A stretch of 64,000 bases of DNA. It comes from Alphaproteobacteria bacterium. GTDB taxonomy: Bacteria; Pseudomonadota; Alphaproteobacteria; Micavibrionales; UBA2020. The position numbers and the translations under genes are program-made. The stretch is taken from NCBI GenBank assembly GCA_965279315.1, contig OZ257145.1, positions 1,485,536 through 1,549,535 on the forward strand, given 5' to 3'. The first letter of the stretch is position 1. Every line of letters starts with the position of its first letter. The notes under the pieces are model-generated. The model made no database searches. It had not been told where the DNA came from and worked only from the letters and a program-made list of their open reading frames with translations. Below, piece by piece: positions 1-64,000 of the stretch.

Positions 1-227
1 CGCATTACGGCGTGACATCGGGTTTCAACATCGACGATATCAATTTCTTTCAGGCCCAGAAAAAGATCGGTGACGGCCTGCCCGCAAAACAAGCCCACGC
101 CATGCCCGACCACGGCCCGCGCCTCACCCGCATCGACGCCGTCTCCAAGCCCCCCATGTACTGGGTCGCCTCGCCCGAAACGGCGAAGAAGGTGGAGCAG
201 AGGTATAAGCGGAAGGGGTTGCTTTAG
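1..227 (+). CDS. 3' end of an unidentified CDS entering from upstream of the window
   Basis: Frame is open from base 3 (HYGVTSGFNIDDINFFQAQKK...RYKRKGLL*), stop TAG 225-227. The track ORF 12..227 begins at an internal GTG. No family recognised. Confidence 0.35.
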   Translation, partial: HYGVTSGFNIDDINFFQAQKKIGDGLPAKQAHAMPDHGPRLTRIDAVSKPPMYWVASPETAKKVEQRYKRKGLL

Positions 228-1008
228 TCTTCGTCTTTATCCGCAAGAACGCGATCCATGAAGGATTTCGGATCGTAGTAGAATTCCTGAAGAATTTTGA
301 AGTTTTCTGTCTGCTTATACGATCTTTCTATAATGCCTTTTGGCGTCAGATGAAGTACGCAAGCCCCGGATAAGCCATGATAAATGGCGAATGCGTTGCA
401 ATTATAAATTGGTGACGCCCTGATTTTTCTTTTTCATGCAGCATCCGTACGAAGTCTATCTGCTTGCGAGGTGAAAGCGCGGCCTCGGGCTCGTCCATGA
501 TGTAAATACCAAAATCTCGAATCTTGTTGCGGAACACTGCGGAATACCCTTCGCCGTGCGATAGTTCTTCCAGCTGGCGGCCTGAATAATCTTCTGCATC
601 ATTCATGCCGCCGCGTGCTTCGACGTTGTACATATCCATTTGCCTGACGAGGCTATGGATTGTTTCCGCGCGGGTATAGAACCCTTCCGTCACTTTCGGC
701 AACCATGCCACGCGCAGAAACTTGCTAAATTCCTCGTGCCGCTCTTCACCAAGATTGTAGGCCGTCGAGCCGCCTTCTGCGCCAAAACCGCAAATCGCCG
801 CAAGAGCTTCTATGATTGTCGATTTGCCGGTGCCATTCTGTCCAACCAGAATAGTGACAGTATGCGTGAACTCAATTTCAAACGGTTCGGCACGTATGCA
901 AGGTATATCCAGCGGATATCCCTCATGACCTGCAGCCTTGTCAGGATCGAGCCATACCTTCTTCAGGTATGGCGCAGGAAGCTGCGGTGCCTTGATTTTT
1001 CTAGCCAT
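224..1008 (-). pseudogene. Stand-alone P-loop (AAA/ABC-like) predicted ATPase with a broken reading frame near the 3' end
   Basis: Walker A GQNGTGKST, Walker B IYIMDEPEAALSP, IIATHSP. Track ORF 346..1008 ends ...MAYPGLAYFI*. An adjacent frame continues ACVLHLTPKGIIERSYKQTENFKILQEFYYDPKSFMDRVLADKDED* to TAA at 224-226. The frames join cleanly (..AYPGACVLHL..) if the C4 run 364-367 were C5. Confidence 0.6.
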
Positions 1009-1018
1009 GCCAGAAAAA

Positions 1019-3034
1019 TCAAACCTTCTTCTTCACCTGCGCCACAATGTCTTCCGCCGTGATGCCGAAGTGTTTGTAGAGTTCCTGATAGGGGGCGCTT
1101 TCGCCGAAGGATTTCATGCCGACGAAGATGCCGTCGCGGCCGATGATGTGGTCCCATCCTTGACGGACGGCGGCTTCGACAGCAACGTTCACCTTCGAAT
1201 TGCCGATCAGCGAGGTCTGGTATTTGGCGTCCTGCTGCGAGAAAAGCTCCAAAGACGGTGCGGAGACGACGCGGGTGGAAATCTTGTCGGCTTCCAGCAT
1301 GTCGCGCGCCTTCATGGCGATTTCGATTTCCGAACCGGTCGCCCAGATGGTGACGACGGGGTCAGACGATCCTTCGGCCAGAATATACGCGCCGCGCTTG
1401 GTCAGGTTTTCATCCGACGCCTCTTTGCGCACCAGCGGCAGGTTCTGGCGTGTCAGCACCAGTACCGACGGGCCGGTCGTGTGCTCCAGCGCGATCTGCC
1501 ATGCTTCCGCCGTTTCAATGACGTCGGCGGGGCGCAGGACGAGCAGGTTGGGGATGCAGCGCAGCGCCGCCAGATGTTCCACCGGCTGGTGCGTCGGGCC
1601 GTCTTCGCCGAGGCCGATCGAGTCATGCGTCATGATGTAAATCACGCGCTGCTTCATCAGCGCCGAGAGGCGGATGGAGGGGCGGCAGTAATCGGTGAAG
1701 CTCAAGAAAGTGCCGCCATAGGGGATCAGGCCCTTGTGCAGCGCCATGCCGTTCATGGCAGCCGCCATGCCGTGCTCGCGCACGCCCCAATAGATGTAAC
1801 GGCCGGAATAATCTTCCTTCGTCACCTTGCCCATGTCTTTCACAAGCGTGAGGACAGAACCGGTCAGGTCGGCAGAACCGCCAACCATTTCGGGCAGCGC
1901 AGGGATCAGCGCTTCCAGCACTTTGCCCGATGCCGCGCGGGTCGCGATCTTCGGCGCTTCGGCCTTCATCTTGGCCTTGAAGGCGGAAATGACGGGCGCA
2001 ACGGTTTTGGTCACATCGCCGCTGATCATGCGGTCGAACAGCGCGCGTTTCTCGCCATCCAGTTTATCAAGGCGCGATTGCCAGTTCTTGCGTTCCATCT
2101 GGTGGGCGCTGCCGGCTGCGCGCCATGCCTCCACCACGTTTTCGGGCAGGTGGAACGGCACATGCGGCCAGTTCAGGTTTTTGCGCGCGCCCACAATCTC
2201 TTCATCGCCGAGCGGCGAGCCGTGGGAGGAGGATTTTCCCTCTTTCGTCGGCGCGCCATAGCCGATTTTCGTCTTGCAGGAAATCAGGCTGGGCTTGTTC
2301 GGGTTCAGCTGCGCGGCGGCGATGGCCTTTGCGATCTGCTCGGGGTTGTGCCCATCGACCGTGAAGGTTTCCCAGCCGTAAGCCTCGAAGCGCTGCGGCG
2401 TGTTGTCGGTGAAGGAGAGGGACGTGGGGCCGTCGATGGAAATTTCGTTGTCATCATACAGCACGATCAGCTTGCCGAGGCCCAGATGGCCGGCGAGCGA
2501 GCAGGCTTCATGGCTGATGCCCTCCATCAAATCGCCGTCGGAGCAGATGACATAGGTGAAATGGTTGAAGATTTCGTTGCCGAAGCGCGCATTCATCATG
2601 CGTTCAGCAAGGGCGAAGCCAACGCCGTTCGAAATGCCCTGTCCCAGCGGGCCGGTGGTGGTTTCGATGCCGGCTTCGGGCATGACTTCGGGGTGGCCGG
2701 GGGTCAGGCTGTGCAGCTGGCGGAAATTCTTGATCTGGTCGAGCGTCATTTTCTCGTAACCCGACAAATGCAGGATCGAGTAGAGCAGCATCGAGCCATG
2801 GCCGGCGGAGAGGATGAAACGGTCGCGGTCGGGCCAGGTGGGGTTCGATGCGTCATGCTTCATGAATTGCGTGAACAGCACGGTTGCCACATCGGCCATG
2901 CCCATCGGCATGCCGGGGTGTCCGGAATTCGCCTTTTGCACCGCATCCATCGACAGGGCGCGGAGTGCGTTCGCAAGGTCGTTATGGCTGGCGGTTGCGG
3001 TGGTTTGGGACTTGGCTGCTTGTGCGGATGACAT
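1019..3034 (-). CDS. tkt: Transketolase
   Basis: 671 aa from MSSAQAAK. N-terminal SGHPGMPMGMADV ThDP-binding region and full-length transketolase-like sequence. AAGGAG lies 10 nt upstream of ATG 3034; the longer start at 3079 has no SD. Confidence 0.95.
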   Translation of the reverse strand: MSSAQAAKSQTTATASHNDLANALRALSMDAVQKANSGHPGMPMGMADVATVLFTQFMKHDASNPTWPDRDRFILSAGHGSMLLYSILHLSGYEKMTLDQIKNFRQLHSLTPGHPEVMPEAGIETTTGPLGQGISNGVGFALAERMMNARFGNEIFNHFTYVICSDGDLMEGISHEACSLAGHLGLGKLIVLYDDNEISIDGPTSLSFTDNTPQRFEAYGWETFTVDGHNPEQIAKAIAAAQLNPNKPSLISCKTKIGYGAPTKEGKSSSHGSPLGDEEIVGARKNLNWPHVPFHLPENVVEAWRAAGSAHQMERKNWQSRLDKLDGEKRALFDRMISGDVTKTVAPVISAFKAKMKAEAPKIATRAASGKVLEALIPALPEMVGGSADLTGSVLTLVKDMGKVTKEDYSGRYIYWGVREHGMAAAMNGMALHKGLIPYGGTFLSFTDYCRPSIRLSALMKQRVIYIMTHDSIGLGEDGPTHQPVEHLAALRCIPNLLVLRPADVIETAEAWQIALEHTTGPSVLVLTRQNLPLVRKEASDENLTKRGAYILAEGSSDPVVTIWATGSEIEIAMKARDMLEADKISTRVVSAPSLELFSQQDAKYQTSLIGNSKVNVAVEAAVRQGWDHIIGRDGIFVGMKSFGESAPYQELYKHFGITAEDIVAQVKKKV

Positions 3035-3157
3035 CGTGCATATGCTCCTTATAAATGCCCCCGCAGAATGCAACATCACCGGGATTCGCGCAACCGCTCA
3101 AAACCGCTGATTTGATGAGGTGTTGTTTTTGATATTGCAGGGTATTTTGAATATCAT

Positions 3158-3186
3158 TTGACATAAAAATTGACGTATTCTATAAC
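3158..3186 (+). promoter_or_regulatory. Sigma70-like promoter candidate (TTGACA-17 nt-TATAAC)
   Basis: TTGACA 3158-3163, 17-nt spacer, TATAAC 3181-3186. It lies ~38 nt upstream of ATG 3224. This argues against the 3170 start of the track ORF. Confidence 0.3.
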
Positions 3187-3223
3187 AGTCCAGCTGTTTA
3201 CAGGATTTACAAAGGAACTCACC

Positions 3224-3571
3224 ATGGTCATGACCCCCAACGGTTTTCTCTATGAACGCGTTGAAACGCTCTTTGTCTCGGCGGAGCACCAGCTCTTTCT
3301 GAGGACGGGGCAGGCGCAATCCCCCGGCGGGCGCCGCGCCTATGTCCACATCACCCCGTTTGATAAAACGGATGCGCTCTCGCGCAAATCCCTGATGGTG
3401 GAGGCAATCCCCCTGCATGACGGTGCGCGGCTGACAATATCGACCGTCGACGGCAACACGGTCATCCATGACGGCTACACGGGCACCAAATCGGTCTTCG
3501 CGCCGGCGGCGCGCGAAGCCGTTGCGCCGCCCCCGAAAAAAACCGCCAACAACCTTAAATTCCGCCTGTAA
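3224..3571 (+). CDS. Hypothetical protein (115 aa)
   Basis: AAAGGAA 6 nt upstream of ATG 3224 (MVMTPNGFLYERVETLF...). No family recognised. Confidence 0.45.
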   Translation: MVMTPNGFLYERVETLFVSAEHQLFLRTGQAQSPGGRRAYVHITPFDKTDALSRKSLMVEAIPLHDGARLTISTVDGNTVIHDGYTGTKSVFAPAAREAVAPPPKKTANNLKFRL

Positions 3572-3623
3572 TTCCGCCTTGAACCGTCTTGCCCCGATGC
3601 CCTTGCGGGCATTATCATGGGGC

Positions 3624-3884
3624 ATGACCGAAAACACGCCCGATTTCCGCAAGATGACGCCGGAGGATTTGCGCCGGAACATCACCGAGCTGAACCACCA
3701 GATCAAGCGCATGAAGCGTTTTAATCCGGATGCGTTCGCCTATGAAATCGAGCAGGCGGAGCAGCTGCGCAAAAAATACAAGATCGTCTGGCGCGCGCGC
3801 CCCGGCCGCGCCTTCCACGATGTCGCCGCGCGCAAGAAAAAGCAGAAAGAAATGAAACGCTATACGCGCGGGCCGCGCAGTTAA
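3624..3884 (+). CDS. Hypothetical small basic protein (86 aa)
   Basis: MTENTPDFRKMTPEDLRRNITELNHQIKRMKRF... Lys/Arg-rich and helical-looking. The upstream part of track ORF 3468..3884 overlaps the previous CDS and looks GC-driven. Confidence 0.4.
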   Translation: MTENTPDFRKMTPEDLRRNITELNHQIKRMKRFNPDAFAYEIEQAEQLRKKYKIVWRARPGRAFHDVAARKKKQKEMKRYTRGPRS

Positions 3885-4801
3885 GCCTTCGCTGTTTTAC
3901 GTGCCGACCATTTCGCCTTCAATCTGGCGAAAGGTTTTTCCAGCACATGCCAGACAGGCACAACGGCAAGGCCGATCAGCAATCCCGCCACCGTCGAAAT
4001 CACGATGGAAACAAGTGTGCCGAGGTCACGCATCGCAAGTTCCGCAGCGGGAATGCCATGCAGCACGATGCCGCCACCGACCGAGAACATGGCTGCGGTG
4101 CCGACGACAGATAATGTCTTCATCAAATACGGCACGCATTTCAGGATGCCGATGCCAAGTTTCTGTACGGACTTCTTCGGCTTCTTGGCAAGGTACATGC
4201 CAAGGTCATCCAGCTTGATGATGCAGCCGACAAGGCCATAGACGAAAACAGTCATGCCGATGCCGACGCCGGTCAGCACGCCCGCCTGTACCATCAGCGT
4301 CTTTTCCTTCACCGCGCCCAATGCGACCGCGACGATTTCGGCGGAAAGAATAAAATCCGTGTTCACGGCTTCGGCGATTTTCTTTTGCTCGACTTCCATC
4401 AATTCTTCGGCACTGCGCTGTCCCGCCTGGCGCACTTCGCCGGCATGTGCCGCATCCTCGACGGTCGGCTTCAGCGCATGAATGACTTTTTCCGCGCCTT
4501 CATAGCACAGGAACGCGCCGCCCAGCATCAGCAGCGGCACGATCGCCCATTCGGCGATAATGCTGAGGATCAGCGCGGCGGGGATCAGGATGCATTTGTT
4601 CTTGAACGAGCCCTTGGCCACGCGCCAGACGATGGGCAGCTCGCGTTTCGGGTCTATGCCGACCAATGCCTGCGCATTCACGGCAAGGTCGTCGCCCGCG
4701 ATGCCGGCGGTTTTCGTGGCCGCAACCTTCGACATTGCCGCGACATCGTCGAGCAGCAGCGTAATGTCGTCGAGCAGCGCCAGCAAACCGCCAAAAGCCA
4801 T
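3881..4801 (-). CDS. DUF808 (YedI-like) inner-membrane protein, paralogue 1
   Basis: 306 aa from MAFGGLLALLDDITLLLDDVAAMSK..GDDLAVNA..KGSFKNKCILIPA..GGAFLCYEGAEK..DFILSAEI..KLDDLG..GTAAMFSVGGGIVLHGIP. GGGAGA precedes ATG 4801. Family assignment is from memory of YedI/DUF808 motifs. Confidence 0.85.
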   Translation of the reverse strand: MAFGGLLALLDDITLLLDDVAAMSKVAATKTAGIAGDDLAVNAQALVGIDPKRELPIVWRVAKGSFKNKCILIPAALILSIIAEWAIVPLLMLGGAFLCYEGAEKVIHALKPTVEDAAHAGEVRQAGQRSAEELMEVEQKKIAEAVNTDFILSAEIVAVALGAVKEKTLMVQAGVLTGVGIGMTVFVYGLVGCIIKLDDLGMYLAKKPKKSVQKLGIGILKCVPYLMKTLSVVGTAAMFSVGGGIVLHGIPAAELAMRDLGTLVSIVISTVAGLLIGLAVVPVWHVLEKPFARLKAKWSARKTAKA

Positions 4802-4865
4802 GTCAGGAATCTCCCTTAATTTTCGGGCATAGATTATCGCATTACCCGCGTGCAGGGAAGCGTTG

Positions 4866-5966
4866 TTACGGCGCGGTTTTCGGCGGTTTTGGCGCGGGAA
4901 CCGGCGCAGGTGCGGGCGTGTTGGCGGCTTCAACCTTGGGTGCCGCCGCCGCATTCAGGTCGGCCTTCACATCCGGCATGTTCGCAAGGGCAGGGGTTGC
5001 GGGCGCTTGTTCGGGCGCAGCGGGCGCGTTGTCATTCGCGGGCGATTTTTTAGCGAACAGTTTTTCGCGCGTGCTGGTGAAAAACGCGCCGAGACGTTCC
5101 AGCGGGCCTTCCAGTTTTTCCATGATCGGGTAAGTCGCAAAACTCGCCGCCAACCCGACCGCACCCATGATGAGATGTTCGGCGACAGGCTGGATCAACG
5201 GCAGCGCGGGCACATGCGCAACGGCGGCGGCCAGCAACGCCGTGCCGCCCGGGATGCCCATCAGCAGCAATTCCCCGCCGACAAGGAACAGCGCGGCAGT
5301 GCCGATCACCGAAATGCCCTTGACCAGTTTCGGCATCGCCTTGCCCAAACCATTCCCGATGCTGCGCGATATTTTGGCGAGCGGCTTGTCGCCCTCGCGT
5401 TTCGCCAGCCATTTTCCGGCGGCTTCAAGATTGATGATGCCGCCGATCACGCCATACAGCACGCCTGTCAGCGCAGCACCCGTGGCCGCCATCACGGCCA
5501 GCTGCGTCAGGATCGGCGCGCCGGCCACGACGCTGAGCGTCAGCACGGTGATTTCCATCGACAGGATCGCATCGACCTTCAGCGCGCCCGCGATTTTTTC
5601 TTTTTCGCTCTCCACATGTTTTTCGCCATGTGCGTGGCCGTGACCGCCATGGCCATGACCCTTGCCGCGCAACTGCTCCATCGCTTCGGCGGTCAGGAAC
5701 GCGCCGCCGACGGCCAGCATCGGCAGGATCGCCCAGGGCGCGGCGAAGCTGACCAGCGTCGCGGCGGGGATCAGCACGGCCTTGTTCAGCAGCGATCCCT
5801 TCATCACCTTCAGAAGGGCAGGGAAATTGCGGCCGGGCGGCAGGTTCAGCAATTGCTTCGCGTTCACCGCCACGTCATCGCCGATGATGCCGACAGCCTT
5901 TGGTACCGCAACGGATGTCAGCTGCGTGGCTTGTGCGACCAATGATGAAAAACTGCCCAAAGGCAT
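4866..5966 (-). CDS. DUF808 (YedI-like) membrane protein, paralogue 2, with a His-rich loop and a Pro/Lys tail
   Basis: 366 aa from MPLGSFSSLV. Same block order as paralogue 1 (GDDVAVNA, KGSLLNKAVLIPA, GGAFLTAEAMEQ, DAILSMEI, GTAALFLVGGELLLMGIP). Carries the insert GKGHGHGGHGHAHGEKH. Confidence 0.8.
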   Translation of the reverse strand: MPLGSFSSLVAQATQLTSVAVPKAVGIIGDDVAVNAKQLLNLPPGRNFPALLKVMKGSLLNKAVLIPAATLVSFAAPWAILPMLAVGGAFLTAEAMEQLRGKGHGHGGHGHAHGEKHVESEKEKIAGALKVDAILSMEITVLTLSVVAGAPILTQLAVMAATGAALTGVLYGVIGGIINLEAAGKWLAKREGDKPLAKISRSIGNGLGKAMPKLVKGISVIGTAALFLVGGELLLMGIPGGTALLAAAVAHVPALPLIQPVAEHLIMGAVGLAASFATYPIMEKLEGPLERLGAFFTSTREKLFAKKSPANDNAPAAPEQAPATPALANMPDVKADLNAAAAPKVEAANTPAPAPVPAPKPPKTAP

Positions 5967-6062
5967 GCTGTTAATCCAATTTTTTAAATATAGGCGGTAC
6001 GGTAATTGCGGGGGGGGGCGAGAGTCAAACAAATAAGCCTTTTTGGCAAATAAGCCTTCCCG

Positions 6063-6099
6063 AAAAAAGGCCGCCGGAGTGGTCGAATTCTCCGGCGGC
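6063..6099 (-). terminator. Rho-independent terminator candidate after DUF808 paralogue 3
   Basis: GCCGCCGGAG / CTCCGGCGGC 10-bp stem (6070-6099), followed on the minus strand by T6 (A-run 6063-6068 on plus). Confidence 0.6.
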
Positions 6100-6120
6100 G
6101 TCATGGTCGTCGTTAAACCT

Positions 6121-7293
6121 TTACTTGCCAAAGTTGTTGTTCAGCATCTTCTCGAAGCCCTTGAACGCAGGAGCAGCCGGTTTGACATCGACCGGCAGGC
6201 CGACTTCTTCTTTCGGCGCGGCGGTGTTTAGTGCGGCTTTCACATCCGGTACGGTTTTCAGTGCGTTTGCAGACGCTTCGGCGACGGGCGCGGGCGCGTT
6301 GTCATTGGTCGGCACGGGATGGCCATAGACCTTGTGCAGCAGGCTCTTGGCAAAACCGCTGACAGGGCCTTTAATTTTTTCGTCAAAGAAGGTCTTCGCA
6401 AGGCCTGCGATATGCATCACAGGTTCTTTCAACACCTTCACCGCCGGGATCGCCAGCACGCCTGCCACGATACCGGTCGCCATCGTCGCCGCTGTCTCGA
6501 TCATGCCGACCAGCATCGGGCTGGTGGTGACAAGATGCGCCAAGCCCGTGACGGCATGTTCAAGGCCGGGTATGCCATGCATCAAAATCCCGCCGCCGAC
6601 CGCGAACATCGCGGCGGTGCCGAGGAATGACAAGCCTTTCATCAGCGGCGGTACGGCCTTGACCAGGCCCGCGCCAAAGCTGCGCTTGAATTTCGCAAAT
6701 GCACTGTCGCCTTCGGATTTCGCGAGCTTCAGCCCGAGGTCATCAAGTTTCACCAACCCGCCGACAAGGCCGTAAATGCCGACCGTCATGCCGACGCCAA
6801 TCGCGGCCAGTGCGCCCAGCTGCGCAAGGAAGGGGGCTGTTGCCATCGCACCCAGCGCGACGACGACGATTTCGGCGGACAGGATGAAATCGGTCTTGAT
6901 CGCGGCGGCAACCTTTTCAGCCTCCAGCGTTTTCGGGTCTTTCTTCGGCGCGTTTTCGTCTGCGTGTTTTTCCTTGTGCAGCATCTTCTCGACGCCTTCA
7001 TAGGCAAGGAACGCACCGCCCACCATCATCAGGGGCGCGATGGCCCAAGGGGCGACGACCGACAGCGCCATCGCGCCCGGGATCAGGTAATAGAACTTGT
7101 TTTTCAGCGAGCCTTTGGCAACGGCCATCACCATCGGGATCTCGCGCTTGGGATCGATGCCCCCGCCGCCGCCCGCCAGCACATGGGCGTTCACTGCCAG
7201 ATCGTCACCGGATATGCCCACTGTTTTACGCGCGGCGATTTTCGTCAGTGCGGCGATATCGTCGAGGAGTGCCAGAAGACCGGTGGCGGCCAT
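6121..7293 (-). CDS. DUF808 (YedI-like) membrane protein, paralogue 3
   Basis: 390 aa, MAATGLLALLDDIAALTKIAARKTVGISGDDLAVNA..KGSLKNKFYYLIPG..GGAFLAYEGVEK..DFILSAEI..KLDDLG..GTAAMFAVGGGILMHGIP. Confidence 0.85.
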   Translation of the reverse strand: MAATGLLALLDDIAALTKIAARKTVGISGDDLAVNAHVLAGGGGGIDPKREIPMVMAVAKGSLKNKFYYLIPGAMALSVVAPWAIAPLMMVGGAFLAYEGVEKMLHKEKHADENAPKKDPKTLEAEKVAAAIKTDFILSAEIVVVALGAMATAPFLAQLGALAAIGVGMTVGIYGLVGGLVKLDDLGLKLAKSEGDSAFAKFKRSFGAGLVKAVPPLMKGLSFLGTAAMFAVGGGILMHGIPGLEHAVTGLAHLVTTSPMLVGMIETAATMATGIVAGVLAIPAVKVLKEPVMHIAGLAKTFFDEKIKGPVSGFAKSLLHKVYGHPVPTNDNAPAPVAEASANALKTVPDVKAALNTAAPKEEVGLPVDVKPAAPAFKGFEKMLNNNFGK

Positions 7294-7432
7294 GATGTCC
7301 CTTCAATGGTTGTTCCAATAGCGAAAATGGTAGGTGATTCTGGTTATGCTGGCAATGGTATTATAATACCCCAAACGATTTCAGGGAGATAGCAGGTCAA
7401 AAGACAGGAAATTGCGTTGTAGACCCGTTTAG

Positions 7433-7461
7433 TTGACATAATTACAATGTGATGGTAAAAC
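7433..7461 (+). promoter_or_regulatory. Sigma70-like promoter candidate (TTGACA-17 nt-TAAAAC)
   Basis: TTGACA 7433-7438, 17-nt spacer, TAAAAC 7456-7461, ~50 nt upstream of ATG 7510. Shares the TTGACATAA core with the 3158 candidate. Confidence 0.3.
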
Positions 7462-7509
7462 TGATGGCAACAAACAACAAAAATCAAAAATTATTCGAGG
7501 GTGTAAAAC

Positions 7510-8004
7510 ATGTTCAACAAGATCCGCAAAGCGGGCGAAGACTTCACGCTGAATGGCCTGACGTCTTTCGTCTCCAAATATCTGTCGAAACCGGAAGCGT
7601 CGACCGAACAAAACAAGGAATTCGCAGGCGTGACCGGCCTTGCGGGCGGCAACCTGCTGCGCGCCGTCGGCATCATCGGCACCGGCATCGCCGTCGTCTC
7701 GCTGCTCGCAACGCCTGTCGGCCTTGCGACGGTGGGCACGCTGGCGCTCGGCACGGCCTTTGGCGCGGCGGGCTTGTTCGGGCAGGGCATGATCGACGGC
7801 GGCGACAAAGCGACGAACCTTGTATCCGGCGCGCGCGAAGTGCGCGGCGAGATTTTCGGCGATGCGCTGGCGGATCTTAAAAGCTGGAGCAACAAAAAGC
7901 TCGGCACAAAATTCGGCCTTGCCGCATCGCGCGACGCGCAAGTGCAGCCCGCCGTACAGCCGGTTGTGACGCAACAGGCCAAACCGCAGAAAAACCAGCC
8001 GTAA
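7510..8004 (+). CDS. Hypothetical membrane protein (164 aa)
   Basis: Gly/Ala-rich hydrophobic core GVTGLAGGNLLRAVGIIGTGIAVVSLLATPVGLATVGTLALGTAFGAAGLFG (about 2 TM). C-terminal Pro/Gln/Lys tail ..QQAKPQKNQP. No family recognised. Confidence 0.55.
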   Translation: MFNKIRKAGEDFTLNGLTSFVSKYLSKPEASTEQNKEFAGVTGLAGGNLLRAVGIIGTGIAVVSLLATPVGLATVGTLALGTAFGAAGLFGQGMIDGGDKATNLVSGAREVRGEIFGDALADLKSWSNKKLGTKFGLAASRDAQVQPAVQPVVTQQAKPQKNQP

Positions 8005-8014
8005 GGGGTTTCCC

Positions 8015-8527
8015 ATGTTAAAACTGACACTGTCGGCAACCGCCGATGATGCCGGCAATATCGGTGCGTCCCGCGTGGTCGAGGCCGATGCCAGCGCCTA
8101 TGGCAACGAGCTGGCCGCGCTGCAGGCGGCGTCAAGGCTGATGGACAAGCAGGGCCTGGATGACTTGCGCGTCACCTATGGCAACGGCGTGGTCAATCTG
8201 TTCAAGGGCGATGACCTGGCGGAAAAGGCGGACGAGCTGTTTGACCGCGCGAGCGCCTTCAGCCTGCGCCAGCTGCCGAGCCTCACCGTGCCCGAACTTG
8301 CGTTCGGCGAACCCGACCGCGCGCGGAACATTCAGGAAGCGGCGCACAGCGCGCTGCGCATCGCACAGAAATTCAACCGCAAGGTTTCCTTCCAGTTCAA
8401 CAGCATCGCCGTTGCGGGCGTGGAGCCGAAAGCCGAAATCACGAAAAAAGATATCGAGGCGGTCGTGGATACCTACAGCAAAGCCTCCAAGGCCTTTTAC
8501 GCAGGACGCGGCGGCTTCAAGGCCTGA
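8015..8527 (+). CDS. Hypothetical protein (170 aa)
   Basis: Starts 11 nt after the previous stop, so probably co-transcribed. Soluble-looking sequence, no family recognised. Its 3' end overlaps the convergent DUF808 paralogue 4 by 31 nt. Confidence 0.5.
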   Translation: MLKLTLSATADDAGNIGASRVVEADASAYGNELAALQAASRLMDKQGLDDLRVTYGNGVVNLFKGDDLAEKADELFDRASAFSLRQLPSLTVPELAFGEPDRARNIQEAAHSALRIAQKFNRKVSFQFNSIAVAGVEPKAEITKKDIEAVVDTYSKASKAFYAGRGGFKA

Positions 8528-9615
8528 ACCGGCGTTGGCGCGGCGGATGCCTGCGGCGCGTTGAGTGCCGCCGCCGCATCGTTCAGCGCGGCTTTCACAT
8601 CGGGCATGGCTTTGAGGGGCATGGCTTTGAAACCGTCATTGGCGGGCACTAGCACGGGCACAGGGCGCAAGGTTGCAATCGCGGCACCCTTCTTCCCCGG
8701 CTTCACTTTACCGGCAGCTTTCTTCACAAACGCCACAGCCGCACGCAGGTAAGGCTTCACGGCCTTGCCAATCGGCTGGGCCGCCACGCCCGCGATCAGC
8801 CCGACGCCGGCATTCAACGCCAGCGATGCCGCGCCCTGCACGAGCGCGTTTGACGACAGGTAGCCAAGCGCCGTTGCGGCAACATGGTCCGCCCCCGGGA
8901 TGCCATGCACCAGCATCGTGCCGCCGACCACGAACATGGCGGCAGAACCCAGCACGCCGATGGCCTTGATCAGCTTCGGCGCGATGCGCACCAGCCCTTC
9001 ACCCGTCTTGCGCATGGCCCTTGAAAAAACGCTGTCGCCCTTTTTCGCGGCCAGTAGGTCGCCCGCGTCATCAATCTTGATGACGGCCGCCACCGTCGCA
9101 TAAACGCCCACCGTCATGGCAAGCGCGGTCGCCGCCAGCGTGCCGAGCTGGATCAGGAAGGGCGCGCCCGCGACCGTCAACAATGAGACCGTTGTGATTT
9201 CGGCAGAGAGCAGCAGGTCGGTGCGGATGGCATGCTTGATATGCTGCTTTTCCCATCCCGCATGGTCTTGCGCATGGGCTTCGTTGGCATTGGGTTTCGG
9301 CGCCTTCATCTTGCGGTGGACGATTTTTTCCATCGCGTCATAGCAGAGCAGCGCGCCGCCCGCCGCGAGCATAGGGACAATCAGTCCCGGCATGGTGAAG
9401 GTGAGGCCGAGCGCGGTTGGGATCAGGATCGCCTTGTTCTTCAACGCGCCCTTGAACACCTGCCAGACCATCGGCAGCTTGCGGTGGCTCTGCCCGCCGA
9501 TCAGCAGGTTGCAGGCAATCGCGGTGTCGTCGCCGACCACGCCGAGCGTCTGCACCGCCGCGCGTTGCGACAATGCGGCGACTTCCCCCAGCTGTGCGGC
9601 GAAAGTGGCCGACAT
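8497..9615 (-). CDS. DUF808 (YedI-like) membrane protein, paralogue 4
   Basis: 372 aa from MSATFAAQLGEVAALSQRAAVQTLGVVGDDTAIACN..KGALKNKAILIPT..GGALLCYDAMEK..DLLLSAEI..KIDDAG..GSAAMFVVGGTMLVHGIP. Confidence 0.8.
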   Translation of the reverse strand: MSATFAAQLGEVAALSQRAAVQTLGVVGDDTAIACNLLIGGQSHRKLPMVWQVFKGALKNKAILIPTALGLTFTMPGLIVPMLAAGGALLCYDAMEKIVHRKMKAPKPNANEAHAQDHAGWEKQHIKHAIRTDLLLSAEITTVSLLTVAGAPFLIQLGTLAATALAMTVGVYATVAAVIKIDDAGDLLAAKKGDSVFSRAMRKTGEGLVRIAPKLIKAIGVLGSAAMFVVGGTMLVHGIPGADHVAATALGYLSSNALVQGAASLALNAGVGLIAGVAAQPIGKAVKPYLRAAVAFVKKAAGKVKPGKKGAAIATLRPVPVLVPANDGFKAMPLKAMPDVKAALNDAAAALNAPQASAAPTPVQALKPPRPA

Positions 9616-9697
9616 ACGCGATGAGCTTTCTGTTGTTGAACGACAGAAAAGATACCCGATGGGGTACAATAATGGAAGTATTATGTAACTTGTTGAT

Positions 9698-10744
9698 TTA
9701 GAAGCGATAACCCAAGGTCACAGTGCCGAAAATTGACGGGTCGTCCTGCTTGTCGAATTCCTTCGTCCGGTACATCAGTGCATAGCTCAAACGTGTATGC
9801 CCGTAGGTAAACGCGATGCCCGCGCTGGCATCGCCGACGAAGAGTTTTTTATCGACGCTGTAGCTGTCGGCAAAGGTATTGCCGTCGAGGAAGATGTTAC
9901 GGGCGACGGCGCGGCCTTCGATGCCGCCGAACAGGTGCCAGCTGAACTGGCCGTCATCGACGATAAACGCGCCGGTGCCGGGCATGGCGGGGCGCACACG
10001 CGCCGGATCATCCTGAAACCGCCCCGAAGACGGGCTGAGGCGAAGCGACAGGCCTGCATTCGTATAAGTATAGATGTTGCCGAGCGTCACGCCGAAATGC
10101 GGCTCGACCCCTGCCGATAGCCCCAGCGGGCCTTCAAACCCGAAACGCTCCGGCCAGCGGCGCTGCCAGCTGAGCATCAAACCCGGCTCGTTCGACAATT
10201 GGTTGTCCCAACCGCGCGGGGTGGGGCTGTCGGATATATGTTCGTGCACGAAACTCTGCACCTGACGGCCCAGCGCTGCGGGACCGACGACGCCAACTGT
10301 CGCCTCCACCTCGTCGATATGGTTGTCGGTCACGCTGACCAGACCGGCGGAGGTGTAGAGGAACGCGGCCCAAGGCCTGTCATTCGGGTCCTGGGTGACG
10401 CGCGTGATGTCTTTGGGCGTATAAAGGTTATGACCGAGCGAATAGTAGATGCTGGTCGTCGGGTTGATCGAGAAAGTGGGGATCAGCCGGTCGATCACGT
10501 CGAAAATCTGCGGCGGGCGCTTGCCAAGGTCGAAATAGCTGATGCGCGCGCCATTCGTATAATTCTGGTCGGTGCCGCCGCCATACAGGTCGTTTTCGGA
10601 ATTGAGCGTAATGAATTTGCGGTCTTTCACATCGACTAGCCGCTGGGCGATCTGCTGCTGTAACGTTTCCTTCTCCTCCTCCGCGCGGGCGGGGGAGGCG
10701 AGCAGCAATGCGGCGAACAGGAATGTATAGATGACCGGTCTCAT
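9698..10744 (-). CDS. Outer-membrane lipid A deacylase LpxR-family (DUF2219-like) protein
   Basis: 348 aa from MRPVIYTFLFAALLLASPARA (signal peptide). SENDLYGGGTDQNYTNGARISY motif, alternating beta-strand-like C-terminus ending in F. Family is recalled, not searched. Confidence 0.6.
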   Translation of the reverse strand: MRPVIYTFLFAALLLASPARAEEEKETLQQQIAQRLVDVKDRKFITLNSENDLYGGGTDQNYTNGARISYFDLGKRPPQIFDVIDRLIPTFSINPTTSIYYSLGHNLYTPKDITRVTQDPNDRPWAAFLYTSAGLVSVTDNHIDEVEATVGVVGPAALGRQVQSFVHEHISDSPTPRGWDNQLSNEPGLMLSWQRRWPERFGFEGPLGLSAGVEPHFGVTLGNIYTYTNAGLSLRLSPSSGRFQDDPARVRPAMPGTGAFIVDDGQFSWHLFGGIEGRAVARNIFLDGNTFADSYSVDKKLFVGDASAGIAFTYGHTRLSYALMYRTKEFDKQDDPSIFGTVTLGYRF

Positions 10745-10809
10745 AACGCATCCTAACATGCGGGCGGGCTTTGGGTTCAACCGGTTCCCAAGAATTCGGG
10801 CAGTGATGC

Positions 10810-10846
10810 AAAAAAACAAGCCGCCCGGGTAAGGGGCGGCTTGTTT
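10810..10846 (-). terminator. Rho-independent terminator after gcvP
   Basis: AAACAAGCCGCCC / GGGCGGCTTGTTT stem, followed on the minus strand by T7, 17 nt after the gcvP stop. Confidence 0.65.
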
Positions 10847-10862
10847 CCGGATAATCAGTCGC

Positions 10863-13745
10863 TTATGCCGCCTCGGAATATGCCTCGATAGGCGGGCAGG
10901 CGCAGACAAGGTTGCGGTCGCCTGCCGCATGGTCGATGCGGTTGACGGGCGGCCAGTATTTATCACCGATCAGGTGCGCCGCCGGGAATGCGCCGTCGTG
11001 GCGGGAATAGGGGCGTTCCCACTTGTCGGCGGTCAGGTCACCCAGCGTATGCGGGGCGAGCTGCAGGGGGTTGTTGCCCTGCGGCCATATGCCTTTTTCG
11101 ACTTTCTCGATTTCCATGCGGATGACGGTCAGTGCCTCGATGAAGCGGTCCAGCTCCGCCTTGCTCTCGGATTCCGTCGGCTCGATCATCAGCGTGCCGG
11201 GGACGGGGAAAGACATGGTGGGCGCGTGGAAGCCGAAATCCATCAGGCGTTTGGCGATATCGTCGACGCTGATATTCGCGGAGGTTTTCAGCGGGCGCGT
11301 GTCGAGAATGCATTCATGCGCCACATAGCCGTTCTTGCCCTTGTAGAGCGTGACGTAATGCTTTTCCAGTTTCTTGGCGATGTAGTTGGCGTTCAGGATC
11401 GCCACCTGCGTTGCGCGCTTCAGCCCTTCCGTGCCCATCAGCGTGATATAAACCCACGAAATCGGCAGGATCGATGCCGAACCGTAGGGCGCAGCGGATA
11501 CAGGGCCAATCGCGTCTTCGCCGCCCACGCCGCCGACCAGCGGATGGCCGGGAAGGAAGGGAGCAAGGTGTTCGCCAACGCCGATCGGGCCCATGCCGGG
11601 ACCGCCGCCGCCATGCGGAATGCAGAAGGTCTTGTGCAGGTTCATGTGCATGACGTCCGCGCCGAACTTGCCGGGGCAGGCGAGGCCGACCAGCGCGTTG
11701 AAATTCGCGCCGTCCATGTAGACCTGTCCGCCGTTGTCGTGGATGATCTTGCAGATTTCGCGGATCTCTTCCTCGAACACGCCATGCGTCGATGGATAGG
11801 TCACCATCAGCGCGGCAAGCTTGTCCTTGTGCTGCTCCGCTTTCGCGCGCAGGTCGGTCAAATCGACGTTGCCATTTTCGTCGCAGGCGGTGATGACGAC
11901 CTCCATACCCGCCATCACGGCAGTTGCGGGGTTGGTGCCATGCGCGGAAGACGGGATCAGGCAGATATTGCGGTGCGACTGGCCTTTCGATTCATGATAG
12001 GCGCGGATGACCAGCAGGCCGGAATATTCGCCTTGGCTACCCGCGTTCGGCTGCAGCGTCACGGCGGCAAAGCCGGTCAGCGTGCAAAGCTTCGCTTCCA
12101 GATCTTTCAGCATCAGTTTGTAACCCTGCGCCTGATCGAGCGGCGCGAAGGGATGCATGTTGCCGAATTCGGGCCAGGTGACGGGGATCATTTCGGCCGT
12201 CGCGTTCAGCTTCATCGTGCAGGACCCGAGCGGGATCATGGAACGGTTGAGCGCGATGTCTTTCTGTTCCAGATGGCGGAGGTAGCGCAGCATTTCGGTT
12301 TCGGAACGGTATTGGTGGAAGGTCGGGTGCTGCAGGTATTCAGATGTGCGTTTCAGCGATTGCGGAATGGCATCCTGCACGCCCGCATCCAGTGCCTCGA
12401 CCGAAAAACCAAGCGCGCCCTTGCCGGAGAATACCTGCCACAGGCGGAAGACCTCATCGCGGGTGGAGCGTTCATCCAGCGACACGCCGATGCGCCCGTC
12501 GCCGAAATCGCGCAGGTTGATTTCCTTTGCCGCCGCGCGGTTCAGGATATCCTGCGCATGGCTGCCGGTATCGACCGTCACGGTGTCAAAGAAGCTGGCA
12601 TTGGTGGAGCTGAAACCAAGCTTGCGCAACCCTTCCGCGAAAATCGCGGCAAGGCGGTGCGTGCGGGTCGCAATCGTTTTCAGGCCTTCGGGGCCGTGAT
12701 ACACGGCATAGAAGGCCGCGATGTTCGCCAGCAGCACCTGCGCCGTGCAGATGTTCGACGTCGCCTTTTCGCGGCGGATATGCTGTTCGCGCGTTTGCAG
12801 GGCCAGCCGATAGGCTGCTTTCCCCTTTGAATCGACCGACACGCCGACGATGCGGCCGGGGATGGAACGTTTATAGGCATCCTGCGCGGCAAAGAATGCG
12901 GCATGGGGGCCGCCGTAACCCAGCGGCACGCCGAAGCGCTGCGCCGATCCGAACACGATATCCGCGCCCCATTCGCCGGGCGGTTTCAGCAGCGTCAACG
13001 CCAGCAGGTCGGTCGCAACGGCAACCGCGATATTTTTTGATTTCGCCTTCGCCGCAAGATCGCCGTAATCAACGACCGCGCCCGATGTGCCGGGATATTG
13101 CAGCAGGATGGCGAAACCGTCTTTTTCAATCAGGTCGCCGGCCTTGCCCACGACAACTTCGATGCCCAGCGGTTTCGCGCGCGTTTCCACAACCGCAATC
13201 GTTTGCGGGTGGCAGTCATCGGCGACAAGGAACACGTTGCTGGTGGACGAACCAACACGTTTCGCAAGCGTCATGGCTTCGGCGGCGGAGGTTGCTTCAT
13301 CCAGCATCGATGCGTTGGCGAGCGGCATGCCCGTCAAATCCATCGTGACCTGCTGGAAATTGATCATCGCTTCCAGCCGGCCTTGGCTGATTTCGGGCTG
13401 GTAAGGCGTATAGGCGGTGTACCAGCCGGGGTTTTGCAGCACGTTGCGCAAAATCACGTTCGGCGTGATGGTGTCGTAATAGCCCGCGCCGATCAGGGAG
13501 CGGTAGACCTTGTTCTGCTTCGCCATGCTTTCCAAAAGCGCCAGCGCATCGTGTTCCGTCATCGGCTCGCCGGTGGCGGGCGCCGATTTTTCGCGGATGG
13601 ATGCGGGCACGGCCTTGTTCGTCAGGTCGTCGAGGCTCGTCGCGCCGACGGTGCGCAGCATCGCGGCGATATCGGATTCAGAAGGCCCGATATGGCGGCG
13701 GATGAAATCGGTGCGTTGTTCAAGGTCCTGTATCGTCTGCGGCAT
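10863..13745 (-). CDS. gcvP: Glycine dehydrogenase (decarboxylating), single-chain P protein
   Basis: 960 aa, full-length GcvP-like sequence (FIRRHIGPS.., [11 protein letters not shown].., [19 protein letters not shown]-Lys region). ATG 13745 is chosen because ATG 13772 would overlap gcvH by 23 nt. Confidence 0.95.
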
Positions 13746-13749
13746 GCGC

Positions 13750-14124
13750 TTAAAGTCCTTTAATGTAGTCATTATACGCGGCTTCGTCTTTCAGGCCGGC
13801 GAGGTCGTTTTCGTTGGCGATCTTCACCTTGAAGAACCATGCCTTGCCCAGCGGGTCCGTGTTGACCAGCGCAGGGTCGCCCGAGAGCGCGGCGTTGGTT
13901 TCAACGACTTCGCCCGAAACGGGGGAATACAGTTCCGACGCCGATTTCACGGATTCAACCACGCCCGCCTGACCGCCCTTGGTCAGCGTCGCGCCGATTT
14001 TCGGCAGTTCGACATAGACGACATCGCCCAGCGCCTTTTGCGCGAAATCGGTGACGCCGACGGTGCCGACGCCGTTTTCGATGCGGATATATTCATGGTC
14101 TTCGCTGAACAGGATCTTGGTCAT
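13750..14124 (-). CDS. gcvH: Glycine cleavage system H protein
   Basis: 124 aa; lipoyl-lysine context [20 protein letters not shown]. Confidence 0.95.
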
Positions 14125-14135
14125 TTTTATTCCCC

Positions 14136-15266
14136 TTAGTCTTTTTTGTAATTGTTTTTGACGAATGGCAGCGCCACGATTTCACAAGGGCGCGCCACGC
14201 CGCGCAGCATGGCATTCAGTTTCGTGCCGGTTTTCGCGACATCCGAATTGACGTATCCCATCGCGACAGGGCCGTCGACCGTGGGGCCGAAGCCGCCCGA
14301 CGTGATGACGCCGACTTTTTTGTCGCCGATGAACAGTTCGGTTTTCTCGCGGATCGGCGCGCGGCCCTCCGGCTTGATGCCGACGCGCAGGATAAAGGTG
14401 CTGCCGTCCAGCTGTTTCTTGATCTTGTCGTATCCCGGGAAACCGCCCTGTTCTCGGCGGCGTTTCGGGATCACCCATTTCAGGTTGGCGTCGATGGGCG
14501 TCGAATGGTCGTCGATGTCGTGGCCATACAGGCACAGCCCCGCTTCGAGGCGCAGGCTGTCGCGCGCGCCGAGGCCGATCAGCTTCACTTCCGGTTCCTG
14601 CAGCAATTCATTCGTGAATTCCACGGCAAACGCGTTCGGCACCGAAATTTCAAACCCGTCTTCGCCGGTATAGCCGGAGCGCGACAGGAAAATTTCGTGG
14701 CCTTTGTATTGTGTCTTCACGGATTCCATAAATTTCATCCCCAGCACATCGGGGAAGAAGATCGACGCCACCTGTTCCGCCTTCGGCCCCTGCAACGCCA
14801 GCAGCGCGCGGTCGCCGAGATATTGCAGTTTGGTGCGGTTGCCGATTTTTTCCTGGATAAACGCGAAATCCTTTTCCTTGCAGGCGGCGTTCACCACCAC
14901 CAGCAGCGTGCGCGCATCCCAGCGGGTCACCATCAGGTCGTCGATAATACCGCCGTCGTCGTTCAGCAGGACGGTGTAGCGCATCTTGCCGGGTTCAAGG
15001 CCGGTGATGTCACCGGGTACGATCGTTTCAAGCGCGATCGCGGGGTCGGCATCGTTGCCCGTCAAAATCGCCTGGCCCATATGGGAGACGTCGAACAGGC
15101 CGGCTTCGGTGCGGGTATGCACATGTTCTTTGAGCACGCCCATGCCGTCATACTGGACGGGCATGTCATAACCCGCGAAGGGCACCATTTTTCCGCCCAT
15201 GGATGTATGGACTTCCCAGAGCGCGGTTTTCAGAAGGGGGGCGTCGTTTTTTTGAGCGGCTTCCAA
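14136..15266 (-). CDS. gcvT: Aminomethyltransferase (glycine cleavage T protein)
   Basis: 376 aa, GcvT-like throughout (FAGYDMPVQY, DVSHMGQ, SRSGYTGEDGFEIS). TTG start with AAGGAA 7 nt upstream. Confidence 0.95.
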   Translation of the reverse strand: MEAAQKNDAPLLKTALWEVHTSMGGKMVPFAGYDMPVQYDGMGVLKEHVHTRTEAGLFDVSHMGQAILTGNDADPAIALETIVPGDITGLEPGKMRYTVLLNDDGGIIDDLMVTRWDARTLLVVVNAACKEKDFAFIQEKIGNRTKLQYLGDRALLALQGPKAEQVASIFFPDVLGMKFMESVKTQYKGHEIFLSRSGYTGEDGFEISVPNAFAVEFTNELLQEPEVKLIGLGARDSLRLEAGLCLYGHDIDDHSTPIDANLKWVIPKRRREQGGFPGYDKIKKQLDGSTFILRVGIKPEGRAPIREKTELFIGDKKVGVITSGGFGPTVDGPVAMGYVNSDVAKTGTKLNAMLRGVARPCEIVALPFVKNNYKKD

Positions 15267-15299
15267 GGCAAATTCCTTTACATAGTCGGTCGGAGTTTG

Positions 15300-15475
15300 C
15301 CCCGCTCTGTCTTCTTTGCCTTAGAGATTCCGCATCGTTTACAGATGCTTGCTCCTTTGGCGCGGCTGAGCCGCTTTCCAGATTGCGAAGTCGCCGCGCG
15401 GTCCTTTTGCCTGAGAGTTTTCCGGGGTGATTGCTCCTTCGGCGCCGGTCTTTCAACCGGTCTCTCCCGCGTGGC
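15300..15475 (-). promoter_or_regulatory. Tandem glycine riboswitch (two aptamers) in the gcvT leader
   Basis: Minus-strand read: GGGAGAGACC..GGCGCCGAAGGAGCAA..CTCTCAGGCAAAAGGAC, then TCTGGAAAGCGG..CCGCGCCAAAGGAGCAA..CTCTAAGGCAAAGAAGAC. This matches the conserved cores of both glycine aptamers. Confidence 0.85.
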
Positions 15476-15552
15476 GGTCGCTTTGTTCGATTGACACTAA
15501 TGTCTCTTGCCCTAAAGTCAACTAAAGGAACGAAGAGGGTAGATAAAACGAC

Positions 15553-16650
15553 ATGGCCACGAATTCGCAACGCGCGCCGACACCGGTGCTGGTTTCAAGC
15601 TATGCGCTTGGTTTCATTGTTTTTTGCCTGATCGTTTATATCCTCAGCGTGGCCGCCACCATCCTGATCCCTTTCGTGATCGCGGTTTTCGTCTGGTACC
15701 TTATTAATGCGATGGCGCGGGGGCTCGGCCGCGTGAAACTGGGCGATACCTACCTGCCCCGATTCTTGTGCTTCCTGTTCGCGATGATGCTGCTCGTCGG
15801 CGGATTGTGGTTTGTCTACAAGCTGATTTCGGTGAACGCGGTGGAGGTCTTGCGCGCCGCGCCGATCTACCAGAAAAAACTGATGGCCTTCCTGCCGCGC
15901 ATCCTGTCCGGCCTGCCGCCGGAATATCAGGTGAGCCCCTCCGACCTCGGCACTTACCTTGATGTGGGCGGTTTCATCAAGACGATGGTGACGGCCTTCA
16001 CCGGCATCGCCGGCAAGGCGCTGGTGGTGCTGTTCTATACGGGCTTCCTGCTGTACGAACAGCAATTCTTCGGCCGCAAGATACAGGAAATGCTGCGCGA
16101 AAAAGCGGCGGAGGCCCGCATCCACAAAACCATCAAGACGATCGAAGACAAGATCCAGCGTTACATCTGGGTGAAGACTTTCGTCAGCGCGATGGCCGGC
16201 ATTTCCACCTGGCTGATCCTGATGACGTTCAAGATCAGCTTCGCCGAATTCTGGGGCGTGATCGCGTTTGTCCTGCACTTCATCCCCTATGCGGGCGCGA
16301 TTGCCGCCGTGGTGCTGCCATCCGTGGCCGCGCTGGTGCAGCTGGGCGATATGGGCGACACGACGCAGCTGGCATCCCTGATGCTCTGCCTGTCCGCCAT
16401 CCAGGTGTTCTGCACCAGTTTCCTCGACCCCCGCCTGATGGGGGACAGCCTGAACCTGTCGCCGATCGTCATCATTTCCGCGATTGCCGCCTGGGGCGTG
16501 CTGTGGGGCGTGCCGGGCATGTTCCTGGCCGTGCCGATCCTGGCCGCCGCCGTCATCATCATGTCGCAATTCGCCAACACCAAATCGATTGCGATTTTGA
16601 TGTCGAAAACCGGCGATATCGAAAGCCATGTGTCGGGTAAAGACGCATGA
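15553..16650 (+). CDS. AI-2E family (PerM/UPF0118) transporter, copy 1
   Basis: 365 aa, ~8 TM. Characteristic FIPYAGA...LMGDSLNLSPIVIISAIAAWGVLWGVPGMFLAVPI. Confidence 0.85.
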   Translation: MATNSQRAPTPVLVSSYALGFIVFCLIVYILSVAATILIPFVIAVFVWYLINAMARGLGRVKLGDTYLPRFLCFLFAMMLLVGGLWFVYKLISVNAVEVLRAAPIYQKKLMAFLPRILSGLPPEYQVSPSDLGTYLDVGGFIKTMVTAFTGIAGKALVVLFYTGFLLYEQQFFGRKIQEMLREKAAEARIHKTIKTIEDKIQRYIWVKTFVSAMAGISTWLILMTFKISFAEFWGVIAFVLHFIPYAGAIAAVVLPSVAALVQLGDMGDTTQLASLMLCLSAIQVFCTSFLDPRLMGDSLNLSPIVIISAIAAWGVLWGVPGMFLAVPILAAAVIIMSQFANTKSIAILMSKTGDIESHVSGKDA

Positions 16651-17759
16651 CAGTCAAACCCGTCCCCGCGCCGGTCAGCAAGACGCACAGCCTTGCGCTG
16701 GGCTTTATCGCGGCATGCCTGTTCATTTATATATGCCGCATTGGCGCAACCGTCATCATGCCGCTCGTGATTTCGCTGTTCATCTGGTACCTGATCAACG
16801 CGATTGCCCGCTTCCTTGGCCTCATGTCGACCAAATCCGGCTACAAACTGCCGCGCCTGTGGCGGTTCGTGTTCGCGCACATGATTATCCTGCTGGTCGG
16901 CTTTTTGCTGTCCAAGATGGTGAGCGCGAACATCGACGACGTGTTGCGCGAAGCGCCGAAATACGGCGAGAGTTTCGACCGCATCCTGGCGCAGGTCGCC
17001 GGCATCCTGAAACTCGACCATACGCCGACGCTGCACGAGGCGTTCAAGGAAATCTTCGGCAATTACATCGACCTCAGCCAGTTCATCACTGTCTTCGCAG
17101 GCATGCTGACCGGCATCGCGGGCAAGACGATCATCATCCTGTTCTATGTCGGCTTCATGCTGTACGAACAGCGCTGGTTCAACCGCAAGATGAAACTGAT
17201 GATGCCCGACAAGGAGCGCGAGGCGCATGTGCGCCACGTGCTGAAAGTGATCGACACCAAAATCCAGAAATACATCGGCGTGAAGGCCTTCGTGTCGCTG
17301 CTCGATTCCTTCCTGACGTTCCTGATCCTCACCTATTTCAAGGTCGATTTCGCGGGATTCTGGGGCGTGATGGCGTTCTTCCTGCACTTCATCCCCTATG
17401 CGGGGTCGTTCGTGGCGGTCACCACGCCCTGCCTGATCGCGATGATCCAGCATGGCGACCTGACGACGGTTGCGATGCTGGCGGCGACGCTGCTGACCAG
17501 CCACGCCTTCCTCGGCCATATCCTTGACCCGTATTTGATGGGCAATAACCTGAACCTGTCGCCCATCTTCATCATCTCCAACCTGGCCATGTGGGGGATG
17601 CTGTGGGGCGTGCCGGGCATGTTCCTGGCCATCCCCATCCTCGCGATCACCACGATTGCCCTGTCGCAGTTCGAGGCGACACGGCCGGTGGCGGTCCTGT
17701 TCTCAAAGACAGGGCTGGATATGCATCCGAAGCGGAGACGGACGAAGCCGGAAGTTTAA
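16647..17759 (+). CDS. AI-2E family (PerM/UPF0118) transporter, copy 2
   Basis: 370 aa, overlaps copy 1 by ATGA. Same motifs (FIPYAGS...LMGNNLNLSPIFIISNLAMWGMLWGVPGMFLAIPI). Confidence 0.85.
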   Translation: MTVKPVPAPVSKTHSLALGFIAACLFIYICRIGATVIMPLVISLFIWYLINAIARFLGLMSTKSGYKLPRLWRFVFAHMIILLVGFLLSKMVSANIDDVLREAPKYGESFDRILAQVAGILKLDHTPTLHEAFKEIFGNYIDLSQFITVFAGMLTGIAGKTIIILFYVGFMLYEQRWFNRKMKLMMPDKEREAHVRHVLKVIDTKIQKYIGVKAFVSLLDSFLTFLILTYFKVDFAGFWGVMAFFLHFIPYAGSFVAVTTPCLIAMIQHGDLTTVAMLAATLLTSHAFLGHILDPYLMGNNLNLSPIFIISNLAMWGMLWGVPGMFLAIPILAITTIALSQFEATRPVAVLFSKTGLDMHPKRRRTKPEV

Positions 17760-17770
17760 AGGGCGGTGGT

Positions 17771-18328
17771 TTAAAGCCCCAGCCGCTTCTTGCGCTCGAT
17801 ATACCCGCGCGTGCTTTGGTCGATTTCGTAATCGCCGATCTTGATGACCATGCCGCCGATCAGCGACGGGTCGACCGCGACCTTGGTTTCGCCCGCCACG
17901 ATATTGAACTTGTCCTTGATGCGGCCGATCAGGTGGTCGGATGTGGCCACATCCATGGGGAAGGCGGAGGTGAGGGTGATGTCGACATTGCCCTCCAGCT
18001 CCTTGCGCTGCCGCACATAGGATTCAAACACCCATGGGGCATAAGACAGTTTCTTGCCGTCAATCAGCGCGTCGACGAATTCGCGGAAGATTTCATCGAC
18101 CTCCATCTTGTCATACACCGGTTTCATGACGTCTTTCATGTCGTCCGGCTTCAGGCGCGGGTCGCGCAGGATTTTTTCGAAATCCGGCATTTTGACGATT
18201 TCCGCCAGCAGCTCCAGCTTTTCTTCCCAAACCGCGACAGCCGACATTTCCTGCGCGATTTCCAGCGCGGCCTTGGCGAACAGGCGGCCCAGCTTCGGGG
18301 CGATATCGCGCTTGGGTTTGGGTTCCAT
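17771..18328 (-). CDS. atpH: F-type ATP synthase delta subunit (OSCP) family protein, not adjacent to other atp genes
   Basis: 185 aa. Delta/OSCP layout: N-terminal helical part (LGRLFAKAALEIA..), C-terminal ..NVDITLTSAFPMD..KVAVDPSLIGGMVIKIGDYEIDQSTRGYIERKK. Its ATG overlaps the upstream stop as TAATG. Confidence 0.65.
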   Translation of the reverse strand: MEPKPKRDIAPKLGRLFAKAALEIAQEMSAVAVWEEKLELLAEIVKMPDFEKILRDPRLKPDDMKDVMKPVYDKMEVDEIFREFVDALIDGKKLSYAPWVFESYVRQRKELEGNVDITLTSAFPMDVATSDHLIGRIKDKFNIVAGETKVAVDPSLIGGMVIKIGDYEIDQSTRGYIERKKRLGL

Positions 18329-21081
18329 TATTGATCCTTCTTGAAAACGAAGCGTGAATAGAACCAGCTGAGCGCCAGCAAGCTGAGGCCGAGGCCCATG
18401 AACGAAAACACGCGGTAAAGCCCCGTCAGCTCGTCGACGTCATAGAGGAACACCTTGCCGACCGTCACGATCATGACGCCCAGCGACGCGATGCGCAGCG
18501 CCTTGTTCTGCTTGAGCGTGCCAAGGAACAGCAGGCCCGCGCCCAGCAGAAGCCAGACGGCGGAATAGGTATACACTTCCGCGTTTTCCGTCGCCCCCTC
18601 CATCAGGAAGCGGCCGTGATAGAACTGGCGCACCTGCAGCGTGACGAAGATGAACAAAAGCGTCAGCGACAGCCCGCCCGTCAGGCTGCGCGGCAGCGTC
18701 GCCATGCGCAGGCTGGGCTTTTCCTCCAGCCACAGCCACGCGACCGGCAGCGCATAGGGCAGCCACAGCCAGTTCAGCAGCGGCGTCGCGCCCACATCCT
18801 GCGAGCGGCTCCAGAGCGGGTTGGAAATGAACAGGTCGAAATAGAAGACGCGGAACATCGCCATCGCGAACAGGAACGAGCCCGCCCACAGCAGCGCGCG
18901 GCGGCTGTAAAGCCGTCCGGTGTAAACCACCAGCAGCGCCGCCGCGAAGAAGATGTTCGTGATGATGCCGCGTTCCATGAAGCCGGCCTTGCGGAACAGC
19001 ACATCGCCCGGCACCTTGAACACATGGCGGGCGAGGTAGTAGAGCATCAGCGCGCCCAGCGCCACCATCGTCATTTCAAACAGCTCGACCAGTTTGTCAT
19101 CCCCGCGCAGGCGCAGGAAAAACGCAGCCGCGCCGATCAGCACCATCGGGATGCCCAGCTGGAACACCGGCTGGTCGGCAAGCGGCGGCAGGCCGTGCCA
19201 CGGCGACCATTCGACGCCCGTCAGGCTGTTGGCGGTCACGCTGCCCAGCAGCAGAAGCTGCGGCAGGATCAGCAGCAGGAATACGCCGAACAGGATCGCC
19301 GCGATCCGGCGCAGCGCCTTGATGTCGATCTTCCACGCCACCCAGCACACGGCCAATGTTTCAGCGGCGAAGGCGACCGCCATCCAGTCCTGATGCACCT
19401 CGATCACCAGGGCAATCGATGCAAAAGCGGTGGTCATCAGGCTGAACAGCGCCAGCAGGCGGTCGCGCAGTTTTTCGTCGCCCGCAAAATTGCGGAACAC
19501 GTCGCCCGTCAGCCATGCAAAGCCGAGTGCCAGCAGCACCGCAATCGCCGACCACACATGCAGCACATCGCCGGAAATGATGTTCAGCAGCGGATAGATT
19601 TCCTTGCCGATCGTGGCATAGCCGACCCCGTAGAAACCGAGCGAGGCTGCGGACAGCACGCCCGCCATCGTCAGCGACGGCCAGCGACGCAAGAGCCAGA
19701 ATGTCGGCAGGGTATAAACGATGGCAAGCCCCAGCTCGACCATCGCCATTTCCGCGTCCGCCGTGTGCCGCCACATCAGCAGCATCAGCAGGCTGGTGCC
19801 CAGCGACAGGTATGGCACGTATTTGAACTGCGCGGGACGGAAGAACGCCATGGCGATGCCGCCCAGCGCCAGCAAGCCGAACATGCCCCATTCCAGCAGC
19901 CCGTAATCGCAGCGCATGGTGACAAAAGCCATCAACGCGACGCCGGCTGCGGCTGTGAACACGTTCAGCGTGCCGATGCTCGCGCGGTCCTTGCCGCCGA
20001 GTTTGGTGTCTTCCTGCGCCGACGGCACCATGATGACGCCGCTGACCGCGAGGATGAACAAGCCCATGACCAATCCGTCATCGGCGCTGAAATTCCCGCT
20101 GAAATTCCAGACGAGTATCCAGCCGAATGCCAGCACCGCCATCGGCACCGACAATGCCCACCAGCCCAGTTTGCGGAACGCCGTGAAGAGGCCGGCGACA
20201 AGGCAGAACAAATAGAAGAACAGCATGGGCGCGGACGGATGGTCTGTCGTGATCAGCGCAGGCGTGATGAAGCCGCCCAGCATCCCCAGCACCGCAACCG
20301 GCATGCCATGGCGCACCGACAGCACGACGGCAAGCGCGGTCGTCGCCGCCATGCCGATGAAACCCACCATCGGCGGGAAGAAATGATACATCTGCGTCGC
20401 GGCATAGATGGTCGCATACAGCGCTGCGATGCCCGCACCCGCCAGTGACATCGCAATGCGCGCGCCATCGGCCATGGTCGGGTTTTTCTCGCGGATATAG
20501 CGTGCGCCGCCGATCAGCAATGCTGCGAAGACAAAGCCCAGCACGATGCGGACTTCTTCGGTCAGCAAACCCTGCTCGATCGAATATTTCACAAGGTAGA
20601 AACCGGCCAGCGCGAGCGAGATGCCGCCAATCCAGACGGGCAGGCGTTTGCCGAACTGGAATTCGAAGCCGCTGCCCTGCGTCGATTTATCGGCAGCATC
20701 GGTTTTCTGCTGCCGCACCATGCTGGCGGCGGCGCGCGACTCTTGCTGTTCGGCGCGGATCTTTTCCTGTTCGCGTTCGAACGCGACGCGGATTTCGTCA
20801 GGCGGGGTGTAGGCGGGAATGCCTGCCGTCAGCAGCGACGACGGCGGAATGGCGCTGGCGGGCGGCAGCGGCGATGCGGGCGGAATACCGCCCGGCGTCA
20901 GCGGCATGACCTCGACTGGCGCGGCATCAGCGGTGCTGGAGGCGGTGCTGGAAAGGGGACGGGGCGGCAGGGGCGCGCGGTCGATACGGGTGCGCAGCTC
21001 GGTCACGTTATCTTCAAGGGCGCGGAAACGGCCCCACAGGAAGAACAGGAAGACGACGACGCCAAGTACAACTATTTCCAT
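18328..21081 (-). CDS. Large polytopic membrane protein, DUF2339-like
   Basis: 917 aa. N-terminal TM, then helix (FRALEDNVTELRTRIDR), then a Pro-rich linker, then >20 hydrophobic segments. Architecture is typical of DUF2339 (recalled). Confidence 0.6.
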   Translation of the reverse strand: MEIVVLGVVVFLFFLWGRFRALEDNVTELRTRIDRAPLPPRPLSSTASSTADAAPVEVMPLTPGGIPPASPLPPASAIPPSSLLTAGIPAYTPPDEIRVAFEREQEKIRAEQQESRAAASMVRQQKTDAADKSTQGSGFEFQFGKRLPVWIGGISLALAGFYLVKYSIEQGLLTEEVRIVLGFVFAALLIGGARYIREKNPTMADGARIAMSLAGAGIAALYATIYAATQMYHFFPPMVGFIGMAATTALAVVLSVRHGMPVAVLGMLGGFITPALITTDHPSAPMLFFYLFCLVAGLFTAFRKLGWWALSVPMAVLAFGWILVWNFSGNFSADDGLVMGLFILAVSGVIMVPSAQEDTKLGGKDRASIGTLNVFTAAAGVALMAFVTMRCDYGLLEWGMFGLLALGGIAMAFFRPAQFKYVPYLSLGTSLLMLLMWRHTADAEMAMVELGLAIVYTLPTFWLLRRWPSLTMAGVLSAASLGFYGVGYATIGKEIYPLLNIISGDVLHVWSAIAVLLALGFAWLTGDVFRNFAGDEKLRDRLLALFSLMTTAFASIALVIEVHQDWMAVAFAAETLAVCWVAWKIDIKALRRIAAILFGVFLLLILPQLLLLGSVTANSLTGVEWSPWHGLPPLADQPVFQLGIPMVLIGAAAFFLRLRGDDKLVELFEMTMVALGALMLYYLARHVFKVPGDVLFRKAGFMERGIITNIFFAAALLVVYTGRLYSRRALLWAGSFLFAMAMFRVFYFDLFISNPLWSRSQDVGATPLLNWLWLPYALPVAWLWLEEKPSLRMATLPRSLTGGLSLTLLFIFVTLQVRQFYHGRFLMEGATENAEVYTYSAVWLLLGAGLLFLGTLKQNKALRIASLGVMIVTVGKVFLYDVDELTGLYRVFSFMGLGLSLLALSWFYSRFVFKKDQ

Positions 21082-21109
21082 CGTCTTCCTGTGCTTTCTT
21101 TATCTCTGG

Positions 21110-22894
21110 TTAGGGTTTGGGCGGTTTAGCGGCGGGCGGGGCTTTCGCCTTTGCCGCTTCCTTTGCGGCTTCCTCCTGCTTCAGCGCTTTTTTGTCGGGC
21201 TTGCCGATCATTGTTTTCGGCAGGCTGTCGCGGGTTTCGAACTGCTTGGGCATTTCATACGGCGCGAGTTTATCACGCAAGAACGCGGTCATTGTCTTGT
21301 CGTCGACCTTTTCCGCATCCGCCTTGTACACGATGAACGCCTTCACGGTTTCGCCGCGGTATTCATCCTTCACGCCCAGCACGATCACTTCCGACACGTT
21401 CGGGTGCTGCATGATCGCCTCTTCCACCTTGCGGGGGAACACTTTCAGGCCGGATGCGTTGATCATGTCCTTGATGCGGTCGACGATGAAGATATAGCCT
21501 TCTTCATCCATGTAACCGACGTCGCCGGTGTGGAAATAGCCGTCTTTGTCCATCACGTTGGCGGTTTCATCGGCGCGGTTCCAGTAACCCTGCATCACCT
21601 GCGGGCCGCGCAGGCAGATTTCGCCTTCCATGCGGATGGGGCAGGCCTGGTCGGGGAATTCCAGGTTGGCGATTTTCACTTCCGTTTTCGGAAGCGGCAT
21701 GCCGATGGAATTCAGTTTCTTTTCGCCATGCACGGGGTTGGCAACCGCGATGGGCGAGGTCTCGGAAAGGCCATAGCCTTCTGTCAGCGCCGTGCCGGTC
21801 AGTTTCGTCCAGCGTTGCTGCGTCGTTTCCGGCAGGCCCGCGCCGCCCGACAAAACGATTTTCAGCGACGACAGGTCGTATTTGCTGACATCGGGATGGT
21901 CCATCAGCGCCTTGAACAGCGTCGGCACGCCCGCAAACATCGTGGGCTTTTCCGCGTTGATCGTCTTCAGCGTCGTTTTCGCGTCGAACTGCGGCAGCAT
22001 GACGATTTCCGCGCCCAGCTTGATCGACAGGTTCATCTGCACGGTCATCGAGAACACGTGGAAGAACGGCAGCACGACCAGCATCTTCTCCTGCTTGTTC
22101 GTGCCCTTGCCGGGGCTGCCGCTGGTGAACCAGAAATCGGCCTGGTTCAGGTTGGCGGACAGGTTGGCATGGGTCAGCATTGCCGCTTTCGGAATGCCCG
22201 TCGTGCCGCCCGTATATTGCAGCACGGCAAGGTCGGTCGGTTTCACATCGACCGGCGCGGGATTGCCCTTGTTTTTCATCAGTTTCGCGAAGGGGATATG
22301 CTTGTCGTCGCTCTTCACTTTGACCGTATCAGCCTTGCCGAACCAGCCCTTCACCGTGTTCAGGACTTTATAGGCAAAGCCCTTCACGCCCGGCAGCGCA
22401 TCGGCAAGATCCGCCACGATGACTTTTTTCAGGCAGGTGGTGCCGTCCAGCATTTTATCGATCTTCGGCTGGATTTTGGTGACGGCGAGCGACACCATCA
22501 CATCGGTCTTGCTGTCGTTGATCTGGCCGCGCATTTCCTGCTCGGCATAGAGCGGGTTGAAATTGACGACCGTCGCACCCGCCTTCAGCGCGCCATAATA
22601 GGCGATCACATAAAAGGGCGTGTTCGGCAGGCACAGGCCCACATGGGATCCCTTGCCGAAACCGGCATCCTGCAATCCTTTGGCGAATTTATCGACTTCC
22701 TGACCCAGTTCTTTGTACGTCAGCGTCTTGCCCATGAAATTCAGCGCGGGCTTGTCGGCGTTTTTCTTGACCGAGTCCTCGAACATCTGCGTCATCGTGG
22801 AAACGGGAACTTCCATGTCCCAGTCGATGTCCACCGGATACTTGTTGCTCCAGGGATACTTGCCTTGCGGCTGGGGGGAGGCGGCTTCGGTCAT
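21110..22894 (-). CDS. fadD: Long-chain-fatty-acid--CoA ligase (AMP-binding family) with a Lys/Ala/Pro C-terminal tail
   Basis: 594 aa. AMP-binding motif LQYTGGTTGIPKAAMLTHANL, later GYGLSETSP and YFHTGDVGYMDEEGY. Tail ..KQEEAAKEAAKAKAPPAAKPPKP. Confidence 0.9.
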   Translation of the reverse strand: MTEAASPQPQGKYPWSNKYPVDIDWDMEVPVSTMTQMFEDSVKKNADKPALNFMGKTLTYKELGQEVDKFAKGLQDAGFGKGSHVGLCLPNTPFYVIAYYGALKAGATVVNFNPLYAEQEMRGQINDSKTDVMVSLAVTKIQPKIDKMLDGTTCLKKVIVADLADALPGVKGFAYKVLNTVKGWFGKADTVKVKSDDKHIPFAKLMKNKGNPAPVDVKPTDLAVLQYTGGTTGIPKAAMLTHANLSANLNQADFWFTSGSPGKGTNKQEKMLVVLPFFHVFSMTVQMNLSIKLGAEIVMLPQFDAKTTLKTINAEKPTMFAGVPTLFKALMDHPDVSKYDLSSLKIVLSGGAGLPETTQQRWTKLTGTALTEGYGLSETSPIAVANPVHGEKKLNSIGMPLPKTEVKIANLEFPDQACPIRMEGEICLRGPQVMQGYWNRADETANVMDKDGYFHTGDVGYMDEEGYIFIVDRIKDMINASGLKVFPRKVEEAIMQHPNVSEVIVLGVKDEYRGETVKAFIVYKADAEKVDDKTMTAFLRDKLAPYEMPKQFETRDSLPKTMIGKPDKKALKQEEAAKEAAKAKAPPAAKPPKP

Positions 22895-23378
22895 TTTTCA
22901 CTCTTCGAAAAGAAGTTGATAAAGGCCGCAATTCCTGTCGCAGGAACTGCAAGCATTCACACCCACACCGCCGTCTTTTTTTGTTAAATCAAATCTGATT
23001 TTGGGAAACCGTAACAGCCAGAAAACGCCTTGTAAAGCGCGCTTGTTTTGTCATATGCGGCAGTTTTCATAGCATGAAAAACACGCGCAAAAATTGATGC
23101 GTTGCAGCACCTTTTTTCGTTTTCTGAATGTTGCGGGAAGCCCTGTCGCTCACACTTCTTGAGCCTGCCTAAATTGTCTCAACTTTGACCTCAAGATTCA
23201 ACATAATATTTGGTGACAACGCGTTTGTGACAGGTCTTTCGCAAGCAACCGGAGCGGCTTGCGCGGAAAAAGATTTTTTCAAAACGATGCGGCGCATAAC
23301 GCGAATGTGACGGTTGTGACAGGGTGAAAATCGGTACCCGTGAATTTGAATTTTTGGATTCGCGATTCCCACCCCTCT

Positions 23379-23458
23379 CGTCATCCCCGCGAAGGCGGGG
23401 ATCAACGCGGCTTACAGCGCACTCAAGCTCATGGATCCCCGCCTTCGCGGGGATGACG
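23379..23458. repeat. Nested-hairpin palindromic element, copy 1 (25-bp perfect terminal inverted repeats, 30-bp spacer)
   Basis: CGTCATCCCCGCGAAGGCGGGGATC (23379-23403) and its exact reverse complement GATCCCCGCCTTCGCGGGGATGACG (23434-23458). Each arm is itself a CCCCGC-GAAG-GCGGGG hairpin. Confidence 0.85.
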
Positions 23459-23469
23459 AAAGATGGCAT

Positions 23470-23501
23470 AAAAAAGGCGGCCCTTGCGGACCGCCTTTTT
23501 T
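23470..23501. terminator. Bidirectional-looking rho-independent terminator
   Basis: A6-GGCGGCCC-TTGC-GGACCGCC-T6. Lies 15 nt downstream of the stop of the minus-strand gene 23516..24022. Confidence 0.55.
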
Positions 23502-23515
23502 GAAATCTCGAAAGA

Positions 23516-24022
23516 TCAGGCTTTCGGGGGCTTCGGCACTTCAGGCGCTTTGGGCGTTTTCGGCTTGGTTGCGTCGGTATCCGGCACAACGGGGGCGAGG
23601 AAATCGAGGAGGCTGGAGCCGGTCGAGGGATTTTTGTCCGCGTCTTTTTTCAGCTCTTCCAGTTTCGCGCCGGCGGCGAGGCCGCCTTCGATCGCCTTGT
23701 CTTTTGCAACGTTGAACGCGCCGGTGATGGCGTCGCCCGCGATGCCCGCCACGCCGTCGATTTTTTCGGCCAGCGGTTTTGCTTTTTCGGCGAGGTCGCC
23801 GATTTTCACGGCGGCGGCGTCGGTCACGGCTTCGATCTTGTCATTCACTTCGTTCGCGGTCGCGAGGCCTTTTTGCGCCAGCTTGATGGCGGCGGCGGTG
23901 CGCTTCATCTTTTTCTCGTTCGACTCTTTTTTCGCCGCGCGGATTTTTGCGGGGTCGGTTTCTTCTTTCAGGTGGTCTTCCGCTTTTTGCTTCAGTTTGT
24001 CGAGAAAGCTCTTGATACCCAT
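23516..24022 (-). CDS. Hypothetical Lys/Ala-rich helical protein with a Pro/Lys tail (168 aa)
   Basis: MGIKSFLDKLKQKAEDHLKEE..., low-complexity amphipathic sequence. C-terminus ..ATKPKTPKAPEVPKPPKA. No family recognised. Confidence 0.5.
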   Translation of the reverse strand: MGIKSFLDKLKQKAEDHLKEETDPAKIRAAKKESNEKKMKRTAAAIKLAQKGLATANEVNDKIEAVTDAAAVKIGDLAEKAKPLAEKIDGVAGIAGDAITGAFNVAKDKAIEGGLAAGAKLEELKKDADKNPSTGSSLLDFLAPVVPDTDATKPKTPKAPEVPKPPKA

Positions 24023-24111
24023 GTGCTGTGCGTCCTTCTATTTTTTTTGAATTTCTGTGTGCCAATAGACTAGCATCCGAGGCTCCGGAGTCAACCAGTT
24101 ATGGCAATATT

Positions 24112-24726
24112 TCAGAATAAAGACAGTTGATTATTGTCTTCTGGTAAATCGCTGTTCGCGGGGCGCTGGAATTGCCCCGTCGGGGTCAGCATGAATTCCA
24201 TCGAATCGTCGCCGCGGAACAGGGCAGGGTCGGGCGCGGCCAGCCAGCGGCGGCAGTCTTCCACCGTCTGCAAAATAACCGGCATCCGGTCATGCACGGC
24301 GGCGACGGCGGGGACTGCAGATGTTGTCAGCACCGCAAAACCGTCGCGCCCGCTGAACGTGTCCCAGATGCCTGCGAAACCCACCACGCGCGCTGGCACG
24401 ATGTCGAAGGGCTGCGGCGGTTTTTGCGTGCGGTCCCATTCAAAGAAACCATCGGCGGGAATGATGCAGCGGCGCGATTGCACGCTGTCGCGGAAAGACG
24501 GTTTTTCAAACACGGTTTCGGAGCGGCCATTGACCAGCGGCTTGCCTTCCTTCGCCCAGCGGGGGATGTAGCCCCAATACAGATGCTCGATGGAATCGCC
24601 ACGGATGACGGGCAGGGAGGTGCCGGGGGTGGCCACACCTGCTGCATCCACGAAACGCGGCATTTTAACGCCGAAAAGCTCGGCCAATGCCTGCAAAGCT
24701 GCGATTTGTTTATAGCGGCCGCACAT
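24112..24726 (-). CDS. SOS-response-associated peptidase (SRAP/YedK family), abasic-site DNA-protein crosslink enzyme
   Basis: 204 aa starting MCGRY (catalytic Cys2). YWGYIPRWAK, CIIPADGFFEW, HDRMPVIL motifs. The track ORF start at 24888 adds 54 non-homologous residues. Confidence 0.85.
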   Translation of the reverse strand: MCGRYKQIAALQALAELFGVKMPRFVDAAGVATPGTSLPVIRGDSIEHLYWGYIPRWAKEGKPLVNGRSETVFEKPSFRDSVQSRRCIIPADGFFEWDRTQKPPQPFDIVPARVVGFAGIWDTFSGRDGFAVLTTSAVPAVAAVHDRMPVILQTVEDCRRWLAAPDPALFRGDDSMEFMLTPTGQFQRPANSDLPEDNNQLSLF

Positions 24727-24764
24727 GATATAGTCGCCTTCCAAAATTCGAGAGGAATAAAGCA

Positions 24765-25790
24765 ATGGCGGACCAAAAGGGCAAGACAATTCTGACAGGC
24801 GTGAAGCCCACGGGCGCGCCGCATATCGGCAATTATATCGGCGCCATCCGCCCCGCGCTGCGCCTTGCCGCATCCCACGAAAAATCATACCTGTTCATCG
24901 CCGATTACCACGCGCTGAACGCCGTGCATGACCCGAAGGCGTTGAAGGAAGACAGCTATCAGGTGGCGGCCTGCTGGCTCGCCCTCGGGCTTGATCCCGC
25001 GAAAACGGTTTTGTACCGCCAGTCGGATATCCCCGAGATCCCCGAACTCGTCACCATCCTCTCCGCCGTCACGCCCAAGGGGCTGATGGACCGCAGCCAT
25101 GCGTATAAGGCGGCGAAGGACCGAAATGCGGAAGAAAACCGCGACCTTGATGCCGACGTGAATATGGGCCTCTACACATATCCGTTGCTGATGGCGGCCG
25201 ACATCCTGATTGCGAACACCGATATCGTGCCGGTCGGCAAGGATCAGGTGCAGCACATCGAATTCGCGCGCGACATGGCTGGCTATTTCAACGGCGCGTT
25301 TAAAAAAACCGTGCTGAAACTGCCCGAATACCAGCTGGAGGCCGGCGGCGCGCTGCTGCCCGGCATCGACGGCCGCAAGATGAGCAAGTCGTATGGCAAC
25401 CACATCCCCGTCTTCATCGACAGCGCCGCGCGCCGCAAGCTGGTGATGAAAACAGTGACGGATTCCAAACTGCCCGCCGAAGCCAAGAACCCCGACGAAA
25501 ACGTGATCTATCAAATCTACGCACATGTCGGCACGCCCGAAGAAGTGCAGGCGATGCGTGACGCGTTCGAAAAAGGCGGCATGGGCTATGGCGACGCGAA
25601 ACAAAAACTGTTCGACGCACTGGAACGCAACTTCGAAAAACCCACCGCGATTTATAACGAGCTGATGGGCGGCGACCGTAAAAAGCTGGATGATATTCTG
25701 GAGGAAGGCGCGGCAAGGGCGCGCAAAGTAACGCGCGAGACGCTGTCGAATGTGCGGGAAGCGATTGGGTTGACGCGGCTCCGCGCTTAA
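24765..25790 (+). CDS. trpS: Tryptophan--tRNA ligase
   Basis: 341 aa. HIGN (GAPHIGNYIG) and KMSKS (GRKMSKSYGN) class-I signatures, TrpRS-like length. Confidence 0.95.
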   Translation: MADQKGKTILTGVKPTGAPHIGNYIGAIRPALRLAASHEKSYLFIADYHALNAVHDPKALKEDSYQVAACWLALGLDPAKTVLYRQSDIPEIPELVTILSAVTPKGLMDRSHAYKAAKDRNAEENRDLDADVNMGLYTYPLLMAADILIANTDIVPVGKDQVQHIEFARDMAGYFNGAFKKTVLKLPEYQLEAGGALLPGIDGRKMSKSYGNHIPVFIDSAARRKLVMKTVTDSKLPAEAKNPDENVIYQIYAHVGTPEEVQAMRDAFEKGGMGYGDAKQKLFDALERNFEKPTAIYNELMGGDRKKLDDILEEGAARARKVTRETLSNVREAIGLTRLRA

Positions 25791-25885
25791 ATATTTATAT
25801 ATTTCAGTGTCTTGTGCGCGTTATTGACATAACTCGCGTAATCCCGTATCCTCCGCGCAACCTCAAAATTAGCGAGCCAAGAGCC

Positions 25886-27037
25886 ATGAAATTCGAAGAC
25901 ACCAGCCTGTTGCGCCACCCGACCGTCGAGAAGGCGTATAACGTCATGCGCACGTTTTTCTCGGATGGCGACGACTGGGCGCGCGAAGCGGTGCGGGCGG
26001 GCGAGATTATTACCGCGAATGCCAAGAACCCCGACCCCGATGCGATTGCGGCGAGCGTGCTGATGAACGGCATGGTTATCCCTTATGAAGCCGAACAGTT
26101 CGAACAATCGGTTTCCCCCCGCGCGGCGGATTATCTGAAAAAATTCTACGCCCTCGACCTCGAAAACCCGACCTTCTCGACCGCGGGCGAACAGCAGGTG
26201 TTGCTGGCGACCTCCGTGATCGGGCTTGAAGCTATTCAGGCGAAAATCGCCGCCGGTGACGTCGCGCATATCATCGAATACCGCAATGTCAGCCGCGTGA
26301 TCGACATGAACGAACGCAGCCTCGCCGAAATCGCGCGCGACGGCACGACGGAACCGGAAATGCTGCAGGCCGCGCAAACCGCGCTTGTCGGCGCGCAAAC
26401 CGCGCTCGCCAATGTGGTGGCGCAGCGGGTCGATGAATTGAAATTCGAAAACACCGGCCTGCCGGATCATCCCGTTATCCGCACCGTGTACGAAGAAATG
26501 AAGACATGGGCATTCGATGGCGACGCGCTGGGCGGTTATGCCCAGACCAATGCCGCGATTGCGAAAGTGGTGGCAGACAGCGTCTCCAGCGACCCCGAAG
26601 TGATTGCGGCGGCGCTGCTGAACCAGTACAGCACCCTGCGCCCCGGCCACAAAAAGCCCGAAGATTTCGGCGCGCGCATCGGCGAGCTGTGGACGCAGAC
26701 CTCCGCCTGGGCGCGCATGGGCGGCGATGAAACGGCCAACCAGCCGAAAACGCCCGAAGCGCTGGCGATCCGTCAGGCGGTGCGTCTCTACTTCCTCGAA
26801 GAACAGGTCGCATGGCTGAATTCCGCGAAGGGCATGGAGCGCGACGCGCGGATCGAAACGCTGGAGCGCCTCGAAGACAGCCGCGACATCGTGGCGGAAG
26901 CCGCAGCGACGCAGGACAACCCCGTTTTCAAGGCGCGCCTTGATAAGGCGGTTGCGGGCGCAGACGCGCTGATCCACAAGCCCGAAAACGTGAAAATCCG
27001 CAAGCCCGGCAGCCCCAAGGTCGATCCGGGTTGGTAA
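25886..27037 (+). CDS. Hypothetical protein with an internal two-fold repeat (383 aa)
   Basis: From MKFEDTSLLRHPTVEKAY. Residues ~12-62 and ~198-250 align (HP.V...Y..M.T...DGD....DP..IAA..L.N). No family recognised. Confidence 0.5.
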   Translation: MKFEDTSLLRHPTVEKAYNVMRTFFSDGDDWAREAVRAGEIITANAKNPDPDAIAASVLMNGMVIPYEAEQFEQSVSPRAADYLKKFYALDLENPTFSTAGEQQVLLATSVIGLEAIQAKIAAGDVAHIIEYRNVSRVIDMNERSLAEIARDGTTEPEMLQAAQTALVGAQTALANVVAQRVDELKFENTGLPDHPVIRTVYEEMKTWAFDGDALGGYAQTNAAIAKVVADSVSSDPEVIAAALLNQYSTLRPGHKKPEDFGARIGELWTQTSAWARMGGDETANQPKTPEALAIRQAVRLYFLEEQVAWLNSAKGMERDARIETLERLEDSRDIVAEAAATQDNPVFKARLDKAVAGADALIHKPENVKIRKPGSPKVDPGW

Positions 27038-27079
27038 AAATAACGAAATAATGTAGTATCCGTCTCACGAGGTTTTGAC

Positions 27080-27301
27080 ATGAAATTCGCACTCGCACTT
27101 CTTGCCGCCGTCCTCCTGTTCGCAACGCCTGCTTTGGCAGACCGTGGCGATGCCGACAACGCGCCGAAAATCCTGATCGCGAAAACCACCTCCGAACAGC
27201 GCGCCGTCGCCGAAATCATCTCCGGCCGCCTGCGCTCGGCGCTGGAAAGCGAGCCCTATACGCTTGATGCCGACGGCCGCGACGCTTCCACCCGCCGTTA
27301 A
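27080..27301 (+). CDS. Small secreted hypothetical protein (73 aa)
   Basis: Signal-peptide-like MKFALALLAAVLLFATPALA|DRG. No family recognised. Confidence 0.45.
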   Translation: MKFALALLAAVLLFATPALADRGDADNAPKILIAKTTSEQRAVAEIISGRLRSALESEPYTLDADGRDASTRR

Positions 27302-27312
27302 TCCCTAGAACT

Positions 27313-27432
27313 GTCATCCCAGCATCATGCTTTGCATGTAAAACATGCGTGCTGGGATCTCCCGCGCGGAAAGCGCGGATTTATAAAAGCAGGCCTTGCG
27401 GCCTGCGAGATGCCAGCCTTCGCTGGCATGAC
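27313..27432. repeat. Nested-hairpin palindromic element, copy 2 (composite variant)
   Basis: Termini GTCATCCCAGC (27313-27323) / GCTGGCATGAC (27422-27432), 10 of 11 complementary. Four internal hairpins: CCCAGCA..TGCTGGG, CCGCGC-GGAAA-GCGCGG, GCAGGCC-TTGC-GGCCTGC, ATGCCAGC-CTTC-GCTGGCAT. Confidence 0.7.
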
Positions 27433-27525
27433 GGCATTTTATGCAAAATAACCTTGATTATAATAGACCAAATTCGCCTATTCAGGCATTTTACAGCCTG
27501 CAGTTTTGAATCCTTTGAGGACACC

Positions 27526-30393
27526 ATGACCATCGACTACGGCAACACCATTCACCTTCCGAAAACCGACTTCCCGCGCCGCGCAGGATTGGCGCAGCTG
27601 GAGCCGAAAATCCAGAAGCGCTGGGCGGATATGGACCTCTATAAAATGCAGCGCGACGCGTCGAAAGACCGCGAGAAATTCATCCTGCATTTCGGCCCTC
27701 CCTTCGCCAACGGGCATATCCATCTTGGCCACCTGCTGTCGAAAACGCTGAAGGATTTCGTCACGCGCAGCCAGCAGGCGACCGGCAAGAACGCGCTGCT
27801 CGTCCCCGGCTGGGATTGCCACGGCCTGCCCATCGAATGGAAGATCGAGGAAAAATACCGCGCCGAGGGCAAGAAGAAAAACGACACCGACGCCGTCGCC
27901 TTCCGCGCCGAATGCCGCGCCTTCGCGCAAGGCTGGGTCGATGTACAGAACAGCGAATTCCAGCGCGTCGGCGTGATGGGCGACTGGAAAAATTATTACA
28001 GCACCATGCACCCGACCTCGGAAGCGACGATTGCGCAGGAGATTCATAAATTCCTGCTGAACGGCGGCCTCTATCGCGGCTCGAAACCCGTCATGTGGTC
28101 GATCCCCGAACAAACCGCGCTGGCCGAAGCGGAAGTGGAATATAAAGACGTTACTTCGGACACCGCATGGGTGAAATTCCCCGTCGCCAAGAAAGGCGCG
28201 AAATTTCCGGTGTCGTTTGACGGCGCATCCGTCGTCATCTGGACGACGACCCCATGGACGCTGCCCGGTAACCGCGCCGTCGCCTATGGCAAGGATATCG
28301 ATTACGTCGTCGTGACCGTTTCATCGGTCGGCGAAGAAGCACTGGTAAAAGCGGGCGACAAGCTGATCGTGGCATCGGCGCTGCTGGAGGCCTTCGTGAA
28401 AAGCGCGAAGATCACGGGCAGCACGCAATCGGAAGCCGTGAAGGGCGAAGCGTTCGATGGCACAATCTGCCATCACCCGCTGCACGGCAAGGGCTATGAA
28501 TTCGACGTGCCGATGCTGGAGGGTGATTTCGTCACGACCGATGCGGGTACGGGTTTCGTGCATATCGCGCCGGGCCATGGCGAGGACGATTACCGTCTCG
28601 GCCTGAAAAACCATATCGAAGTGCCGCATACCGTGAAGGGCGACGGTACCTATTTCGAAGACGTGCCGCTGTTCGCGGGCATCCCCGTTTACATGCCCGA
28701 CGGCAAAAAAGGCTGGGCAAATAAAACCGTGCTGAAAGAAATCACCGAGGCCGGCAACCTTGTCGCGAAAGCGCAGATCCAGCACAGCTATCCGCATTCT
28801 TGGCGCTCGAAAGCGCCCGTCATCTTCCGCAACACGCCGCAATGGTTTATCTCGATGGAGAAAAACGACCTGCGTGCAAAGGCGTTGTCGGAAATCAAGA
28901 AAACCCGCTGGGTGCCAGCGAGAGGCGAAAACCGCATCGCGGCAATGGTGGAGCAGCGCGGCGACTGGTGCGTGTCACGCCAGCGCGCCTGGGGCGTTCC
29001 CATCGCCATTTTCGTGAACAAGGCGACCGGCGAAGCGTTGAAGGACGAAAAAGTCCTGAAAAACATTATCGATATCTTCAATAAAGAAGGCTCGGATGCG
29101 TGGTTTGCGCGCCCCGCTTCCGATTTCCTCGGCAGCGGTTACAACGCCGATGACTACGAGCAGGTGAAAGACATCATCGACGTCTGGTTTGAATCGGGCT
29201 CCACGCAGGGCTTCGTGCTGGAAAACCGCCCCGACCTGCACCGCCCCGCCGATCTGTATCTCGAGGGATCGGACCAGCATCGCGGCTGGTTCCAGTCATC
29301 GCTGCTGGTCGGTTGCGGCACGCGCGGCGATGCGCCGTTCAAGGCCGTGCTGACGCACGGGTTTATCCTGGACGAAAAAGGCTACAAGATGTCCAAGAGC
29401 ACGGGCAACGTGACCTCCCCCAACGCGCTGATGGAAAAATACGGCGCGGATGTGATGCGCCTGTGGGTTGCGGGATCGGATTACACGGAAGACATCAAGT
29501 TCGGCGAAAACATCCTCTCCGGCCATGTCGATATCTATCGCCGCGTGCGCAACACGTTCTGCTACCTGCTGGGTTCGGTCACAGGGTTCAAACCCGCCGA
29601 CCGCCTGTCGTATGACAAACTTGGCGATTTCGACAAGTGGGTGCTGCACCGCCTGTACGAGATCGACCAGACCGTGCGCCAATGCGTGAATGATTTCGAT
29701 TTCCTGAAACTGACGACTGTCGTGCACAATTTCTGCGCGCGCGACCTGTCGGCGTTCTATTTCGACGTCTGCAAAGATACGCTTTATTGCGAAGCGGTCG
29801 GCAGCGACAAGCGCAAGGCCGTGCTGACGGTGCTCGACCATGTGTTCAACCACCTTGTGCATTGGCTGTCGCCGGTGCTGGTCTATACAACCGAAGAAGC
29901 ATGGCTGTCGTATAAAGGCCTCGGGTTTGACGATGCCAAGGAAAGCATCCACCTGTCCGTGATGCCTGTTGCGCCAAAAGAATGGCTGAACGCCGACCTT
30001 GCCGCCAAATGGGACAAGATCGCCGCCGTGCGCGGTGTCGTCACGGGTGCGCTGGAAATCAAGCGTGCGGAAAAACAGATCGGCGCATCGCTCGAGGCTT
30101 CGCCGCAGGTTTATGTGGCGGATACGGCGCTTGCGGGCGTGCTCAAAAGCATCGCTTTCTCCGATGTCTGCATCACTTCCGGCATCGATGTGCAGCAGGG
30201 CAATGCGCCCGATGGCGCGTTCCTGCTGGCGGGGGTCGACGGAGTCGGCGTTGTGTTCAAGAAGGCCGAGGGCGCGAAATGCGAACGTTGCTGGAAATAC
30301 ACCGGCGATGTGGGCAGCAACGCGCACCACGCGGGCATCTGCGCACGCTGCGCGGAAGTCGTTGAACGCGAACATAAATCCGCCGCTGCATAA
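27526..30393 (+). CDS. ileS: Isoleucine--tRNA ligase
   Basis: 955 aa from MTIDYGNTIHLPKTDFP. HIGH-type PFANGHIHLGH, KMSKS (YKMSKSTGN), C-terminal Zn knuckles CERCWKY..CARC. The upstream 59 codons of the track ORF cover the palindromic element. Confidence 0.95.
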   Translation: MTIDYGNTIHLPKTDFPRRAGLAQLEPKIQKRWADMDLYKMQRDASKDREKFILHFGPPFANGHIHLGHLLSKTLKDFVTRSQQATGKNALLVPGWDCHGLPIEWKIEEKYRAEGKKKNDTDAVAFRAECRAFAQGWVDVQNSEFQRVGVMGDWKNYYSTMHPTSEATIAQEIHKFLLNGGLYRGSKPVMWSIPEQTALAEAEVEYKDVTSDTAWVKFPVAKKGAKFPVSFDGASVVIWTTTPWTLPGNRAVAYGKDIDYVVVTVSSVGEEALVKAGDKLIVASALLEAFVKSAKITGSTQSEAVKGEAFDGTICHHPLHGKGYEFDVPMLEGDFVTTDAGTGFVHIAPGHGEDDYRLGLKNHIEVPHTVKGDGTYFEDVPLFAGIPVYMPDGKKGWANKTVLKEITEAGNLVAKAQIQHSYPHSWRSKAPVIFRNTPQWFISMEKNDLRAKALSEIKKTRWVPARGENRIAAMVEQRGDWCVSRQRAWGVPIAIFVNKATGEALKDEKVLKNIIDIFNKEGSDAWFARPASDFLGSGYNADDYEQVKDIIDVWFESGSTQGFVLENRPDLHRPADLYLEGSDQHRGWFQSSLLVGCGTRGDAPFKAVLTHGFILDEKGYKMSKSTGNVTSPNALMEKYGADVMRLWVAGSDYTEDIKFGENILSGHVDIYRRVRNTFCYLLGSVTGFKPADRLSYDKLGDFDKWVLHRLYEIDQTVRQCVNDFDFLKLTTVVHNFCARDLSAFYFDVCKDTLYCEAVGSDKRKAVLTVLDHVFNHLVHWLSPVLVYTTEEAWLSYKGLGFDDAKESIHLSVMPVAPKEWLNADLAAKWDKIAAVRGVVTGALEIKRAEKQIGASLEASPQVYVADTALAGVLKSIAFSDVCITSGIDVQQGNAPDGAFLLAGVDGVGVVFKKAEGAKCERCWKYTGDVGSNAHHAGICARCAEVVEREHKSAAA

Positions 30394-30481
30394 GGATTTT
30401 GTTTGGCAGGGGTGGCGAAATAACCGGCACGGCTTATATAGCCTGCCAGCATAACCGTTTTGATATGAAAGAAGATAAAAA

Positions 30482-31048
30482 ATGACCGGAACCGCAACCG
30501 CACAGGTCCTGCCGCAAGTGAACAACATTGAATCGCTGAAAGAAGCGCTGCCCGATTTCGCGAAAGACATCCGCCTGAACCTGTCGGGCGTGATCAAGGC
30601 GGATGATGTGTCCGGCGGGTTAAACCTCAACCATGTCATGGGCGTGGCGCTGGCATCGGCCTATGCGACCCGCAACCGCACGGTGATTGCGGCGCTGGAG
30701 GGGGAAACCGCCTCCATCCTGTCGCCTGAAGAAATCAATGCGGCGAAGGCCGCCGCTACCGTGATGGCAATGAGCAATATTTATTACCGCTCCACCTACA
30801 TGGTCGGCGATGACGAGATCGGCAAATTGCCAGCGGGTTTGCGCATGAACGTGATCGGCAACCCGGGCGTCGATAAAGTGACGTTCGAGCTTTATTCGCT
30901 CGGCGTGTCCGCCATCAACGGCTGCTCCGCCTGCCTTGCCGCCCATGCCAAAGGCGCGCAGGCGCATGACGTGACGAAGGTCGGCGTGCAGCATACGCTG
31001 CGTATCGCCGCCGTGTTGTTCGCGGCAGCCCAAGCGGTTTCGATTTAA
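30482..31048 (+). CDS. AhpD-family alkylhydroperoxidase / carboxymuconolactone decarboxylase-family protein
   Basis: 188 aa. AhpD-like CxxC-H motif INGCSACLAAH. Confidence 0.8.
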   Translation: MTGTATAQVLPQVNNIESLKEALPDFAKDIRLNLSGVIKADDVSGGLNLNHVMGVALASAYATRNRTVIAALEGETASILSPEEINAAKAAATVMAMSNIYYRSTYMVGDDEIGKLPAGLRMNVIGNPGVDKVTFELYSLGVSAINGCSACLAAHAKGAQAHDVTKVGVQHTLRIAAVLFAAAQAVSI

Positions 31049-31069
31049 TTTTCAACAGGAGTTATTTTC

Positions 31070-31516
31070 ATGAGCAAGAAAAGCGCGAAAGTGATCGAGG
31101 CCCTCGAAAAACTGCTGGCAGACAGCTACACGCTGCAGCTGAAAACGCAGAACTATCACTGGAACGTGACGGGCCCCAGCTTCAATTCGCTGCACCTGCT
31201 GTTTGAAGCGCAATATACCGACCTCGCCGCCGCCGTTGATACGATTGCGGAGCGCATCCGCGCGCTGGGCGGCAAGGCACCCGGCAGCTTCAAGGCGTTT
31301 GCGAAACTCGCCAGCATCAAGGAAGAAACGGAATCGCCCAAGGCGACCGAGATGGTGAAAAACCTTGCGAAGGATCAGGAAACCATCGTGGCATCGGCAG
31401 AAAAAGTGCTGAAGGCCGCCGAAGAAATCGGCGACGAGCCGACGGTCGACCTCGCCATCGGTCGCCAGCAATTGCACCAGAAAAACGCCTGGATGCTCCA
31501 CGCGCATCTGGAATAA
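31070..31516 (+). CDS. dps: Dps-family DNA-protection/ferritin-like protein
   Basis: 148 aa. LLADSYTLQLKTQNYHWNVTGPSFNSLHLLFEAQY, typical of Dps. Confidence 0.9.
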   Translation: MSKKSAKVIEALEKLLADSYTLQLKTQNYHWNVTGPSFNSLHLLFEAQYTDLAAAVDTIAERIRALGGKAPGSFKAFAKLASIKEETESPKATEMVKNLAKDQETIVASAEKVLKAAEEIGDEPTVDLAIGRQQLHQKNAWMLHAHLE

Positions 31517-31519
31517 GCG

Positions 31520-31957
31520 ATGCCGGGTTTCATGCTGACATGGAATCCCGCGATCGGCGACCAGGGCGATAACTGGTCTGACAAGGATTTGGTCACGAAA
31601 TTAATCTCTCCCTTCCGCCGGAAGGGGGAGATTTTTTTGAACTGGCGCACCGCCGCCCCGCGCAAGATGCAGGTGGGCGACCAGGTGTTTTTGCTGAAAC
31701 AGGGCCCGCGCCCAAAGGGCATTTTCGGCATCGGCGTTGTCGTCAAACAGGCCGAACGCGAACCGGACGATCCCGCGCGTTTCCGTGTGCGCGTGCAAAT
31801 CACAAAACTGGTCAATCCCGTGAAGGGTGAATTCCTCGCGGGTGAAATGGCGCTGACGGATTTGATCGGCAAGCTGCTGGTGGGGGCGCGTTTCAGCGGC
31901 CGGTCTATTCCCGAAGACCGGCTGAAACGCCTCAATAAATATCTCGCTAAAGGCTGA
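31520..31957 (+). CDS. Hypothetical protein, possibly a PUA-like (EVE/ASCH-type) fold
   Basis: 145 aa. FMLTWNP...W...W......GDQVFLLKQGPRPKGIFGIGVV pattern. Contains a terminator-like palindrome at codons ~28-40 (see findings), so the 5' boundary is uncertain (alternative ATG 31667). Confidence 0.4.
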   Translation: MPGFMLTWNPAIGDQGDNWSDKDLVTKLISPFRRKGEIFLNWRTAAPRKMQVGDQVFLLKQGPRPKGIFGIGVVVKQAEREPDDPARFRVRVQITKLVNPVKGEFLAGEMALTDLIGKLLVGARFSGRSIPEDRLKRLNKYLAKG

Positions 31958-32642
31958 AGCTGTCGCCGTGCTTGTGGCGCGTCACTACGCCGTCTTTCAA
32001 TACCGTCACGCGGCCGCTGCCGATCACTTCGAAAGTATTCTTTTTAACGATAACGCCGGTGTCTTCGTCCAATCCGATGCCTGTCTTGCGGCTGTCGGCG
32101 GCGGCCGCGCCGAACAAACGCTTCAGCCTGTGGCGCTGGTTGAAATGCGTGTCGAACACGACGTCGGGCGTGAAGCTTAACCCTTCGCCAAGGCCGAGGC
32201 CGCCGGGTTTCAACGCGTTGCGCGGCTCGCCGCCCGTGATCATCAATTGCGACATGGCGGCGGCACCCGCGCTGGTGCCGGCAACAACTGCGCCTTCCGC
32301 TTCGCGCGCGGCAAGGGTGGCGAGGAATGTCGTGCCGCCGAAGGCTGCCGACAGTTTTTCCTGATCGCCGCCGGAAAAGAAAACGACATCGTAATGTTGA
32401 AGCGACGCGACGCTGGCGGGCGCATCGGCATCTGCCTTTGTTGTGATGTGGCGCGTGTCGGGCGTAACGTTGAGGCGCGCGAAAGCGTTGCGATATTTTT
32501 CGGCCACTTCCTCGGGATATCCGGTTGCGGTCGTGATGACCAGCACGCGTGGCTGCTCCGCGCCTGCCTCTGCCAGCACGCGCTTCAGTACGGTCATGTC
32601 GCCCGTCTTGTCCTCTGCGCCGCCGATGGCAATGATCGTCAT
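31947..32642 (-). CDS. Cyanophycinase-like peptidase (S51 family)
   Basis: 231 aa. MTIIAIGGAED.., FFSGGDQ, GTSAGAA nucleophile context, and a His in FDTHF that may be catalytic. Confidence 0.7.
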   Translation of the reverse strand: MTIIAIGGAEDKTGDMTVLKRVLAEAGAEQPRVLVITTATGYPEEVAEKYRNAFARLNVTPDTRHITTKADADAPASVASLQHYDVVFFSGGDQEKLSAAFGGTTFLATLAAREAEGAVVAGTSAGAAAMSQLMITGGEPRNALKPGGLGLGEGLSFTPDVVFDTHFNQRHRLKRLFGAAAADSRKTGIGLDEDTGVIVKKNTFEVIGSGRVTVLKDGVVTRHKHGDSFSL

Positions 32643-32693
32643 TCAATTTCTCCGGAAGGGTAAATTTTATGGCAATAGCTCGGAATTGTCAAA

Positions 32694-33587
32694 CTAGCCT
32701 GAAAAGGCTGCGAAATATTGCACCAGATGGTCGATGAATTTGCGGGTGCGGGCGCTCAAATGACGCTGCGGCACATAGACGGCCTGGATCAGCATGGGTT
32801 CTTCCTCGTATTCCTCCAGCAATATTTCCAGCTCGCCGCTGTTCACATGGTTGCCGACGATGAAACTGGGCAGCACCGTGATGCCGCAATCGCGCAAGGC
32901 GGCATCGAGCAGCAGCGTACCGTTGTCGCTCGAAAAACGCCCCGCCACCGGCTGCAGGTGTTTGCGCCCGTTGATGCGGTAACCCCAGGCCTTGCCGTCA
33001 TTCACGCCGCTATAGACCATGCAATTGTGACGCGCGAGGTCTTGCGGTTTTTCCGGCCGCCCGTGTTTATCCAGATATGAGGGGCTGGCAACCGTCACGC
33101 GCCTGCTTTCCGCCAGTTTGCGCGCCACCAACGAAGTATTGGCGATATCGCCGATACGGATCGCAAGGTCGAAATCTTCCTGCGTCAGCTCCGCCGCGCG
33201 GTCGCCAAGGTAAAGCCGCACGCCGACATCAGGATATTTATCCAAGAATGACGCGATAGCGGGGCCGAGGAATTTGGTGCCAAAAGTCACAGGCGCGCTT
33301 AACCGGATATCGCCCACGGGGTTTTCATTTTGATAGCGCAGGTTCTCTTCGACTTCGGCAAGTTCATGGATGATGCGCCGCGCATGGTCGAAATACTGGT
33401 ATCCCGCATCCGTCAGCGCCACATGCCGTGTGGTGCGTTGCAGCAGGCGCGTGCCCAGATAACCTTCGAGGTCTTTCACGCGCTTGCTGACCACCGAATT
33501 GGCGATGTTCAGCCGCCGCGCCGTTTCGGCGAAGCTGTTGGTCTCGGCGACCGTCACGAAAGCGAGGATATTGGCCAGTCTGTCCAT
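32694..33587 (-). CDS. LysR-family transcriptional regulator
   Basis: 297 aa. N-terminal wHTH FVTVAETNSFAETARRLNIANSVVSKRVKDLE. Divergent from the pirin gene. Confidence 0.9.
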   Translation of the reverse strand: MDRLANILAFVTVAETNSFAETARRLNIANSVVSKRVKDLEGYLGTRLLQRTTRHVALTDAGYQYFDHARRIIHELAEVEENLRYQNENPVGDIRLSAPVTFGTKFLGPAIASFLDKYPDVGVRLYLGDRAAELTQEDFDLAIRIGDIANTSLVARKLAESRRVTVASPSYLDKHGRPEKPQDLARHNCMVYSGVNDGKAWGYRINGRKHLQPVAGRFSSDNGTLLLDAALRDCGITVLPSFIVGNHVNSGELEILLEEYEEEPMLIQAVYVPQRHLSARTRKFIDHLVQYFAAFSG

Positions 33588-33588
33588 A

Positions 33589-33605
33589 ATTCATATTAAT
33601 CGAAT
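33589..33605. promoter_or_regulatory. LysR-type T-N11-A dyad candidate (ATTC-N9-GAAT)
   Basis: ATTCATATTAATCGAAT directly abuts the LysR start codon in the LysR/pirin divergent intergenic region. Confidence 0.35.
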
Positions 33606-33688
33606 AAATGGAAATATAAATGATAAATTACGCGTATTCCGCTTTTTTAACGAAAAGATATATTGGTAGATAGAAAGGTTGGTGTAAC

Positions 33689-34393
33689 ATGATGAACATC
33701 ACAAAATCAAATGACCGTGGAGAAACAGGCACTTACTGGCTGCAAAGCTTTCACAGCTTCTCCTTCGGTGAATATTATGACCCCCGCAACATGGGTTTCG
33801 GGCCTTTGCGCGTCATCAACGAAGACGTAGTCCGCGCGGGCACGGGTTTCGATACCCATCCGCACGCGAATATGGAGATCATGACCTATGTGCTGGAAGG
33901 ATCCTTGGAGCATAAGGACAGCCTCGGCAATGGCGATATCATCCGCCCCGGCGATGTGCAGCTGATGAGCGCAGGGAAAGGGATCCTCCACAGCGAGAAA
34001 AACCCGTCCGAGTCCGAAGACGTGCATCTGCTGCAAATCTGGATCATGCCCAATGTTGCGGGCACGGCACCGGGCTACCAGCAAACCACGTTCAATCCGG
34101 CCGAGATGCAGAATGCACTGCGGCTTGTCGTGTCGCCCGATGGCGAAAACGGCTCGCTGGTGATCAAGCAGGATGCCAAGCTCTGGGTTGCGCGCATGGA
34201 TGCGGGCGCAAGCGTTTCTCTGGAAATGAAACCGGATCGTAAATACTGGTTCCAGATGGCGCGCGGCACGGCGGAAGTCCTGGGCAAGACGCTGGAACAA
34301 GGCGATGCGCTCGGGCTTGATAATGAACCCGGCAAGGCGGATATTAAAGCGACCGAAAAATCCGAACTGCTCGTGTTCGAACTGCCCCGTTAA
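33689..34393 (+). CDS. Pirin-family protein
   Basis: 234 aa. Cupin metal site FDTHPHANMEIMTYVLEG..HKDS and LHSEKN. Confidence 0.9.
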   Translation: MMNITKSNDRGETGTYWLQSFHSFSFGEYYDPRNMGFGPLRVINEDVVRAGTGFDTHPHANMEIMTYVLEGSLEHKDSLGNGDIIRPGDVQLMSAGKGILHSEKNPSESEDVHLLQIWIMPNVAGTAPGYQQTTFNPAEMQNALRLVVSPDGENGSLVIKQDAKLWVARMDAGASVSLEMKPDRKYWFQMARGTAEVLGKTLEQGDALGLDNEPGKADIKATEKSELLVFELPR

Positions 34394-34410
34394 CAAAGGA
34401 AACAAAAACA

Positions 34411-34995
34411 ATGGCCACAAAAACAAAACTCCTCGTTTTCGCCGGTGCGACGCGCGAAGGTTCCTTCAACAAGAAACTCGCGCGCCTCGCCGCGAAAGCG
34501 GCCGGGGAAGCGGGCGCGGAAGTGACGCTGGTTGATCTCAAAGATTACCCGATGCCGCTTTATGACGGCGACGATGAATCCGCATCCGGCCTGCCGGAGA
34601 AGGCACTGGCGTTCAAGAAGCTGGTGAAGGAATCGGACGGTTTCATCATCGCGTCGCCCGAATACAACAGCGGTTATTCCGGCGTGCTGAAAAACACGAT
34701 TGACTGGGCCAGCCGCCCGTCGGAGGCAGGCGAAGGTTCCGCCGCCGCATTCGCAGGCAAATATGCGGGCATCATGGCGGCATCGCCGGGCGCACTGGGC
34801 GGCTTGCGCGGGCTGTATGCGTTGCGCGAACTGCTGATGAATATCAGCGTCACCGTGCTGCCGCGTATGCAGGCGGTGGGCGGCGCGGGTGCGGCGTTCA
34901 ATGACGACGGCACGCTGAAAGATGAAAAATTCAGCAAAGGCGTCGCGGGCGTCGCGCAAGACCTCGTGAAACTGCTGCAAAAAACGAAAGCGTAA
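34411..34995 (+). CDS. NAD(P)H-dependent FMN reductase-family oxidoreductase
   Basis: 194 aa. LLVFAGATREGSFNKKLA and ASPEYNSGYSGVLKNTIDW motifs. Confidence 0.85.
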   Translation: MATKTKLLVFAGATREGSFNKKLARLAAKAAGEAGAEVTLVDLKDYPMPLYDGDDESASGLPEKALAFKKLVKESDGFIIASPEYNSGYSGVLKNTIDWASRPSEAGEGSAAAFAGKYAGIMAASPGALGGLRGLYALRELLMNISVTVLPRMQAVGGAGAAFNDDGTLKDEKFSKGVAGVAQDLVKLLQKTKA

Positions 34996-35006
34996 GCGGG
35001 GATAAC

Positions 35007-36332
35007 TTGAACACCAGACCCACGCTGCTGGAGGGCGATCCGGGCGCGCATATCAGGCGCCTGACGCTTCCGCTTGCCTGGGGCATGCTGGCGATGACCA
35101 GTTTTTCGGTGTTCGATGCGTGGTTTATCTCGCGCCTTGGCACGCAATACCTGGCTGCGCTTGGGTTCACCATACCTGTCCTCATGTTTTTCATGGGCAT
35201 CGTGTTCGGCACATCGGTCGGCACGACATCGGTGATCGCGCGCGTCTATGGCGAGGGTGATTTTGAAAAAGTACGCCGTATGGCGACCGATGCGCTCAGC
35301 CTCACTTTCGTCAGCGTCATTGTGGCTGCGATTGCGGGCATGCTGTTCATCGATCCCATCTTCCGCATCATGGGCGCGACCGATGATTTGATGCCGCTGA
35401 TCCACCGTTACATGATGATCTGGTATTGCGGGTTGCCGTTCCTTGGCCTGCTGATGGTCGGGAATGCCTGCATCCGCGCGACGGGGGACACGCATTTCGT
35501 GTCGAAAATGATGACGCTGCTGGCTGTCAGCAACATCATCCTCGACCCGTTCTTTATTTTCGGCTGGGGGCCGTTCCCGGAATGGAAACTGGCGGGCGCG
35601 GCGGCGACGCTGGTCTGTTCCTATTACCTGACCTGCTGCGTGTCGATGTATTTCCTGATCTTTAAAAAGAAAATCCTCACGCATCCGATTATCCATCCCG
35701 GCCTGCTGAAATCATGGGGCAAGATTTTGCATGTGGCGGTGCCGTCGATCGTCAGCAACCAGATCGCGCCCATTTCCGCCGCCATCATCACATGGATGGC
35801 GGCGCAGTTCGGCAAGGAAGCGGTCGCGGCTTTGGGCGTCGCAACGCGTATCGAGAGCATGGCGACGCTGCTGTTCTATTCCATGGGTGCGGCGATTGCC
35901 ATTTTCACGGGCCAGAATTACGGCGCGGGCAATTACGGCCGCATCCAGCAGGCGACCGCCACGGGCGCGAAATATTCGATGGTCTGGGGCCTGGGCATTG
36001 CGGCGGGTTTGTGGATTTTCGCCTACCAGATCCCGACATTCTTTGATTCAAATGCGCAAGTCATCGCCTATACCGCGCAATACCTGCACTGGGTGCCGAT
36101 CAGCTACGGCGCGCTGGGCGTGCTGGTGGTGTCGAACGCCGCGCTGAACGCGATGGGCAAGCCGCTGCCCGCGACGACGCTCATCCTGCTCAAGACCTTC
36201 GTCATCTATGTGCCGCTCGCCTACCTGCTGCAGGCGAAGATGGGTTTCAGCGGCATCCTGGCCGCGCTGCTCGTCACCAACTTTATCCTCGGCATCGTGT
36301 CGTATTTCTGGAACAAAAAAATCGCATCCTGA
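35007..36332 (+). CDS. MATE-family efflux transporter
   Basis: 441 aa, 12 hydrophobic segments, MATE-like N-terminus (LTLPLAWGMLAMTSFSVFDAWFISRLG). TTG start. Confidence 0.85.
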   Translation: MNTRPTLLEGDPGAHIRRLTLPLAWGMLAMTSFSVFDAWFISRLGTQYLAALGFTIPVLMFFMGIVFGTSVGTTSVIARVYGEGDFEKVRRMATDALSLTFVSVIVAAIAGMLFIDPIFRIMGATDDLMPLIHRYMMIWYCGLPFLGLLMVGNACIRATGDTHFVSKMMTLLAVSNIILDPFFIFGWGPFPEWKLAGAAATLVCSYYLTCCVSMYFLIFKKKILTHPIIHPGLLKSWGKILHVAVPSIVSNQIAPISAAIITWMAAQFGKEAVAALGVATRIESMATLLFYSMGAAIAIFTGQNYGAGNYGRIQQATATGAKYSMVWGLGIAAGLWIFAYQIPTFFDSNAQVIAYTAQYLHWVPISYGALGVLVVSNAALNAMGKPLPATTLILLKTFVIYVPLAYLLQAKMGFSGILAALLVTNFILGIVSYFWNKKIAS

Positions 36333-36342
36333 CGGAGTTTCC

Positions 36343-36684
36343 ATGGACGTCGCCATCAAGACCATCGCACTTCTTTTTGCCTCCAACATCTTTATGACGT
36401 TTGCGTGGTACGGCCATTTGAAGCACAAGGAAACCGCGCTGTGGATCGTGATCCTGATCAGCTGGGGCATCGCGTTTTTTGAATATTGCCTGCAGGTGCC
36501 GGCGAACCGCATGGGTTCATCCATCTTCAACGCGGCGCAGCTGAAAACCATTCAGGAAATCATCACGCTGGTCGTGTTTTCAGGATTTTCGGTCTGGTAT
36601 TTGAACGAGCCGATCAAGTGGAATCACCTTGTCGGCTTTGCGCTGATCGTGGCGGCGGCGTTCTTTATCTTCAAGAAATGGTGA
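36343..36684 (+). CDS. Small DMT-superfamily membrane protein (DUF486-like)
   Basis: 113 aa from MDVAIKTIALLF. MTFAWYGHLK motif, 4 TM. Confidence 0.7.
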   Translation: MDVAIKTIALLFASNIFMTFAWYGHLKHKETALWIVILISWGIAFFEYCLQVPANRMGSSIFNAAQLKTIQEIITLVVFSGFSVWYLNEPIKWNHLVGFALIVAAAFFIFKKW

Positions 36685-36685
36685 T

Positions 36686-37312
36686 CTAGCGTTTCAGCGC
36701 AGGGCTTGCGGTGCTATCCGCAAATACCTTGGGCGCGTTCATCAATCCCCGTGCGGGTGGATTTTCGGCGGGCGTGAATTCCAGCGTCTTGCCCACCAGC
36801 CCGCCCAAGGTGATAACTTTTTTCCAGCCGCTGATGGCGTAGCCGCGGATTTTCAAATTTTTCTGGTCGCCCTGCGGCAGCTGGATGTCGAAACCGAATG
36901 CTTCCTTGCGTTGCTCGATCCAGATTTTTCCCTGCCAGCGGCCATTGCCCATGTTTTTCATGTCGCGCAGTTGTGCTTTGTACTCAAGCGCCTTTTCAAA
37001 ATCGGCGGGCGTCAGTTTCGCCTTGTCCTTGCTCACATAGCCCGCGACCAAATTACGCACCTTGTCATTATCGGGGTTGAGCGCGTGGATGCGGAACTGG
37101 ATGCCGGTTGAATCCGTCCACAGGTCGATCACGCCGTCGTAATCGGGATGTTTCCAGTAACTATGCGCGGTCTGCGGGATTGTCTGGACGATGCCTTGCG
37201 GTACGACAGCATTCTGCGCGCGCATCGGGCGCACCGATGCGGCAAGGAAACCCAAAGCCAACGCCGAGGTGGTGGCGAGGGTGGTGAATATCTTTGCACG
37301 CTTGCTTGTCAT
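36686..37312 (-). CDS. Secreted hypothetical protein, possibly DUF2147-like
   Basis: 208 aa. Signal peptide ..LAASVRPMRAQN. GRWQGKIW...LKIRGYAISGWKK resembles DUF2147 (weak, from memory). Confidence 0.45.
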   Translation of the reverse strand: MTSKRAKIFTTLATTSALALGFLAASVRPMRAQNAVVPQGIVQTIPQTAHSYWKHPDYDGVIDLWTDSTGIQFRIHALNPDNDKVRNLVAGYVSKDKAKLTPADFEKALEYKAQLRDMKNMGNGRWQGKIWIEQRKEAFGFDIQLPQGDQKNLKIRGYAISGWKKVITLGGLVGKTLEFTPAENPPARGLMNAPKVFADSTASPALKR

Positions 37313-37369
37313 AACCGTGAATATAAGGCGAGGAAGATGATGCCGTCAAACGGAATATATCACACTGAT

Positions 37370-38623
37370 TTAACTGCCGAATTTCCGCTGGCTGTCATAG
37401 CCGAGGCCAAGCGCGACGGAGGACAGCTTGTTCTCCTCCGACAACACCGCATTCGGGAAGCGCGAACAGACGGCCTGTTTCAGCAGCGGCGTTTCGGTCG
37501 GCCCGCCGGTGAGGATGATGATTTCGATGTCGTCATCGCTCAACCCCGCGGTCGCCAGACATTCCGTGATCGATTCAGAAATCCGGTCCACATGGCTGGT
37601 GATTGCGGTGTTAAAAATCTCGCGCTGCACATCCAGCTTGAATGCGTTCTCGATAAAGCCCAGTTCAGCCGTGGTGCTGTCGCTGCCCGTCAGGTCGATC
37701 TTGGCGGCTTCGACCGATGACAGGATGCGATGGCCGAGTTCATGCTCGAGCGCATTGACGAAACGGCCAAAGCGTTTCGGCGCGTGCGATTCCGACAGGA
37801 TATCGCGCATGTCCTTTTTCACCTTCGGCGTATAGAGGAAATTTACCTTCGACCATTCCGACATATCATGGAACGGCGACAGCGGCACGTCGAAACGCTT
37901 CTCGCCATAGGTGCTGCGATAGCCGAAGGCGGGCATGAAACTGGAGAGGCTTAAAGATTTATCAAAATCATTGCCGCCGATGCGCACGCCCGAATGGCCG
38001 AGGATGTCCTGGCTGCGGTCGGCGCGGTTGATGTATTTTTGCGATACCTTGATGACCGTAAAATCCGACGTGCCGCCGCCGATATCCGCGACAAGGGCGC
38101 GTTTCTCGCCCGTCACTTTCACTTCATGCGCAAAGGCCGCCGCGACGGGTTCATATTGGAACGCGATATGTTTGAAGCCCGCCGCCGCTGCGATGCGCTG
38201 CAATTCGCCTTCCGCGCGCGCGTCGCCTGCGGGGTCGCCATCGATGAAATGGACGGGGCGGCCCATCACGGCATGGGTCAGTTCGTGGTTCAGCTGTTTT
38301 TCGGCGGTCGATTTGATATGGCCGATGAAATGACCGATGATGCCGTCGAAAGCGCGCATGCGGCCGTTCACCAGCGTGCCCTGATTCATCAGGCTGGTCC
38401 CGAGGATGCGCTTGAGGCTCCGCATAAAACGGCCTTCTTCCCCTTCAAAAAACAGTTTCTGCGCAGCACGGCCAAACGCGGGCAGGGGCGATGTGGCGGG
38501 ATAGAAAATCGCGCTCGGCAGCGTGTCGGCATCGCCCTCGACCTTCAGCAGGCGCGCGCCATCCTTATCGCCCAGTGCAATCGCAGAATTCGACGTGCCG
38601 AAATCGATGCCGCAGGGATGCAT
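37370..38623 (-). CDS. Hsp70-family protein (YegD-like putative chaperone)
   Basis: 417 aa. CGIDFGTSNSAIA phosphate-1 motif, ALVADIGGGTSDFTV phosphate-2 motif. No substrate-binding domain. Confidence 0.85.
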   Translation of the reverse strand: MHPCGIDFGTSNSAIALGDKDGARLLKVEGDADTLPSAIFYPATSPLPAFGRAAQKLFFEGEEGRFMRSLKRILGTSLMNQGTLVNGRMRAFDGIIGHFIGHIKSTAEKQLNHELTHAVMGRPVHFIDGDPAGDARAEGELQRIAAAAGFKHIAFQYEPVAAAFAHEVKVTGEKRALVADIGGGTSDFTVIKVSQKYINRADRSQDILGHSGVRIGGNDFDKSLSLSSFMPAFGYRSTYGEKRFDVPLSPFHDMSEWSKVNFLYTPKVKKDMRDILSESHAPKRFGRFVNALEHELGHRILSSVEAAKIDLTGSDSTTAELGFIENAFKLDVQREIFNTAITSHVDRISESITECLATAGLSDDDIEIIILTGGPTETPLLKQAVCSRFPNAVLSEENKLSSVALGLGYDSQRKFGS

Positions 38624-38676
38624 ATGCCACCTTTTGGGAAAGCGATGTTTTTATATCGTTCAGTCGTTGATTGCAA

Positions 38677-38710
38677 GAAAAACCCCGCTACTTTGCGGCA
38701 GCGGGGTTTT
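38677..38710 (-). terminator. Rho-independent terminator after the agmatinase-like gene
   Basis: CCCCGCT / AGCGGGG stem (38683-38706), followed by T5 on the minus strand. Confidence 0.6.
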
Positions 38711-38733
38711 AAGGCGTTATAATTGCGGCAGAA

Positions 38734-39651
38734 TTACGCGATCTTTTTCGTGCGCGTCTTGATCTTCTTCGCAAGGAAGGCATAGCTCATGATTTTATAG
38801 GCAAGCTTGGCGGCGAGGAAGTCGCAGCCATGCATGTTGGGCTTGGGCGCCAGTTCGTTCACATCCGCGCCGATGAAGGTCGAGACCTTTGCGACTTCGC
38901 GGATAATGTTGACCGCGTCATCCCAGAACAGCCCGCCCGGTTCAGGTGTGCCGGTTGCGGGGATCATGCTGGCATCGAAGGCGTCGATGTCGAAGGTGAC
39001 ATAGACGTTCTTGCCCTTGAAGTTGCGCACGATCTCCTTCATGTCCCACAGGTGCTTTTCGCGCGCCCAGTAGATTTTCAGGCGCTTTTTGTTCTTTTCC
39101 AGGAACGGGATTTCGCCGGAGGAAATGTTGCGGATGCCGAAGGAATAGACGCTGACATTCGCGGGGTCCATCGTGCGGCAGATGGCGGAGGCGTGGGAAT
39201 AATGTTCGCCATGGTATCCGTCGCGCAAATCGGCATGCGCGTCGAAATGCAATACCGCCACATCCTTGAAATTGCGCGCATAGGGGCGGATCGCGCCTGC
39301 CGTGATCGAATGTTCGCCGCCGAAGACGAAGGGGAATTTGCCCATCGCCAGCACTTCTTCCACCTGCGCGTCCAGCTGTTCCAGCGCGGTCTCGACCGAT
39401 TTGGAAATTTTCACAGGCTTGGCGGTGACCACGCCGTATTCGCGGAACGGCTCGCTCCAGAATTCGTCGTCGAACAGCTCGACCTGATGTGATGCGTTGA
39501 TCATCGCGGCGGGGCCTTTCGACGTGCCACCGCCATAGGACACCGAAGCCTCGAGGCCGAAGGGGATGACGACGACCTGCGCGTTATCGACGCTGAAAGC
39601 ATCCGCTTTCTCAAGGCCGAGGAAGCCGTCGGCGGGTTTCATGAACTGCAT
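38734..39651 (-). CDS. Agmatinase / ureohydrolase (SpeB family)
   Basis: 305 aa from MQFMKPADGF (AGGA 9 nt upstream). Mn-site motifs GGEHSIT, HFDAHADL, TFDIDAFDASMIPATGTPEPGG. Confidence 0.85.
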   Translation of the reverse strand: MQFMKPADGFLGLEKADAFSVDNAQVVVIPFGLEASVSYGGGTSKGPAAMINASHQVELFDDEFWSEPFREYGVVTAKPVKISKSVETALEQLDAQVEEVLAMGKFPFVFGGEHSITAGAIRPYARNFKDVAVLHFDAHADLRDGYHGEHYSHASAICRTMDPANVSVYSFGIRNISSGEIPFLEKNKKRLKIYWAREKHLWDMKEIVRNFKGKNVYVTFDIDAFDASMIPATGTPEPGGLFWDDAVNIIREVAKVSTFIGADVNELAPKPNMHGCDFLAAKLAYKIMSYAFLAKKIKTRTKKIA

Positions 39652-39652
39652 C

Positions 39653-40276
39653 TTAAAATTCCTTTCGGTTGCCTTTGTCATTTTTTTGCGCGAGCCAGAC
39701 GGTGCGGCCGCCGCAATCGGTATCTGTCAGGTTTAGGACAATAACGCTAAATCCGTTGTTTTCAAGCAGCGTTTTATATTCGTCCACGGAAAGGCTGGCA
39801 TGGTGGATGTCATGCCCCTCCATGCTGCCATAGATTTCGCCATCTTCCGTTCCGGTATTGAACAGCAGCACTGCGCCATCGGCGGCATGCGCGGCGAAAG
39901 TGGCGAACATGGCGCGCTGGTCGTCGCGGGTCAGGTGGAAAAAACTGTCCCAAGCGAGGATGGCATCGTATTTTGCGCCCAAAGCGGTTTTGCGGATATC
40001 GCCCACCTGCCAGTCATGGCCGGGGAAGCGTGATTGCGCGAGTTCAATCATGCGCGGCGCGATATCGATGCCGGCCACCTTGAAACCGTTCGCGATAAAA
40101 AACGCCGCCATCGGCTCCGCACTGCCGCAGCCGAGGTCCAGCAGGCGGCCTTCGGGCTTTGCGAGCTTCAGCACATGGTCGAGGTATTTCCTCTCGATCA
40201 GCGTCTTGTTGCGCGCATTGTCGAACCAGTCGGCGATCTGCTGGTATTGCGCGGCGACTTCGGTATTGCGGGTCAT
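39653..40276 (-). CDS. Class I SAM-dependent methyltransferase
   Basis: 207 aa. Motif I LLDLGCGSAE, post-I GIDIAPRM. Confidence 0.8.
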   Translation of the reverse strand: MTRNTEVAAQYQQIADWFDNARNKTLIERKYLDHVLKLAKPEGRLLDLGCGSAEPMAAFFIANGFKVAGIDIAPRMIELAQSRFPGHDWQVGDIRKTALGAKYDAILAWDSFFHLTRDDQRAMFATFAAHAADGAVLLFNTGTEDGEIYGSMEGHDIHHASLSVDEYKTLLENNGFSVIVLNLTDTDCGGRTVWLAQKNDKGNRKEF

Positions 40277-40698
40277 TCTTCGATCATGCCGCTGCCCGCC
40301 GAAATGGCAAGGAAGGCGTCGCGGTCGATGTTCACATGGGGGCCGAGGTCATAGGTGTCGAGATCCTCGATCGGCACCCAGACGAATTCCGAATGTTCCG
40401 GCGTCAGCTTGACGTTTTCGCCGAGCGGGCGGCAGAGATAGGCGAGGTTGAGCAGCGGCTGCCCCTCGCGCTTGCCGGTGCGGGCGTTAAAAATCTGCAT
40501 CACGTCGATTTTCAGGCCGGTTTCTTCCTTGTATTCGCGGGCGAGCGCCACTTCGGGCGCTTCGCCATGCTCGACGCCGCCGCCGCAGAATTCCCAGCCG
40601 ATAAATTCCGATCCGGGTGCGGGCGCGCGTTTCAGCAGCAATACCTGACCTTCGTCGTTCATCAATACGCCAAGGGCGCGGACATTGAATTGAGCCAT
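40273..40698 (-). CDS. NUDIX hydrolase
   Basis: 141 aa. Complete Nudix box GGGVEHGEAPEVALAREYKEETGL. Overlaps the methyltransferase start by 4 nt. Confidence 0.85.
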   Translation of the reverse strand: MAQFNVRALGVLMNDEGQVLLLKRAPAPGSEFIGWEFCGGGVEHGEAPEVALAREYKEETGLKIDVMQIFNARTGKREGQPLLNLAYLCRPLGENVKLTPEHSEFVWVPIEDLDTYDLGPHVNIDRDAFLAISAGSGMIEE

Positions 40699-40712
40699 CT
40701 TAATATTCCTTC

Positions 40713-40755
40713 AAAAAGATTTCCGGCCGGGGCTTTTAAGGGCTCCGGCCGGAAA
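40713..40755 (-). terminator. Terminator/attenuator-like hairpin between the DHS-like and NUDIX genes
   Basis: TTTCCGGCCGG / CCGGCCGGAAA stem, followed by T5 on the minus strand, 16 nt after the DHS-like stop. Confidence 0.45.
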
Positions 40756-40770
40756 ATTTCATTCACGCGC

Positions 40771-41838
40771 TTACTTGAACAGCTTGTTCCAGTTGCGGCG
40801 CGGGCGTTTTTTCCAGTAGCCGCGATGGTAAGCGTCGGATGCCAGCAGCGGCATGACCGAGCCTGCTTCCGCGAACACCATCTGTTCCAGTGCAACGTCC
40901 ACTTTGCCCCAGCTGCACGCTTCCTTCAGCGTGGAGGAGGAGCAGGCGCCGTCGCGCACGTCGGCGATGGTGATCTGGACCGCGTATTTGTGCATATCGA
41001 CATCCTTGTGGCCGAGGATCTCAGCGCAGACAACGGTGTCCTGCGTGAAGTTCTTGGGCACGCCGCCGCCGATCATCAGCAGGCCGGTGGTGCCGGCCGC
41101 GATTTTCACGTCGGTCAGTTCGCGGAAATCCGCAACCGCGTCGATGCACATATAGTTCTTCGGGTTTTTCTTCTGGTGCAGCACAAGGCCGAAACCGGCG
41201 GAAGAATCCACGAATGCCGGGCAGAAGATCGGCACGCCGTGCTCATAGCACGCCGCGATCAGCGAGTTTTTCTTCTTCGCTTTTTTCACCAGGTACTTGC
41301 CCATTTCCCAGATGAATTCGCGCGACGAATAGGGGCGGCGCTCGAGGCCTTGCGCGATTTCGAAGATCGTGTGGTCAACGGCCTGCAGGTCTTCTTCATC
41401 GATGTATGTGTCGTAAATGCGGTCGATATAGAGGTCGCGCAGCTCGCGGTCATCAACCTGGCTATCTGCACGGTAATGCTTGAAGCCGAGCGCTTCAAAG
41501 AAGTCCATGTCCACGATGGATGCGCCGGTTGCGACGATCACGTCGACCATGTTGCTCTTGACCATTTCCGTGTACAGGTCCATGCAGCCGCCGGCCGAGG
41601 TGGAGCCCGCGAGCGTCAGGATGGATGTCGCGCCCTTGTCCTGCAGCATGGTGTTGAAAATGTCGGTCGCGCGCGATAGGTCGCGCGAGGTGAAGGACAT
41701 TTTGCCCATGCCGTCGATGATCGGGCGTGCATCGAATTTCTTGATGTCGATATGCTCGATCGGGGTATTCAGCAACGCCGCTTTGCGGTTGCTTTTCGGG
41801 TGGGGCTTGGCTTTCACGGCTTTCAGGTTGCTTTTCAT
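40771..41838 (-). CDS. Deoxyhypusine synthase-family protein (bacterial DHS-like, candidate homospermidine-type synthase)
   Basis: 355 aa, DHS-like throughout (ILTLAGSTSAGG, DVIVATGASIVDMD, MIGGGVPKNF, VQITIADVRDGACSSSTLKEACSWGK). Confidence 0.85.
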   Translation of the reverse strand: MKSNLKAVKAKPHPKSNRKAALLNTPIEHIDIKKFDARPIIDGMGKMSFTSRDLSRATDIFNTMLQDKGATSILTLAGSTSAGGCMDLYTEMVKSNMVDVIVATGASIVDMDFFEALGFKHYRADSQVDDRELRDLYIDRIYDTYIDEEDLQAVDHTIFEIAQGLERRPYSSREFIWEMGKYLVKKAKKKNSLIAACYEHGVPIFCPAFVDSSAGFGLVLHQKKNPKNYMCIDAVADFRELTDVKIAAGTTGLLMIGGGVPKNFTQDTVVCAEILGHKDVDMHKYAVQITIADVRDGACSSSTLKEACSWGKVDVALEQMVFAEAGSVMPLLASDAYHRGYWKKRPRRNWNKLFK

Positions 41839-41940
41839 GTTCGTAGTCCTTTTTTATCAATCTGCCCTGCGCGTTTCAGGCCGCTCCTGTTGCAAGGAGT
41901 GGCCCGAAATGGGTTTTACGCGGTCAATTTGTGGCGAAAA

Positions 41941-43140
41941 TTATCCCGTCACGCAGAGTTCGTTTGAATCCGTCGTTTCCAGCGCGTCATCGTAGAGCGT
42001 GACCAGCGGCGGGGCCTTGACGGACACGACTTCATGGGCGGAAAAGCCGTTGAAGTCGGTACGCATGGTGTTCCCATAGGCGCCGAGCTGGCCGATCTCG
42101 ATGTAATCCCCTTCCCGGACGTCTTCCGGCAGGTAAAAGGGGCCAGGCATATAATCAATGCTGTCGCAGGTGGGCCCGTAGAAACGGAAACCCTTGTGCG
42201 GCGCACTGGTGCCTCCCGGCGTCGGACGGATGAGACGAACCGGGTAACGGAAACCCAGGTGGCCTGCGTCGAACAGGCTGCCATAGGTTCCATCATTAAT
42301 GTAAAGGACATCGTCCTTGCGAAGTTCAACCTGCACGACGACCGAGGCGCTTTCCGCGACAAGCGCGCGGCCGGGCTCGCACCAGAACTCGTAGCGGTCC
42401 GGGTGGGGCAGGGTGTTGAAGCCCTGGTCGATGGCGGTTTTGTAGTCGGCAAGCGCAGGGGGCGCCATGTCGGGATAGATCGACGGGAAGCCGCCGCCGA
42501 TATCGATGACATCGACGCGGGTGCGCGGGATTGCGCGCAGGATGCCACCCACGATGTTCAGTGCCGCCACATATGCGGCAGGGTCCATGGTTTGCGAACC
42601 CACATGGAAGCAGATGCCCAGCTTGCGCGACAGCTTGCGCGCCATTTTCAGGATCTCCGGCGCCTTTTCAGGCAGGCAGCCGAACTTGCCCGCGAGCGGC
42701 AGCTCCGACGAGGTATTAGGGACGGCGAGGCGCAGGTACAGGCCGAGGTCTTTCGACTTGCCGGTGCAGGCGACGATCTTTTCCAGCTCCTCGACCGAGT
42801 CAAAGGAGAAGTCGCGGACGCCGAAATCGAAATACGCCTGTTCGATGGCATGGCGGCTTTTCACCGGATGCATGAACGCGATGTGGGAGCCGGGCGCAAT
42901 CTCGTTCACCAGCTGGATTTCGGGGATGGAGGCCGCGTCAAAGTGCTTGATGCCCGCATCGCGCAAACCGGCCAGCACGTATTTGGCAGGGTTCGCCTTG
43001 ACGGCGTACAGCACATGGCCGGGGAAATTCTCGAGGAACCACTTGGCAGAGGTTTCAAGCGAAGCCGGACGGAAACAGGTAACGGGAATATTGGGACGTC
43101 GCTGGCGGACTACGTCTTCGGGGCCTTCGTATTTTTCCAT
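41941..43140 (-). CDS. Type III PLP-dependent ornithine/lysine decarboxylase (Orn/DAP/Arg decarboxylase family 2)
   Basis: 399 aa. PLP-Lys motif VLYAVKANP, DIGGGFP, CEPGRALV, GPTCDSID. Confidence 0.85.
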   Translation of the reverse strand: MEKYEGPEDVVRQRRPNIPVTCFRPASLETSAKWFLENFPGHVLYAVKANPAKYVLAGLRDAGIKHFDAASIPEIQLVNEIAPGSHIAFMHPVKSRHAIEQAYFDFGVRDFSFDSVEELEKIVACTGKSKDLGLYLRLAVPNTSSELPLAGKFGCLPEKAPEILKMARKLSRKLGICFHVGSQTMDPAAYVAALNIVGGILRAIPRTRVDVIDIGGGFPSIYPDMAPPALADYKTAIDQGFNTLPHPDRYEFWCEPGRALVAESASVVVQVELRKDDVLYINDGTYGSLFDAGHLGFRYPVRLIRPTPGGTSAPHKGFRFYGPTCDSIDYMPGPFYLPEDVREGDYIEIGQLGAYGNTMRTDFNGFSAHEVVSVKAPPLVTLYDDALETTDSNELCVTG

Positions 43141-43296
43141 TCCATGAAACCCTCCTGGGGGCTTTCATGAGATAACCGCACGCGAATCGTTCGCTGCCGT
43201 GCCCTCATAATTAACGTTATAGGTTGATTCGATTCAATGTAAAGAATTTTTGAAATATCAGCGGCTTTGGGGCTTTCACATCGTGTTACAAAATCT

Positions 43297-44874
43297 TCAC
43301 GATGCCGGTTTTGGCTGCATCGGGCGCGGTAGTGGAACCATGATCGTGCGCGGGATGTTCTTGAGCGCGGGCTCGACCGCCGCGATGTCGACGCCGTGGC
43401 GCGCATTGGCCGCAACATAGTCGATTTTCCGCACATCGGTGATAAAAGTCTGCTGCAGCTTGGTCATCAGCACGGGCAGGGCGGCGTTGTCGGGCTGCAG
43501 CTTGATGCCGTCCATCAGCGCGGTCTGCAGCGCGCCATAGGCGCCGATCATGGTCTGGGGCGTGATCTTGCCATAGAGGGCGAAAGCGCGCTCCTGCAGC
43601 ATGGCGCTGGCGTTCCAGGCGCGCACCCTGGCCAGCCCCGCCTTTTCCTTGTCGGTCAGCGGGGCGTCGCCCTGCGGGCCGCGCTTGGCGGCCTGTTCGG
43701 CGGCAGTGACGGTGCGGCGGAATTCCTGCGCGCGGATGAAATCGGGGTCGGCACCGGCCAAAATCTTCAGGGTGCGGAGCTGCGCAGGCGTCTTCGCATC
43801 CTCCAGCATGACGGTATAGCCCACGATGCTGCCGGTCAGTTCCTTGGCGTCCATGATTTTAAAGTAAAACGCCTGCGCCTGGCTGTCGTTCATGGCGCGG
43901 AAGGCGGGCAGGCCCATTTTCACAATCTGGCTTTTCATCTCCGCCAGCACGGGCGGGGAGAAGTGGAGCGGGTCGCCCACCAGCTTTTTCCGCCAGTCCG
44001 ACACCGCGTCGATGGCGGTCAGGTCGGCCTTGCCCGCGCGGATCAGGTCGCCGATCCCGCCCACATCCGCCAGCGCCTCCTTGTTGTACCGCAGGGCGAT
44101 AAATTCCCGCACGGTCGCGCTGTTGCGGGCGGCGTTGGGCTTTTTCAGTTCCTTGTCCATCGCGTCCTCGTCAAACCCCTGCATCGGGTAGCGGGAGTCG
44201 AGGCAATGCCAGGATTCATGCGTGTTCACAAAGGCGATTTTCTGCTGGAGCGTCATGCCCGGCATGGTGAAGGGCAGGGCATGGCCGGAGGACGGGACGA
44301 TCACGCAAGCCTCGCCCGCCGCACCCGTCTGGTTGAGGAAGGCGGCAGGGTTCTGGGTTTTCACGAGGCCGAAGGCGAATTTGTGGAAGTTCGCCATGTT
44401 CCCCGCCACGATGCGTGCACGGCTGGGCTCGAACTCCACATTTTGCTCCCCCAGCATCATCTGGACGATGGCAACGGCGGGCAGCCCCAGCGCGGTGCCG
44501 GCATCGAAACGGGCGGGGTCGAGCACCACGGCGCGGTCATGCAGCCCGTGCATGTGCTGGAGGCTCAAGGTCAGGCGTTCGCTGAAGACGTTCAGGTCGC
44601 GGGAATAGGTGTCGCCGGTCTGGATTTTGGATGCCATGAATTCGGTGCGGGCGGCGTCGATCAGGGCGATCCGCACCTCCATGCTGTATTCCAGCGCGCG
44701 CAGGTCGGGCGGGGCGGTTTCGGTCACGGCAGCCGTATTGCCGTTCGGGGCGGCAGGCGCGCCGGTTTGCGCGACGGCAGGCGTCATCCCGCCCAGCAAG
44801 ATGGTCGTCAGCGCGGTCGATGCCGCGAATTTTCGCCAGACGCCCGACAGCGTGCCTTTGCGGGTGAGGCTCAT
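43297..44874 (-). CDS. Exported hypothetical protein with an HExxH motif, paralogue A
   Basis: 525 aa. Signal-like ..ASTALTTILLGGMTPAVAQT. ACVIVPSSGHAL, FVNTHESWHCLD, YNKEALADVGGIGDLIR. Aligns end-to-end with the upstream gene. Confidence 0.6.
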   Translation of the reverse strand: MSLTRKGTLSGVWRKFAASTALTTILLGGMTPAVAQTGAPAAPNGNTAAVTETAPPDLRALEYSMEVRIALIDAARTEFMASKIQTGDTYSRDLNVFSERLTLSLQHMHGLHDRAVVLDPARFDAGTALGLPAVAIVQMMLGEQNVEFEPSRARIVAGNMANFHKFAFGLVKTQNPAAFLNQTGAAGEACVIVPSSGHALPFTMPGMTLQQKIAFVNTHESWHCLDSRYPMQGFDEDAMDKELKKPNAARNSATVREFIALRYNKEALADVGGIGDLIRAGKADLTAIDAVSDWRKKLVGDPLHFSPPVLAEMKSQIVKMGLPAFRAMNDSQAQAFYFKIMDAKELTGSIVGYTVMLEDAKTPAQLRTLKILAGADPDFIRAQEFRRTVTAAEQAAKRGPQGDAPLTDKEKAGLARVRAWNASAMLQERAFALYGKITPQTMIGAYGALQTALMDGIKLQPDNAALPVLMTKLQQTFITDVRKIDYVAANARHGVDIAAVEPALKNIPRTIMVPLPRPMQPKPAS

Positions 44875-46466
44875 AATCCCCTTCCTTTCGCGCGGAAGGG
44901 TTTCAGGGCGGGGTCGGCCGCCACGATATCGACGCCGCGTTTCAGGTTGGCCTCGACGTAATCGGTGTCCTGCACCCGCCAGACGAAACTTTCCTGCAGC
45001 TTGGTCATCTGCGCGGCATAAAGCGGGTTGCGGGGGTCTGATCTGGTATGGGCATGCAATTCATCCTGCAGTGCGCCATAGGCCGCAGCGAGCGTCACAG
45101 GCGTGATGCGGCCGCTATCCTTGAACGCGCGGTCCTCCAGCAGTTGCGCGGCGTTCCAGCTGCGCAACGCGCCTGCCAGTTTGATCTCGGCGGATGATAG
45201 CGGCCCTGCGCCGGGGTCGGCCGGCTTTTGCCAGTAATACTGGAAGAAATCGATGGCCTTGGCGGCTTCGGGATCGGTCTTGGCGGCCTCCAGCCATTGC
45301 AGGCGTTCGGGCACGGTGCCTTTTTCCAGCTTCAGGTTGATCTGGAGGCTGCGGGCGCTCATGCCGTACTGGTCGGTCACGTCGAAATACAGCTGCTTTG
45401 CCGCCGCATCGTCGAGACGGTGGAAGGCGTCGATGCCCATCTCGTCAATCTTCGCCTTGAAGCCGTGCAGCACGGGCGCGCTCAGGTGCTGGATGTCGTT
45501 GGGATAGCGCATCCGCCACGCCACGATTTTGTCGATCAGGCCGGTGTCATAGCCATCCTGCCGGATCATGTCGCCGATTGCGCCCACATCGGCCACCGCC
45601 TCTTTCCGGTACTCCATCGCGAAAACGCCGAGCGCGGTCAGGTTGGCGATCTTGGACATCAGTGTGCCTTGCGGCACCGCCGCCAGTTTTTTGGGATCGA
45701 AGCTGCGCAGCGTGTATTTATCGTCAAGGCAGTGCCAGCCTTCATGGCGGTTGGTGAAATTCACCTGTTCGCGCGCGTTCAGGCCGCGAATATCGATCGT
45801 CAGCGCGTGGTCGGATGACGGCACGATGACGCAGGCGGCGGGGTGCGTGCGGCTGGTGTTCATCATGGCGAAGGGGTCTTGGGAAAAGGTCTGCACGCCA
45901 TACCGGAAGGCATAGGGCGCGGCGGCCTTGCCCGCAACCGTCTCTGCCATCTCGCCCGTCGGCGTCAGTTTTTGTTCGGTCAGCAGTAAGCGCACGGCCT
46001 GCGGCGCACTAAAGCCGAGCGCCATCGCCACATCGAACTTGCCGGGGTCGATCACCAGCACGCGGTTGTGGATATTGGCGCGGTCGGATTTCAGGAACCG
46101 CGTCAGCCGGTCCTGCAGCCCGTCCAGTTCCTGCGAATAGCTGCCGCGATTGTTCAGTTTCAGCACCTCGCGCCGCGCCTGCTGCATCAGGGCGGCATTG
46201 ATGCGGGCGCGCCGTGCCTCTTCCTTGGCCGGCAATATAACAATGTCGTCCATATCTATTGTCCGGGTGGCGTCATCGCGCGGCGGGGGATCGGCGCTGC
46301 CGGGTGCGCCGGCGTCCTCGATCTTCTGCGTATGATCTGGCTTCGGCACGCTGGTGCAGCCTGCGGCCGCAAGGCTTGCGCCCAAGGCGGCACGGCGCAC
46401 GAAAACCCACCATGACGATGTCAGGCTGGTGGTCTTTTTCAGCGATGTGACGTCTGTTTTCGCCAT
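44871..46466 (-). CDS. Lipoprotein-like hypothetical protein with an HExxH motif, paralogue B
   Basis: 531 aa from MAKTDVTSLKK. ..GASLAAAGC lipobox-like. ACVIVPSSDHAL, FTNRHEGWHCLD, YRKEAVADVGAIGDMIR. Its stop overlaps the paralogue A start (ATGA). Confidence 0.6.
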   Translation of the reverse strand: MAKTDVTSLKKTTSLTSSWWVFVRRAALGASLAAAGCTSVPKPDHTQKIEDAGAPGSADPPPRDDATRTIDMDDIVILPAKEEARRARINAALMQQARREVLKLNNRGSYSQELDGLQDRLTRFLKSDRANIHNRVLVIDPGKFDVAMALGFSAPQAVRLLLTEQKLTPTGEMAETVAGKAAAPYAFRYGVQTFSQDPFAMMNTSRTHPAACVIVPSSDHALTIDIRGLNAREQVNFTNRHEGWHCLDDKYTLRSFDPKKLAAVPQGTLMSKIANLTALGVFAMEYRKEAVADVGAIGDMIRQDGYDTGLIDKIVAWRMRYPNDIQHLSAPVLHGFKAKIDEMGIDAFHRLDDAAAKQLYFDVTDQYGMSARSLQINLKLEKGTVPERLQWLEAAKTDPEAAKAIDFFQYYWQKPADPGAGPLSSAEIKLAGALRSWNAAQLLEDRAFKDSGRITPVTLAAAYGALQDELHAHTRSDPRNPLYAAQMTKLQESFVWRVQDTDYVEANLKRGVDIVAADPALKPFRAKGRGL

Positions 46467-46675
46467 TACATCCGGTCGTTCAATAAAAAAGCGATTTATA
46501 ACCGCCTGAATCTCCAAGGGGAATCATCCGAGCCTATATTATACTATACATAATTAAGGATTCGTGTATTATGTCGAACGCTTGACCAAAAACATATTGA
46601 AAAATAACGATTTTTCAATAGGATGCAGCGCAACAAAACAACAATAACGACTCAAAACGATTCAGGGCGGAAAAT

Positions 46676-48499
46676 ATGACCAACAAGCTTCGCAACATTG
46701 CCATCATCGCACACGTCGACCATGGGAAAACCACCCTCGTTGACGTCCTGCTCCGCCAGTCGGGCCAGTTCCGCGCCAACGAAAAAGTTGCCGAGCGCGT
46801 CATGGACTCCAACGACCTCGAAAAAGAGCGCGGCATCACGATCTTGGCGAAGGTCACCTCGCTGATGTGGAAAGACACCCGCATCAATATCGTCGACACC
46901 CCCGGCCACGCGGATTTCGGCGGCGAAGTCGAACGCATCCTGTCGATGGTCGACGGCGTTGTCATCCTGGTGGACGCTGCCGAAGGCGCGCTGCCCCAGA
47001 CGAAATTCGTTTCCGGCAAGGCGCTGAAACTCGGCCTGAAGCCGATCGTCGTCATCAACAAGGTCGACCGCCCCGATGCGCGCCCCGACGAAGTGCATGA
47101 AGAAGTGTTCGACCTTTTCGTGGCCCTCGAAGCAACCGATGAACAGCTCGACTTCCCCATCCTCTACGCTTCCGGCCGTCAGGGCTGGGCGTCGAAGACG
47201 CTGGGCGGCGAGCAAAAAGACCTCGCGCCGCTGTTCGACCTGATCTGCGAATACGTGCCCGCGCCGAAAGTGGAAGAAAACAAGCCCTTCTCGATGCTGG
47301 TCACCATGATCGAAAGCAACCCTTACCTTGGCCGCGTCGTCACGGGCCGCATTACCGCAGGCTCCGTGAAAACCAACCAAGCGCTGAAATCGCTGGCGAT
47401 TGACAGCAGCGCGGTTGAAAACTTCCGCGCCTCGAAAATCCTCGCCTTCCGCGGCATCGAGCGCGAGCCGCTCGACGAAGCACATGCGGGCGACATTATC
47501 TCGATCGCGGGCATGACGCAGGCGACCTCCGTCACCAACACGGTCTGCGACCCTGTGGTGACCGAAGCCCTGCCGGCTATTCCAATCGATCCGCCCACCA
47601 TTTCCATGTCCTTCGCCGTCAACAACGGCCCGTTCGCGGGTACCGAAGGCACGAAAGTAACCTCGCGCATGATCCGCGAGCGCCTGTTCAAGGAAGCCGA
47701 AAGCAACGTCGCGATGAAGGTCCTCGACGGCCAGACGTCGGATACGTTCGAAGTGTTCGGCCGCGGCGAATTGCAGATGTCGGTCCTGATCGAAACCATG
47801 CGCCGCGAAGGCTTCGAGCTGATGATCGGCCGCCCGCGCGTGCTGTACAAAACCGACGAAGAAACCGGCGAAAAGATGGAGCCGTATGAAGAGGTCGTGA
47901 TCGACGTCGATCAGGAACATTCCGGCACGGTCGTCCAGAAAATGGCGATCCGCAAGGGCGAGATGATGTCGATGGCACCGTCCGGCGCCGGTAAAGTCAA
48001 AATGACCTTTATCGCCCCCACCCGCGGGTTGATCGGCTACCACGGCGAATTCCTGACCGACACGCGCGGCACGGGCATCATCAACCGCCTGTTCCACGGC
48101 TATGGCACGTTCAAGGGCAACGTCGAAGGCCGCCGCGTCGGCGTGCTGCTGGCGATGGATACCGGCGAAGCGACCGAATACGACCTGTGGAAACTGGAAG
48201 AGCGCGGCACTATCATGGTGCTGCCCGGCACCAAGGTTTATGAAGGCATGATCGTCGGCGAACACAACCGCGACAACGACCTTGCAGTCAACATCCTGCG
48301 CGGCAAAAAGCTGACCAACGTCCGCGCATCGGGCACCGACGATTCAACCAAGCTGATCCCGCCCCGCATCCTGACGCTGGAGCAGGCCATCACCTTCATC
48401 AACGACGATGAACTGGTCGAAGTCACCCCGAAAACCCTGCGCCTGCGCAAAGCGATCCTCGACCCCAACGCGCGCAAGCGTCTGGAAAAGACGGGCTAA
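46676..48499 (+). CDS. typA: Translational GTPase TypA/BipA
   Basis: 607 aa. NIAIIAHVDHGKTTLVD, DTPGHADFGGEVER, NKVDR G-motifs and a BipA-like C-terminal domain. Confidence 0.95.
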   Translation: MTNKLRNIAIIAHVDHGKTTLVDVLLRQSGQFRANEKVAERVMDSNDLEKERGITILAKVTSLMWKDTRINIVDTPGHADFGGEVERILSMVDGVVILVDAAEGALPQTKFVSGKALKLGLKPIVVINKVDRPDARPDEVHEEVFDLFVALEATDEQLDFPILYASGRQGWASKTLGGEQKDLAPLFDLICEYVPAPKVEENKPFSMLVTMIESNPYLGRVVTGRITAGSVKTNQALKSLAIDSSAVENFRASKILAFRGIEREPLDEAHAGDIISIAGMTQATSVTNTVCDPVVTEALPAIPIDPPTISMSFAVNNGPFAGTEGTKVTSRMIRERLFKEAESNVAMKVLDGQTSDTFEVFGRGELQMSVLIETMRREGFELMIGRPRVLYKTDEETGEKMEPYEEVVIDVDQEHSGTVVQKMAIRKGEMMSMAPSGAGKVKMTFIAPTRGLIGYHGEFLTDTRGTGIINRLFHGYGTFKGNVEGRRVGVLLAMDTGEATEYDLWKLEERGTIMVLPGTKVYEGMIVGEHNRDNDLAVNILRGKKLTNVRASGTDDSTKLIPPRILTLEQAITFINDDELVEVTPKTLRLRKAILDPNARKRLEKTG

Positions 48500-48522
48500 G
48501 CGTTTCGTTACGGGAGTTGTCA

Positions 48523-48936
48523 ATGGGTACGGCCAAGGCGCATCTGCGCAGCCTGTCGATGGGGGCATTTTACGGCGCGCTCGTCTTCGTGGCCGATCGC
48601 TGCATCCATCTGAAGGGCACGGTGAATATCGCACTGCTGGTGGTCATGTCGATCATGGCGATTTTGGTCGTGATCGGCACAATCAAGGTAGATCCGCAAA
48701 GCCGCTTCCAAATTCCGCTGAAGCCTTTTTCGATTCTTGTCGGATTTTTTCTTTCACTGACGGTTGTTTATGCGTTCCTTGGCAATATGCCAGGGCAGCG
48801 CAATTTGATCCAGTCTCTGGCGGATGCGAAAACCATGCCGCCCGCCATTCAGCAGCCGTTCGATAAATATGTGGAATGGAGCGCCGGCCATTCTTTGATC
48901 GGGAATGGCAAGCCGGAAATCGTAAAACAGCCTTGA
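48523..48936 (+). CDS. Hypothetical small membrane protein (137 aa)
   Basis: GGGAG 6 nt upstream of ATG 48523. About 3 hydrophobic segments. No family recognised. Confidence 0.4.
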   Translation: MGTAKAHLRSLSMGAFYGALVFVADRCIHLKGTVNIALLVVMSIMAILVVIGTIKVDPQSRFQIPLKPFSILVGFFLSLTVVYAFLGNMPGQRNLIQSLADAKTMPPAIQQPFDKYVEWSAGHSLIGNGKPEIVKQP

Positions 48937-48946
48937 TGCGCGCGGC

Positions 48947-49498
48947 TTAGGGCTTCATTCCGAACTTCTGCGCACCCCGCGCATAGACCTTGTCGAATTC
49001 CCCCTCCAGCCCCGCATTCGCACCGCGCAGGCCATCGACCACGGCTTTGGCCCAGGTGAAGTACTCCTGTTTACGCGCAAGGCTCCAGTCGGGCGGAGGG
49101 GAGTCGAGTATGGCGCGGAGGTTGGATATTTTGTCGGCTGTCTTGACCAGTTTCGCCGCGTCAGATTTATGCGGCGCGTGTTCGACCTGCAGGCGTTTAC
49201 GCTCCGCCTTGGGCAGTGATTTGTCGTCGGTGCATTCCTGCACGATATCGGCGACGTTCTGGCCGAATTCTTTCACCAGTTCTTCGTATTTCGTATCCGT
49301 GTCCTCGATCGTGTCATGCAGCACGGCGGCGCAGAGGATATCGGCATTCTTGCCATCGGTGAATTGCGCGACAAGGTCGGCGACCTCGATCAGGTGGTTG
49401 ACATAGGGTTCGGCGCGTTCGCCCTTGCGGCGCTGGTCGGTGTGCTTTTTTGCGGCGAACAATAACGCGCGCGTGAGTTTCTGTGAAACTTCGGTCAT
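48947..49498 (-). CDS. HD-domain (p)ppGpp-hydrolase-like protein (small alarmone hydrolase type)
   Basis: 183 aa. HTDQRRKG..PYVNHLIEVA..AAVLHDTIEDTD, matching the RelA/SpoT hydrolase-domain signature. Confidence 0.8.
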   Translation of the reverse strand: MTEVSQKLTRALLFAAKKHTDQRRKGERAEPYVNHLIEVADLVAQFTDGKNADILCAAVLHDTIEDTDTKYEELVKEFGQNVADIVQECTDDKSLPKAERKRLQVEHAPHKSDAAKLVKTADKISNLRAILDSPPPDWSLARKQEYFTWAKAVVDGLRGANAGLEGEFDKVYARGAQKFGMKP

Positions 49499-49560
49499 GG
49501 GGATTCCTTTTGGTATGTCCCCATGCTAGGCGTTCTGCGCCTGTCTGGCAAGCCAGCGCG

Positions 49561-50805
49561 TCAGCCGGGGTTGTTCTCGCCCTGTTCGGCGGCGGCGGGC
49601 TTGTTCTGGCCGGCCTCGCCGCACATGATGAAGGCGCGCGTGGCGGCGAAGGGGCCGATCGTTTCGAAAATCGCGACCATGCCGAAGACCAGCGCCGATA
49701 CCTGCGCGCCCATGCCGGGTAGCAGCTTGCTGAGCGTCGAGGCAAGCCCGATCGCCATGCCCGCCATCGGGATAATGAGCAGCGATGCCGCCGCCGCCTG
49801 ATTGGTCTCGACCGTCGTGAAGCGGGAGGCGATGAAAACGCCCGCGGTTTTCGTGACACAGCGGATCACCACCAGCAGCACGGGCGCGATGCCCGCCATC
49901 ATCAGCGCATGCAGGTCGATTTTCGCGCCCGCCAGCACGAACAGCGCGATGAAAAACAGATCGCCGCCCTCGCCGAAACCGACCTTCGACAGGTTGGATT
50001 TGTTTGATTCAAACCAGCGGGTGGCGATGCCCATCACCAGCGGCGCGAACAATCCCGACATGCCAAGCATGCTGCAAACGCCCAGCGTGACCATGACCGC
50101 GCCGATCACGACGACGAAGCGGTAATGTTCGTCCTCCTCGCGGAAAATGCGGGCGATGCGCACGGCGCACCAGGCGGCAAAAATGCCGACAACCGCCGCG
50201 CCGAACAGGCGGTAGGCGGGCACAAGAACCGCGGCCGAAGCCGCGCTGGTTTCCGGCGCCATCGCAAAGGGCAGCACCGCGGAAAACACGATGAAGGAAA
50301 AGAGGTTGTTCATCGCTACCAGAGATTTTGCCAGCGACGTGACCGTGCCTTTCGCGCGCATTTCCTCTGCCACATGGACCAGCACGGCGGGGGATGACGA
50401 AATGGCAATCGCGCCGATCAAAGCCGCAACCGTCCAGCTGTTCCCGAGGAATTTTACCGCAAGCGTCACGCCCGCGAAGGTCAGCAGGCTTTCGAGGATC
50501 GCGGTCAGCATGATGCGCTTCGAGCGCAGCATCGCCTCCGGATGCAGCATGTTGCCCAGCTTATAAAGGATCAGGCCCAGCGCGATGTCGATAATGACAT
50601 ACGCGTCCTTCATCATATCGGCGGTAATCAGGCCAAGCCCGTGCGGACCCGTCAGGAGCCCCAGCAGCATAAAGGCGGTGATTGTGGGCATCAGGTGGAT
50701 GCGGTTCGCAATCAGCCCCCCTGTGACGCCCAGCAAGAGAAGCATGCCAAAAGCCAGCATCGCGTTCGGGTGCAGGTCGGGGATATAGGTCAAGAAGGCT
50801 TCCAT
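49561..50805 (-). CDS. Cation:proton antiporter (CPA1/2, Na+/H+ exchanger family)
   Basis: 414 aa, ~12 TM, N-terminal MLAFGMLLLLGVTGGLIANRIHLMPTITAFMLLGLLTGP typical of Kef/Nha-type exchangers. Confidence 0.8.
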   Translation of the reverse strand: MEAFLTYIPDLHPNAMLAFGMLLLLGVTGGLIANRIHLMPTITAFMLLGLLTGPHGLGLITADMMKDAYVIIDIALGLILYKLGNMLHPEAMLRSKRIMLTAILESLLTFAGVTLAVKFLGNSWTVAALIGAIAISSSPAVLVHVAEEMRAKGTVTSLAKSLVAMNNLFSFIVFSAVLPFAMAPETSAASAAVLVPAYRLFGAAVVGIFAAWCAVRIARIFREEDEHYRFVVVIGAVMVTLGVCSMLGMSGLFAPLVMGIATRWFESNKSNLSKVGFGEGGDLFFIALFVLAGAKIDLHALMMAGIAPVLLVVIRCVTKTAGVFIASRFTTVETNQAAAASLLIIPMAGMAIGLASTLSKLLPGMGAQVSALVFGMVAIFETIGPFAATRAFIMCGEAGQNKPAAAEQGENNPG

Positions 50806-50882
50806 GCGGCGTCATTACTCCGGTTACAGGCGGAATATAATGATGGCGCGAGGCGGAAAGCAATCCCGTAGATGTAAAAGCA

Positions 50883-50911
50883 GAAAGCCGGGCGCTGCAA
50901 GCCCGGCTTTC
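50883..50911 (-). terminator. Terminator-like hairpin after the rhodanese gene
   Basis: GAAAGCCGGGC-GCTGCAA-GCCCGGCTTTC, followed by a weak T tract (TGCTTTT) on the minus strand. Confidence 0.5.
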
Positions 50912-50937
50912 CTATCATCAATGCGATGCGCGGAAAG

Positions 50938-51453
50938 TTAAATTTCGCGTCCGCTTTGGTGATCCTGATTGAAATAGCTTTCTTCGCTGCCCGTGTTGCT
51001 GGAGCGGTAGCTTTTCTGGTAGTCGCGGGCGAGCGTTTCAAGGTCTTCGACGGTGCGCGACGATACGGCGTCGGATACGCCCTGACCATCTTCCATCGCG
51101 TCGTCTTTAATATGCTCGTCATAAACCTCCGAACCGTCGAGGCGCAGGCCGGCCGATTTCCAGTCCTCCTTGCCGCCGACATAGTCGGAGACATCGGTAT
51201 AGCCAAGACCTTCCAGGATTTCGGCAGCCTTCGTCGAAGCCGCACAATCGGCGCTCGCGCAATAGGTGACGATTTTCAAGGATTTGTCGGTCAGTTGTTT
51301 GGGGGCTTCCGCAGCCAGCGTTTCCAGCGGCATCGACAGCGCGCCGGGGATGTGGCCATGGTCATATTCGGATTTCGGCAATGCCTCGATGATGGCGTAA
51401 TCTTCGCCTGAAGACATCAGCTTGTTCAGCTCGTCACGTTTGATCGGTTGCAT
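50938..51453 (-). CDS. Rhodanese-domain protein with an acidic C-terminal extension
   Basis: 171 aa from MQPIKRDELN (GGAGGA 5 nt upstream). EYDHGHIPGAL, IVTYCASADCAAS active-site loop region. ~70-aa extension of unknown function. Confidence 0.8.
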   Translation of the reverse strand: MQPIKRDELNKLMSSGEDYAIIEALPKSEYDHGHIPGALSMPLETLAAEAPKQLTDKSLKIVTYCASADCAASTKAAEILEGLGYTDVSDYVGGKEDWKSAGLRLDGSEVYDEHIKDDAMEDGQGVSDAVSSRTVEDLETLARDYQKSYRSSNTGSEESYFNQDHQSGREI

Positions 51454-51547
51454 GGAATCCTCCATTGCCCTTTTAATATGGGCTGTTCGTTGACGGGTTG
51501 CAGGTGTCCAACGAATGGCGGGTAAAGAGGGTTCCCCTGAAATGAAA

Positions 51548-51574
51548 GAAGCCGGGCTTCATCAGCCCGGCTTC
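51548..51574 (-). terminator. Terminator-like hairpin after the small Cys-repeat gene
   Basis: GAAGCCGGGC-TTCATCA-GCCCGGCTTC, then TTTCATTT on the minus strand. The stem is nearly identical to the 50883 hairpin. Confidence 0.5.
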
Positions 51575-51598
51575 TTGAATCACGCTAAAGCGATAAGC

Positions 51599-51751
51599 TT
51601 AGCCGCCGCAGGAACCGGATTTTTCCTTGTTCGTGCCGCAAGAGCCCATGGTCTCTTCTTTTTTCGCTTCCGTGCCGCAAGAGCCGGTTTTGGGAGCGGT
51701 CGTGGAACAGGAGCCTTTTTCGTCTTTTTTCAGTTGTTCTTGGCTGGTCAT
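51599..51751 (-). CDS. Small cysteine-repeat protein (50 aa, 4x G-S-C)
   Basis: MTSQEQLKKDEKGSCSTTAPKTGSCGTEAKKEETMGSCGTNKEKSGSCGG. AAGGA ~9 nt upstream of ATG 51751, own terminator hairpin. The longer track ORF to 51994 lacks an SD and crosses the divergent promoter region. Confidence 0.45.
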   Translation of the reverse strand: MTSQEQLKKDEKGSCSTTAPKTGSCGTEAKKEETMGSCGTNKEKSGSCGG

Positions 51752-52024
51752 GGCAATTATCCTTATGTTGGGTTGCTCAACGACGCCGCATACGCGGTCG
51801 TCACGGGAGAGGATATAGCCCCCGAAAACCCCTTGTCCACCCGCGATGTCCGGTATTCCGGCGCAGGCCGTCCACCCCCCTGATATCATGAGATATATAT
51901 CTTTGTTATAATTTCCATAAATATTGACCTCATCCTGAAAAAAACAGGCAAATCCGCCATCCGGCTGCTTCAGCCGGATGTGGCATACTGGCATCGTCCG
52001 GGATTCGCAAAATGGAGTTCAAGC

Positions 52025-52864
52025 ATGTATGGCCGCCTGTTTTATTTCCTGATGCCGCTGGTCATCGTGACCGCCATCATCGGCTTTTCCGCACTGGCCG
52101 AAAACGACCATGCGGGCATGACGCATGAAGAGCCAGCCGTTGAAAAACATGCCGCGGGGTTGCAGGCGCAAGTCACGCCCGATACGCTGGTGCGGGGGCG
52201 CGACAGCACGTTTACGCTGATGCTGACCAAAGGCAACACGCCCGTGTCGCTCGCCGCGCTGGAGGAACGCCATACCCAGAAAATCCACCTGCTGGTCGTC
52301 GATGAAAGCATGGTCGATTACCATCATGTACATCCCACGGCGGGCAGCGATGCCGGCAGCTATACTTTCGCCTTCACGCCCAACACGGCGCGCAATTATA
52401 TGCTCTATGCCGATGTGAAGCCGCTGAATGGCGAAGCACAGATGATTGCGGTGAAATTAAACGGCGGCGCGCCTTGCGCAAATGACTGCCTCGACAAATC
52501 CGCAACCGACCGCGCGACGGTGGGCGATGTGACGGGGCAGGTGGTGTTTGACGGCAAGACGGTCAAGGCAGGATCCCCCGTAAATGCCGAAGTCACGCTG
52601 ACCGGCGCAGATGGCAAGCCGCTCGCCGACCTTGAACCCGTCATGGGAGCCTATGGGCATATCGTTGGTTTCTACGAAGGCTTCAAATCCGTCGCCCATA
52701 TGCACCCGATGGGGGCGGAGCCTGAAAAACCCGAAGACCGCGGCGCGTCGCCTGTCAAATTCATGCTGCATCCCGATCATCCGGGTTACCTGAAATACTT
52801 CGTGCAGATCCGCCGTGGCGGGAAGGATGTGTTCCTGCCTTTCGGCCTCACGATTGAAAAATAA
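52025..52864 (+). CDS. Exported hypothetical protein with two His-rich (HxHP) repeats, candidate metal-binding protein
   Basis: 279 aa from MYGRLFYFLMPLVIVTAIIGFSALA (signal/anchor). Repeat 1 ..KIHLLVVDESMVDYHHVHP..GSYTFAF; repeat 2 ..YGHIVGFYEGFKSVAHMHPMG..YLKYFVQI. Confidence 0.6.
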   Translation: MYGRLFYFLMPLVIVTAIIGFSALAENDHAGMTHEEPAVEKHAAGLQAQVTPDTLVRGRDSTFTLMLTKGNTPVSLAALEERHTQKIHLLVVDESMVDYHHVHPTAGSDAGSYTFAFTPNTARNYMLYADVKPLNGEAQMIAVKLNGGAPCANDCLDKSATDRATVGDVTGQVVFDGKTVKAGSPVNAEVTLTGADGKPLADLEPVMGAYGHIVGFYEGFKSVAHMHPMGAEPEKPEDRGASPVKFMLHPDHPGYLKYFVQIRRGGKDVFLPFGLTIEK

Positions 52865-52866
52865 GC

Positions 52867-52986
52867 CGTAACCCCGGCGAAGGCCGGGGTCCACGCACTC
52901 TCCGTGCGTCTGGCGGTTGTGGATCGCGAGGTGTCGCAGCCATGCATGCCGATGGTGCTTAGACCCCGGCCTTCGCCGGGGTTACG
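52867..52986. repeat. Nested-hairpin palindromic element, copy 3 (25-bp perfect terminal inverted repeats, 70-bp spacer)
   Basis: CGTAACCCCGGCGAAGGCCGGGGTC (52867-52891) and its exact reverse complement (52962-52986). Each arm is a CCCCGGC-GAAG-GCCGGGG hairpin. Confidence 0.85.
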
Positions 52987-53030
52987 ATAGCTCTTTACAT
53001 TTGCCATAATTTTACTGTATCATCTTCGGA

Positions 53031-53726
53031 TTGTTGAATATTCGAGGAATATTATTCGTGACCGCCGCCGCGCCATTTTTTAATGCCACCGCAGAATCCG
53101 CCCGTCAGGCGGGCGAACGGTTGCTGGCCGAATTGCAGCGCAGCGATGCCGATATCAGCGCGGCGAAATTGCTGAACATGACGGGCACGCATGTCGATTA
53201 CAGCCTTACGACAGAAAACGGTGAAACAGCCCTGCTGCTCGCCGCGCAAAAAGGGTTTTTCATCGCCGCCAGCCGCATGGTGGATTTTGGCGCAGATGTG
53301 AACAAGGCGGACAAATTCGGCTTCACGCCCTTCATGATGGCGGCATCGGGGAATGACCGCGATCTCGTCGATGCGCTGCTGGCGAAGAACGCCGACATCA
53401 ATGCGCATAGTGCGGCGCGCGACACCGCCTTCACGCTGACAGGCGGGCAGGGGCATGATGCCATGCTGAAATACCTGATCGATAAAGGCGCGGGCTTCAC
53501 CGATGCGGAGGCAATTCGCACCATTACCGAAGCAGCCGCGCGTGGCCATACAGCCGTGGTGAAAACCATCAATAGTATTTTCGATGCACGGGAAGAGGCG
53601 CGTAGCCGCGCCGAAGCTGATGCCTTGCGGATGGAGCGTGAAAAGATGGCGACCATCGCCGATACATTCCGCCACGGCCCGCAGGGCAAAGTCGCTGCCC
53701 CCGGAACCGCGCGTTTCAAGCACTAG
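53031..53726 (+). CDS. Ankyrin-repeat protein
   Basis: ~231 aa. Repeats NGETALLLAAQKGFFIAASRMVDFGADVN, FGFTPFMMAASGNDRDLVDALLAKNADIN, and others. Start uncertain (TTG 53031/53034 or GTG 53058). Confidence 0.75.
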   Translation: MLNIRGILFVTAAAPFFNATAESARQAGERLLAELQRSDADISAAKLLNMTGTHVDYSLTTENGETALLLAAQKGFFIAASRMVDFGADVNKADKFGFTPFMMAASGNDRDLVDALLAKNADINAHSAARDTAFTLTGGQGHDAMLKYLIDKGAGFTDAEAIRTITEAAARGHTAVVKTINSIFDAREEARSRAEADALRMEREKMATIADTFRHGPQGKVAAPGTARFKH

Positions 53727-53729
53727 GGA

Positions 53730-54017
53730 TTAGTGGATATCGTCGAAGTTACGCTCGTGATTGATCTCGGGGTTCAGGCGTTCTTCCTCTGTCAGGTCAT
53801 CGAATTTCTTGGTGACTTTATCGGCCTTCACCATTTTCTTGATGCCGCGTTCTGACCCGTAGAAAGCGTCACCCTCGAATTTTTCTTGCGCGCGGCGGTC
53901 TTCTTCATGGTCGACAGGCTCCGGCTGCGCTTCAAGGTTCTCGAAATCGAGACCGTTCAGGTGCAGCGTCTTGCGTTCGGTTTCCGTTGTATTTTCAGGG
54001 GTTTTGATGATGGGCAT
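53730..54017 (-). CDS. Hypothetical small acidic protein (95 aa)
   Basis: MPIIKTPENTTETERKTLHLNGLDFENLE.., Glu/Asp-rich, no family recognised. Confidence 0.4.
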   Translation of the reverse strand: MPIIKTPENTTETERKTLHLNGLDFENLEAQPEPVDHEEDRRAQEKFEGDAFYGSERGIKKMVKADKVTKKFDDLTEEERLNPEINHERNFDDIH

Positions 54018-54088
54018 GGCGAAATCTCCTGTTGCAGCGGGGAAAAGGCGGACAGGAGACTAATCGGCAGAGGGCGGGATAGTTCCGG

Positions 54089-54763
54089 TTATTCGCAGCG
54101 CAGCACGACAAAATGTCCCGCCCACTGCGTCTGGAAGCCGAGGCGGTTGTATAATGCTACCGCGCGGTCGTTATCGGTGCGGGAATGCAGGAACGGTTTT
54201 TCGCCGCGTGCCACAATGCCCTGCATCACGCGCATCATCACCGCCGCCGCATAACCGCGGCCTGTATAATCGGGATGCGTGCAGACGGCGCTGACTTCGG
54301 TGTATCCCGGCACCTTCATCCGCTCTCCCGCCAGCGCCACAAGCTTGCTGTTCTGATAGATGCCGAAATAATCCCCCATTTCATGCGTGCGGCTGGTGAA
54401 GGGGCCGGGACGGGCGAGGGTGGTCAGCTCGATCATCTCCGCCGATTGCGCCGCGCCCAGCTGCACGATCTCGGCCGCGCTTCCTTTGGCATCGGGGATG
54501 CCGTTATCGCACACCATGCGGATCAGCGGCGCGCCGGCCAGCACTTCCCATCCCTTGCGCGGCTGCCACGGCTCGCGCAGGAACAGCGCGGTCACGCCAT
54601 TGCCCAGCAGGGCTGCCAGCGCGTCATGGTCGACCACGCCGTTTTCGAACCCGCTGAAGGGGGCGACGTCGGGCATGAAACGCTTCACTTTGCCGTCACC
54701 CACGGCAAAGTGGGACTGGCGGGTGGTAAGCGCGGTCCAGATGATGTTGTCGGGCGGTTGCAT
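54089..54763 (-). CDS. GNAT-family N-acetyltransferase
   Basis: 224 aa. Acetyl-CoA loop HPDYTGRGYAAAVMMRV and ..AVALYNRLGF. Confidence 0.8.
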   Translation of the reverse strand: MQPPDNIIWTALTTRQSHFAVGDGKVKRFMPDVAPFSGFENGVVDHDALAALLGNGVTALFLREPWQPRKGWEVLAGAPLIRMVCDNGIPDAKGSAAEIVQLGAAQSAEMIELTTLARPGPFTSRTHEMGDYFGIYQNSKLVALAGERMKVPGYTEVSAVCTHPDYTGRGYAAAVMMRVMQGIVARGEKPFLHSRTDNDRAVALYNRLGFQTQWAGHFVVLRCE

Positions 54764-54764
54764 G

Positions 54765-55463
54765 TCAGCTGATCAATAACAGGCGCGGCGGGCGGCCGTC
54801 AACGGTGTCGGGCGCGCGGTGGATGCAGGGCGCGACGGGGCTGCCCGGATATTCGACCGCGATGCGCCACATATTGCCGATGCCGAAGGAGTATCGCACA
54901 GCATCCGGCAGCGGGGCGTAATGCAGGTCATAGCAATTCTCGCGCAGGTATTCCCCGAAATCGCCGCCGCCTTCCGCCGCGAATAAATCCTGCAATTTTT
55001 CCAGCGTGGCGGGATCGTCGATGCGGCGTTGCGCGGAGGCATTGTCCAGCCCCTCGCTCGCCGCTTCGTTGTAACTGCACAGGTAGGTATCGGCGGCAAC
55101 CGGCGCGCGGTCGGCATGGAAGGAATAAACATCCGTCGGCACCGCATTGCTATCATCGCGGGAATAGCGCGGCACGCATTCAAGGCTGGGCTGTAATCCG
55201 CGTTCCTGCAGCAACCGGCGGTCGGCCAGCAGCATGGCGGCGGCAATGCGCCCCTGTTCGCTCAGGCGCAGGCGCAGGCTTTCAATCGCTTCTTCGTCCA
55301 GCGACACAATATCTTTCCCGCCCTGCAGCAACGCCGCGATTTCATCGAAATTGCCGGGCAGTTGCCGCGCCCAGCAGATCGCATTCACCTCCGGCCCGAA
55401 GGATGCGTTGACCAGCGCATCGAAACTGTCGACGACGCGTATGCGGCTTGTGGCGGGAGTCAT
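54765..55463 (-). CDS. Hypothetical protein (232 aa)
   Basis: Tightly packed between the PBP (TAATG overlap) and GNAT (1-nt gap). Conserved-looking FHADRAPVAADTYLCSYNEAASEG. Family not confidently recognised. Confidence 0.55.
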   Translation of the reverse strand: MTPATSRIRVVDSFDALVNASFGPEVNAICWARQLPGNFDEIAALLQGGKDIVSLDEEAIESLRLRLSEQGRIAAAMLLADRRLLQERGLQPSLECVPRYSRDDSNAVPTDVYSFHADRAPVAADTYLCSYNEAASEGLDNASAQRRIDDPATLEKLQDLFAAEGGGDFGEYLRENCYDLHYAPLPDAVRYSFGIGNMWRIAVEYPGSPVAPCIHRAPDTVDGRPPRLLLIS

Positions 55464-58400
55464 TACAGCGTGGCGGCCTTCGGCGGTTTCGGCTGCTTGA
55501 CGGGCGCGGGCGGCTGAAGCGTTGCGACCTTGGCGGGATCGACGCCATAAGCCTTGTCCAGCACAGGGCGCACGGCGGGGATCGCTGCCTTGAACACCGA
55601 AGCGGCGAGCGCGCTCGTGAACTTATGCTTGCCGGCGTCCGGGCCATCGACATAGGCGACGACGGTGCCATAGAAACGGTCGTCAATCGCGAACACGAAT
55701 GTCGCCGTGCGGTTCTTCGCCTCCGACGATGTCACGCCGCCGCCCTTGGCAAAGGTCTGCTGGCGGTTGTCGCCCGTGCCGGTCTTGCCGCCGACGGGCA
55801 GGATGCGGCCATCGCTGAGGACGACCGATTTATTGGCGCGGCGGGCGGTGCCTTCCTCCACCACGCCGTTCATTTCGCGGCGGGCGAGTTTGGCCACTTC
55901 TGCGGGCAGAACGCGTTTGCCTTCCGGATGCTTGGGCAGGAAATCGAGCGCATAGGGCGTATCGGCGGCGAAGCTGATTTCCTCGAACTTGATGGCAGGC
56001 TTCAGCACGCCGCCATTCTGGATGATGCCGGACAGCGTTGCCAGCGCAGCGGGCGTATCGCCCGACGACCCGAGCGCGGACGCATAGGACGGCACCATCT
56101 TATCGAACGAATAGCCGAGGTTTTTCCACGTCGCATGGATATGCGTGAACGCCTCTTTTTCCAGCATGATGCGGATGCGCGTGTTCTGCGCCTCGATCTT
56201 GTCGGGTTTCATCAGCCATTTATAAGTCACGATGCGCGCATCGGCAGATGCCTTCACCGCGTCGCTCCAGCCCGCATCCGGGGATTTCGCGCGATGTTCG
56301 GCCAGCCACAAGGCCAGCGGATGCACGCCCGTGATGTAACCGCGGTCGTTCAGGTCGAACTTGCCGGGCGCGTAATCGTCATACAGTTTCTGGAAGTTTG
56401 TGTTGTCGCCGATATTCGTGCCTTCCTTGCGGATGAAGGCCTCCATCTTTTCAACCGGCGCATCGGGGAACACGGAACGGTAAACGACGGCAAGGTGCGT
56501 GCCCGTGCGTTTCGTTTTCGCGGCCAGCATCGTGGCGGTTTCGTCGGGCGATTTGTCTTTCTGTTCGCCCCATGCGCGCCACAGGAATGTCGTGCCTTCG
56601 GCATGGATGAACTGCTCCAGGTATTTCTGGCGCAGCGGGTTGCCGGGGTTTTCGTAGATATCGGCGCTGACATCCATTTTCTGCGACTGCGTGTAGTAAA
56701 CGATATCCTTCATCATGCGGATGAACGACAGGTTGACCGAGTGGTGGAACGCGTCCTTGACGTTATAGGATTTATAGTTTTCCGACGATTCAAAGTTGTC
56801 AAATGTATGCACGCCGCCACCGGTGAAGAACCGCTCGCCGGGGTTGCCGGAATAGGTGCGCTCCAGCGACGCCTCCAGCATTGCCTCCAGCGATTTGTCG
56901 GTCGCGGGGTTGGCAAGGTAATCAATCGCCCAGCGCGACAGGTTGTCGTCGCGCAGGACGTGGATATTGTGCAGCGCCTCGGCATCGATGCCGCTGAATT
57001 TCTTGTGCATGTCCGACATCGCTTCGAGGTATGAAACGAGGGTGCGCAATTTCGCGGTGGAGCCCAGTTCCAGCTTCGTGCCTTCGTTGATGTTCAGCGC
57101 GCCGTCGAAATTGTCGGCCTGCACGCGCAGCACGTTCGTGCCGTCGGGCTGTTTTTCATACAGGGTGAAGGAATAACGCAACTGGTCTGCAAGGGCAGGG
57201 TTCAGCAGCTGGAACCCCGTCAAGCCGTTCTTCGCCGCGATTTCGGGGTCGGACAGGCTGTGCAGCAGTTTTGTCACGGCTTCGTCGGCGCGCGCATCGA
57301 TGGTGGTGCGCGCTGTGATGTCAAGGCGGTTGAGGGCATAAATATCCTTCACGCCCAGGTCGCGCATCAGGTTGATCTGCAGCGCCTCGATCGATTTCTG
57401 GCGCGCTTCCTCCGTCACGCGCGATGCGCGCACGGGTTTGACGAATTCGGGGTGCGCGGCCAGCACGGCGTCCCTCATGCGGGGGCTGATGATGCCCTGC
57501 TCGGTCAGCTTCGGCAGGTAGAAATCGACACGCTCATCCAGCTCGGCGCGTTCCTTCAACAGATATGCGGAGGGCTTCGTCACAGACATCACAAGGCGCA
57601 GGGCCTGGCGGTAGGCATCCGCCGCGCGTTTCAGTTCGGCATCGTCCATCTGAGCATCGGGTTTTTTCAGCAGCCGGTTGGTTTCCGCAAAGTCTGCGCC
57701 GAACCATGCCACCATGCCGTCGCCGAAACCGGTGATCTCGCCCGCGCCGGGGAAGGAAGACAGGGGGATCGAGTTGAGGTAATCCAGCACGATGCGCTCG
57801 CCCGCCTCGCGCGTGTCGCGGCCGTTCGTGTAGTTGCGCGTCGATGCCGTCATCATCTGTTCCAGCTTTTCCTTGCCGGTGCGCGTGATGCCGTCGGGCG
57901 AATGGCGGAATTTTTCCGTCTGCGTCGCCAGCGTCGATCCGCCGGGCGCATTGCCGCCGATATGCAGTTTTTTCAGCAGCTGGTCGCGCGCGGCCCTGGC
58001 GAAGCGGCCCCAGTTGATCGCGTTGTTATGCGTGTTGGCCTGTTTTTCGATCAGCTGGCGGTCCTCGACGAACAGCAGGCTTTGCGCCAGCACGGGCGGG
58101 ATGCTGTCAAAATCGGCATAGACCTGACGGGGAAAGCGCGCATCGAACAATGTTTGCGCATTGCCGTCGACCAGCTTCAGCCCGGCCTGCGCCTTTTCGT
58201 TATAGATGGGGAACAGCTGCAGCCCCGCAATCTTGCGGTCCTGCCATTCTGTTTCTTTCTGCACCTCGAAACCGCGCGCGGTCAGGCGTTCGCGGAATTG
58301 CAGCGTCTGCGTGTAACCCATGCGCTCGTCATAAGGGCCGGCGGCGGGGGGCGCGACAGTAGGGCTCGATTGCTGCGTCTCGGTAAATGTTTTCCCCTCC

Positions 58401-58777
58401 GCCACGCTGGTGAAGAAATGCGATTGCAGGTAAGACGTTTTGATTTCCGCATAGACGCCGGTGCCGATCACCGCGCTCGCCGTGCCGATCGCCGCCACGC
58501 GGTGCACCCAGCGGGGCAGTTCGCGGTACCATTTCGCGGTGCTCTTGGCGCGCTTGCCGACTTCCGATGCGCCGGATGACAGCATTGACGCGCCTGTTGA
58601 CAGCGCGGCAGAGCCCGCATGGACGATGGATGATCCTGTCGACAGCAGGGACGATTTGAACGACGGCGGCGCGGGCGGCAGCGGGGGCGCAGGCGTTTCT
58701 GTCGTGCTGGATTCAGGGGATTCTGGTTCCCGTTCGGCGGGCGTTTCGAGGTCGCGTTTATCGTCTTCGTTCGACAT
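55463..58777 (-). CDS. Large bifunctional-type penicillin-binding protein (GT51 transglycosylase + transpeptidase) with a long interdomain region
   Basis: 1104 aa. Disordered N-terminus plus TM. GT51 motifs LLFVEDRQL, GGSTLATQTEKF. Transpeptidase SxxK (GSTAKL), SxN (HSVNLS), KTG (GGKTGTG). Pro/Lys tail ..PVKQPKPPKAATL. Confidence 0.85.
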   Translation of the reverse strand: MSNEDDKRDLETPAEREPESPESSTTETPAPPLPPAPPSFKSSLLSTGSSIVHAGSAALSTGASMLSSGASEVGKRAKSTAKWYRELPRWVHRVAAIGTASAVIGTGVYAEIKTSYLQSHFFTSVAEGKTFTETQQSSPTVAPPAAGPYDERMGYTQTLQFRERLTARGFEVQKETEWQDRKIAGLQLFPIYNEKAQAGLKLVDGNAQTLFDARFPRQVYADFDSIPPVLAQSLLFVEDRQLIEKQANTHNNAINWGRFARAARDQLLKKLHIGGNAPGGSTLATQTEKFRHSPDGITRTGKEKLEQMMTASTRNYTNGRDTREAGERIVLDYLNSIPLSSFPGAGEITGFGDGMVAWFGADFAETNRLLKKPDAQMDDAELKRAADAYRQALRLVMSVTKPSAYLLKERAELDERVDFYLPKLTEQGIISPRMRDAVLAAHPEFVKPVRASRVTEEARQKSIEALQINLMRDLGVKDIYALNRLDITARTTIDARADEAVTKLLHSLSDPEIAAKNGLTGFQLLNPALADQLRYSFTLYEKQPDGTNVLRVQADNFDGALNINEGTKLELGSTAKLRTLVSYLEAMSDMHKKFSGIDAEALHNIHVLRDDNLSRWAIDYLANPATDKSLEAMLEASLERTYSGNPGERFFTGGGVHTFDNFESSENYKSYNVKDAFHHSVNLSFIRMMKDIVYYTQSQKMDVSADIYENPGNPLRQKYLEQFIHAEGTTFLWRAWGEQKDKSPDETATMLAAKTKRTGTHLAVVYRSVFPDAPVEKMEAFIRKEGTNIGDNTNFQKLYDDYAPGKFDLNDRGYITGVHPLALWLAEHRAKSPDAGWSDAVKASADARIVTYKWLMKPDKIEAQNTRIRIMLEKEAFTHIHATWKNLGYSFDKMVPSYASALGSSGDTPAALATLSGIIQNGGVLKPAIKFEEISFAADTPYALDFLPKHPEGKRVLPAEVAKLARREMNGVVEEGTARRANKSVVLSDGRILPVGGKTGTGDNRQQTFAKGGGVTSSEAKNRTATFVFAIDDRFYGTVVAYVDGPDAGKHKFTSALAASVFKAAIPAVRPVLDKAYGVDPAKVATLQPPAPVKQPKPPKAATL

Positions 58778-58884
58778 GGTTGCCGAGACTCCAGAGTGGT
58801 AAATATATATCTTATGTGAAAGAACCTATACCGCCACTAGAGTTTATGCAAACGAAAACCACTAAAGTTAATGTATTGAAATAC

Positions 58885-60039
58885 TTAGGCTATTTTTTGC
58901 GCGCGTTCCCTGCTTGCCAAAACCAGCAATAAACCTGCCAGTGAGAGCCCCGATCCGGCCAGTGCAATCGCCGGATAGCCAAGGTTCAAACTGATCACCC
59001 CCGCACCCAGCGCCGCCCCCAGCGCATTGCCAAGGTTGAACGCCCCGATATTGACGGATGCCGCCACGTTCGGCGCATCGGCGGCGGTCGTCATCACGCG
59101 CATCTGCAGCGGCGGCACCAGCGCAAAGGTCGCAACGCCCCAGGCAAAGATGGAAATCGCGGCGGGTATCGGCCATTGCATGACGCCCGCAAAAATAACC
59201 AGCAGGATGGTAAGCGCAACCAGGGTCGTGATCAGCGTCCCATCGACCGATTTATCGGCAAACCTGCCGCCCAGCCAGTTGCCGACCGTCAGGCCCACGC
59301 CGTACAGCACCAGCATCGCGGTGATGAATTGCGTCGATGCGCCTGTCGCATCGCGCAGGATCGGCGCGATATAGGTGAAGACGGTGAACATCGCGCCCGA
59401 GCTTAAAACCGTGACCGCCAATGCCAGCATCACGGCAGGGCGGCGCAGCGCGCGCAGTTCATCACGCATGTTGATGTCGCCATTCGCGGCGATTTTGGGC
59501 AGGGCAAGCGCGAGCGCCGCCATCGCGGCAGCGCCCAGCGCGGTAATCCCCCAGAACGCCGCGCGCCAGCCGAACTGGTTGCCGACCCATGTCGCCAGCG
59601 GCACGCCGCCCACATTCGCAATCGTCAGCCCCATGAACATCGCGGCAACCGCGCCCGCGCGCTTGTTGGCGGGCACCAGCCCCGCCGCCACGACAGACCC
59701 GACGCCGAAAAATGCGCCGTGGTTCAGCGATGTCACCAGCCGCGAGAACAGCAGCATGTCGTAATTCGTCGAAATGGCGGACAGGAAATTGCCGAGGGTG
59801 AAAATGCCCATCAACCCGATCAGCAGGTTTTTGCGCGGTATCTTGCCCGTCGCCAGCGTCATCACCGGCGCGCCCAGCATCACCCCCACCGCATACGCCG
59901 TCACCAGCAGCCCCGCAACCGGGATGGACACCCGCAAGTCATCGGCGATCAGCGGCAGCAGCCCCATCGGCGAAAATTCCGTGACGCCGATGCCGAACGC
60001 GCCAATCGCCAGCGCAAAAAGGGGTGGGTTGAATTTCAT
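58885..60039 (-). CDS. MFS transporter (sugar/drug efflux type)
   Basis: 384 aa from MKFNPPLFALAIGAFGIGVTEF, 12 TM, MFS-like loop motif GKIPRKN. Confidence 0.85.
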   Translation of the reverse strand: MKFNPPLFALAIGAFGIGVTEFSPMGLLPLIADDLRVSIPVAGLLVTAYAVGVMLGAPVMTLATGKIPRKNLLIGLMGIFTLGNFLSAISTNYDMLLFSRLVTSLNHGAFFGVGSVVAAGLVPANKRAGAVAAMFMGLTIANVGGVPLATWVGNQFGWRAAFWGITALGAAAMAALALALPKIAANGDINMRDELRALRRPAVMLALAVTVLSSGAMFTVFTYIAPILRDATGASTQFITAMLVLYGVGLTVGNWLGGRFADKSVDGTLITTLVALTILLVIFAGVMQWPIPAAISIFAWGVATFALVPPLQMRVMTTAADAPNVAASVNIGAFNLGNALGAALGAGVISLNLGYPAIALAGSGLSLAGLLLVLASRERAQKIA

Positions 60040-60152
60040 CTGGTCTCTCCGGTGTTTCAGCGCCGCTGATATAGGCGCAGCCGCCGCACATGAAAGGGGG
60101 CACGCGCGCAAATTGCGGTTGAGGTTTATCGTGCGGGAATGAAGGGGAAAAA

Positions 60153-60227
60153 TGGTGCCGTTGATGGGATTTGAACCCGCGACCTCCCGCTTACGAAGCG
60201 GATGCTCTACCCCTGAGCTACAACGGC
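60153..60227 (-). tRNA. tRNA-Thr (anticodon CGU)
   Basis: 75 nt with encoded CCA: GCCGTTG-TA-GCTC-AGGGGTA-GAGC-A-TCCGC-TTCGTAA-GCGGG-AGGTC-GCGGG-TTCAAAT-CCCAT-CAACGGC-A-CCA. The T stem has one G-U pair and one C-A mismatch. Confidence 0.85.
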
Positions 60228-60396
60228 ATCAGGGACGCAACATAAGGGAAAGCGTGGCGGTTTTCAAGCATGGAATCTGCGCGGGTGGTCGCGCGCTTGT
60301 CCAAAAAATCCTTTAAAATCAACGAAAGTCCTCGGCGGGGTTGCTTTATTAACCAGCGGCATGTCAATTTGGGCGGAAATAACGGAGTGAATACCC

Positions 60397-61745
60397 ATGA
60401 TCGACCCGAAACAATTCTTTGCCGAGAACCCCGATGTCGAGACGCTCGAGGCGTTTGTCGTCGATGTCAGCGGCATCCTGCGCGGCAAGAAAATGCCCCG
60501 CCAGAACGCGGACAAGCTGTTCAAGGGCGGCGTGCGCATGCCGCGCTCCGCCTTCGCGGTCGATATCTGGGGGCAGGACGTGCCCGCTGCGCAGCTGATC
60601 ATCGAAACGGGCGACAATGACGGCGTCTGCTATCCGGTCAAGAATTCGCTGCGCATGGTGCCGTGGCTGAAAAACACGGCGCAGGTGATGCTGACGATGA
60701 AGGAGCCCGACGGGCGCCCGTTCTTCGGCGACAGTCGCCAGGTCTTAAAAAAAATCGTCGGCCTTTACGCGAAAAAAGGCTGGACGCCCGTTGTGGCGGC
60801 GGAGCTGGAATTCTACCTGCTCGACGCGCAGATGGATGAACGCGGCAATCCTCAACCTCCTTTAAGCCCCGTTCGGGCAAACGCTCCAACGCGGCGCACC
60901 TGTTCAGCATTTCCGAGATCACCGAATTCGACAACGTGCTGGGCGGCATTTCCAAGGCCTGCGACATGCAGGGCATCCCCGCCGATGCCTGCATCTCGGA
61001 AAACGGGCCCGGGCAGTATGAAATCAACCTATATCACGTGCCGGATGCGCTGGCCGCCGCCGACCATGCGACGCTGATGAAGCGCGTTGTGCGCGGCGTC
61101 GCGCGCAAACACGGTTTCGATGCGACCTTCATGGCGAAGCCCTACGGCAACGAGGCCGGCAACGGCATGCACGTCCACTTCAGCGTGCTGGATAAAAAGG
61201 GCAAGAACATTTTCGCCGGGAAAGATTACAAAGGTTCGCCGTCGCTGCGCCATGCGCTGGGCGGTCTGCTGAAACACATGGGCGACACGACCGCGATCTT
61301 TGCGCCCAACTTCAACTCGTACCGCCGCTTTGCGGTGGGCAGCCATGCGCCGACGGCGGTCGCGTGGGGCTACGACAACCGCACCGCGGCCTGCCGCGTG
61401 CCCGCCGCCGATATCGACGCCACGCGCATCGAACACCGCGTCGCGGGCGGCGACACCAACCCCTATCTTTGCATCGCCGCGATCCTGGCGGCGGCCTATG
61501 ATGGGCTCGTGAACCAGCTGGACCCCGGCCCGCCCGCCACCGGCAACATCTATAACTCGAAAGCCAAGCGCCTGCCCAACGCATGGGAAACCGCGCTGGA
61601 ACTGTTCGAAGGCTCGAAATTCATCAAGAAATATTTCGGCGAAAATTACCAGCGCATGTACCTTGCCTGCAAATTGCAGGAACAGGACATCATCGACCGC
61701 CAGGTCAGCTCTCTCGAATACGACACCTATCTCAGGGATATCTAA
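60397..61745 (+). pseudogene. Glutamine synthetase-family protein (gamma-glutamyl-polyamine synthetase, PuuA-like) split by a frameshift
   Basis: The N-terminal ORF (60397..) is GS-like up to ..AAELEFYLLDAQMDERGNPQPPLSP. The C-terminal part continues in the -1 frame as ..RSGKRSNAAHLFSISEITEFDNVLGGISKAC..NGMHVHFS..NSYRR.. to 61745. The frames join if the C4 run 60867-60870 were C5. Confidence 0.8.
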
Positions 61746-61748
61746 ATC

Positions 61749-63038
61749 TTGCAGCCACAGCCCGCGACACATACCGGTTCATATTACGCAGCCTCCGCCA
61801 ACCCGCAGCCCGAACGTCCGCCATTACAGGGCGACGTGAATGCTGATGTCTGCGTGATCGGCGCAGGTTTCGCTGGCATTTCGACCGCGCTGCACCTTGC
61901 CGAAAAGGGGCTGAAGGTTGTGGTGCTGGAGGCGGTGAAGATCGCATTCGGCGCATCGGGCCGCAACGGCGGGCAGATCATCAACGGCTATTCCCGCGAT
62001 TACGACACCATCCTTGGCCGTTACGGTCAGGACACGGCGAAAGCGCTGCTGAATATGAGCTTCGAGGGTGGCGACATCATCCGCGAGCGCATCCAGAAAT
62101 ATAACATCCAGTGCGACCACAAGCCGGGCAGCTTCTTCGCCGCCTTCACCCCCGCGCAGATGAAATTCCTCGAACGCCGCCGCGAAGTCTGGGCAAGCGC
62201 CGGTCACGACCAGACCGAAATGTATGATGACAAAAAGGTGCGAAACGTTTCCAGCACCGACCTCTATATCGGCGGGATGCTCGACAAGCGCGGCGGGCAT
62301 ATCCACCCGATGAACCTTGTGCTGGGGCAGGCGGCTGCGCTGGAATCGCTCGGCGGCAAAATCTATGAACTCAGCCGCGTGACGCATATCGACAAGGGCG
62401 CGAAACCCGTCGCCCATACCGTGCAGGGCAAAGTCACCGCCAATTTCATTGTCGTCTGCGGCAATGCCTATATCGGCGAGGCCGTGCCCGAACTGCCGCA
62501 CCGCTTCATGTCGGTTTCCAGCCAGATCGTGACGACGGAAGTGCTGGGGGCGGAACTGACGGACAAGATGATGCCCGCCGATTTCTGCCTCGAAGACTGC
62601 AATTACCTGCTCGACTATTACCGCATCACCGGCGACAAACGCCTGCTATTCGGGGGCGGGGTGATTTATACGGGCTCCGAGCCCGCCGACATCATCCGCC
62701 GCCTGGAACCCCATGTTCTCAAGACCTTCCCCTTCCTGAAGGGCAAAAAATTCGATTTCGCCTGGAGCGGCAACTTCGCCCTGACCATGACCCGCATGCC
62801 GCATATCGGGCGCTTGTCCGATACTGTCTATTTTATTCAAGGTGATAGCGGCCATGGCGTGACGACCACCCATCTGCTCGGCCGCCTGACCGCCGAAGCG
62901 ATCAACGCGCAAACCAGCCGCTGGGACGTCTTCGCGAATATGCCAAATTACCCCTTCCCCGGCGGTCGCATGTTCCGCGTGCCGCTGACCATGATGGGCG
63001 CTTGGTATTATGGCATGAAAGAAAAATTAGGCCTTTGA
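61749..63038 (+). CDS. FAD-dependent oxidoreductase (gamma-glutamylputrescine oxidase, PuuB-like)
   Basis: 429 aa, TTG start 4 nt after the previous stop. SYYAAS.., dinucleotide fold DVCVIGAGFAGISTALHLAEKG, GASGRNGGQ. Confidence 0.85.
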   Translation: MQPQPATHTGSYYAASANPQPERPPLQGDVNADVCVIGAGFAGISTALHLAEKGLKVVVLEAVKIAFGASGRNGGQIINGYSRDYDTILGRYGQDTAKALLNMSFEGGDIIRERIQKYNIQCDHKPGSFFAAFTPAQMKFLERRREVWASAGHDQTEMYDDKKVRNVSSTDLYIGGMLDKRGGHIHPMNLVLGQAAALESLGGKIYELSRVTHIDKGAKPVAHTVQGKVTANFIVVCGNAYIGEAVPELPHRFMSVSSQIVTTEVLGAELTDKMMPADFCLEDCNYLLDYYRITGDKRLLFGGGVIYTGSEPADIIRRLEPHVLKTFPFLKGKKFDFAWSGNFALTMTRMPHIGRLSDTVYFIQGDSGHGVTTTHLLGRLTAEAINAQTSRWDVFANMPNYPFPGGRMFRVPLTMMGAWYYGMKEKLGL

Positions 63039-63134
63039 GGGGCTTGATTTCATAACTCCCGAATAAATCTTTGTTAATGCAGCCCGATTACCATTAAAAT
63101 CGGATAGCGAAATTTTTTCCGGAGGATATAGGTC

Positions 63135-64000
63135 ATGGCTCTTCTCGTCGGCGATCAAGATACATTGGCGGATGGCTTTCCGGATGACGTCATTATCATC
63201 AGCGGCGGCGGTAACCACACACTCCTTGGCCTGACGGGTAACGATTACCTGCAAGGCGGCGACGGCGACGACCTCTTCGATGCCGATGTCGGCACTTACA
63301 CAAACGCCGCAGTCGGCATCGACATCATGGTCGGCGGGCTGGGCGACGATACTTACACTGTCGATAATGCGTCCGACCAGGTCGTGGAATTCGCAGGCGA
63401 AGGCACTGACACCATCCTTGCATCCGTCAGCTATACGCTGGCACCCAGCGTCGAAAACCTCACGCTCATCAACTCGGCCGCGAACGGCACGGGTAACGCC
63501 TTGGTGAACACCATCACCGGCACCGGTATGACAAACACGCTGAACGGCGGCGCTGGCGCGGATACACTGGACGGCGGCCTTGGCGGCAGCGATACATTTG
63601 TGGTCGATAACATAGGTGATGCCGTCATCGGCGTGTCGGGACTAGCCACCGATATCATCACGGTCATTTCAAGCGTGACCTATGAATTGCAGGGCGCGAC
63701 AGCCGTCCAGCAGAACAACATCAACGTCTCCAACGTGACCCTCACTGGCACCGCCGCCATCAATGCGACCGGTAACGGCAAGGATAACATCATTGTCGGC
63801 AACGCGGCGGTCAACACGCTGGATGGCGGCGGCGGCGGTAACGACACGCTGGATGGCGGCGGCGGCGCAGATACACTGATCGGCGGCAACGGCGACGACA
63901 CCTATGTCATCGATAACGCGGGCGACGTCATCCTCGAACTGGCTGTCGCGGAAAGCGACAGCATCCGCTCCAGCATCACAATCGACATGAACCGCGCGAA
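63135..64000 (+). CDS. RTX-type (hemolysin-type calcium-binding repeat) protein, 5' part, continues beyond the window
   Basis: GGAGGA 8 nt upstream of ATG 63135. I translated 288 codons with no stop: MALLVGDQDT..LQGGDGDDLF..VGGLGDDTYTVD..NGGAGADTLDGGLGGSDTF..LDGGGGGNDTLDGGGGADTLIGGNGDDTYVID.. Absent from the ORF track because it has no stop in the window. Confidence 0.8.
   Translation, partial: MALLVGDQDTLADGFPDDVIIISGGGNHTLLGLTGNDYLQGGDGDDLFDADVGTYTNAAVGIDIMVGGLGDDTYTVDNASDQVVEFAGEGTDTILASVSYTLAPSVENLTLINSAANGTGNALVNTITGTGMTNTLNGGAGADTLDGGLGGSDTFVVDNIGDAVIGVSGLATDIITVISSVTYELQGATAVQQNNINVSNVTLTGTAAINATGNGKDNIIVGNAAVNTLDGGGGGNDTLDGGGGADTLIGGNGDDTYVIDNAGDVILELAVAESDSIRSSITIDMNRA

Follow-up and report, generated by a model that had tools for sequence, protein, structure and literature searches.

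An overlapping pair of paralogous genes beside typA belongs to a rare, undescribed protein family with gluzincin-like motifs

Two overlapping paralogous genes beside typA

The window, the whole stretch of 64,000 nucleotides analysed here, carries two overlapping genes on its minus strand in a region of about 61-64% GC. Gene B (44871-46466) encodes a 531-residue paralogue of the lipoprotein type, a member of the B-type clade, and gene A (43297-44874) a 525-residue paralogue of the signal-peptide type, a member of the A-type clade. Both are open reading frames located where the earlier note had placed them, and the ATGA start/stop overlap which it described (44871-44874, minus strand) was read directly from the sequence. 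At the junction, ...GGA AGG GGA TTA TGA GCC..., the ATG of A (44874-44872) overlaps the TGA of B (44873-44871), and a Shine-Dalgarno-like AGGGGA run stands immediately 5' of it, an arrangement consistent with translational coupling. Four-nucleotide start/stop overlaps (ATGA, GTGA or TTGA) also occur within the arrays of related genes at loci L005, L007, L008, L009, L029 and L031, so that the coupling of A and B appears to be a conserved feature rather than an accident of the window. The longest reading frame of B reaches a TTG at 46517; the ATG at 46466 matches the N-termini of its homologues.

BLASTP aligns A and B over 456 residues with 36% identity and 53% positives (E 3e-87), far exceeding chance, which bears out the claim that they are paralogous, and gene B scores 587 bits against the family profile. 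Each of the shared blocks reported previously was found and is kept in homologues (DRAVVLDP, ACVIVPSS, NxHExWHCLD, KEAxADVGxIGD, HxSxPVL, MTKLQ and DYVxAN). Judging from sequence divergence, A and B are old paralogues that fall into two clades; orthologues of A are 73-87% identical to it and the closest relatives of B (L011/L031, L005 and L007) 51-53%. Given the GC-rich DNA and the long antisense reading frames on the opposite strand, the similarity and motifs might be suspected to have arisen by chance or through annotation errors, spurious ORFs among them. This explanation is refuted by the strength of the A/B alignment, by the presence of homologues in 31 fetched loci, by dN/dS values well under 1 and by confident AlphaFold models.

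Upstream of B lies a control region for the B-A unit (46550..46620), in which a conserved palindrome is accompanied by sigma-70-like hexamers facing B. The palindrome is an inverted repeat, TATTGAAAAAT-N4-ATTTTTCAATA (46595-46620), also written TTGAAAAA-N6-TTTTTCAA, and 11 distinct related loci carry its core at the matching place between genes, invariant in the alignment. The best explanation is that B and A are co-transcribed from this predicted and conserved promoter region, which adjoins typA.

In about 27 Micavibrio-like loci, an array of one to five family copies separates typA from a polyamine operon. The polyamine cluster lies 3' of the arrays on the same strand and comprises ODC, deoxyhypusine-synthase-like (DHS), NUDIX, and arginase or methyltransferase genes. 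Internal duplications were observed within arrays. At L001-L004 and L027, where the flanking genes are 84-100% identical to those of the window, an orthologue of A stands alone, immediately flanked by typA and ODC, and B is absent; these five are the closest relatives of A (76-87% identity). At L031 a B-type gene precedes ODC and the A type is missing, and L033 has a five-gene array beside typA, without ODC or DHS. The dN/dS of A ranges from 0.16 to 0.30, which indicates a functional gene, and its dN is about ten times that of the flanking ODC, DHS and NUDIX genes. The array is fast-evolving and hypervariable and occupies a single fixed chromosomal site. A functional tie to the polyamine genes was set aside as probably reflecting inherited synteny, since L033 retains the array by typA without ODC or DHS. 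A speF-type ODC leader RNA was sought between A and ODC, with no Rfam match at E <= 1 and a fold z-score of 0.18.

This variation bears on the possibility, raised in the earlier note, that A and B form a heterodimer. An obligate one, in which a soluble subunit and one anchored as a lipoprotein depend on each other, would suit the equimolar synthesis favoured by the ATGA overlap, the recurrence at L005, L007 and L009 of a B-type (lipobox) gene followed by an A-type gene with a 4-nt overlap, and the age of the two clades, A and B being merely 36% identical. The occurrence of A without B in the five close relatives nevertheless makes it unlikely, as do the B-type gene without an A-type partner at L031 and the copy number, which varies from one to five per locus. 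Moreover, both proteins carry the full catalytic residue set, so that neither resembles a dead regulatory subunit. The pair is thus not always in tandem, a point which the note had proposed to check, and we consider an obligate heterodimer highly improbable.

Family, conserved motifs and export signals

A profile search of 1.84 billion cluster representatives returned 202 matches, 150 of which had E <= 1e-30, and a search for homologous proteins returned 24, the same 24 being recovered when it was rerun with a wide profile. All members with a named source organism come from Micavibrio-like Alphaproteobacteria. No family was assigned by Pfam to A, B or 76 further diverse members (78 in total), nor by NCBIfam, PHROGs or PADLOC to A and B; a single PHROG match of unknown function (E 0.005, 39 residues) was disregarded. 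Searches of PDB sequences with A alone and with profiles of 21 and 134 sequences yielded only noise, namely a quorum-sensing regulator (E 2.1) and RPA32 (E 0.29), and no peptidase. The family is therefore real but rare and, as had been supposed from the window, undescribed.

The HExxH motif of A (H219-E220-S-W-H223; 44206..44220, minus strand), in predicted helix 209-225, would supply two zinc ligands and the general base, and the motif of B (H241-E-G-W-H245; 45732..45746, minus strand) aligns with it. Further along A, predicted long helix 253-279 bears an ExxAD motif (E266-A-L-A-D270; 44065..44079, minus strand), with E266 proposed as third zinc ligand and D270 as the partner orienting a His ligand; alignment with homologues locates its counterpart in B at E289-A-V-A-D293 (45588..45602, minus strand). 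R295 and H304, in the pattern WRxxxxxDxxHxS (43963..43992, minus strand), are candidate substrate-binding or transition-state residues. Conservation was assessed in a set of 168 members for the HExxH motif and in an alignment of 134 diverse members for single residues. HExxH is present in 158 of the 168, the ten others being fragments, and H219, E220, H223, D270 and R295 are invariant in the alignment (134/134), where E266 and H304 are each kept in 133 sequences and A269 in 121. This H-E-H-E-D-R-H set persists in members as little as about 18% identical to gene A, and nearly every copy of every array keeps HExxH, ExxAD and R...H. The earlier note had made its reading depend on conservation of HExxH among homologues, and had counted about 45 residues from the motif to a conserved Glu; the former was borne out and the latter refined, E266 lying 43 residues past H223 in an ExxAD that includes an invariant Asp.

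HExxH alone is a weak signal, about half of its occurrences falling outside known zincins, at least as outlined in one source (PMC3650047). Taken with an ExxAD 43 residues on and a conserved Arg and His, the motif pattern corresponds to the arrangement of thermolysin/neprilysin-type gluzincins, whose ExxxD is represented by E266-x-x-A269-D270.

Both N-termini resemble export signals. That of B (46356..46466, minus strand) has a basic n-region with RR (R24, R25), an uncharged h-region and a lipobox-like AAG-C37, ending ...SLAAAG-C37-TS; the pattern-matched lipobox Cys is kept in the B-type members P0013, P0016, P0022 and P0023 as TAGC or TTAC. That of A (44770..44874, minus strand) has a conserved GxLSxVWRKFA, a weakly hydrophobic h-region and a cleavage-like A-V-A|Q site, ending ...TPAVA35|QT. 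The Tat signal is a twin-arginine motif (S/T-R-R-x-F-L-K) ahead of a weakly hydrophobic h-region. RRAAL of B fits a TatFind-like pattern, and A has RKFAA; across the family RR occurs in 28 members and RK in 37, and 18 pass the TatFind-like pattern. A signal-like uncharged stretch was detected in 132 of 149 N-terminally complete members. Based on these features, the most likely reading is that B is a lipoprotein with its acylation site at Cys37 and that A is soluble, either in the periplasm or secreted. C190, in strand ACVIVP, and C224, the residue after the second His of the motif (44203..44307, minus strand), occur together in 83 of the 134 aligned members, singly in 7 and not at all in 44, a co-variation that suggests a probable disulfide. 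C190 as a metal ligand in the style of peptide deformylase was dropped because a third of members lack this Cys and because it co-varies with C224. Together, the signal-like N-termini, the B-type lipobox Cys and the co-varying Cys pair, all pattern-based, lend weight to the previous claim that the proteins are exported.

Predicted structure and proposed activity

Confidence in the AlphaFold models is high (pLDDT 82 and 87; 82 for A, with a pTM of 0.79). Four predicted strands of A (162-166, 169-173, 177-181 and 189-193) precede helix 209-225 with H219-H223, so that, as expected of a zincin, the HExxH helix is predicted to follow a beta-sheet with a potential substrate-binding edge strand. The models run in the order helix, four-strand meander, HExxH helix and long ExxAD helix. 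This predicted order agrees with that reported for thermolysin-type gluzincins, namely backing helix, sheet with substrate-binding edge strand, active-site helix and glutamate helix (PMC9002140). The C-terminal half (residues 330-510) is large, all-helical and without known counterpart. Foldseek searches of the PDB matched neither the full-length model (best E 0.36) nor the model of the catalytic domain (best E 0.59), all TM-scores being 0.26 or lower, and no similarity of the core to solved zincins was recovered. This counts against a zincin fold, since at least a weak match might have been anticipated from a typical zincin domain. As no solved zincin was matched, the label of metallohydrolase given in the earlier note rests on motifs and predicted topology.

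The same result would suit a genuinely new fold, whereby A and B would be exported metal-dependent enzymes acting on a non-protein substrate, or non-hydrolase metal-binding proteins, and the motif likeness to gluzincins would be convergent. Prey or self cell-wall, lipid or polyamine-conjugate amide bonds are candidate substrates under this alternative. It draws on the missing structural or profile link to any zincin, on the helical C-terminal half, and on the position of the arrays directly 5' of the polyamine cluster on the same strand in the roughly 27 loci. That link is, however, not universal (L033) and may be gene order inherited within one bacterial order. The motif set is also a specific one, joining HExxH to an ExxAD carried by the next long helix and to an invariant Arg and His, and it fits gluzincins in both order and predicted secondary structure. 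We regard this alternative as possible but not probable.

We favour, with a probability of about 60%, the reading that A and B are exported zinc-dependent hydrolases of a new gluzincin-like family, co-transcribed, translationally coupled and probably acting independently. B and A would be transcribed together, their translation coupled via the ATGA overlap, and both products exported. After export, the C190-C224 disulfide would pin the strand preceding the active-site helix onto that helix. H219 and H223, from one helix, and E266, from the next long helix, would bind zinc, E220 would activate a water molecule, D270 would orient a His ligand, and R295 and H304 would bind the substrate, presumably a peptide, or stabilise the transition state. 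The two enzymes may work in different compartments, with no obligate heterodimer.

If active, they would constitute a new family of exported gluzincin-like metallohydrolases, absent from Pfam, NCBIfam and the PDB and with a predicted fold unplaced by Foldseek. If they are inactive or not peptidases, a structure would nonetheless be worth having for the conserved H-E-H-E-D-R-H set and its new scaffold. Epibiotic predators attach to the surface of their prey. Micavibrio is an obligate epibiotic predator (PMC6145908), and a more speculative view, which we consider unlikely, is that the array beside typA serves as an arsenal of exported new-fold metalloenzymes that diversifies rapidly, with lipoprotein and soluble isoforms acting at the predator surface or delivered into prey, and with copy number and sequence turning over under predator-prey or environmental selection. 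Were this true, the proteins would be direct candidates for attack on prey envelopes and would represent a new family at the MEROPS level, or even a 'gluzincin-like' active site that had arisen by convergence on an unrelated scaffold. The mechanism by which this lineage attacks its prey is poorly understood, and the locus offers a small, testable set of candidate enzymes for the cell surface or for secretion. The array, a hypervariable family locus flanked by highly conserved housekeeping genes, is also a clean natural system for tandem-array turnover, with its 1-5 copies, internal duplications and a dN about tenfold that of its neighbours.

Comparison with known zinc peptidases

Several zinc peptidase families, namely M34 (anthrax lethal factor), the M48/M56 'cowrins' and M2 (ACE), have an HExxH helix followed tens of residues on by a Glu in a separate helix, the spacing in M34 being about 45 residues. 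Foldseek returned rows at noise level for these families (4pkv, E 7.0; 6ait_F, E 5.1; TM 0.13-0.18), with no sequence-profile support.

Thermolysin (MEROPS M4) is secreted, as the A/B proteins are predicted to be, and has in common with them HExxH and, on their predicted structures, a Glu-x-x-x-Asp 'glutamate helix' (NEAISD) and the order of backing helix, beta-sheet, active-site helix and glutamate helix (PMC9002140). Its His-to-Glu spacing is 19 residues, whereas that of the A/B family is 43. M4 gave no Pfam or Foldseek match, and hhalign against thermolysin no relevant alignment.

Neprilysin (MEROPS M13, PF01431), a gluzincin of clan MA(E), differs in its His-to-Glu spacing (58 versus 43 residues), in its mature length (about 700 residues versus about 470), in its NAFY substrate-binding motif, which is missing from the A/B family, and in the order of Arg and His, R295 preceding H304 in the family whereas H711 precedes R717 in neprilysin. 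Pfam matched neither PF01431 nor PF05649 in A, B and the 76 further members, Foldseek recovered no neprilysin or other M13 structure, and hhalign of the family profile against neprilysin was not significant; against a 29-sequence M13 alignment it paired 58 columns around HExxHxxD, likewise without significance (P 0.025, probability 1.9%). The likenesses lie in the motifs and general layout. HExxHxxD is shared (HExWHCLD in the family, HEITHGFD in neprilysin), as is ExxADxGG on the downstream helix (E-A-L-A-D-V-G-G and E-N-I-A-D-N-G-G), the neprilysin motifs HEITHGFD and GENIADNGG having been verified on PDB 1dmt. Further downstream, neprilysin also has a conserved His-(x)-Ser-Pro and an invariant Arg, like the A/B family, and in both cases an exported or ecto-enzyme would combine a catalytic core with a large helical domain beside it.

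An overlapping gene pair from a rare family

Gene B (46466 to 44871, minus strand, 531 aa) and gene A (44874 to 43297, minus strand, 525 aa) are open reading frames in which the ATG of A overlaps the TGA of B by four bases (GGA AGG GGA TTA TGA GCC), downstream of a purine-rich Shine-Dalgarno-like run. The longest reading frame of gene B extends to a TTG at 46517, and the N-termini of its homologues agree with the ATG at 46466. The two products share 36% identity over 456 residues (BLASTP, E 3e-87). The earlier note's description of paired overlapping paralogues is thereby confirmed for coordinates, ATGA overlap and alignment, and every sequence block it listed was found in A and B and is conserved among homologues. 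From sequence, A and B appear to be translationally coupled soluble and lipoprotein paralogues of an undescribed exported family.

A word-indexed search of 5.8 billion proteins returned 24 relatives of A, all unnamed or annotated as 'hypothetical' and several from Micavibrio or Alphaproteobacteria MAGs, and a profile search of all 1.84 billion cluster representatives yielded 202 proteins at E <= 1e-3, 150 of them at E <= 1e-30. A, B and another 76 diverse members had no Pfam-A match at E <= 1, no corresponding family came from NCBIfam, PHROGs or PADLOC, and PDB sequence searches with A alone or with 21- and 134-sequence profiles gave no meaningful match. This is a genuine family with few members; it is unnamed, as had been proposed, and matched no named family in these collections.

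Export signals and conserved residues

In 132 of the 149 N-terminally complete members, the first 60 residues include a run of 12 or more uncharged ones. The signal region of B (46356-46466, minus strand) has a lipobox-like end, ...FVRRAALGASLAAAG-C37-TS, whose Cys is retained in P0013, P0016, P0022 and P0023, members of the same lipobox (B-type) clade; that of A (44770-44874, minus strand) combines a conserved n-region, GxLSxVWRKFA, with a weakly hydrophobic h-region and a site between AVA and Q. Many members carry a basic pair directly ahead of the h-region (RR in 28, as in SVFRRFAL, AARRFAA and ARRIVL; RK in 37) and 18 fit a TatFind-like pattern; Tat export of family members is possible. 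A Tat-exported lipoprotein, as B would be, is uncommon. Unusually long, conserved n-regions with RR or RK before a weakly hydrophobic h-region were seen in A, B, P0015, P0020, P0063-P0067 and P0109, and resemble Tat signals. Across a 134-sequence alignment, both C190 and C224 (A numbering, used throughout) occur in 83 members, one only in 7 and neither in 44, counts which shared ancestry inflates; this co-occurrence is suggestive of a disulfide, which would imply an oxidising, extracytoplasmic location. The N-terminal stretches, the lipobox-like C37 and the cysteine pattern all support the earlier view that these proteins are exported.

HExxH was found in 158 of the 168 collected members, the ten others being fragments of 133-275 aa, so that the motif at the root of the earlier proposal is indeed conserved among homologues. 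The 134-sequence alignment includes members only ~18% identical to A, yet H219, E220, H223, D270 and R295 are invariant, and E266 (133/134), H304 (133/134) and G321 (132/134) are nearly so. The signature reads N217-x-H-E-x-W-H-C-L-D226, then E266-x-x-A-D270-x-G-x-x-G-D-x-I-R, with E266 43 residues past H223, and finally W-R295-x5-D-x2-H304-x-S-x-P. HExxH by itself is a weak signal (PMC3650047); the weight of the signature lies in its invariance and in the accompanying ExxAD, Arg and His.

Because HExxH, ExxAD and R...H are retained by almost all copies in all arrays of related loci, these copies look like active enzymes rather than decayed duplicates. The exception is a short, divergent 'HEFFHCLH' subfamily of 392-462 aa (related loci L008 5171-6406, L029 7191-8411, L012 8488-9873 and L013 1-1176), in which HEFFHC(L/A)(H/D/N) replaces HExWHCLD and ExxAD is unrecognisable in the expected range in three of the four members; such copies could have degenerated or taken on another role. 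Long members of 679-922 aa were also observed (L012 190-2955, L013 1261-3999, L008 1571-3619, L010 6296-8371, L029 5063-7141). They match family-profile segments (~positions 182-372) two or three times, carry a single HExxH and look like internal partial duplications inside arrays.

A variable array beside typA

A genome-collection scan gave 24 loci, from MAGs labelled Micavibrio, Alphaproteobacteria, Rhodospirillaceae, 'Bdellovibrionales' and, once, Patescibacteria. About 27 fetched loci present typA (opposite strand), one to five family genes, an ornithine/DAP decarboxylase gene, a deoxyhypusine-synthase-like gene, then NUDIX and/or methyltransferase/arginase genes; two genomes hold extra arrays across typA, on its other side. 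The family forms an array, variable in content and fixed in location, in Micavibrio-like bacteria. Immediately downstream of gene A, the polyamine-type cluster (39653-43140, minus strand) comprises the PLP-dependent decarboxylase (41941-43140), deoxyhypusine-synthase-like (40771-41838), NUDIX (40273-40698) and methyltransferase (39653-40276) genes, all on the minus strand. About 27 loci share this gene order, with arginase added in some relatives; any functional link with the array would be conjecture. The distant member P0155 (~21% identical to A) belongs to a five-gene array beside typA without polyamine genes, and two other distant members sit away from typA, one of them, P0120 in L032 (8001-9500), amid relaxase, ArdA and helicase genes. 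Such a setting hints that mobile elements carry some copies that lie away from typA. P0153, also distant (L025 4066-6731, L026 1973-4614), adjoins a gene for a 422-aa protein of unknown function and a SlipAM/TPR gene (Slam-type surface-lipoprotein assembly).

A-type (signal-peptide-type) and B-type clades separate in a rough neighbour-joining tree, and B-type then A-type genes with a 4-nt overlap recur in L005, L007 and L009. The heterodimer previously raised as possible fares less well: A is present without B in L001-L004 and L027, and in L031 a B-type gene adjoins the decarboxylase gene with no A-type gene. Since the closest relatives carry A alone, obligate pairing is disfavoured. Each protein would most likely act independently. 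The L001 neighbours are 86-100% (mostly 98-100%) identical to those of the window. Between the two, gene A has dN 0.067, dS 0.43 and dN/dS 0.16 (0.26 vs L002, 0.30 vs L027), compared with dN ~0.005-0.006 and dN/dS ~0.03 for the decarboxylase, deoxyhypusine-synthase-like and NUDIX genes. Gene A is under purifying selection and therefore functional; its protein-level change is about ten times that of its neighbours, a pace often seen in exported and surface proteins.

The 209-bp typA-B spacer contains a perfect 11-nt inverted repeat, TATTGAAAAAT-N4-ATTTTTCAATA (46595-46620), overlapping sigma-70-like (-35-like) hexamers on both strands. The 64-kb window has a single copy of its core, TTGAAAAA-N6-TTTTTCAA (0.03 expected by chance), and in 11 distinct loci of relatives this core stands, invariant, at the equivalent place in the intergenic region (among others L001 489-510, L002 9815-9836, L003 6389-6410, L005 8282-8303, L016 9781-9802, L029 3298-3319, L031 282-303). 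The repeat could act as an operator, or as a symmetric -35 pair serving divergent promoters. A 13-nt imperfect hairpin (CATGAAACCCTCC/GGGGGCTTTCATG, 43143-43169) overlaps the decarboxylase Shine-Dalgarno and start codon; this leader has no Rfam match and as a whole folds no better than shuffled sequence. Elsewhere, a glycine riboswitch aptamer (75 bits, 15389-15479, minus strand) shares region and strand with a glycine-cleavage P-protein gene (10863-13772). For two long reading frames, 34674-35696 (minus, 340 aa) and 20819-22987 (plus, 722 aa), Pfam returned nothing at E <= 1e-5; the latter, which overlaps an oppositely oriented DUF2339 gene, may be spurious.

Predicted structure and comparison with gluzincins

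AlphaFold2, run with the family alignment, gave confident models of full-length A (pLDDT 82.1, pTM 0.79) and of residues 56-330 (pLDDT 86.9, pTM 0.83). Two long N-terminal helices and then short ones precede a four-strand meander (162-166, 169-173, 177-181, 189-193) with an additional strand 115-117; helix 209-225 bears HExxH, the long helix 253-279 bears ExxAD, and the C-terminal half is all-helical. The C190/C224 pattern would independently support packing of strand 189-193 on the active-site helix.

The family has a complete gluzincin-type residue set, and we put the probability that A and B are metallohydrolases at about 0.6; that they are peptidases is less probable. They would most likely carry out zinc-dependent hydrolysis outside the cytoplasm, probably of peptide bonds. 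The earlier proposal of two secreted or periplasmic metallohydrolases stands as regards motifs, predicted topology and export signals, but no solved fold was matched: Foldseek against PDB reached at best E 0.36 (full length) and 0.59 (domain), with TM-scores <= 0.26, and against BFVD gave no match. A new scaffold on which the active site arose by convergence is therefore still conceivable. Profile comparisons by hhalign aligned 16 columns around HExxHxxD with neprilysin, gave no relevant alignment with thermolysin, and for an M13 profile of 29 sequences extended over 58 columns (P 0.025, probability 1.9%), from P-x-A and the ...IVP strand region to HExxHxxD. A gluzincin-like mode of action is therefore suggested by motifs and predicted topology.

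Within clan MA(E), thermolysin (NEAISD) and neprilysin (GENIAD) have HExxH followed by a Glu in ExxxD on the next helix; zinc takes this Glu as its third ligand, and the Asp orients a His ligand. Neprilysin, whose C-terminal sequence as used here matched PDB 1dmt at 100%, reads HEITHGFD...GENIADNGG...HSPGNFR, and the family counterpart HESWHCLD...KEALADVGG...HFSPP, a likeness at the motif level. Thermolysin-type enzymes present, in order, a backing helix, a sheet with a substrate-binding edge strand, the active-site helix and the glutamate helix (PMC9002140), and the predicted order of elements in A is the same.

Follow-up and report, generated by a model that had tools for sequence, protein, structure and literature searches.

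A small gene on the minus strand of the window, i.e., the whole 64,000-nt stretch of DNA that was analysed, encodes a 50-aa peptide in which each of four cysteines sits in a short G-S-C unit. Comparison with its homologues has shown that this peptide founds an undescribed family of 49–64-aa cytoplasmic peptides without a signal peptide. The function that we tentatively propose is that of a cytoplasmic buffer or chaperone which binds soft metals through thiolates, metallothionein-like in function but not in family.

Reading frame, coding evidence and spread of the family

The coding sequence occupies positions 51599..51751 of the minus strand, stop codon included, as supported by the translation, the homologue alignments and a substitution pattern of the coding type. 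Its translation is MTSQEQLKKDEKGSCSTTAPKTGSCGTEAKKEETMGSCGTNKEKSGSCGG, with the cysteines at positions 15, 25, 38 and 48 (spacing 10/13/10) in the units GSCS, GSCG, GSCG and GSCG, respectively. The original prediction had described a 50-aa peptide with four G-S-C units, three of them as GSCG, and both the exact translation and the cysteine positions agree with this description. The repeat that it reported in the DNA is also present; the 15-mer CGTGCCGCAAGAGCC occurs twice in the coding sequence, at 51632-51646 and 51671-51685, with zero occurrences expected from 100 shuffles. Codon usage is unremarkable, favouring AAA and GAA somewhat more than the long genes of the window do.

In a mechanical list of open reading frames, the frame of the peptide runs on to an ATG at 51994, which would give a product of 131 aa. 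This start was rejected, and on the evidence of its surroundings the start codon is placed at 51751, because the Shine–Dalgarno sequence is positioned for the latter, the promoter lies inside the extension and the extension is not conserved. In L007, a contig from a related MAG, the peptide is identical to that of the window, yet the translation upstream of it is unrelated. The AAGGA that had been predicted ahead of the ATG was located at 51764-51760 (51760..51764 on the minus strand), 8 nt 5′ of it, and AAGGA or AAGGAG is found at this place in all loci. A collection of 15 billion proteins does not contain the exact peptide that the window and L007 have in common, and gene calling in the source genome therefore seems to have missed it.

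Codon positions and indels were compared across the peptide coding sequences of 12 loci. The differences at codon positions 1, 2 and 3 numbered 799, 591 and 1234, respectively, i.e., an excess at the third position, and the indels were in frame without exception. The peptides of L009, P0097 and P0099 have gained one whole extra G-S-C unit. The codons of the invariant Gly, Ser and Cys residues vary synonymously, with Ser encoded by TCT, TCC, TCG, TCA or AGC. Between the window and L007, the coding sequences differ only by three synonymous codon changes, including AGC to TCA, and the flanking and upstream DNA has diverged. Comparative evidence of this kind shows the gene to be a genuine protein-coding small gene under purifying selection, and a chance ORF as its origin is effectively excluded. 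Conservation in related genomes, on which the original prediction had made its ORF depend, was thus found, together with a coding-like pattern.

About 20 relatives, ranging from 49 to 64 aa, keep all four G-S-C-[G/S] units. A word-indexed search returned seven clusters of 49–53 aa, in all of which the four G-S-C units are invariant, and an exhaustive profile search of 1.84 billion representatives returned 16 matches, of which 14 are true members with lengths of 52–64 aa, or longer through miscalled starts. The two other profile matches (P0107 and P0108) were rejected as spurious, being repetitions of 'ISTHAPRTGSD' that resemble CRISPR repeats read as protein. Where the relatives are named, it is as 'hypothetical protein' at most.

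A genome scan revealed six peptide loci, in MAGs labelled Alphaproteobacteria, Rhodospirillales, 'Bdellovibrionales' and Patescibacteria, the last of which is probably mis-binned. NCBI taxonomy places Micavibrio under Bdellovibrionales, and one homologue of a neighbouring gene was found in a MAG of Micavibrio sp., both of which suggest that the carrier clade is Micavibrio-like. Across the collections searched, the family is small and confined to uncultured Micavibrio-like and Rhodospirillales MAGs. When JGI metagenome contigs were scanned with a degenerate DNA pattern and with patterns derived from the profile, zero peptide loci were confirmed, and tblastn with the peptide against the PLSDB plasmids gave nothing relevant. 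No Pfam or NCBIfam family matched the peptide at E ≤ 1, and nothing relevant was found in the literature on GSCG/KTGSCG motifs, on rhodanese combined with a Cys-rich peptide, or on Micavibrio combined with metallothionein.

The composition of 23 members is 17% S, 16.6% K, 15.9% G, 9.2% T, 8% E, 8% C and 5% M, with His at 1% and R, F, W, Y and I all at zero; their net charge ranges from −1 to +6 and their GRAVY from −1.07 to −1.48. The family peptides possess four G-S-C-[G/S] units, rarely five or six, and GSCG or GSCS accounts for 87 of the 100 cysteines, which are spaced 10–14 residues apart. The last cysteine lies 0–2 residues from the C-terminus across the family, and CC occurs only in two members, both times at the C-terminus. 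The GG end to which the original prediction had drawn attention is real for the window peptide but not for the family, in which a Gly-Gly terminus is present in only six of the 23 members and the endings GSCS, GSCG, GSCGA, GSCH, GSCC and TGCC are found. K30 and K31 are invariant, and the segments PKTGSCG and KKDEKGSC are strongly conserved, suggesting that the four units are not interchangeable copies of one another. AlphaFold2 predicted no fold (pLDDT 52, pTM 0.13), and the peptide is accordingly modelled as disordered. By inspection the window peptide has no signal peptide, which points to a cytoplasmic location.

The transcript and the surrounding genes

A consensus scan identified a promoter-like element, GTGGACAAGGGGTTTTCGGGGGCTATATCC, at 51811..51840 on the minus strand, about 60 nt 5′ of the ATG, with a −35 hexamer TGGACA at 51839-51834 and a −10 hexamer CTATAT at 51818-51813. 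In the alignment of the window's clade this element is near-invariant, and so is its spacer (promoter-spacer motif GGACAAGGGNTTTTC). The pattern [CGT]T[GT]GAC[AC]-N13-17-C[CT]ATAT was scanned against 23 sequences (the window and L001-L022), and it occurs once each in 16 of them, always 5′ of the peptide gene. The loci without the pattern include L012 and L014 of a second clade, which has another promoter (…GTAGAAT) but the same hairpin, followed by an A/C-rich stretch and then the Shine–Dalgarno sequence.

The hairpin in question is a 5′-UTR stem-loop, GACGaCCGC-GTAT-GCGGCGTC (51782..51802, minus strand), which was observed in the centroid fold about 10 nt after the −10 element. It is GC-rich and occupies the equivalent position in all 11 folded loci, each time with a different sequence, and it was also seen by eye in L023. 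A consensus fold of the 5′ UTR with RNAalifold gave no structure, because MAFFT was unable to register hairpins of unrelated sequence. This hairpin may stabilise the mRNA.

At the other end of the gene, the GC hairpin that had been predicted after the stop codon is an intrinsic terminator (51540..51576, minus strand), which begins 22 nt past the stop. Its 12-bp stem, AAGAAGCCGGGC / GCCCGGCTTCTT, has arms at 51576-51565 and 51557-51546 around a 7-nt loop, and it is followed by a T-rich tail, TTTCATTTC. A GC hairpin with a T-run follows the peptide stop in every homologous locus, regardless of the next gene. The peptide mRNA would be monocistronic, about 270 nt long and hairpin-capped, and it is probably stable and well expressed.

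The divergent intergenic region upstream also contains an AT-rich conserved block (51880..51935, no strand assigned), TTATGg-N17-TATATC...GATATCAG, which holds the perfect palindrome AGATATATATCT and is possibly a second promoter or an operator. By eye, no convincing conserved match to a CueR/ZntR/MerR, CsoR/RcnR, ArsR/SmtB or Zur/Fur-type site was seen in the intergenic region, and no regulator gene was found near it.

The neighbours named in the original prediction, i.e., a rhodanese, a cation antiporter and a His-rich periplasmic protein, were all found as described, the antiporter as a Na/H exchanger and the His-rich protein as an exported one. In the window's clade the gene order is HD_4 phosphohydrolase, (Na/H exchanger), (rhodanese), peptide, divergent His-rich protein, and Ank or T2SSF, with the Na/H exchanger-family protein of the window (PF00999) encoded at 49561-50805 on the minus strand. 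The second clade (L012, L014, L023-27) has the peptide gene between a gene for a Sel1/bPH_2 protein and OEP/MFS efflux genes, and neither the rhodanese nor the His-rich protein adjoins it there. Within this clade, the gene after the peptide is convergent in L014 (TetR), and a His-rich secreted protein of 110 aa is encoded near the peptide gene in L012. In L015 the peptide gene stands behind that of a Sel1/AAA protein. A Micavibrio sp. MAG (L016/17) has kept the His-rich gene and is missing both the peptide and the rhodanese; the peptide slot is filled by a Cys-free, Q/E-rich ORF of 63 aa.

BipA, HD_4 and PBP1 are syntenic around the peptide locus too. Since housekeeping genes such as BipA and PBP1 share the same synteny, guilt by association carries little weight for the peptide, and its neighbours may have been inherited along with it, as synteny within one or two orders. 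In the examined regions of the 64-kb window, no metalloregulator, CopA/CopZ or other metal gene was found.

Possible functions of the peptide

In the soft-metal reading, the reduced peptide would serve as a multi-thiolate ligand, most likely for Cu(I) and possibly for Zn(II) or Cd(II). Its flexible chain would wrap the metal via the four invariant cysteines, the lysines close to them would make the thiols more acidic and offset the negative charge of the thiolates, and Met, often found beside Cys, could contribute thioether ligands. The peptide gene would have a strong, conserved promoter and yield an mRNA with a hairpin at one end and a terminator at the other, and it would be expressed divergently from the gene of a periplasmic protein with His clusters, whose family is associated with metal efflux. 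In this way the peptide may buffer cytoplasmic metal or pass it on, as a metallothionein or a chaperone would.

Outside the peptide itself, what speaks most for a metal role of the locus is this His-rich neighbour, whose family is linked to heavy-metal efflux. The divergent exported protein (279 aa, 52025..52864, plus strand) was characterised from homologues, invariant His columns and an AlphaFold2 model, and the 279-aa form from 52025 is taken to be the true one because P0008 is 100% identical to it. It has no Pfam domain. The AlphaFold2 model (pLDDT 88.6) comprises an N-terminal hydrophobic helix and two Ig-like beta-sandwiches, for which Foldseek returned generic Ig tandems only. H83, H88, H101, H103, H225 and H227 are invariant, and H212 is nearly so. 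The gene is divergently paired with the peptide gene in the window, L001-L009, L011, L013 and L020-22, and in L013 and L020-22 the pairing persists without the rhodanese.

More distant homologues of the His-rich protein provide the connection to efflux. In Arenimonas (L019), the gene of one of them overlaps the stop of the preceding OEP-CzcB/CusB-ACR_tran operon, and genes for a MerR regulator and for a YHS/HMBD P-type ATPase are close by. Another, in Chthoniobacterales (L018), is encoded after an RND pump and bears an HMBD domain (PF19335), and HMBD was found on 13 of the 89 matches to the His-rich protein. It is these RND, MerR and P-type ATPase neighbours and the HMBD fusions that tie the family to heavy-metal efflux, suggesting the His-rich tandem-Ig protein as a candidate new periplasmic metal-handling protein of an uncharacterised family. 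No Cys-rich small ORFs were found near the distant homologues.

For the peptide itself, the linker composition resembles that of metallothionein linkers, and the efflux context of the second clade, where the peptide gene always lies ahead of outer-membrane-factor/MFS genes, may also be counted in favour of a metal role. On the other side, the Cys density of 8% is below that of typical metallothioneins, and the chelate effect of single cysteines about 12 residues apart, with no CxC, CxxC or CC, would be weak. The G-S that precedes each Cys almost without exception suggests that an enzyme recognises the unit, more than it suggests simple chelation. The retention of the His-rich gene in L016/17 with a Cys-free ORF in the peptide slot was counted against the metal reading, as was the lack of the His-rich protein at the peptide loci of the second clade. 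The idea of a metallothionein-like thiolate peptide, raised in the original prediction, fails at the level of family (no Pfam, NCBIfam or SmtA match, 8% Cys, no CxC/CxxC/CC) but stands as the best single reading of the function.

The main rival, itself somewhat unlikely, is that the peptide is a sulfane-sulfur carrier, in which the G-S-C-G thiols take persulfide from the dual-Cys rhodanese and pass it on. The sulfur would be held as Cys-SSH or as intramolecular trisulfides between cysteines 10–13 residues apart, so that the peptide would be a genetically encoded equivalent of glutathione persulfide, or would correspond to the two-Cys arm of DsrC, which is flexible. Rhodaneses stand at the start of sulfur relays, and the single-domain rhodanese of the window (175 aa, 50938..51465, minus strand; PF00581, E=1e-16) starts 133 nt 3′ of the peptide stop, past the peptide terminator. 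Its dual-Cys active-site loop, TYCxSxDCxxST, is invariant among seven aligned syntenic orthologues, it has an acidic C-terminal tail with a conserved AVSSRTxEDLE, and it looks catalytically competent. Eight of about 15 distinct loci have a rhodanese gene after that of the peptide (the window, L001/2/8, L003/4, L005/6, L007, L009, L010 and the P0103 contig), and where present it lies 130–160 nt 3′ on the same strand. L016, with the His-rich gene retained, is without the peptide and the rhodanese alike.

The sequence of the peptide would suit such a carrier as well, in that the small residues flanking every Cys would fit the thiol into the active-site cradle of a rhodanese and the S-C-G unit is like the Cys-Gly end of glutathione. 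The peptide segment C-STTA-PKTGS-C resembles, at the motif level only, the arm C-RIAGL-PKPTG-C-V of DsrC from A. fulgidus, and the last cysteine is 0–2 residues from the C-terminus, as in DsrC. This DsrC arm forms a CysA-S-CysB trisulfide (bioRxiv 10.1101/2023.08.03.551783). However, no rhodanese adjoins the peptide in L013, L020-22, L012, L014 and L023-27, and the terminator between the two genes means that they do not form an obligate operon. No DsrC/TusE domain, Pfam match or BLASTP alignment to the DsrC arm was obtained for the peptide, no other sulfur-oxidation or relay genes lie nearby, and the known sulfur relays use folded carriers. Rather unlikely, and a little more so than sulfur carriage as such, is a role as a ribosomal stand-in for low-molecular-weight thiols, i.e., a glutathione-like string of S-C-G units loaded by the dual-Cys rhodanese.

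Less likely again is a thiol redox or stress protein, a conditionally disordered peptide of the hydrophilin type whose cysteines would provide redox buffering against oxidants or electrophiles, reversibly or at their own expense, or would regulate a partner through a CP12-like disulfide switch. Hydrophilins are defined by more than 6% Gly and high hydrophilicity, and all members of the family fall within these compositional limits (16% Gly, strongly negative GRAVY of −1.1 to −1.5), a class which implies no function. The predicted disorder and the even core count of four Cys are consistent with this reading, and so is the strong, conserved promoter, which would fit the alphaproteobacterial sigma-32 consensus (CTTG-N17-CYTATNT) about as well as that of sigma-70. 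An MsrB gene lies less than 5 kb away in L023/L026. However, no linked partner, thioredoxin or peroxidase was found, the variants with five or six Cys misfit fixed disulfide pairs, and beyond composition nothing specific speaks in favour.

The original prediction also considered a precursor peptide with modified cysteines, while observing that no modifying enzyme is adjacent. The richness in Ser/Thr and Cys and the repeated core-like units would suit a RiPP precursor, e.g., with lanthionine, thioether or thiazoline chemistry on these units. However, the observed absence extends to about 15 distinct peptide loci in five gene contexts, in which no maturase-type gene (LanB/C/M, radical-SAM, YcaO or MNIO/DUF692) and no peptidase/ABC exporter lies within 5–8 kb. 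In addition, the GG end is not family-wide, there is no division into leader and core (residues are conserved all the way from position 5 to the last Cys), and no NCBIfam RiPP-precursor model matches, all of which make a RiPP precursor very improbable. Just as improbable is a regulatory leader or attenuator, in which the Cys codons would act as a sensor controlling the gene that follows, or a small RNA of dual function whose ORF is secondary: most loci do present a short ORF, a terminator and then a same-strand gene, and the small transcript (~270 nt) is structured at both ends, but the downstream gene varies (rhodanese, HD_4, OEP) or is convergent (TetR, L014), the amino-acid sequence is conserved with synonymous variation beyond the Cys codons, these codons are dispersed rather than tandem, no antiterminator is apparent for the terminator, which begins 22 nt beyond the stop, and no Rfam family matches the transcript (best E=0.64).

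Comparison with known systems

Judged by its sequence and their defining motifs, the peptide stands outside the metallothionein, DsrC/TusE, ThiS/MoaD, RiPP-precursor and attenuator-leader families. Membership of the metallothionein family (PF02069, BmtA/SmtA) was rejected, as no family model matches at E ≤ 1, and BLASTP of the peptide against Synechococcus SmtA gave no alignment at E ≤ 100. Like the metallothioneins (BmtA/SmtA, MymT and the eukaryotic MTs), which are unstructured without metal, the peptide is small, cytoplasmic and Cys-bearing. Low molecular weight and freedom from aromatics are common to both, with 49–64 aa and zero F/W/Y in the family, and the linkers are likewise dominated by Lys, Ser, Gly, Thr and Ala with no Arg; soft-metal thiolate ligation is presumed. 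The Cys content of metallothioneins is roughly 15–30%. In contrast, the 23 members have 8% Cys and no Cys clusters, since their cysteines are single and 10–14 residues apart (about 12 on the whole), always in G-S-C-[G/S], with a fixed four-Cys core. If the peptide does bind metal, it would represent a new, non-homologous architecture for bacterial metal buffering, with single, regularly spaced cysteines in a disordered Lys-rich chain, and it would widen the search for 'metallothionein-like' proteins among the many missed small ORFs.

The phytochelatins, (gamma-Glu-Cys)n-Gly, and glutathione provide a second comparison. These share with the peptide repeated single-Cys units with small or acidic neighbours (S-C-G versus gamma-E-C-G), and the unit number varies in the peptide family as well, from four to six. 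Metal binding and persulfide acceptance are both known roles of phytochelatin and glutathione thiols. Unlike phytochelatins, whose units are back-to-back, the peptide is gene-encoded and ribosomal, with Lys-rich spacers of 10–14 residues, and its synthesis involves no phytochelatin synthase.

The C-terminal CysB-X10-CysA arm of DsrC/TusE is flexible and carries two Cys 10–11 residues apart with P-K-(x)-T-G-(x)-C before the second, and the peptide resembles it in these respects, in the placement of its last Cys by the C-terminus and in its genomic link to a rhodanese. The likeness rests on a motif of 6–7 residues only; the arm-like C-x8-9-PK(x)TG(x)C is the sole feature common to the two, and BLASTP gave no alignment. 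The peptide has four units rather than one arm, no dsr/tus genes lie nearby, and DsrC/TusE membership was rejected, as there is no PF04358 match at E ≤ 1 and the peptide is too short and predicted to be disordered. A carrier of the ThiS/MoaD type was also rejected, with no beta-grasp fold predicted and the GG end restricted to six of the 23 members. Should the peptide prove to carry sulfane sulfur for the rhodanese, sulfur relays would gain a component of a new type, and the peptide, if persulfide-loaded, would be the first free, disordered, gene-encoded persulfide or polythiol carrier. Such a carrier could be especially useful if the reduced-genome, predatory Micavibrio-like bacteria lack glutathione synthesis.

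CP12 and the hydrophilins are, like the peptide, small, highly hydrophilic, Gly-rich, predicted to be disordered and equipped with four Cys. Unlike CP12, the peptide shows neither the CP12 signature nor paired-Cys spacing, its carriers are non-photosynthetic, and no partner enzymes were identified. Among all of these systems, the metallothioneins and the phytochelatins are the candidates for the closest functional relatives of the peptide, which would differ from both in its distinct architecture of single, spaced cysteines.

Conservation of the peptide and its promoter

The 50-aa peptide encoded at window 51599-51751 (-) is encoded identically at positions 8001-8153 of L007 (JAQSDV010000004.1, 'bacterium D1-2020 MAG006'), whereas the promoter-distal DNA and the neighbouring proteins of the two loci are only ~70% identical, showing that these are different, related genomes. 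The peptide is conserved much more strongly than its neighbours. In the promoter (window 51811-51840, -), the spacer is as strongly kept as the hexamers (GGACAAGGGnTTTTC…GGCTATAT), and it is conserved across loci whose proteins share just 40-80% identity. An imperfect inverted repeat, GAcAAgg/ggTTtTC, overlaps the -35 element, suggesting that this repeat may be an operator; no regulator for this candidate operator was identified.

A GC-rich stem-loop in the 5' UTR (51782-51802, -) begins ~10 nt past the -10 element and is followed by an A/C-rich stretch without structure and then the SD. A GC-rich stem-loop occupies the equivalent position in the window and in the related loci L001, L003, L005, L007, L009, L011-L015 and L023 (11 loci folded, L023 judged by eye), with stems that are unrelated in sequence from locus to locus, e.g., GGAGGCG/CGCCUCC, CCGGGA/UCCCGG and AGGGUG/CACCCU. 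This hairpin looks like a conserved mRNA stabiliser.

The intergenic region shared with the divergent His-rich gene contains a conserved AT-rich block (window 51880-51935) with a perfect 12-bp palindrome, AGATATATATCT. The His-rich gene is closely preceded by a perfect inverted repeat of 10 bp, CATCCGGCTG-aag-CAGCCGGATG (window 51958-51980), which is not kept in the related locus L001, and a conserved TGGCATACT, resembling an extended -10, is located 30-45 nt upstream of the His-rich gene ATG.

Gene contexts of the peptide slot

In the second clade of loci, the peptide gene is always preceded by a gene for a Sel1-repeat/bPH_2 membrane protein of 444-447 aa (L012 1486-2820, L014 2698-4041, L023 4468-5802, all +) and always followed by OEP/MFS or TetR-EmrA-EmrB-OEP efflux genes. 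In L012, from a Rhodospirillales MAG, the OEP gene downstream of the peptide is adjoined by a gene (4796-5128, -) for a secreted His-rich protein of 110 aa (…HEEHWDRHPE…HAAHDYGGHRE…NHHDHWDHQ) without a Pfam match. In L015 the peptide gene comes after a Sel1/AAA protein. In the Micavibrio sp. MAG loci, a Cys-free, Q/E/R-rich 63-aa ORF (MADNMEDMAQQEQIRQDQLRQEQLKQEQ…; L016 4632-4823 and L017 2833-3024, -) replaces both the Cys peptide and the rhodanese between HD_4 and the His-rich gene, and its product is probably a coiled coil.

Several other ORFs near the locus, all on the (-) strand, are conserved with no or only marginal family assignment, i.e., an acidic 95-aa protein (window 53730-54017) that is syntenic in L001 and L009, a weakly DUF1826-like 232-aa protein (54765-55463), and, within 43297-46517, two large proteins (525 aa and 548 aa).

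The rhodanese and His-rich neighbours

The rhodanese (window 50938-51465, -) possesses an invariant two-Cys active-site loop, TYCxSxDCxxST, and an acidic C-terminal tail of roughly 65 aa with a conserved AVSSRTxEDLE motif; it scores far under the cut-off of each NCBIfam rhodanese subfamily. The His-rich neighbour (window 52025-52864, +; distant homologues at L018 5001-5930 and L019 5001-5909) belongs to a family that has no Pfam model. In this protein a signal/anchor helix precedes two Ig-like domains, in which the His clusters HxxxxH…HxH and H…HxHP are invariant. The family is a candidate for a new periplasmic metal-handling accessory protein, and in other phyla its members either occupy the 3'-terminal position in Czc/Cus-type RND operons or occur as HMBD fusions.
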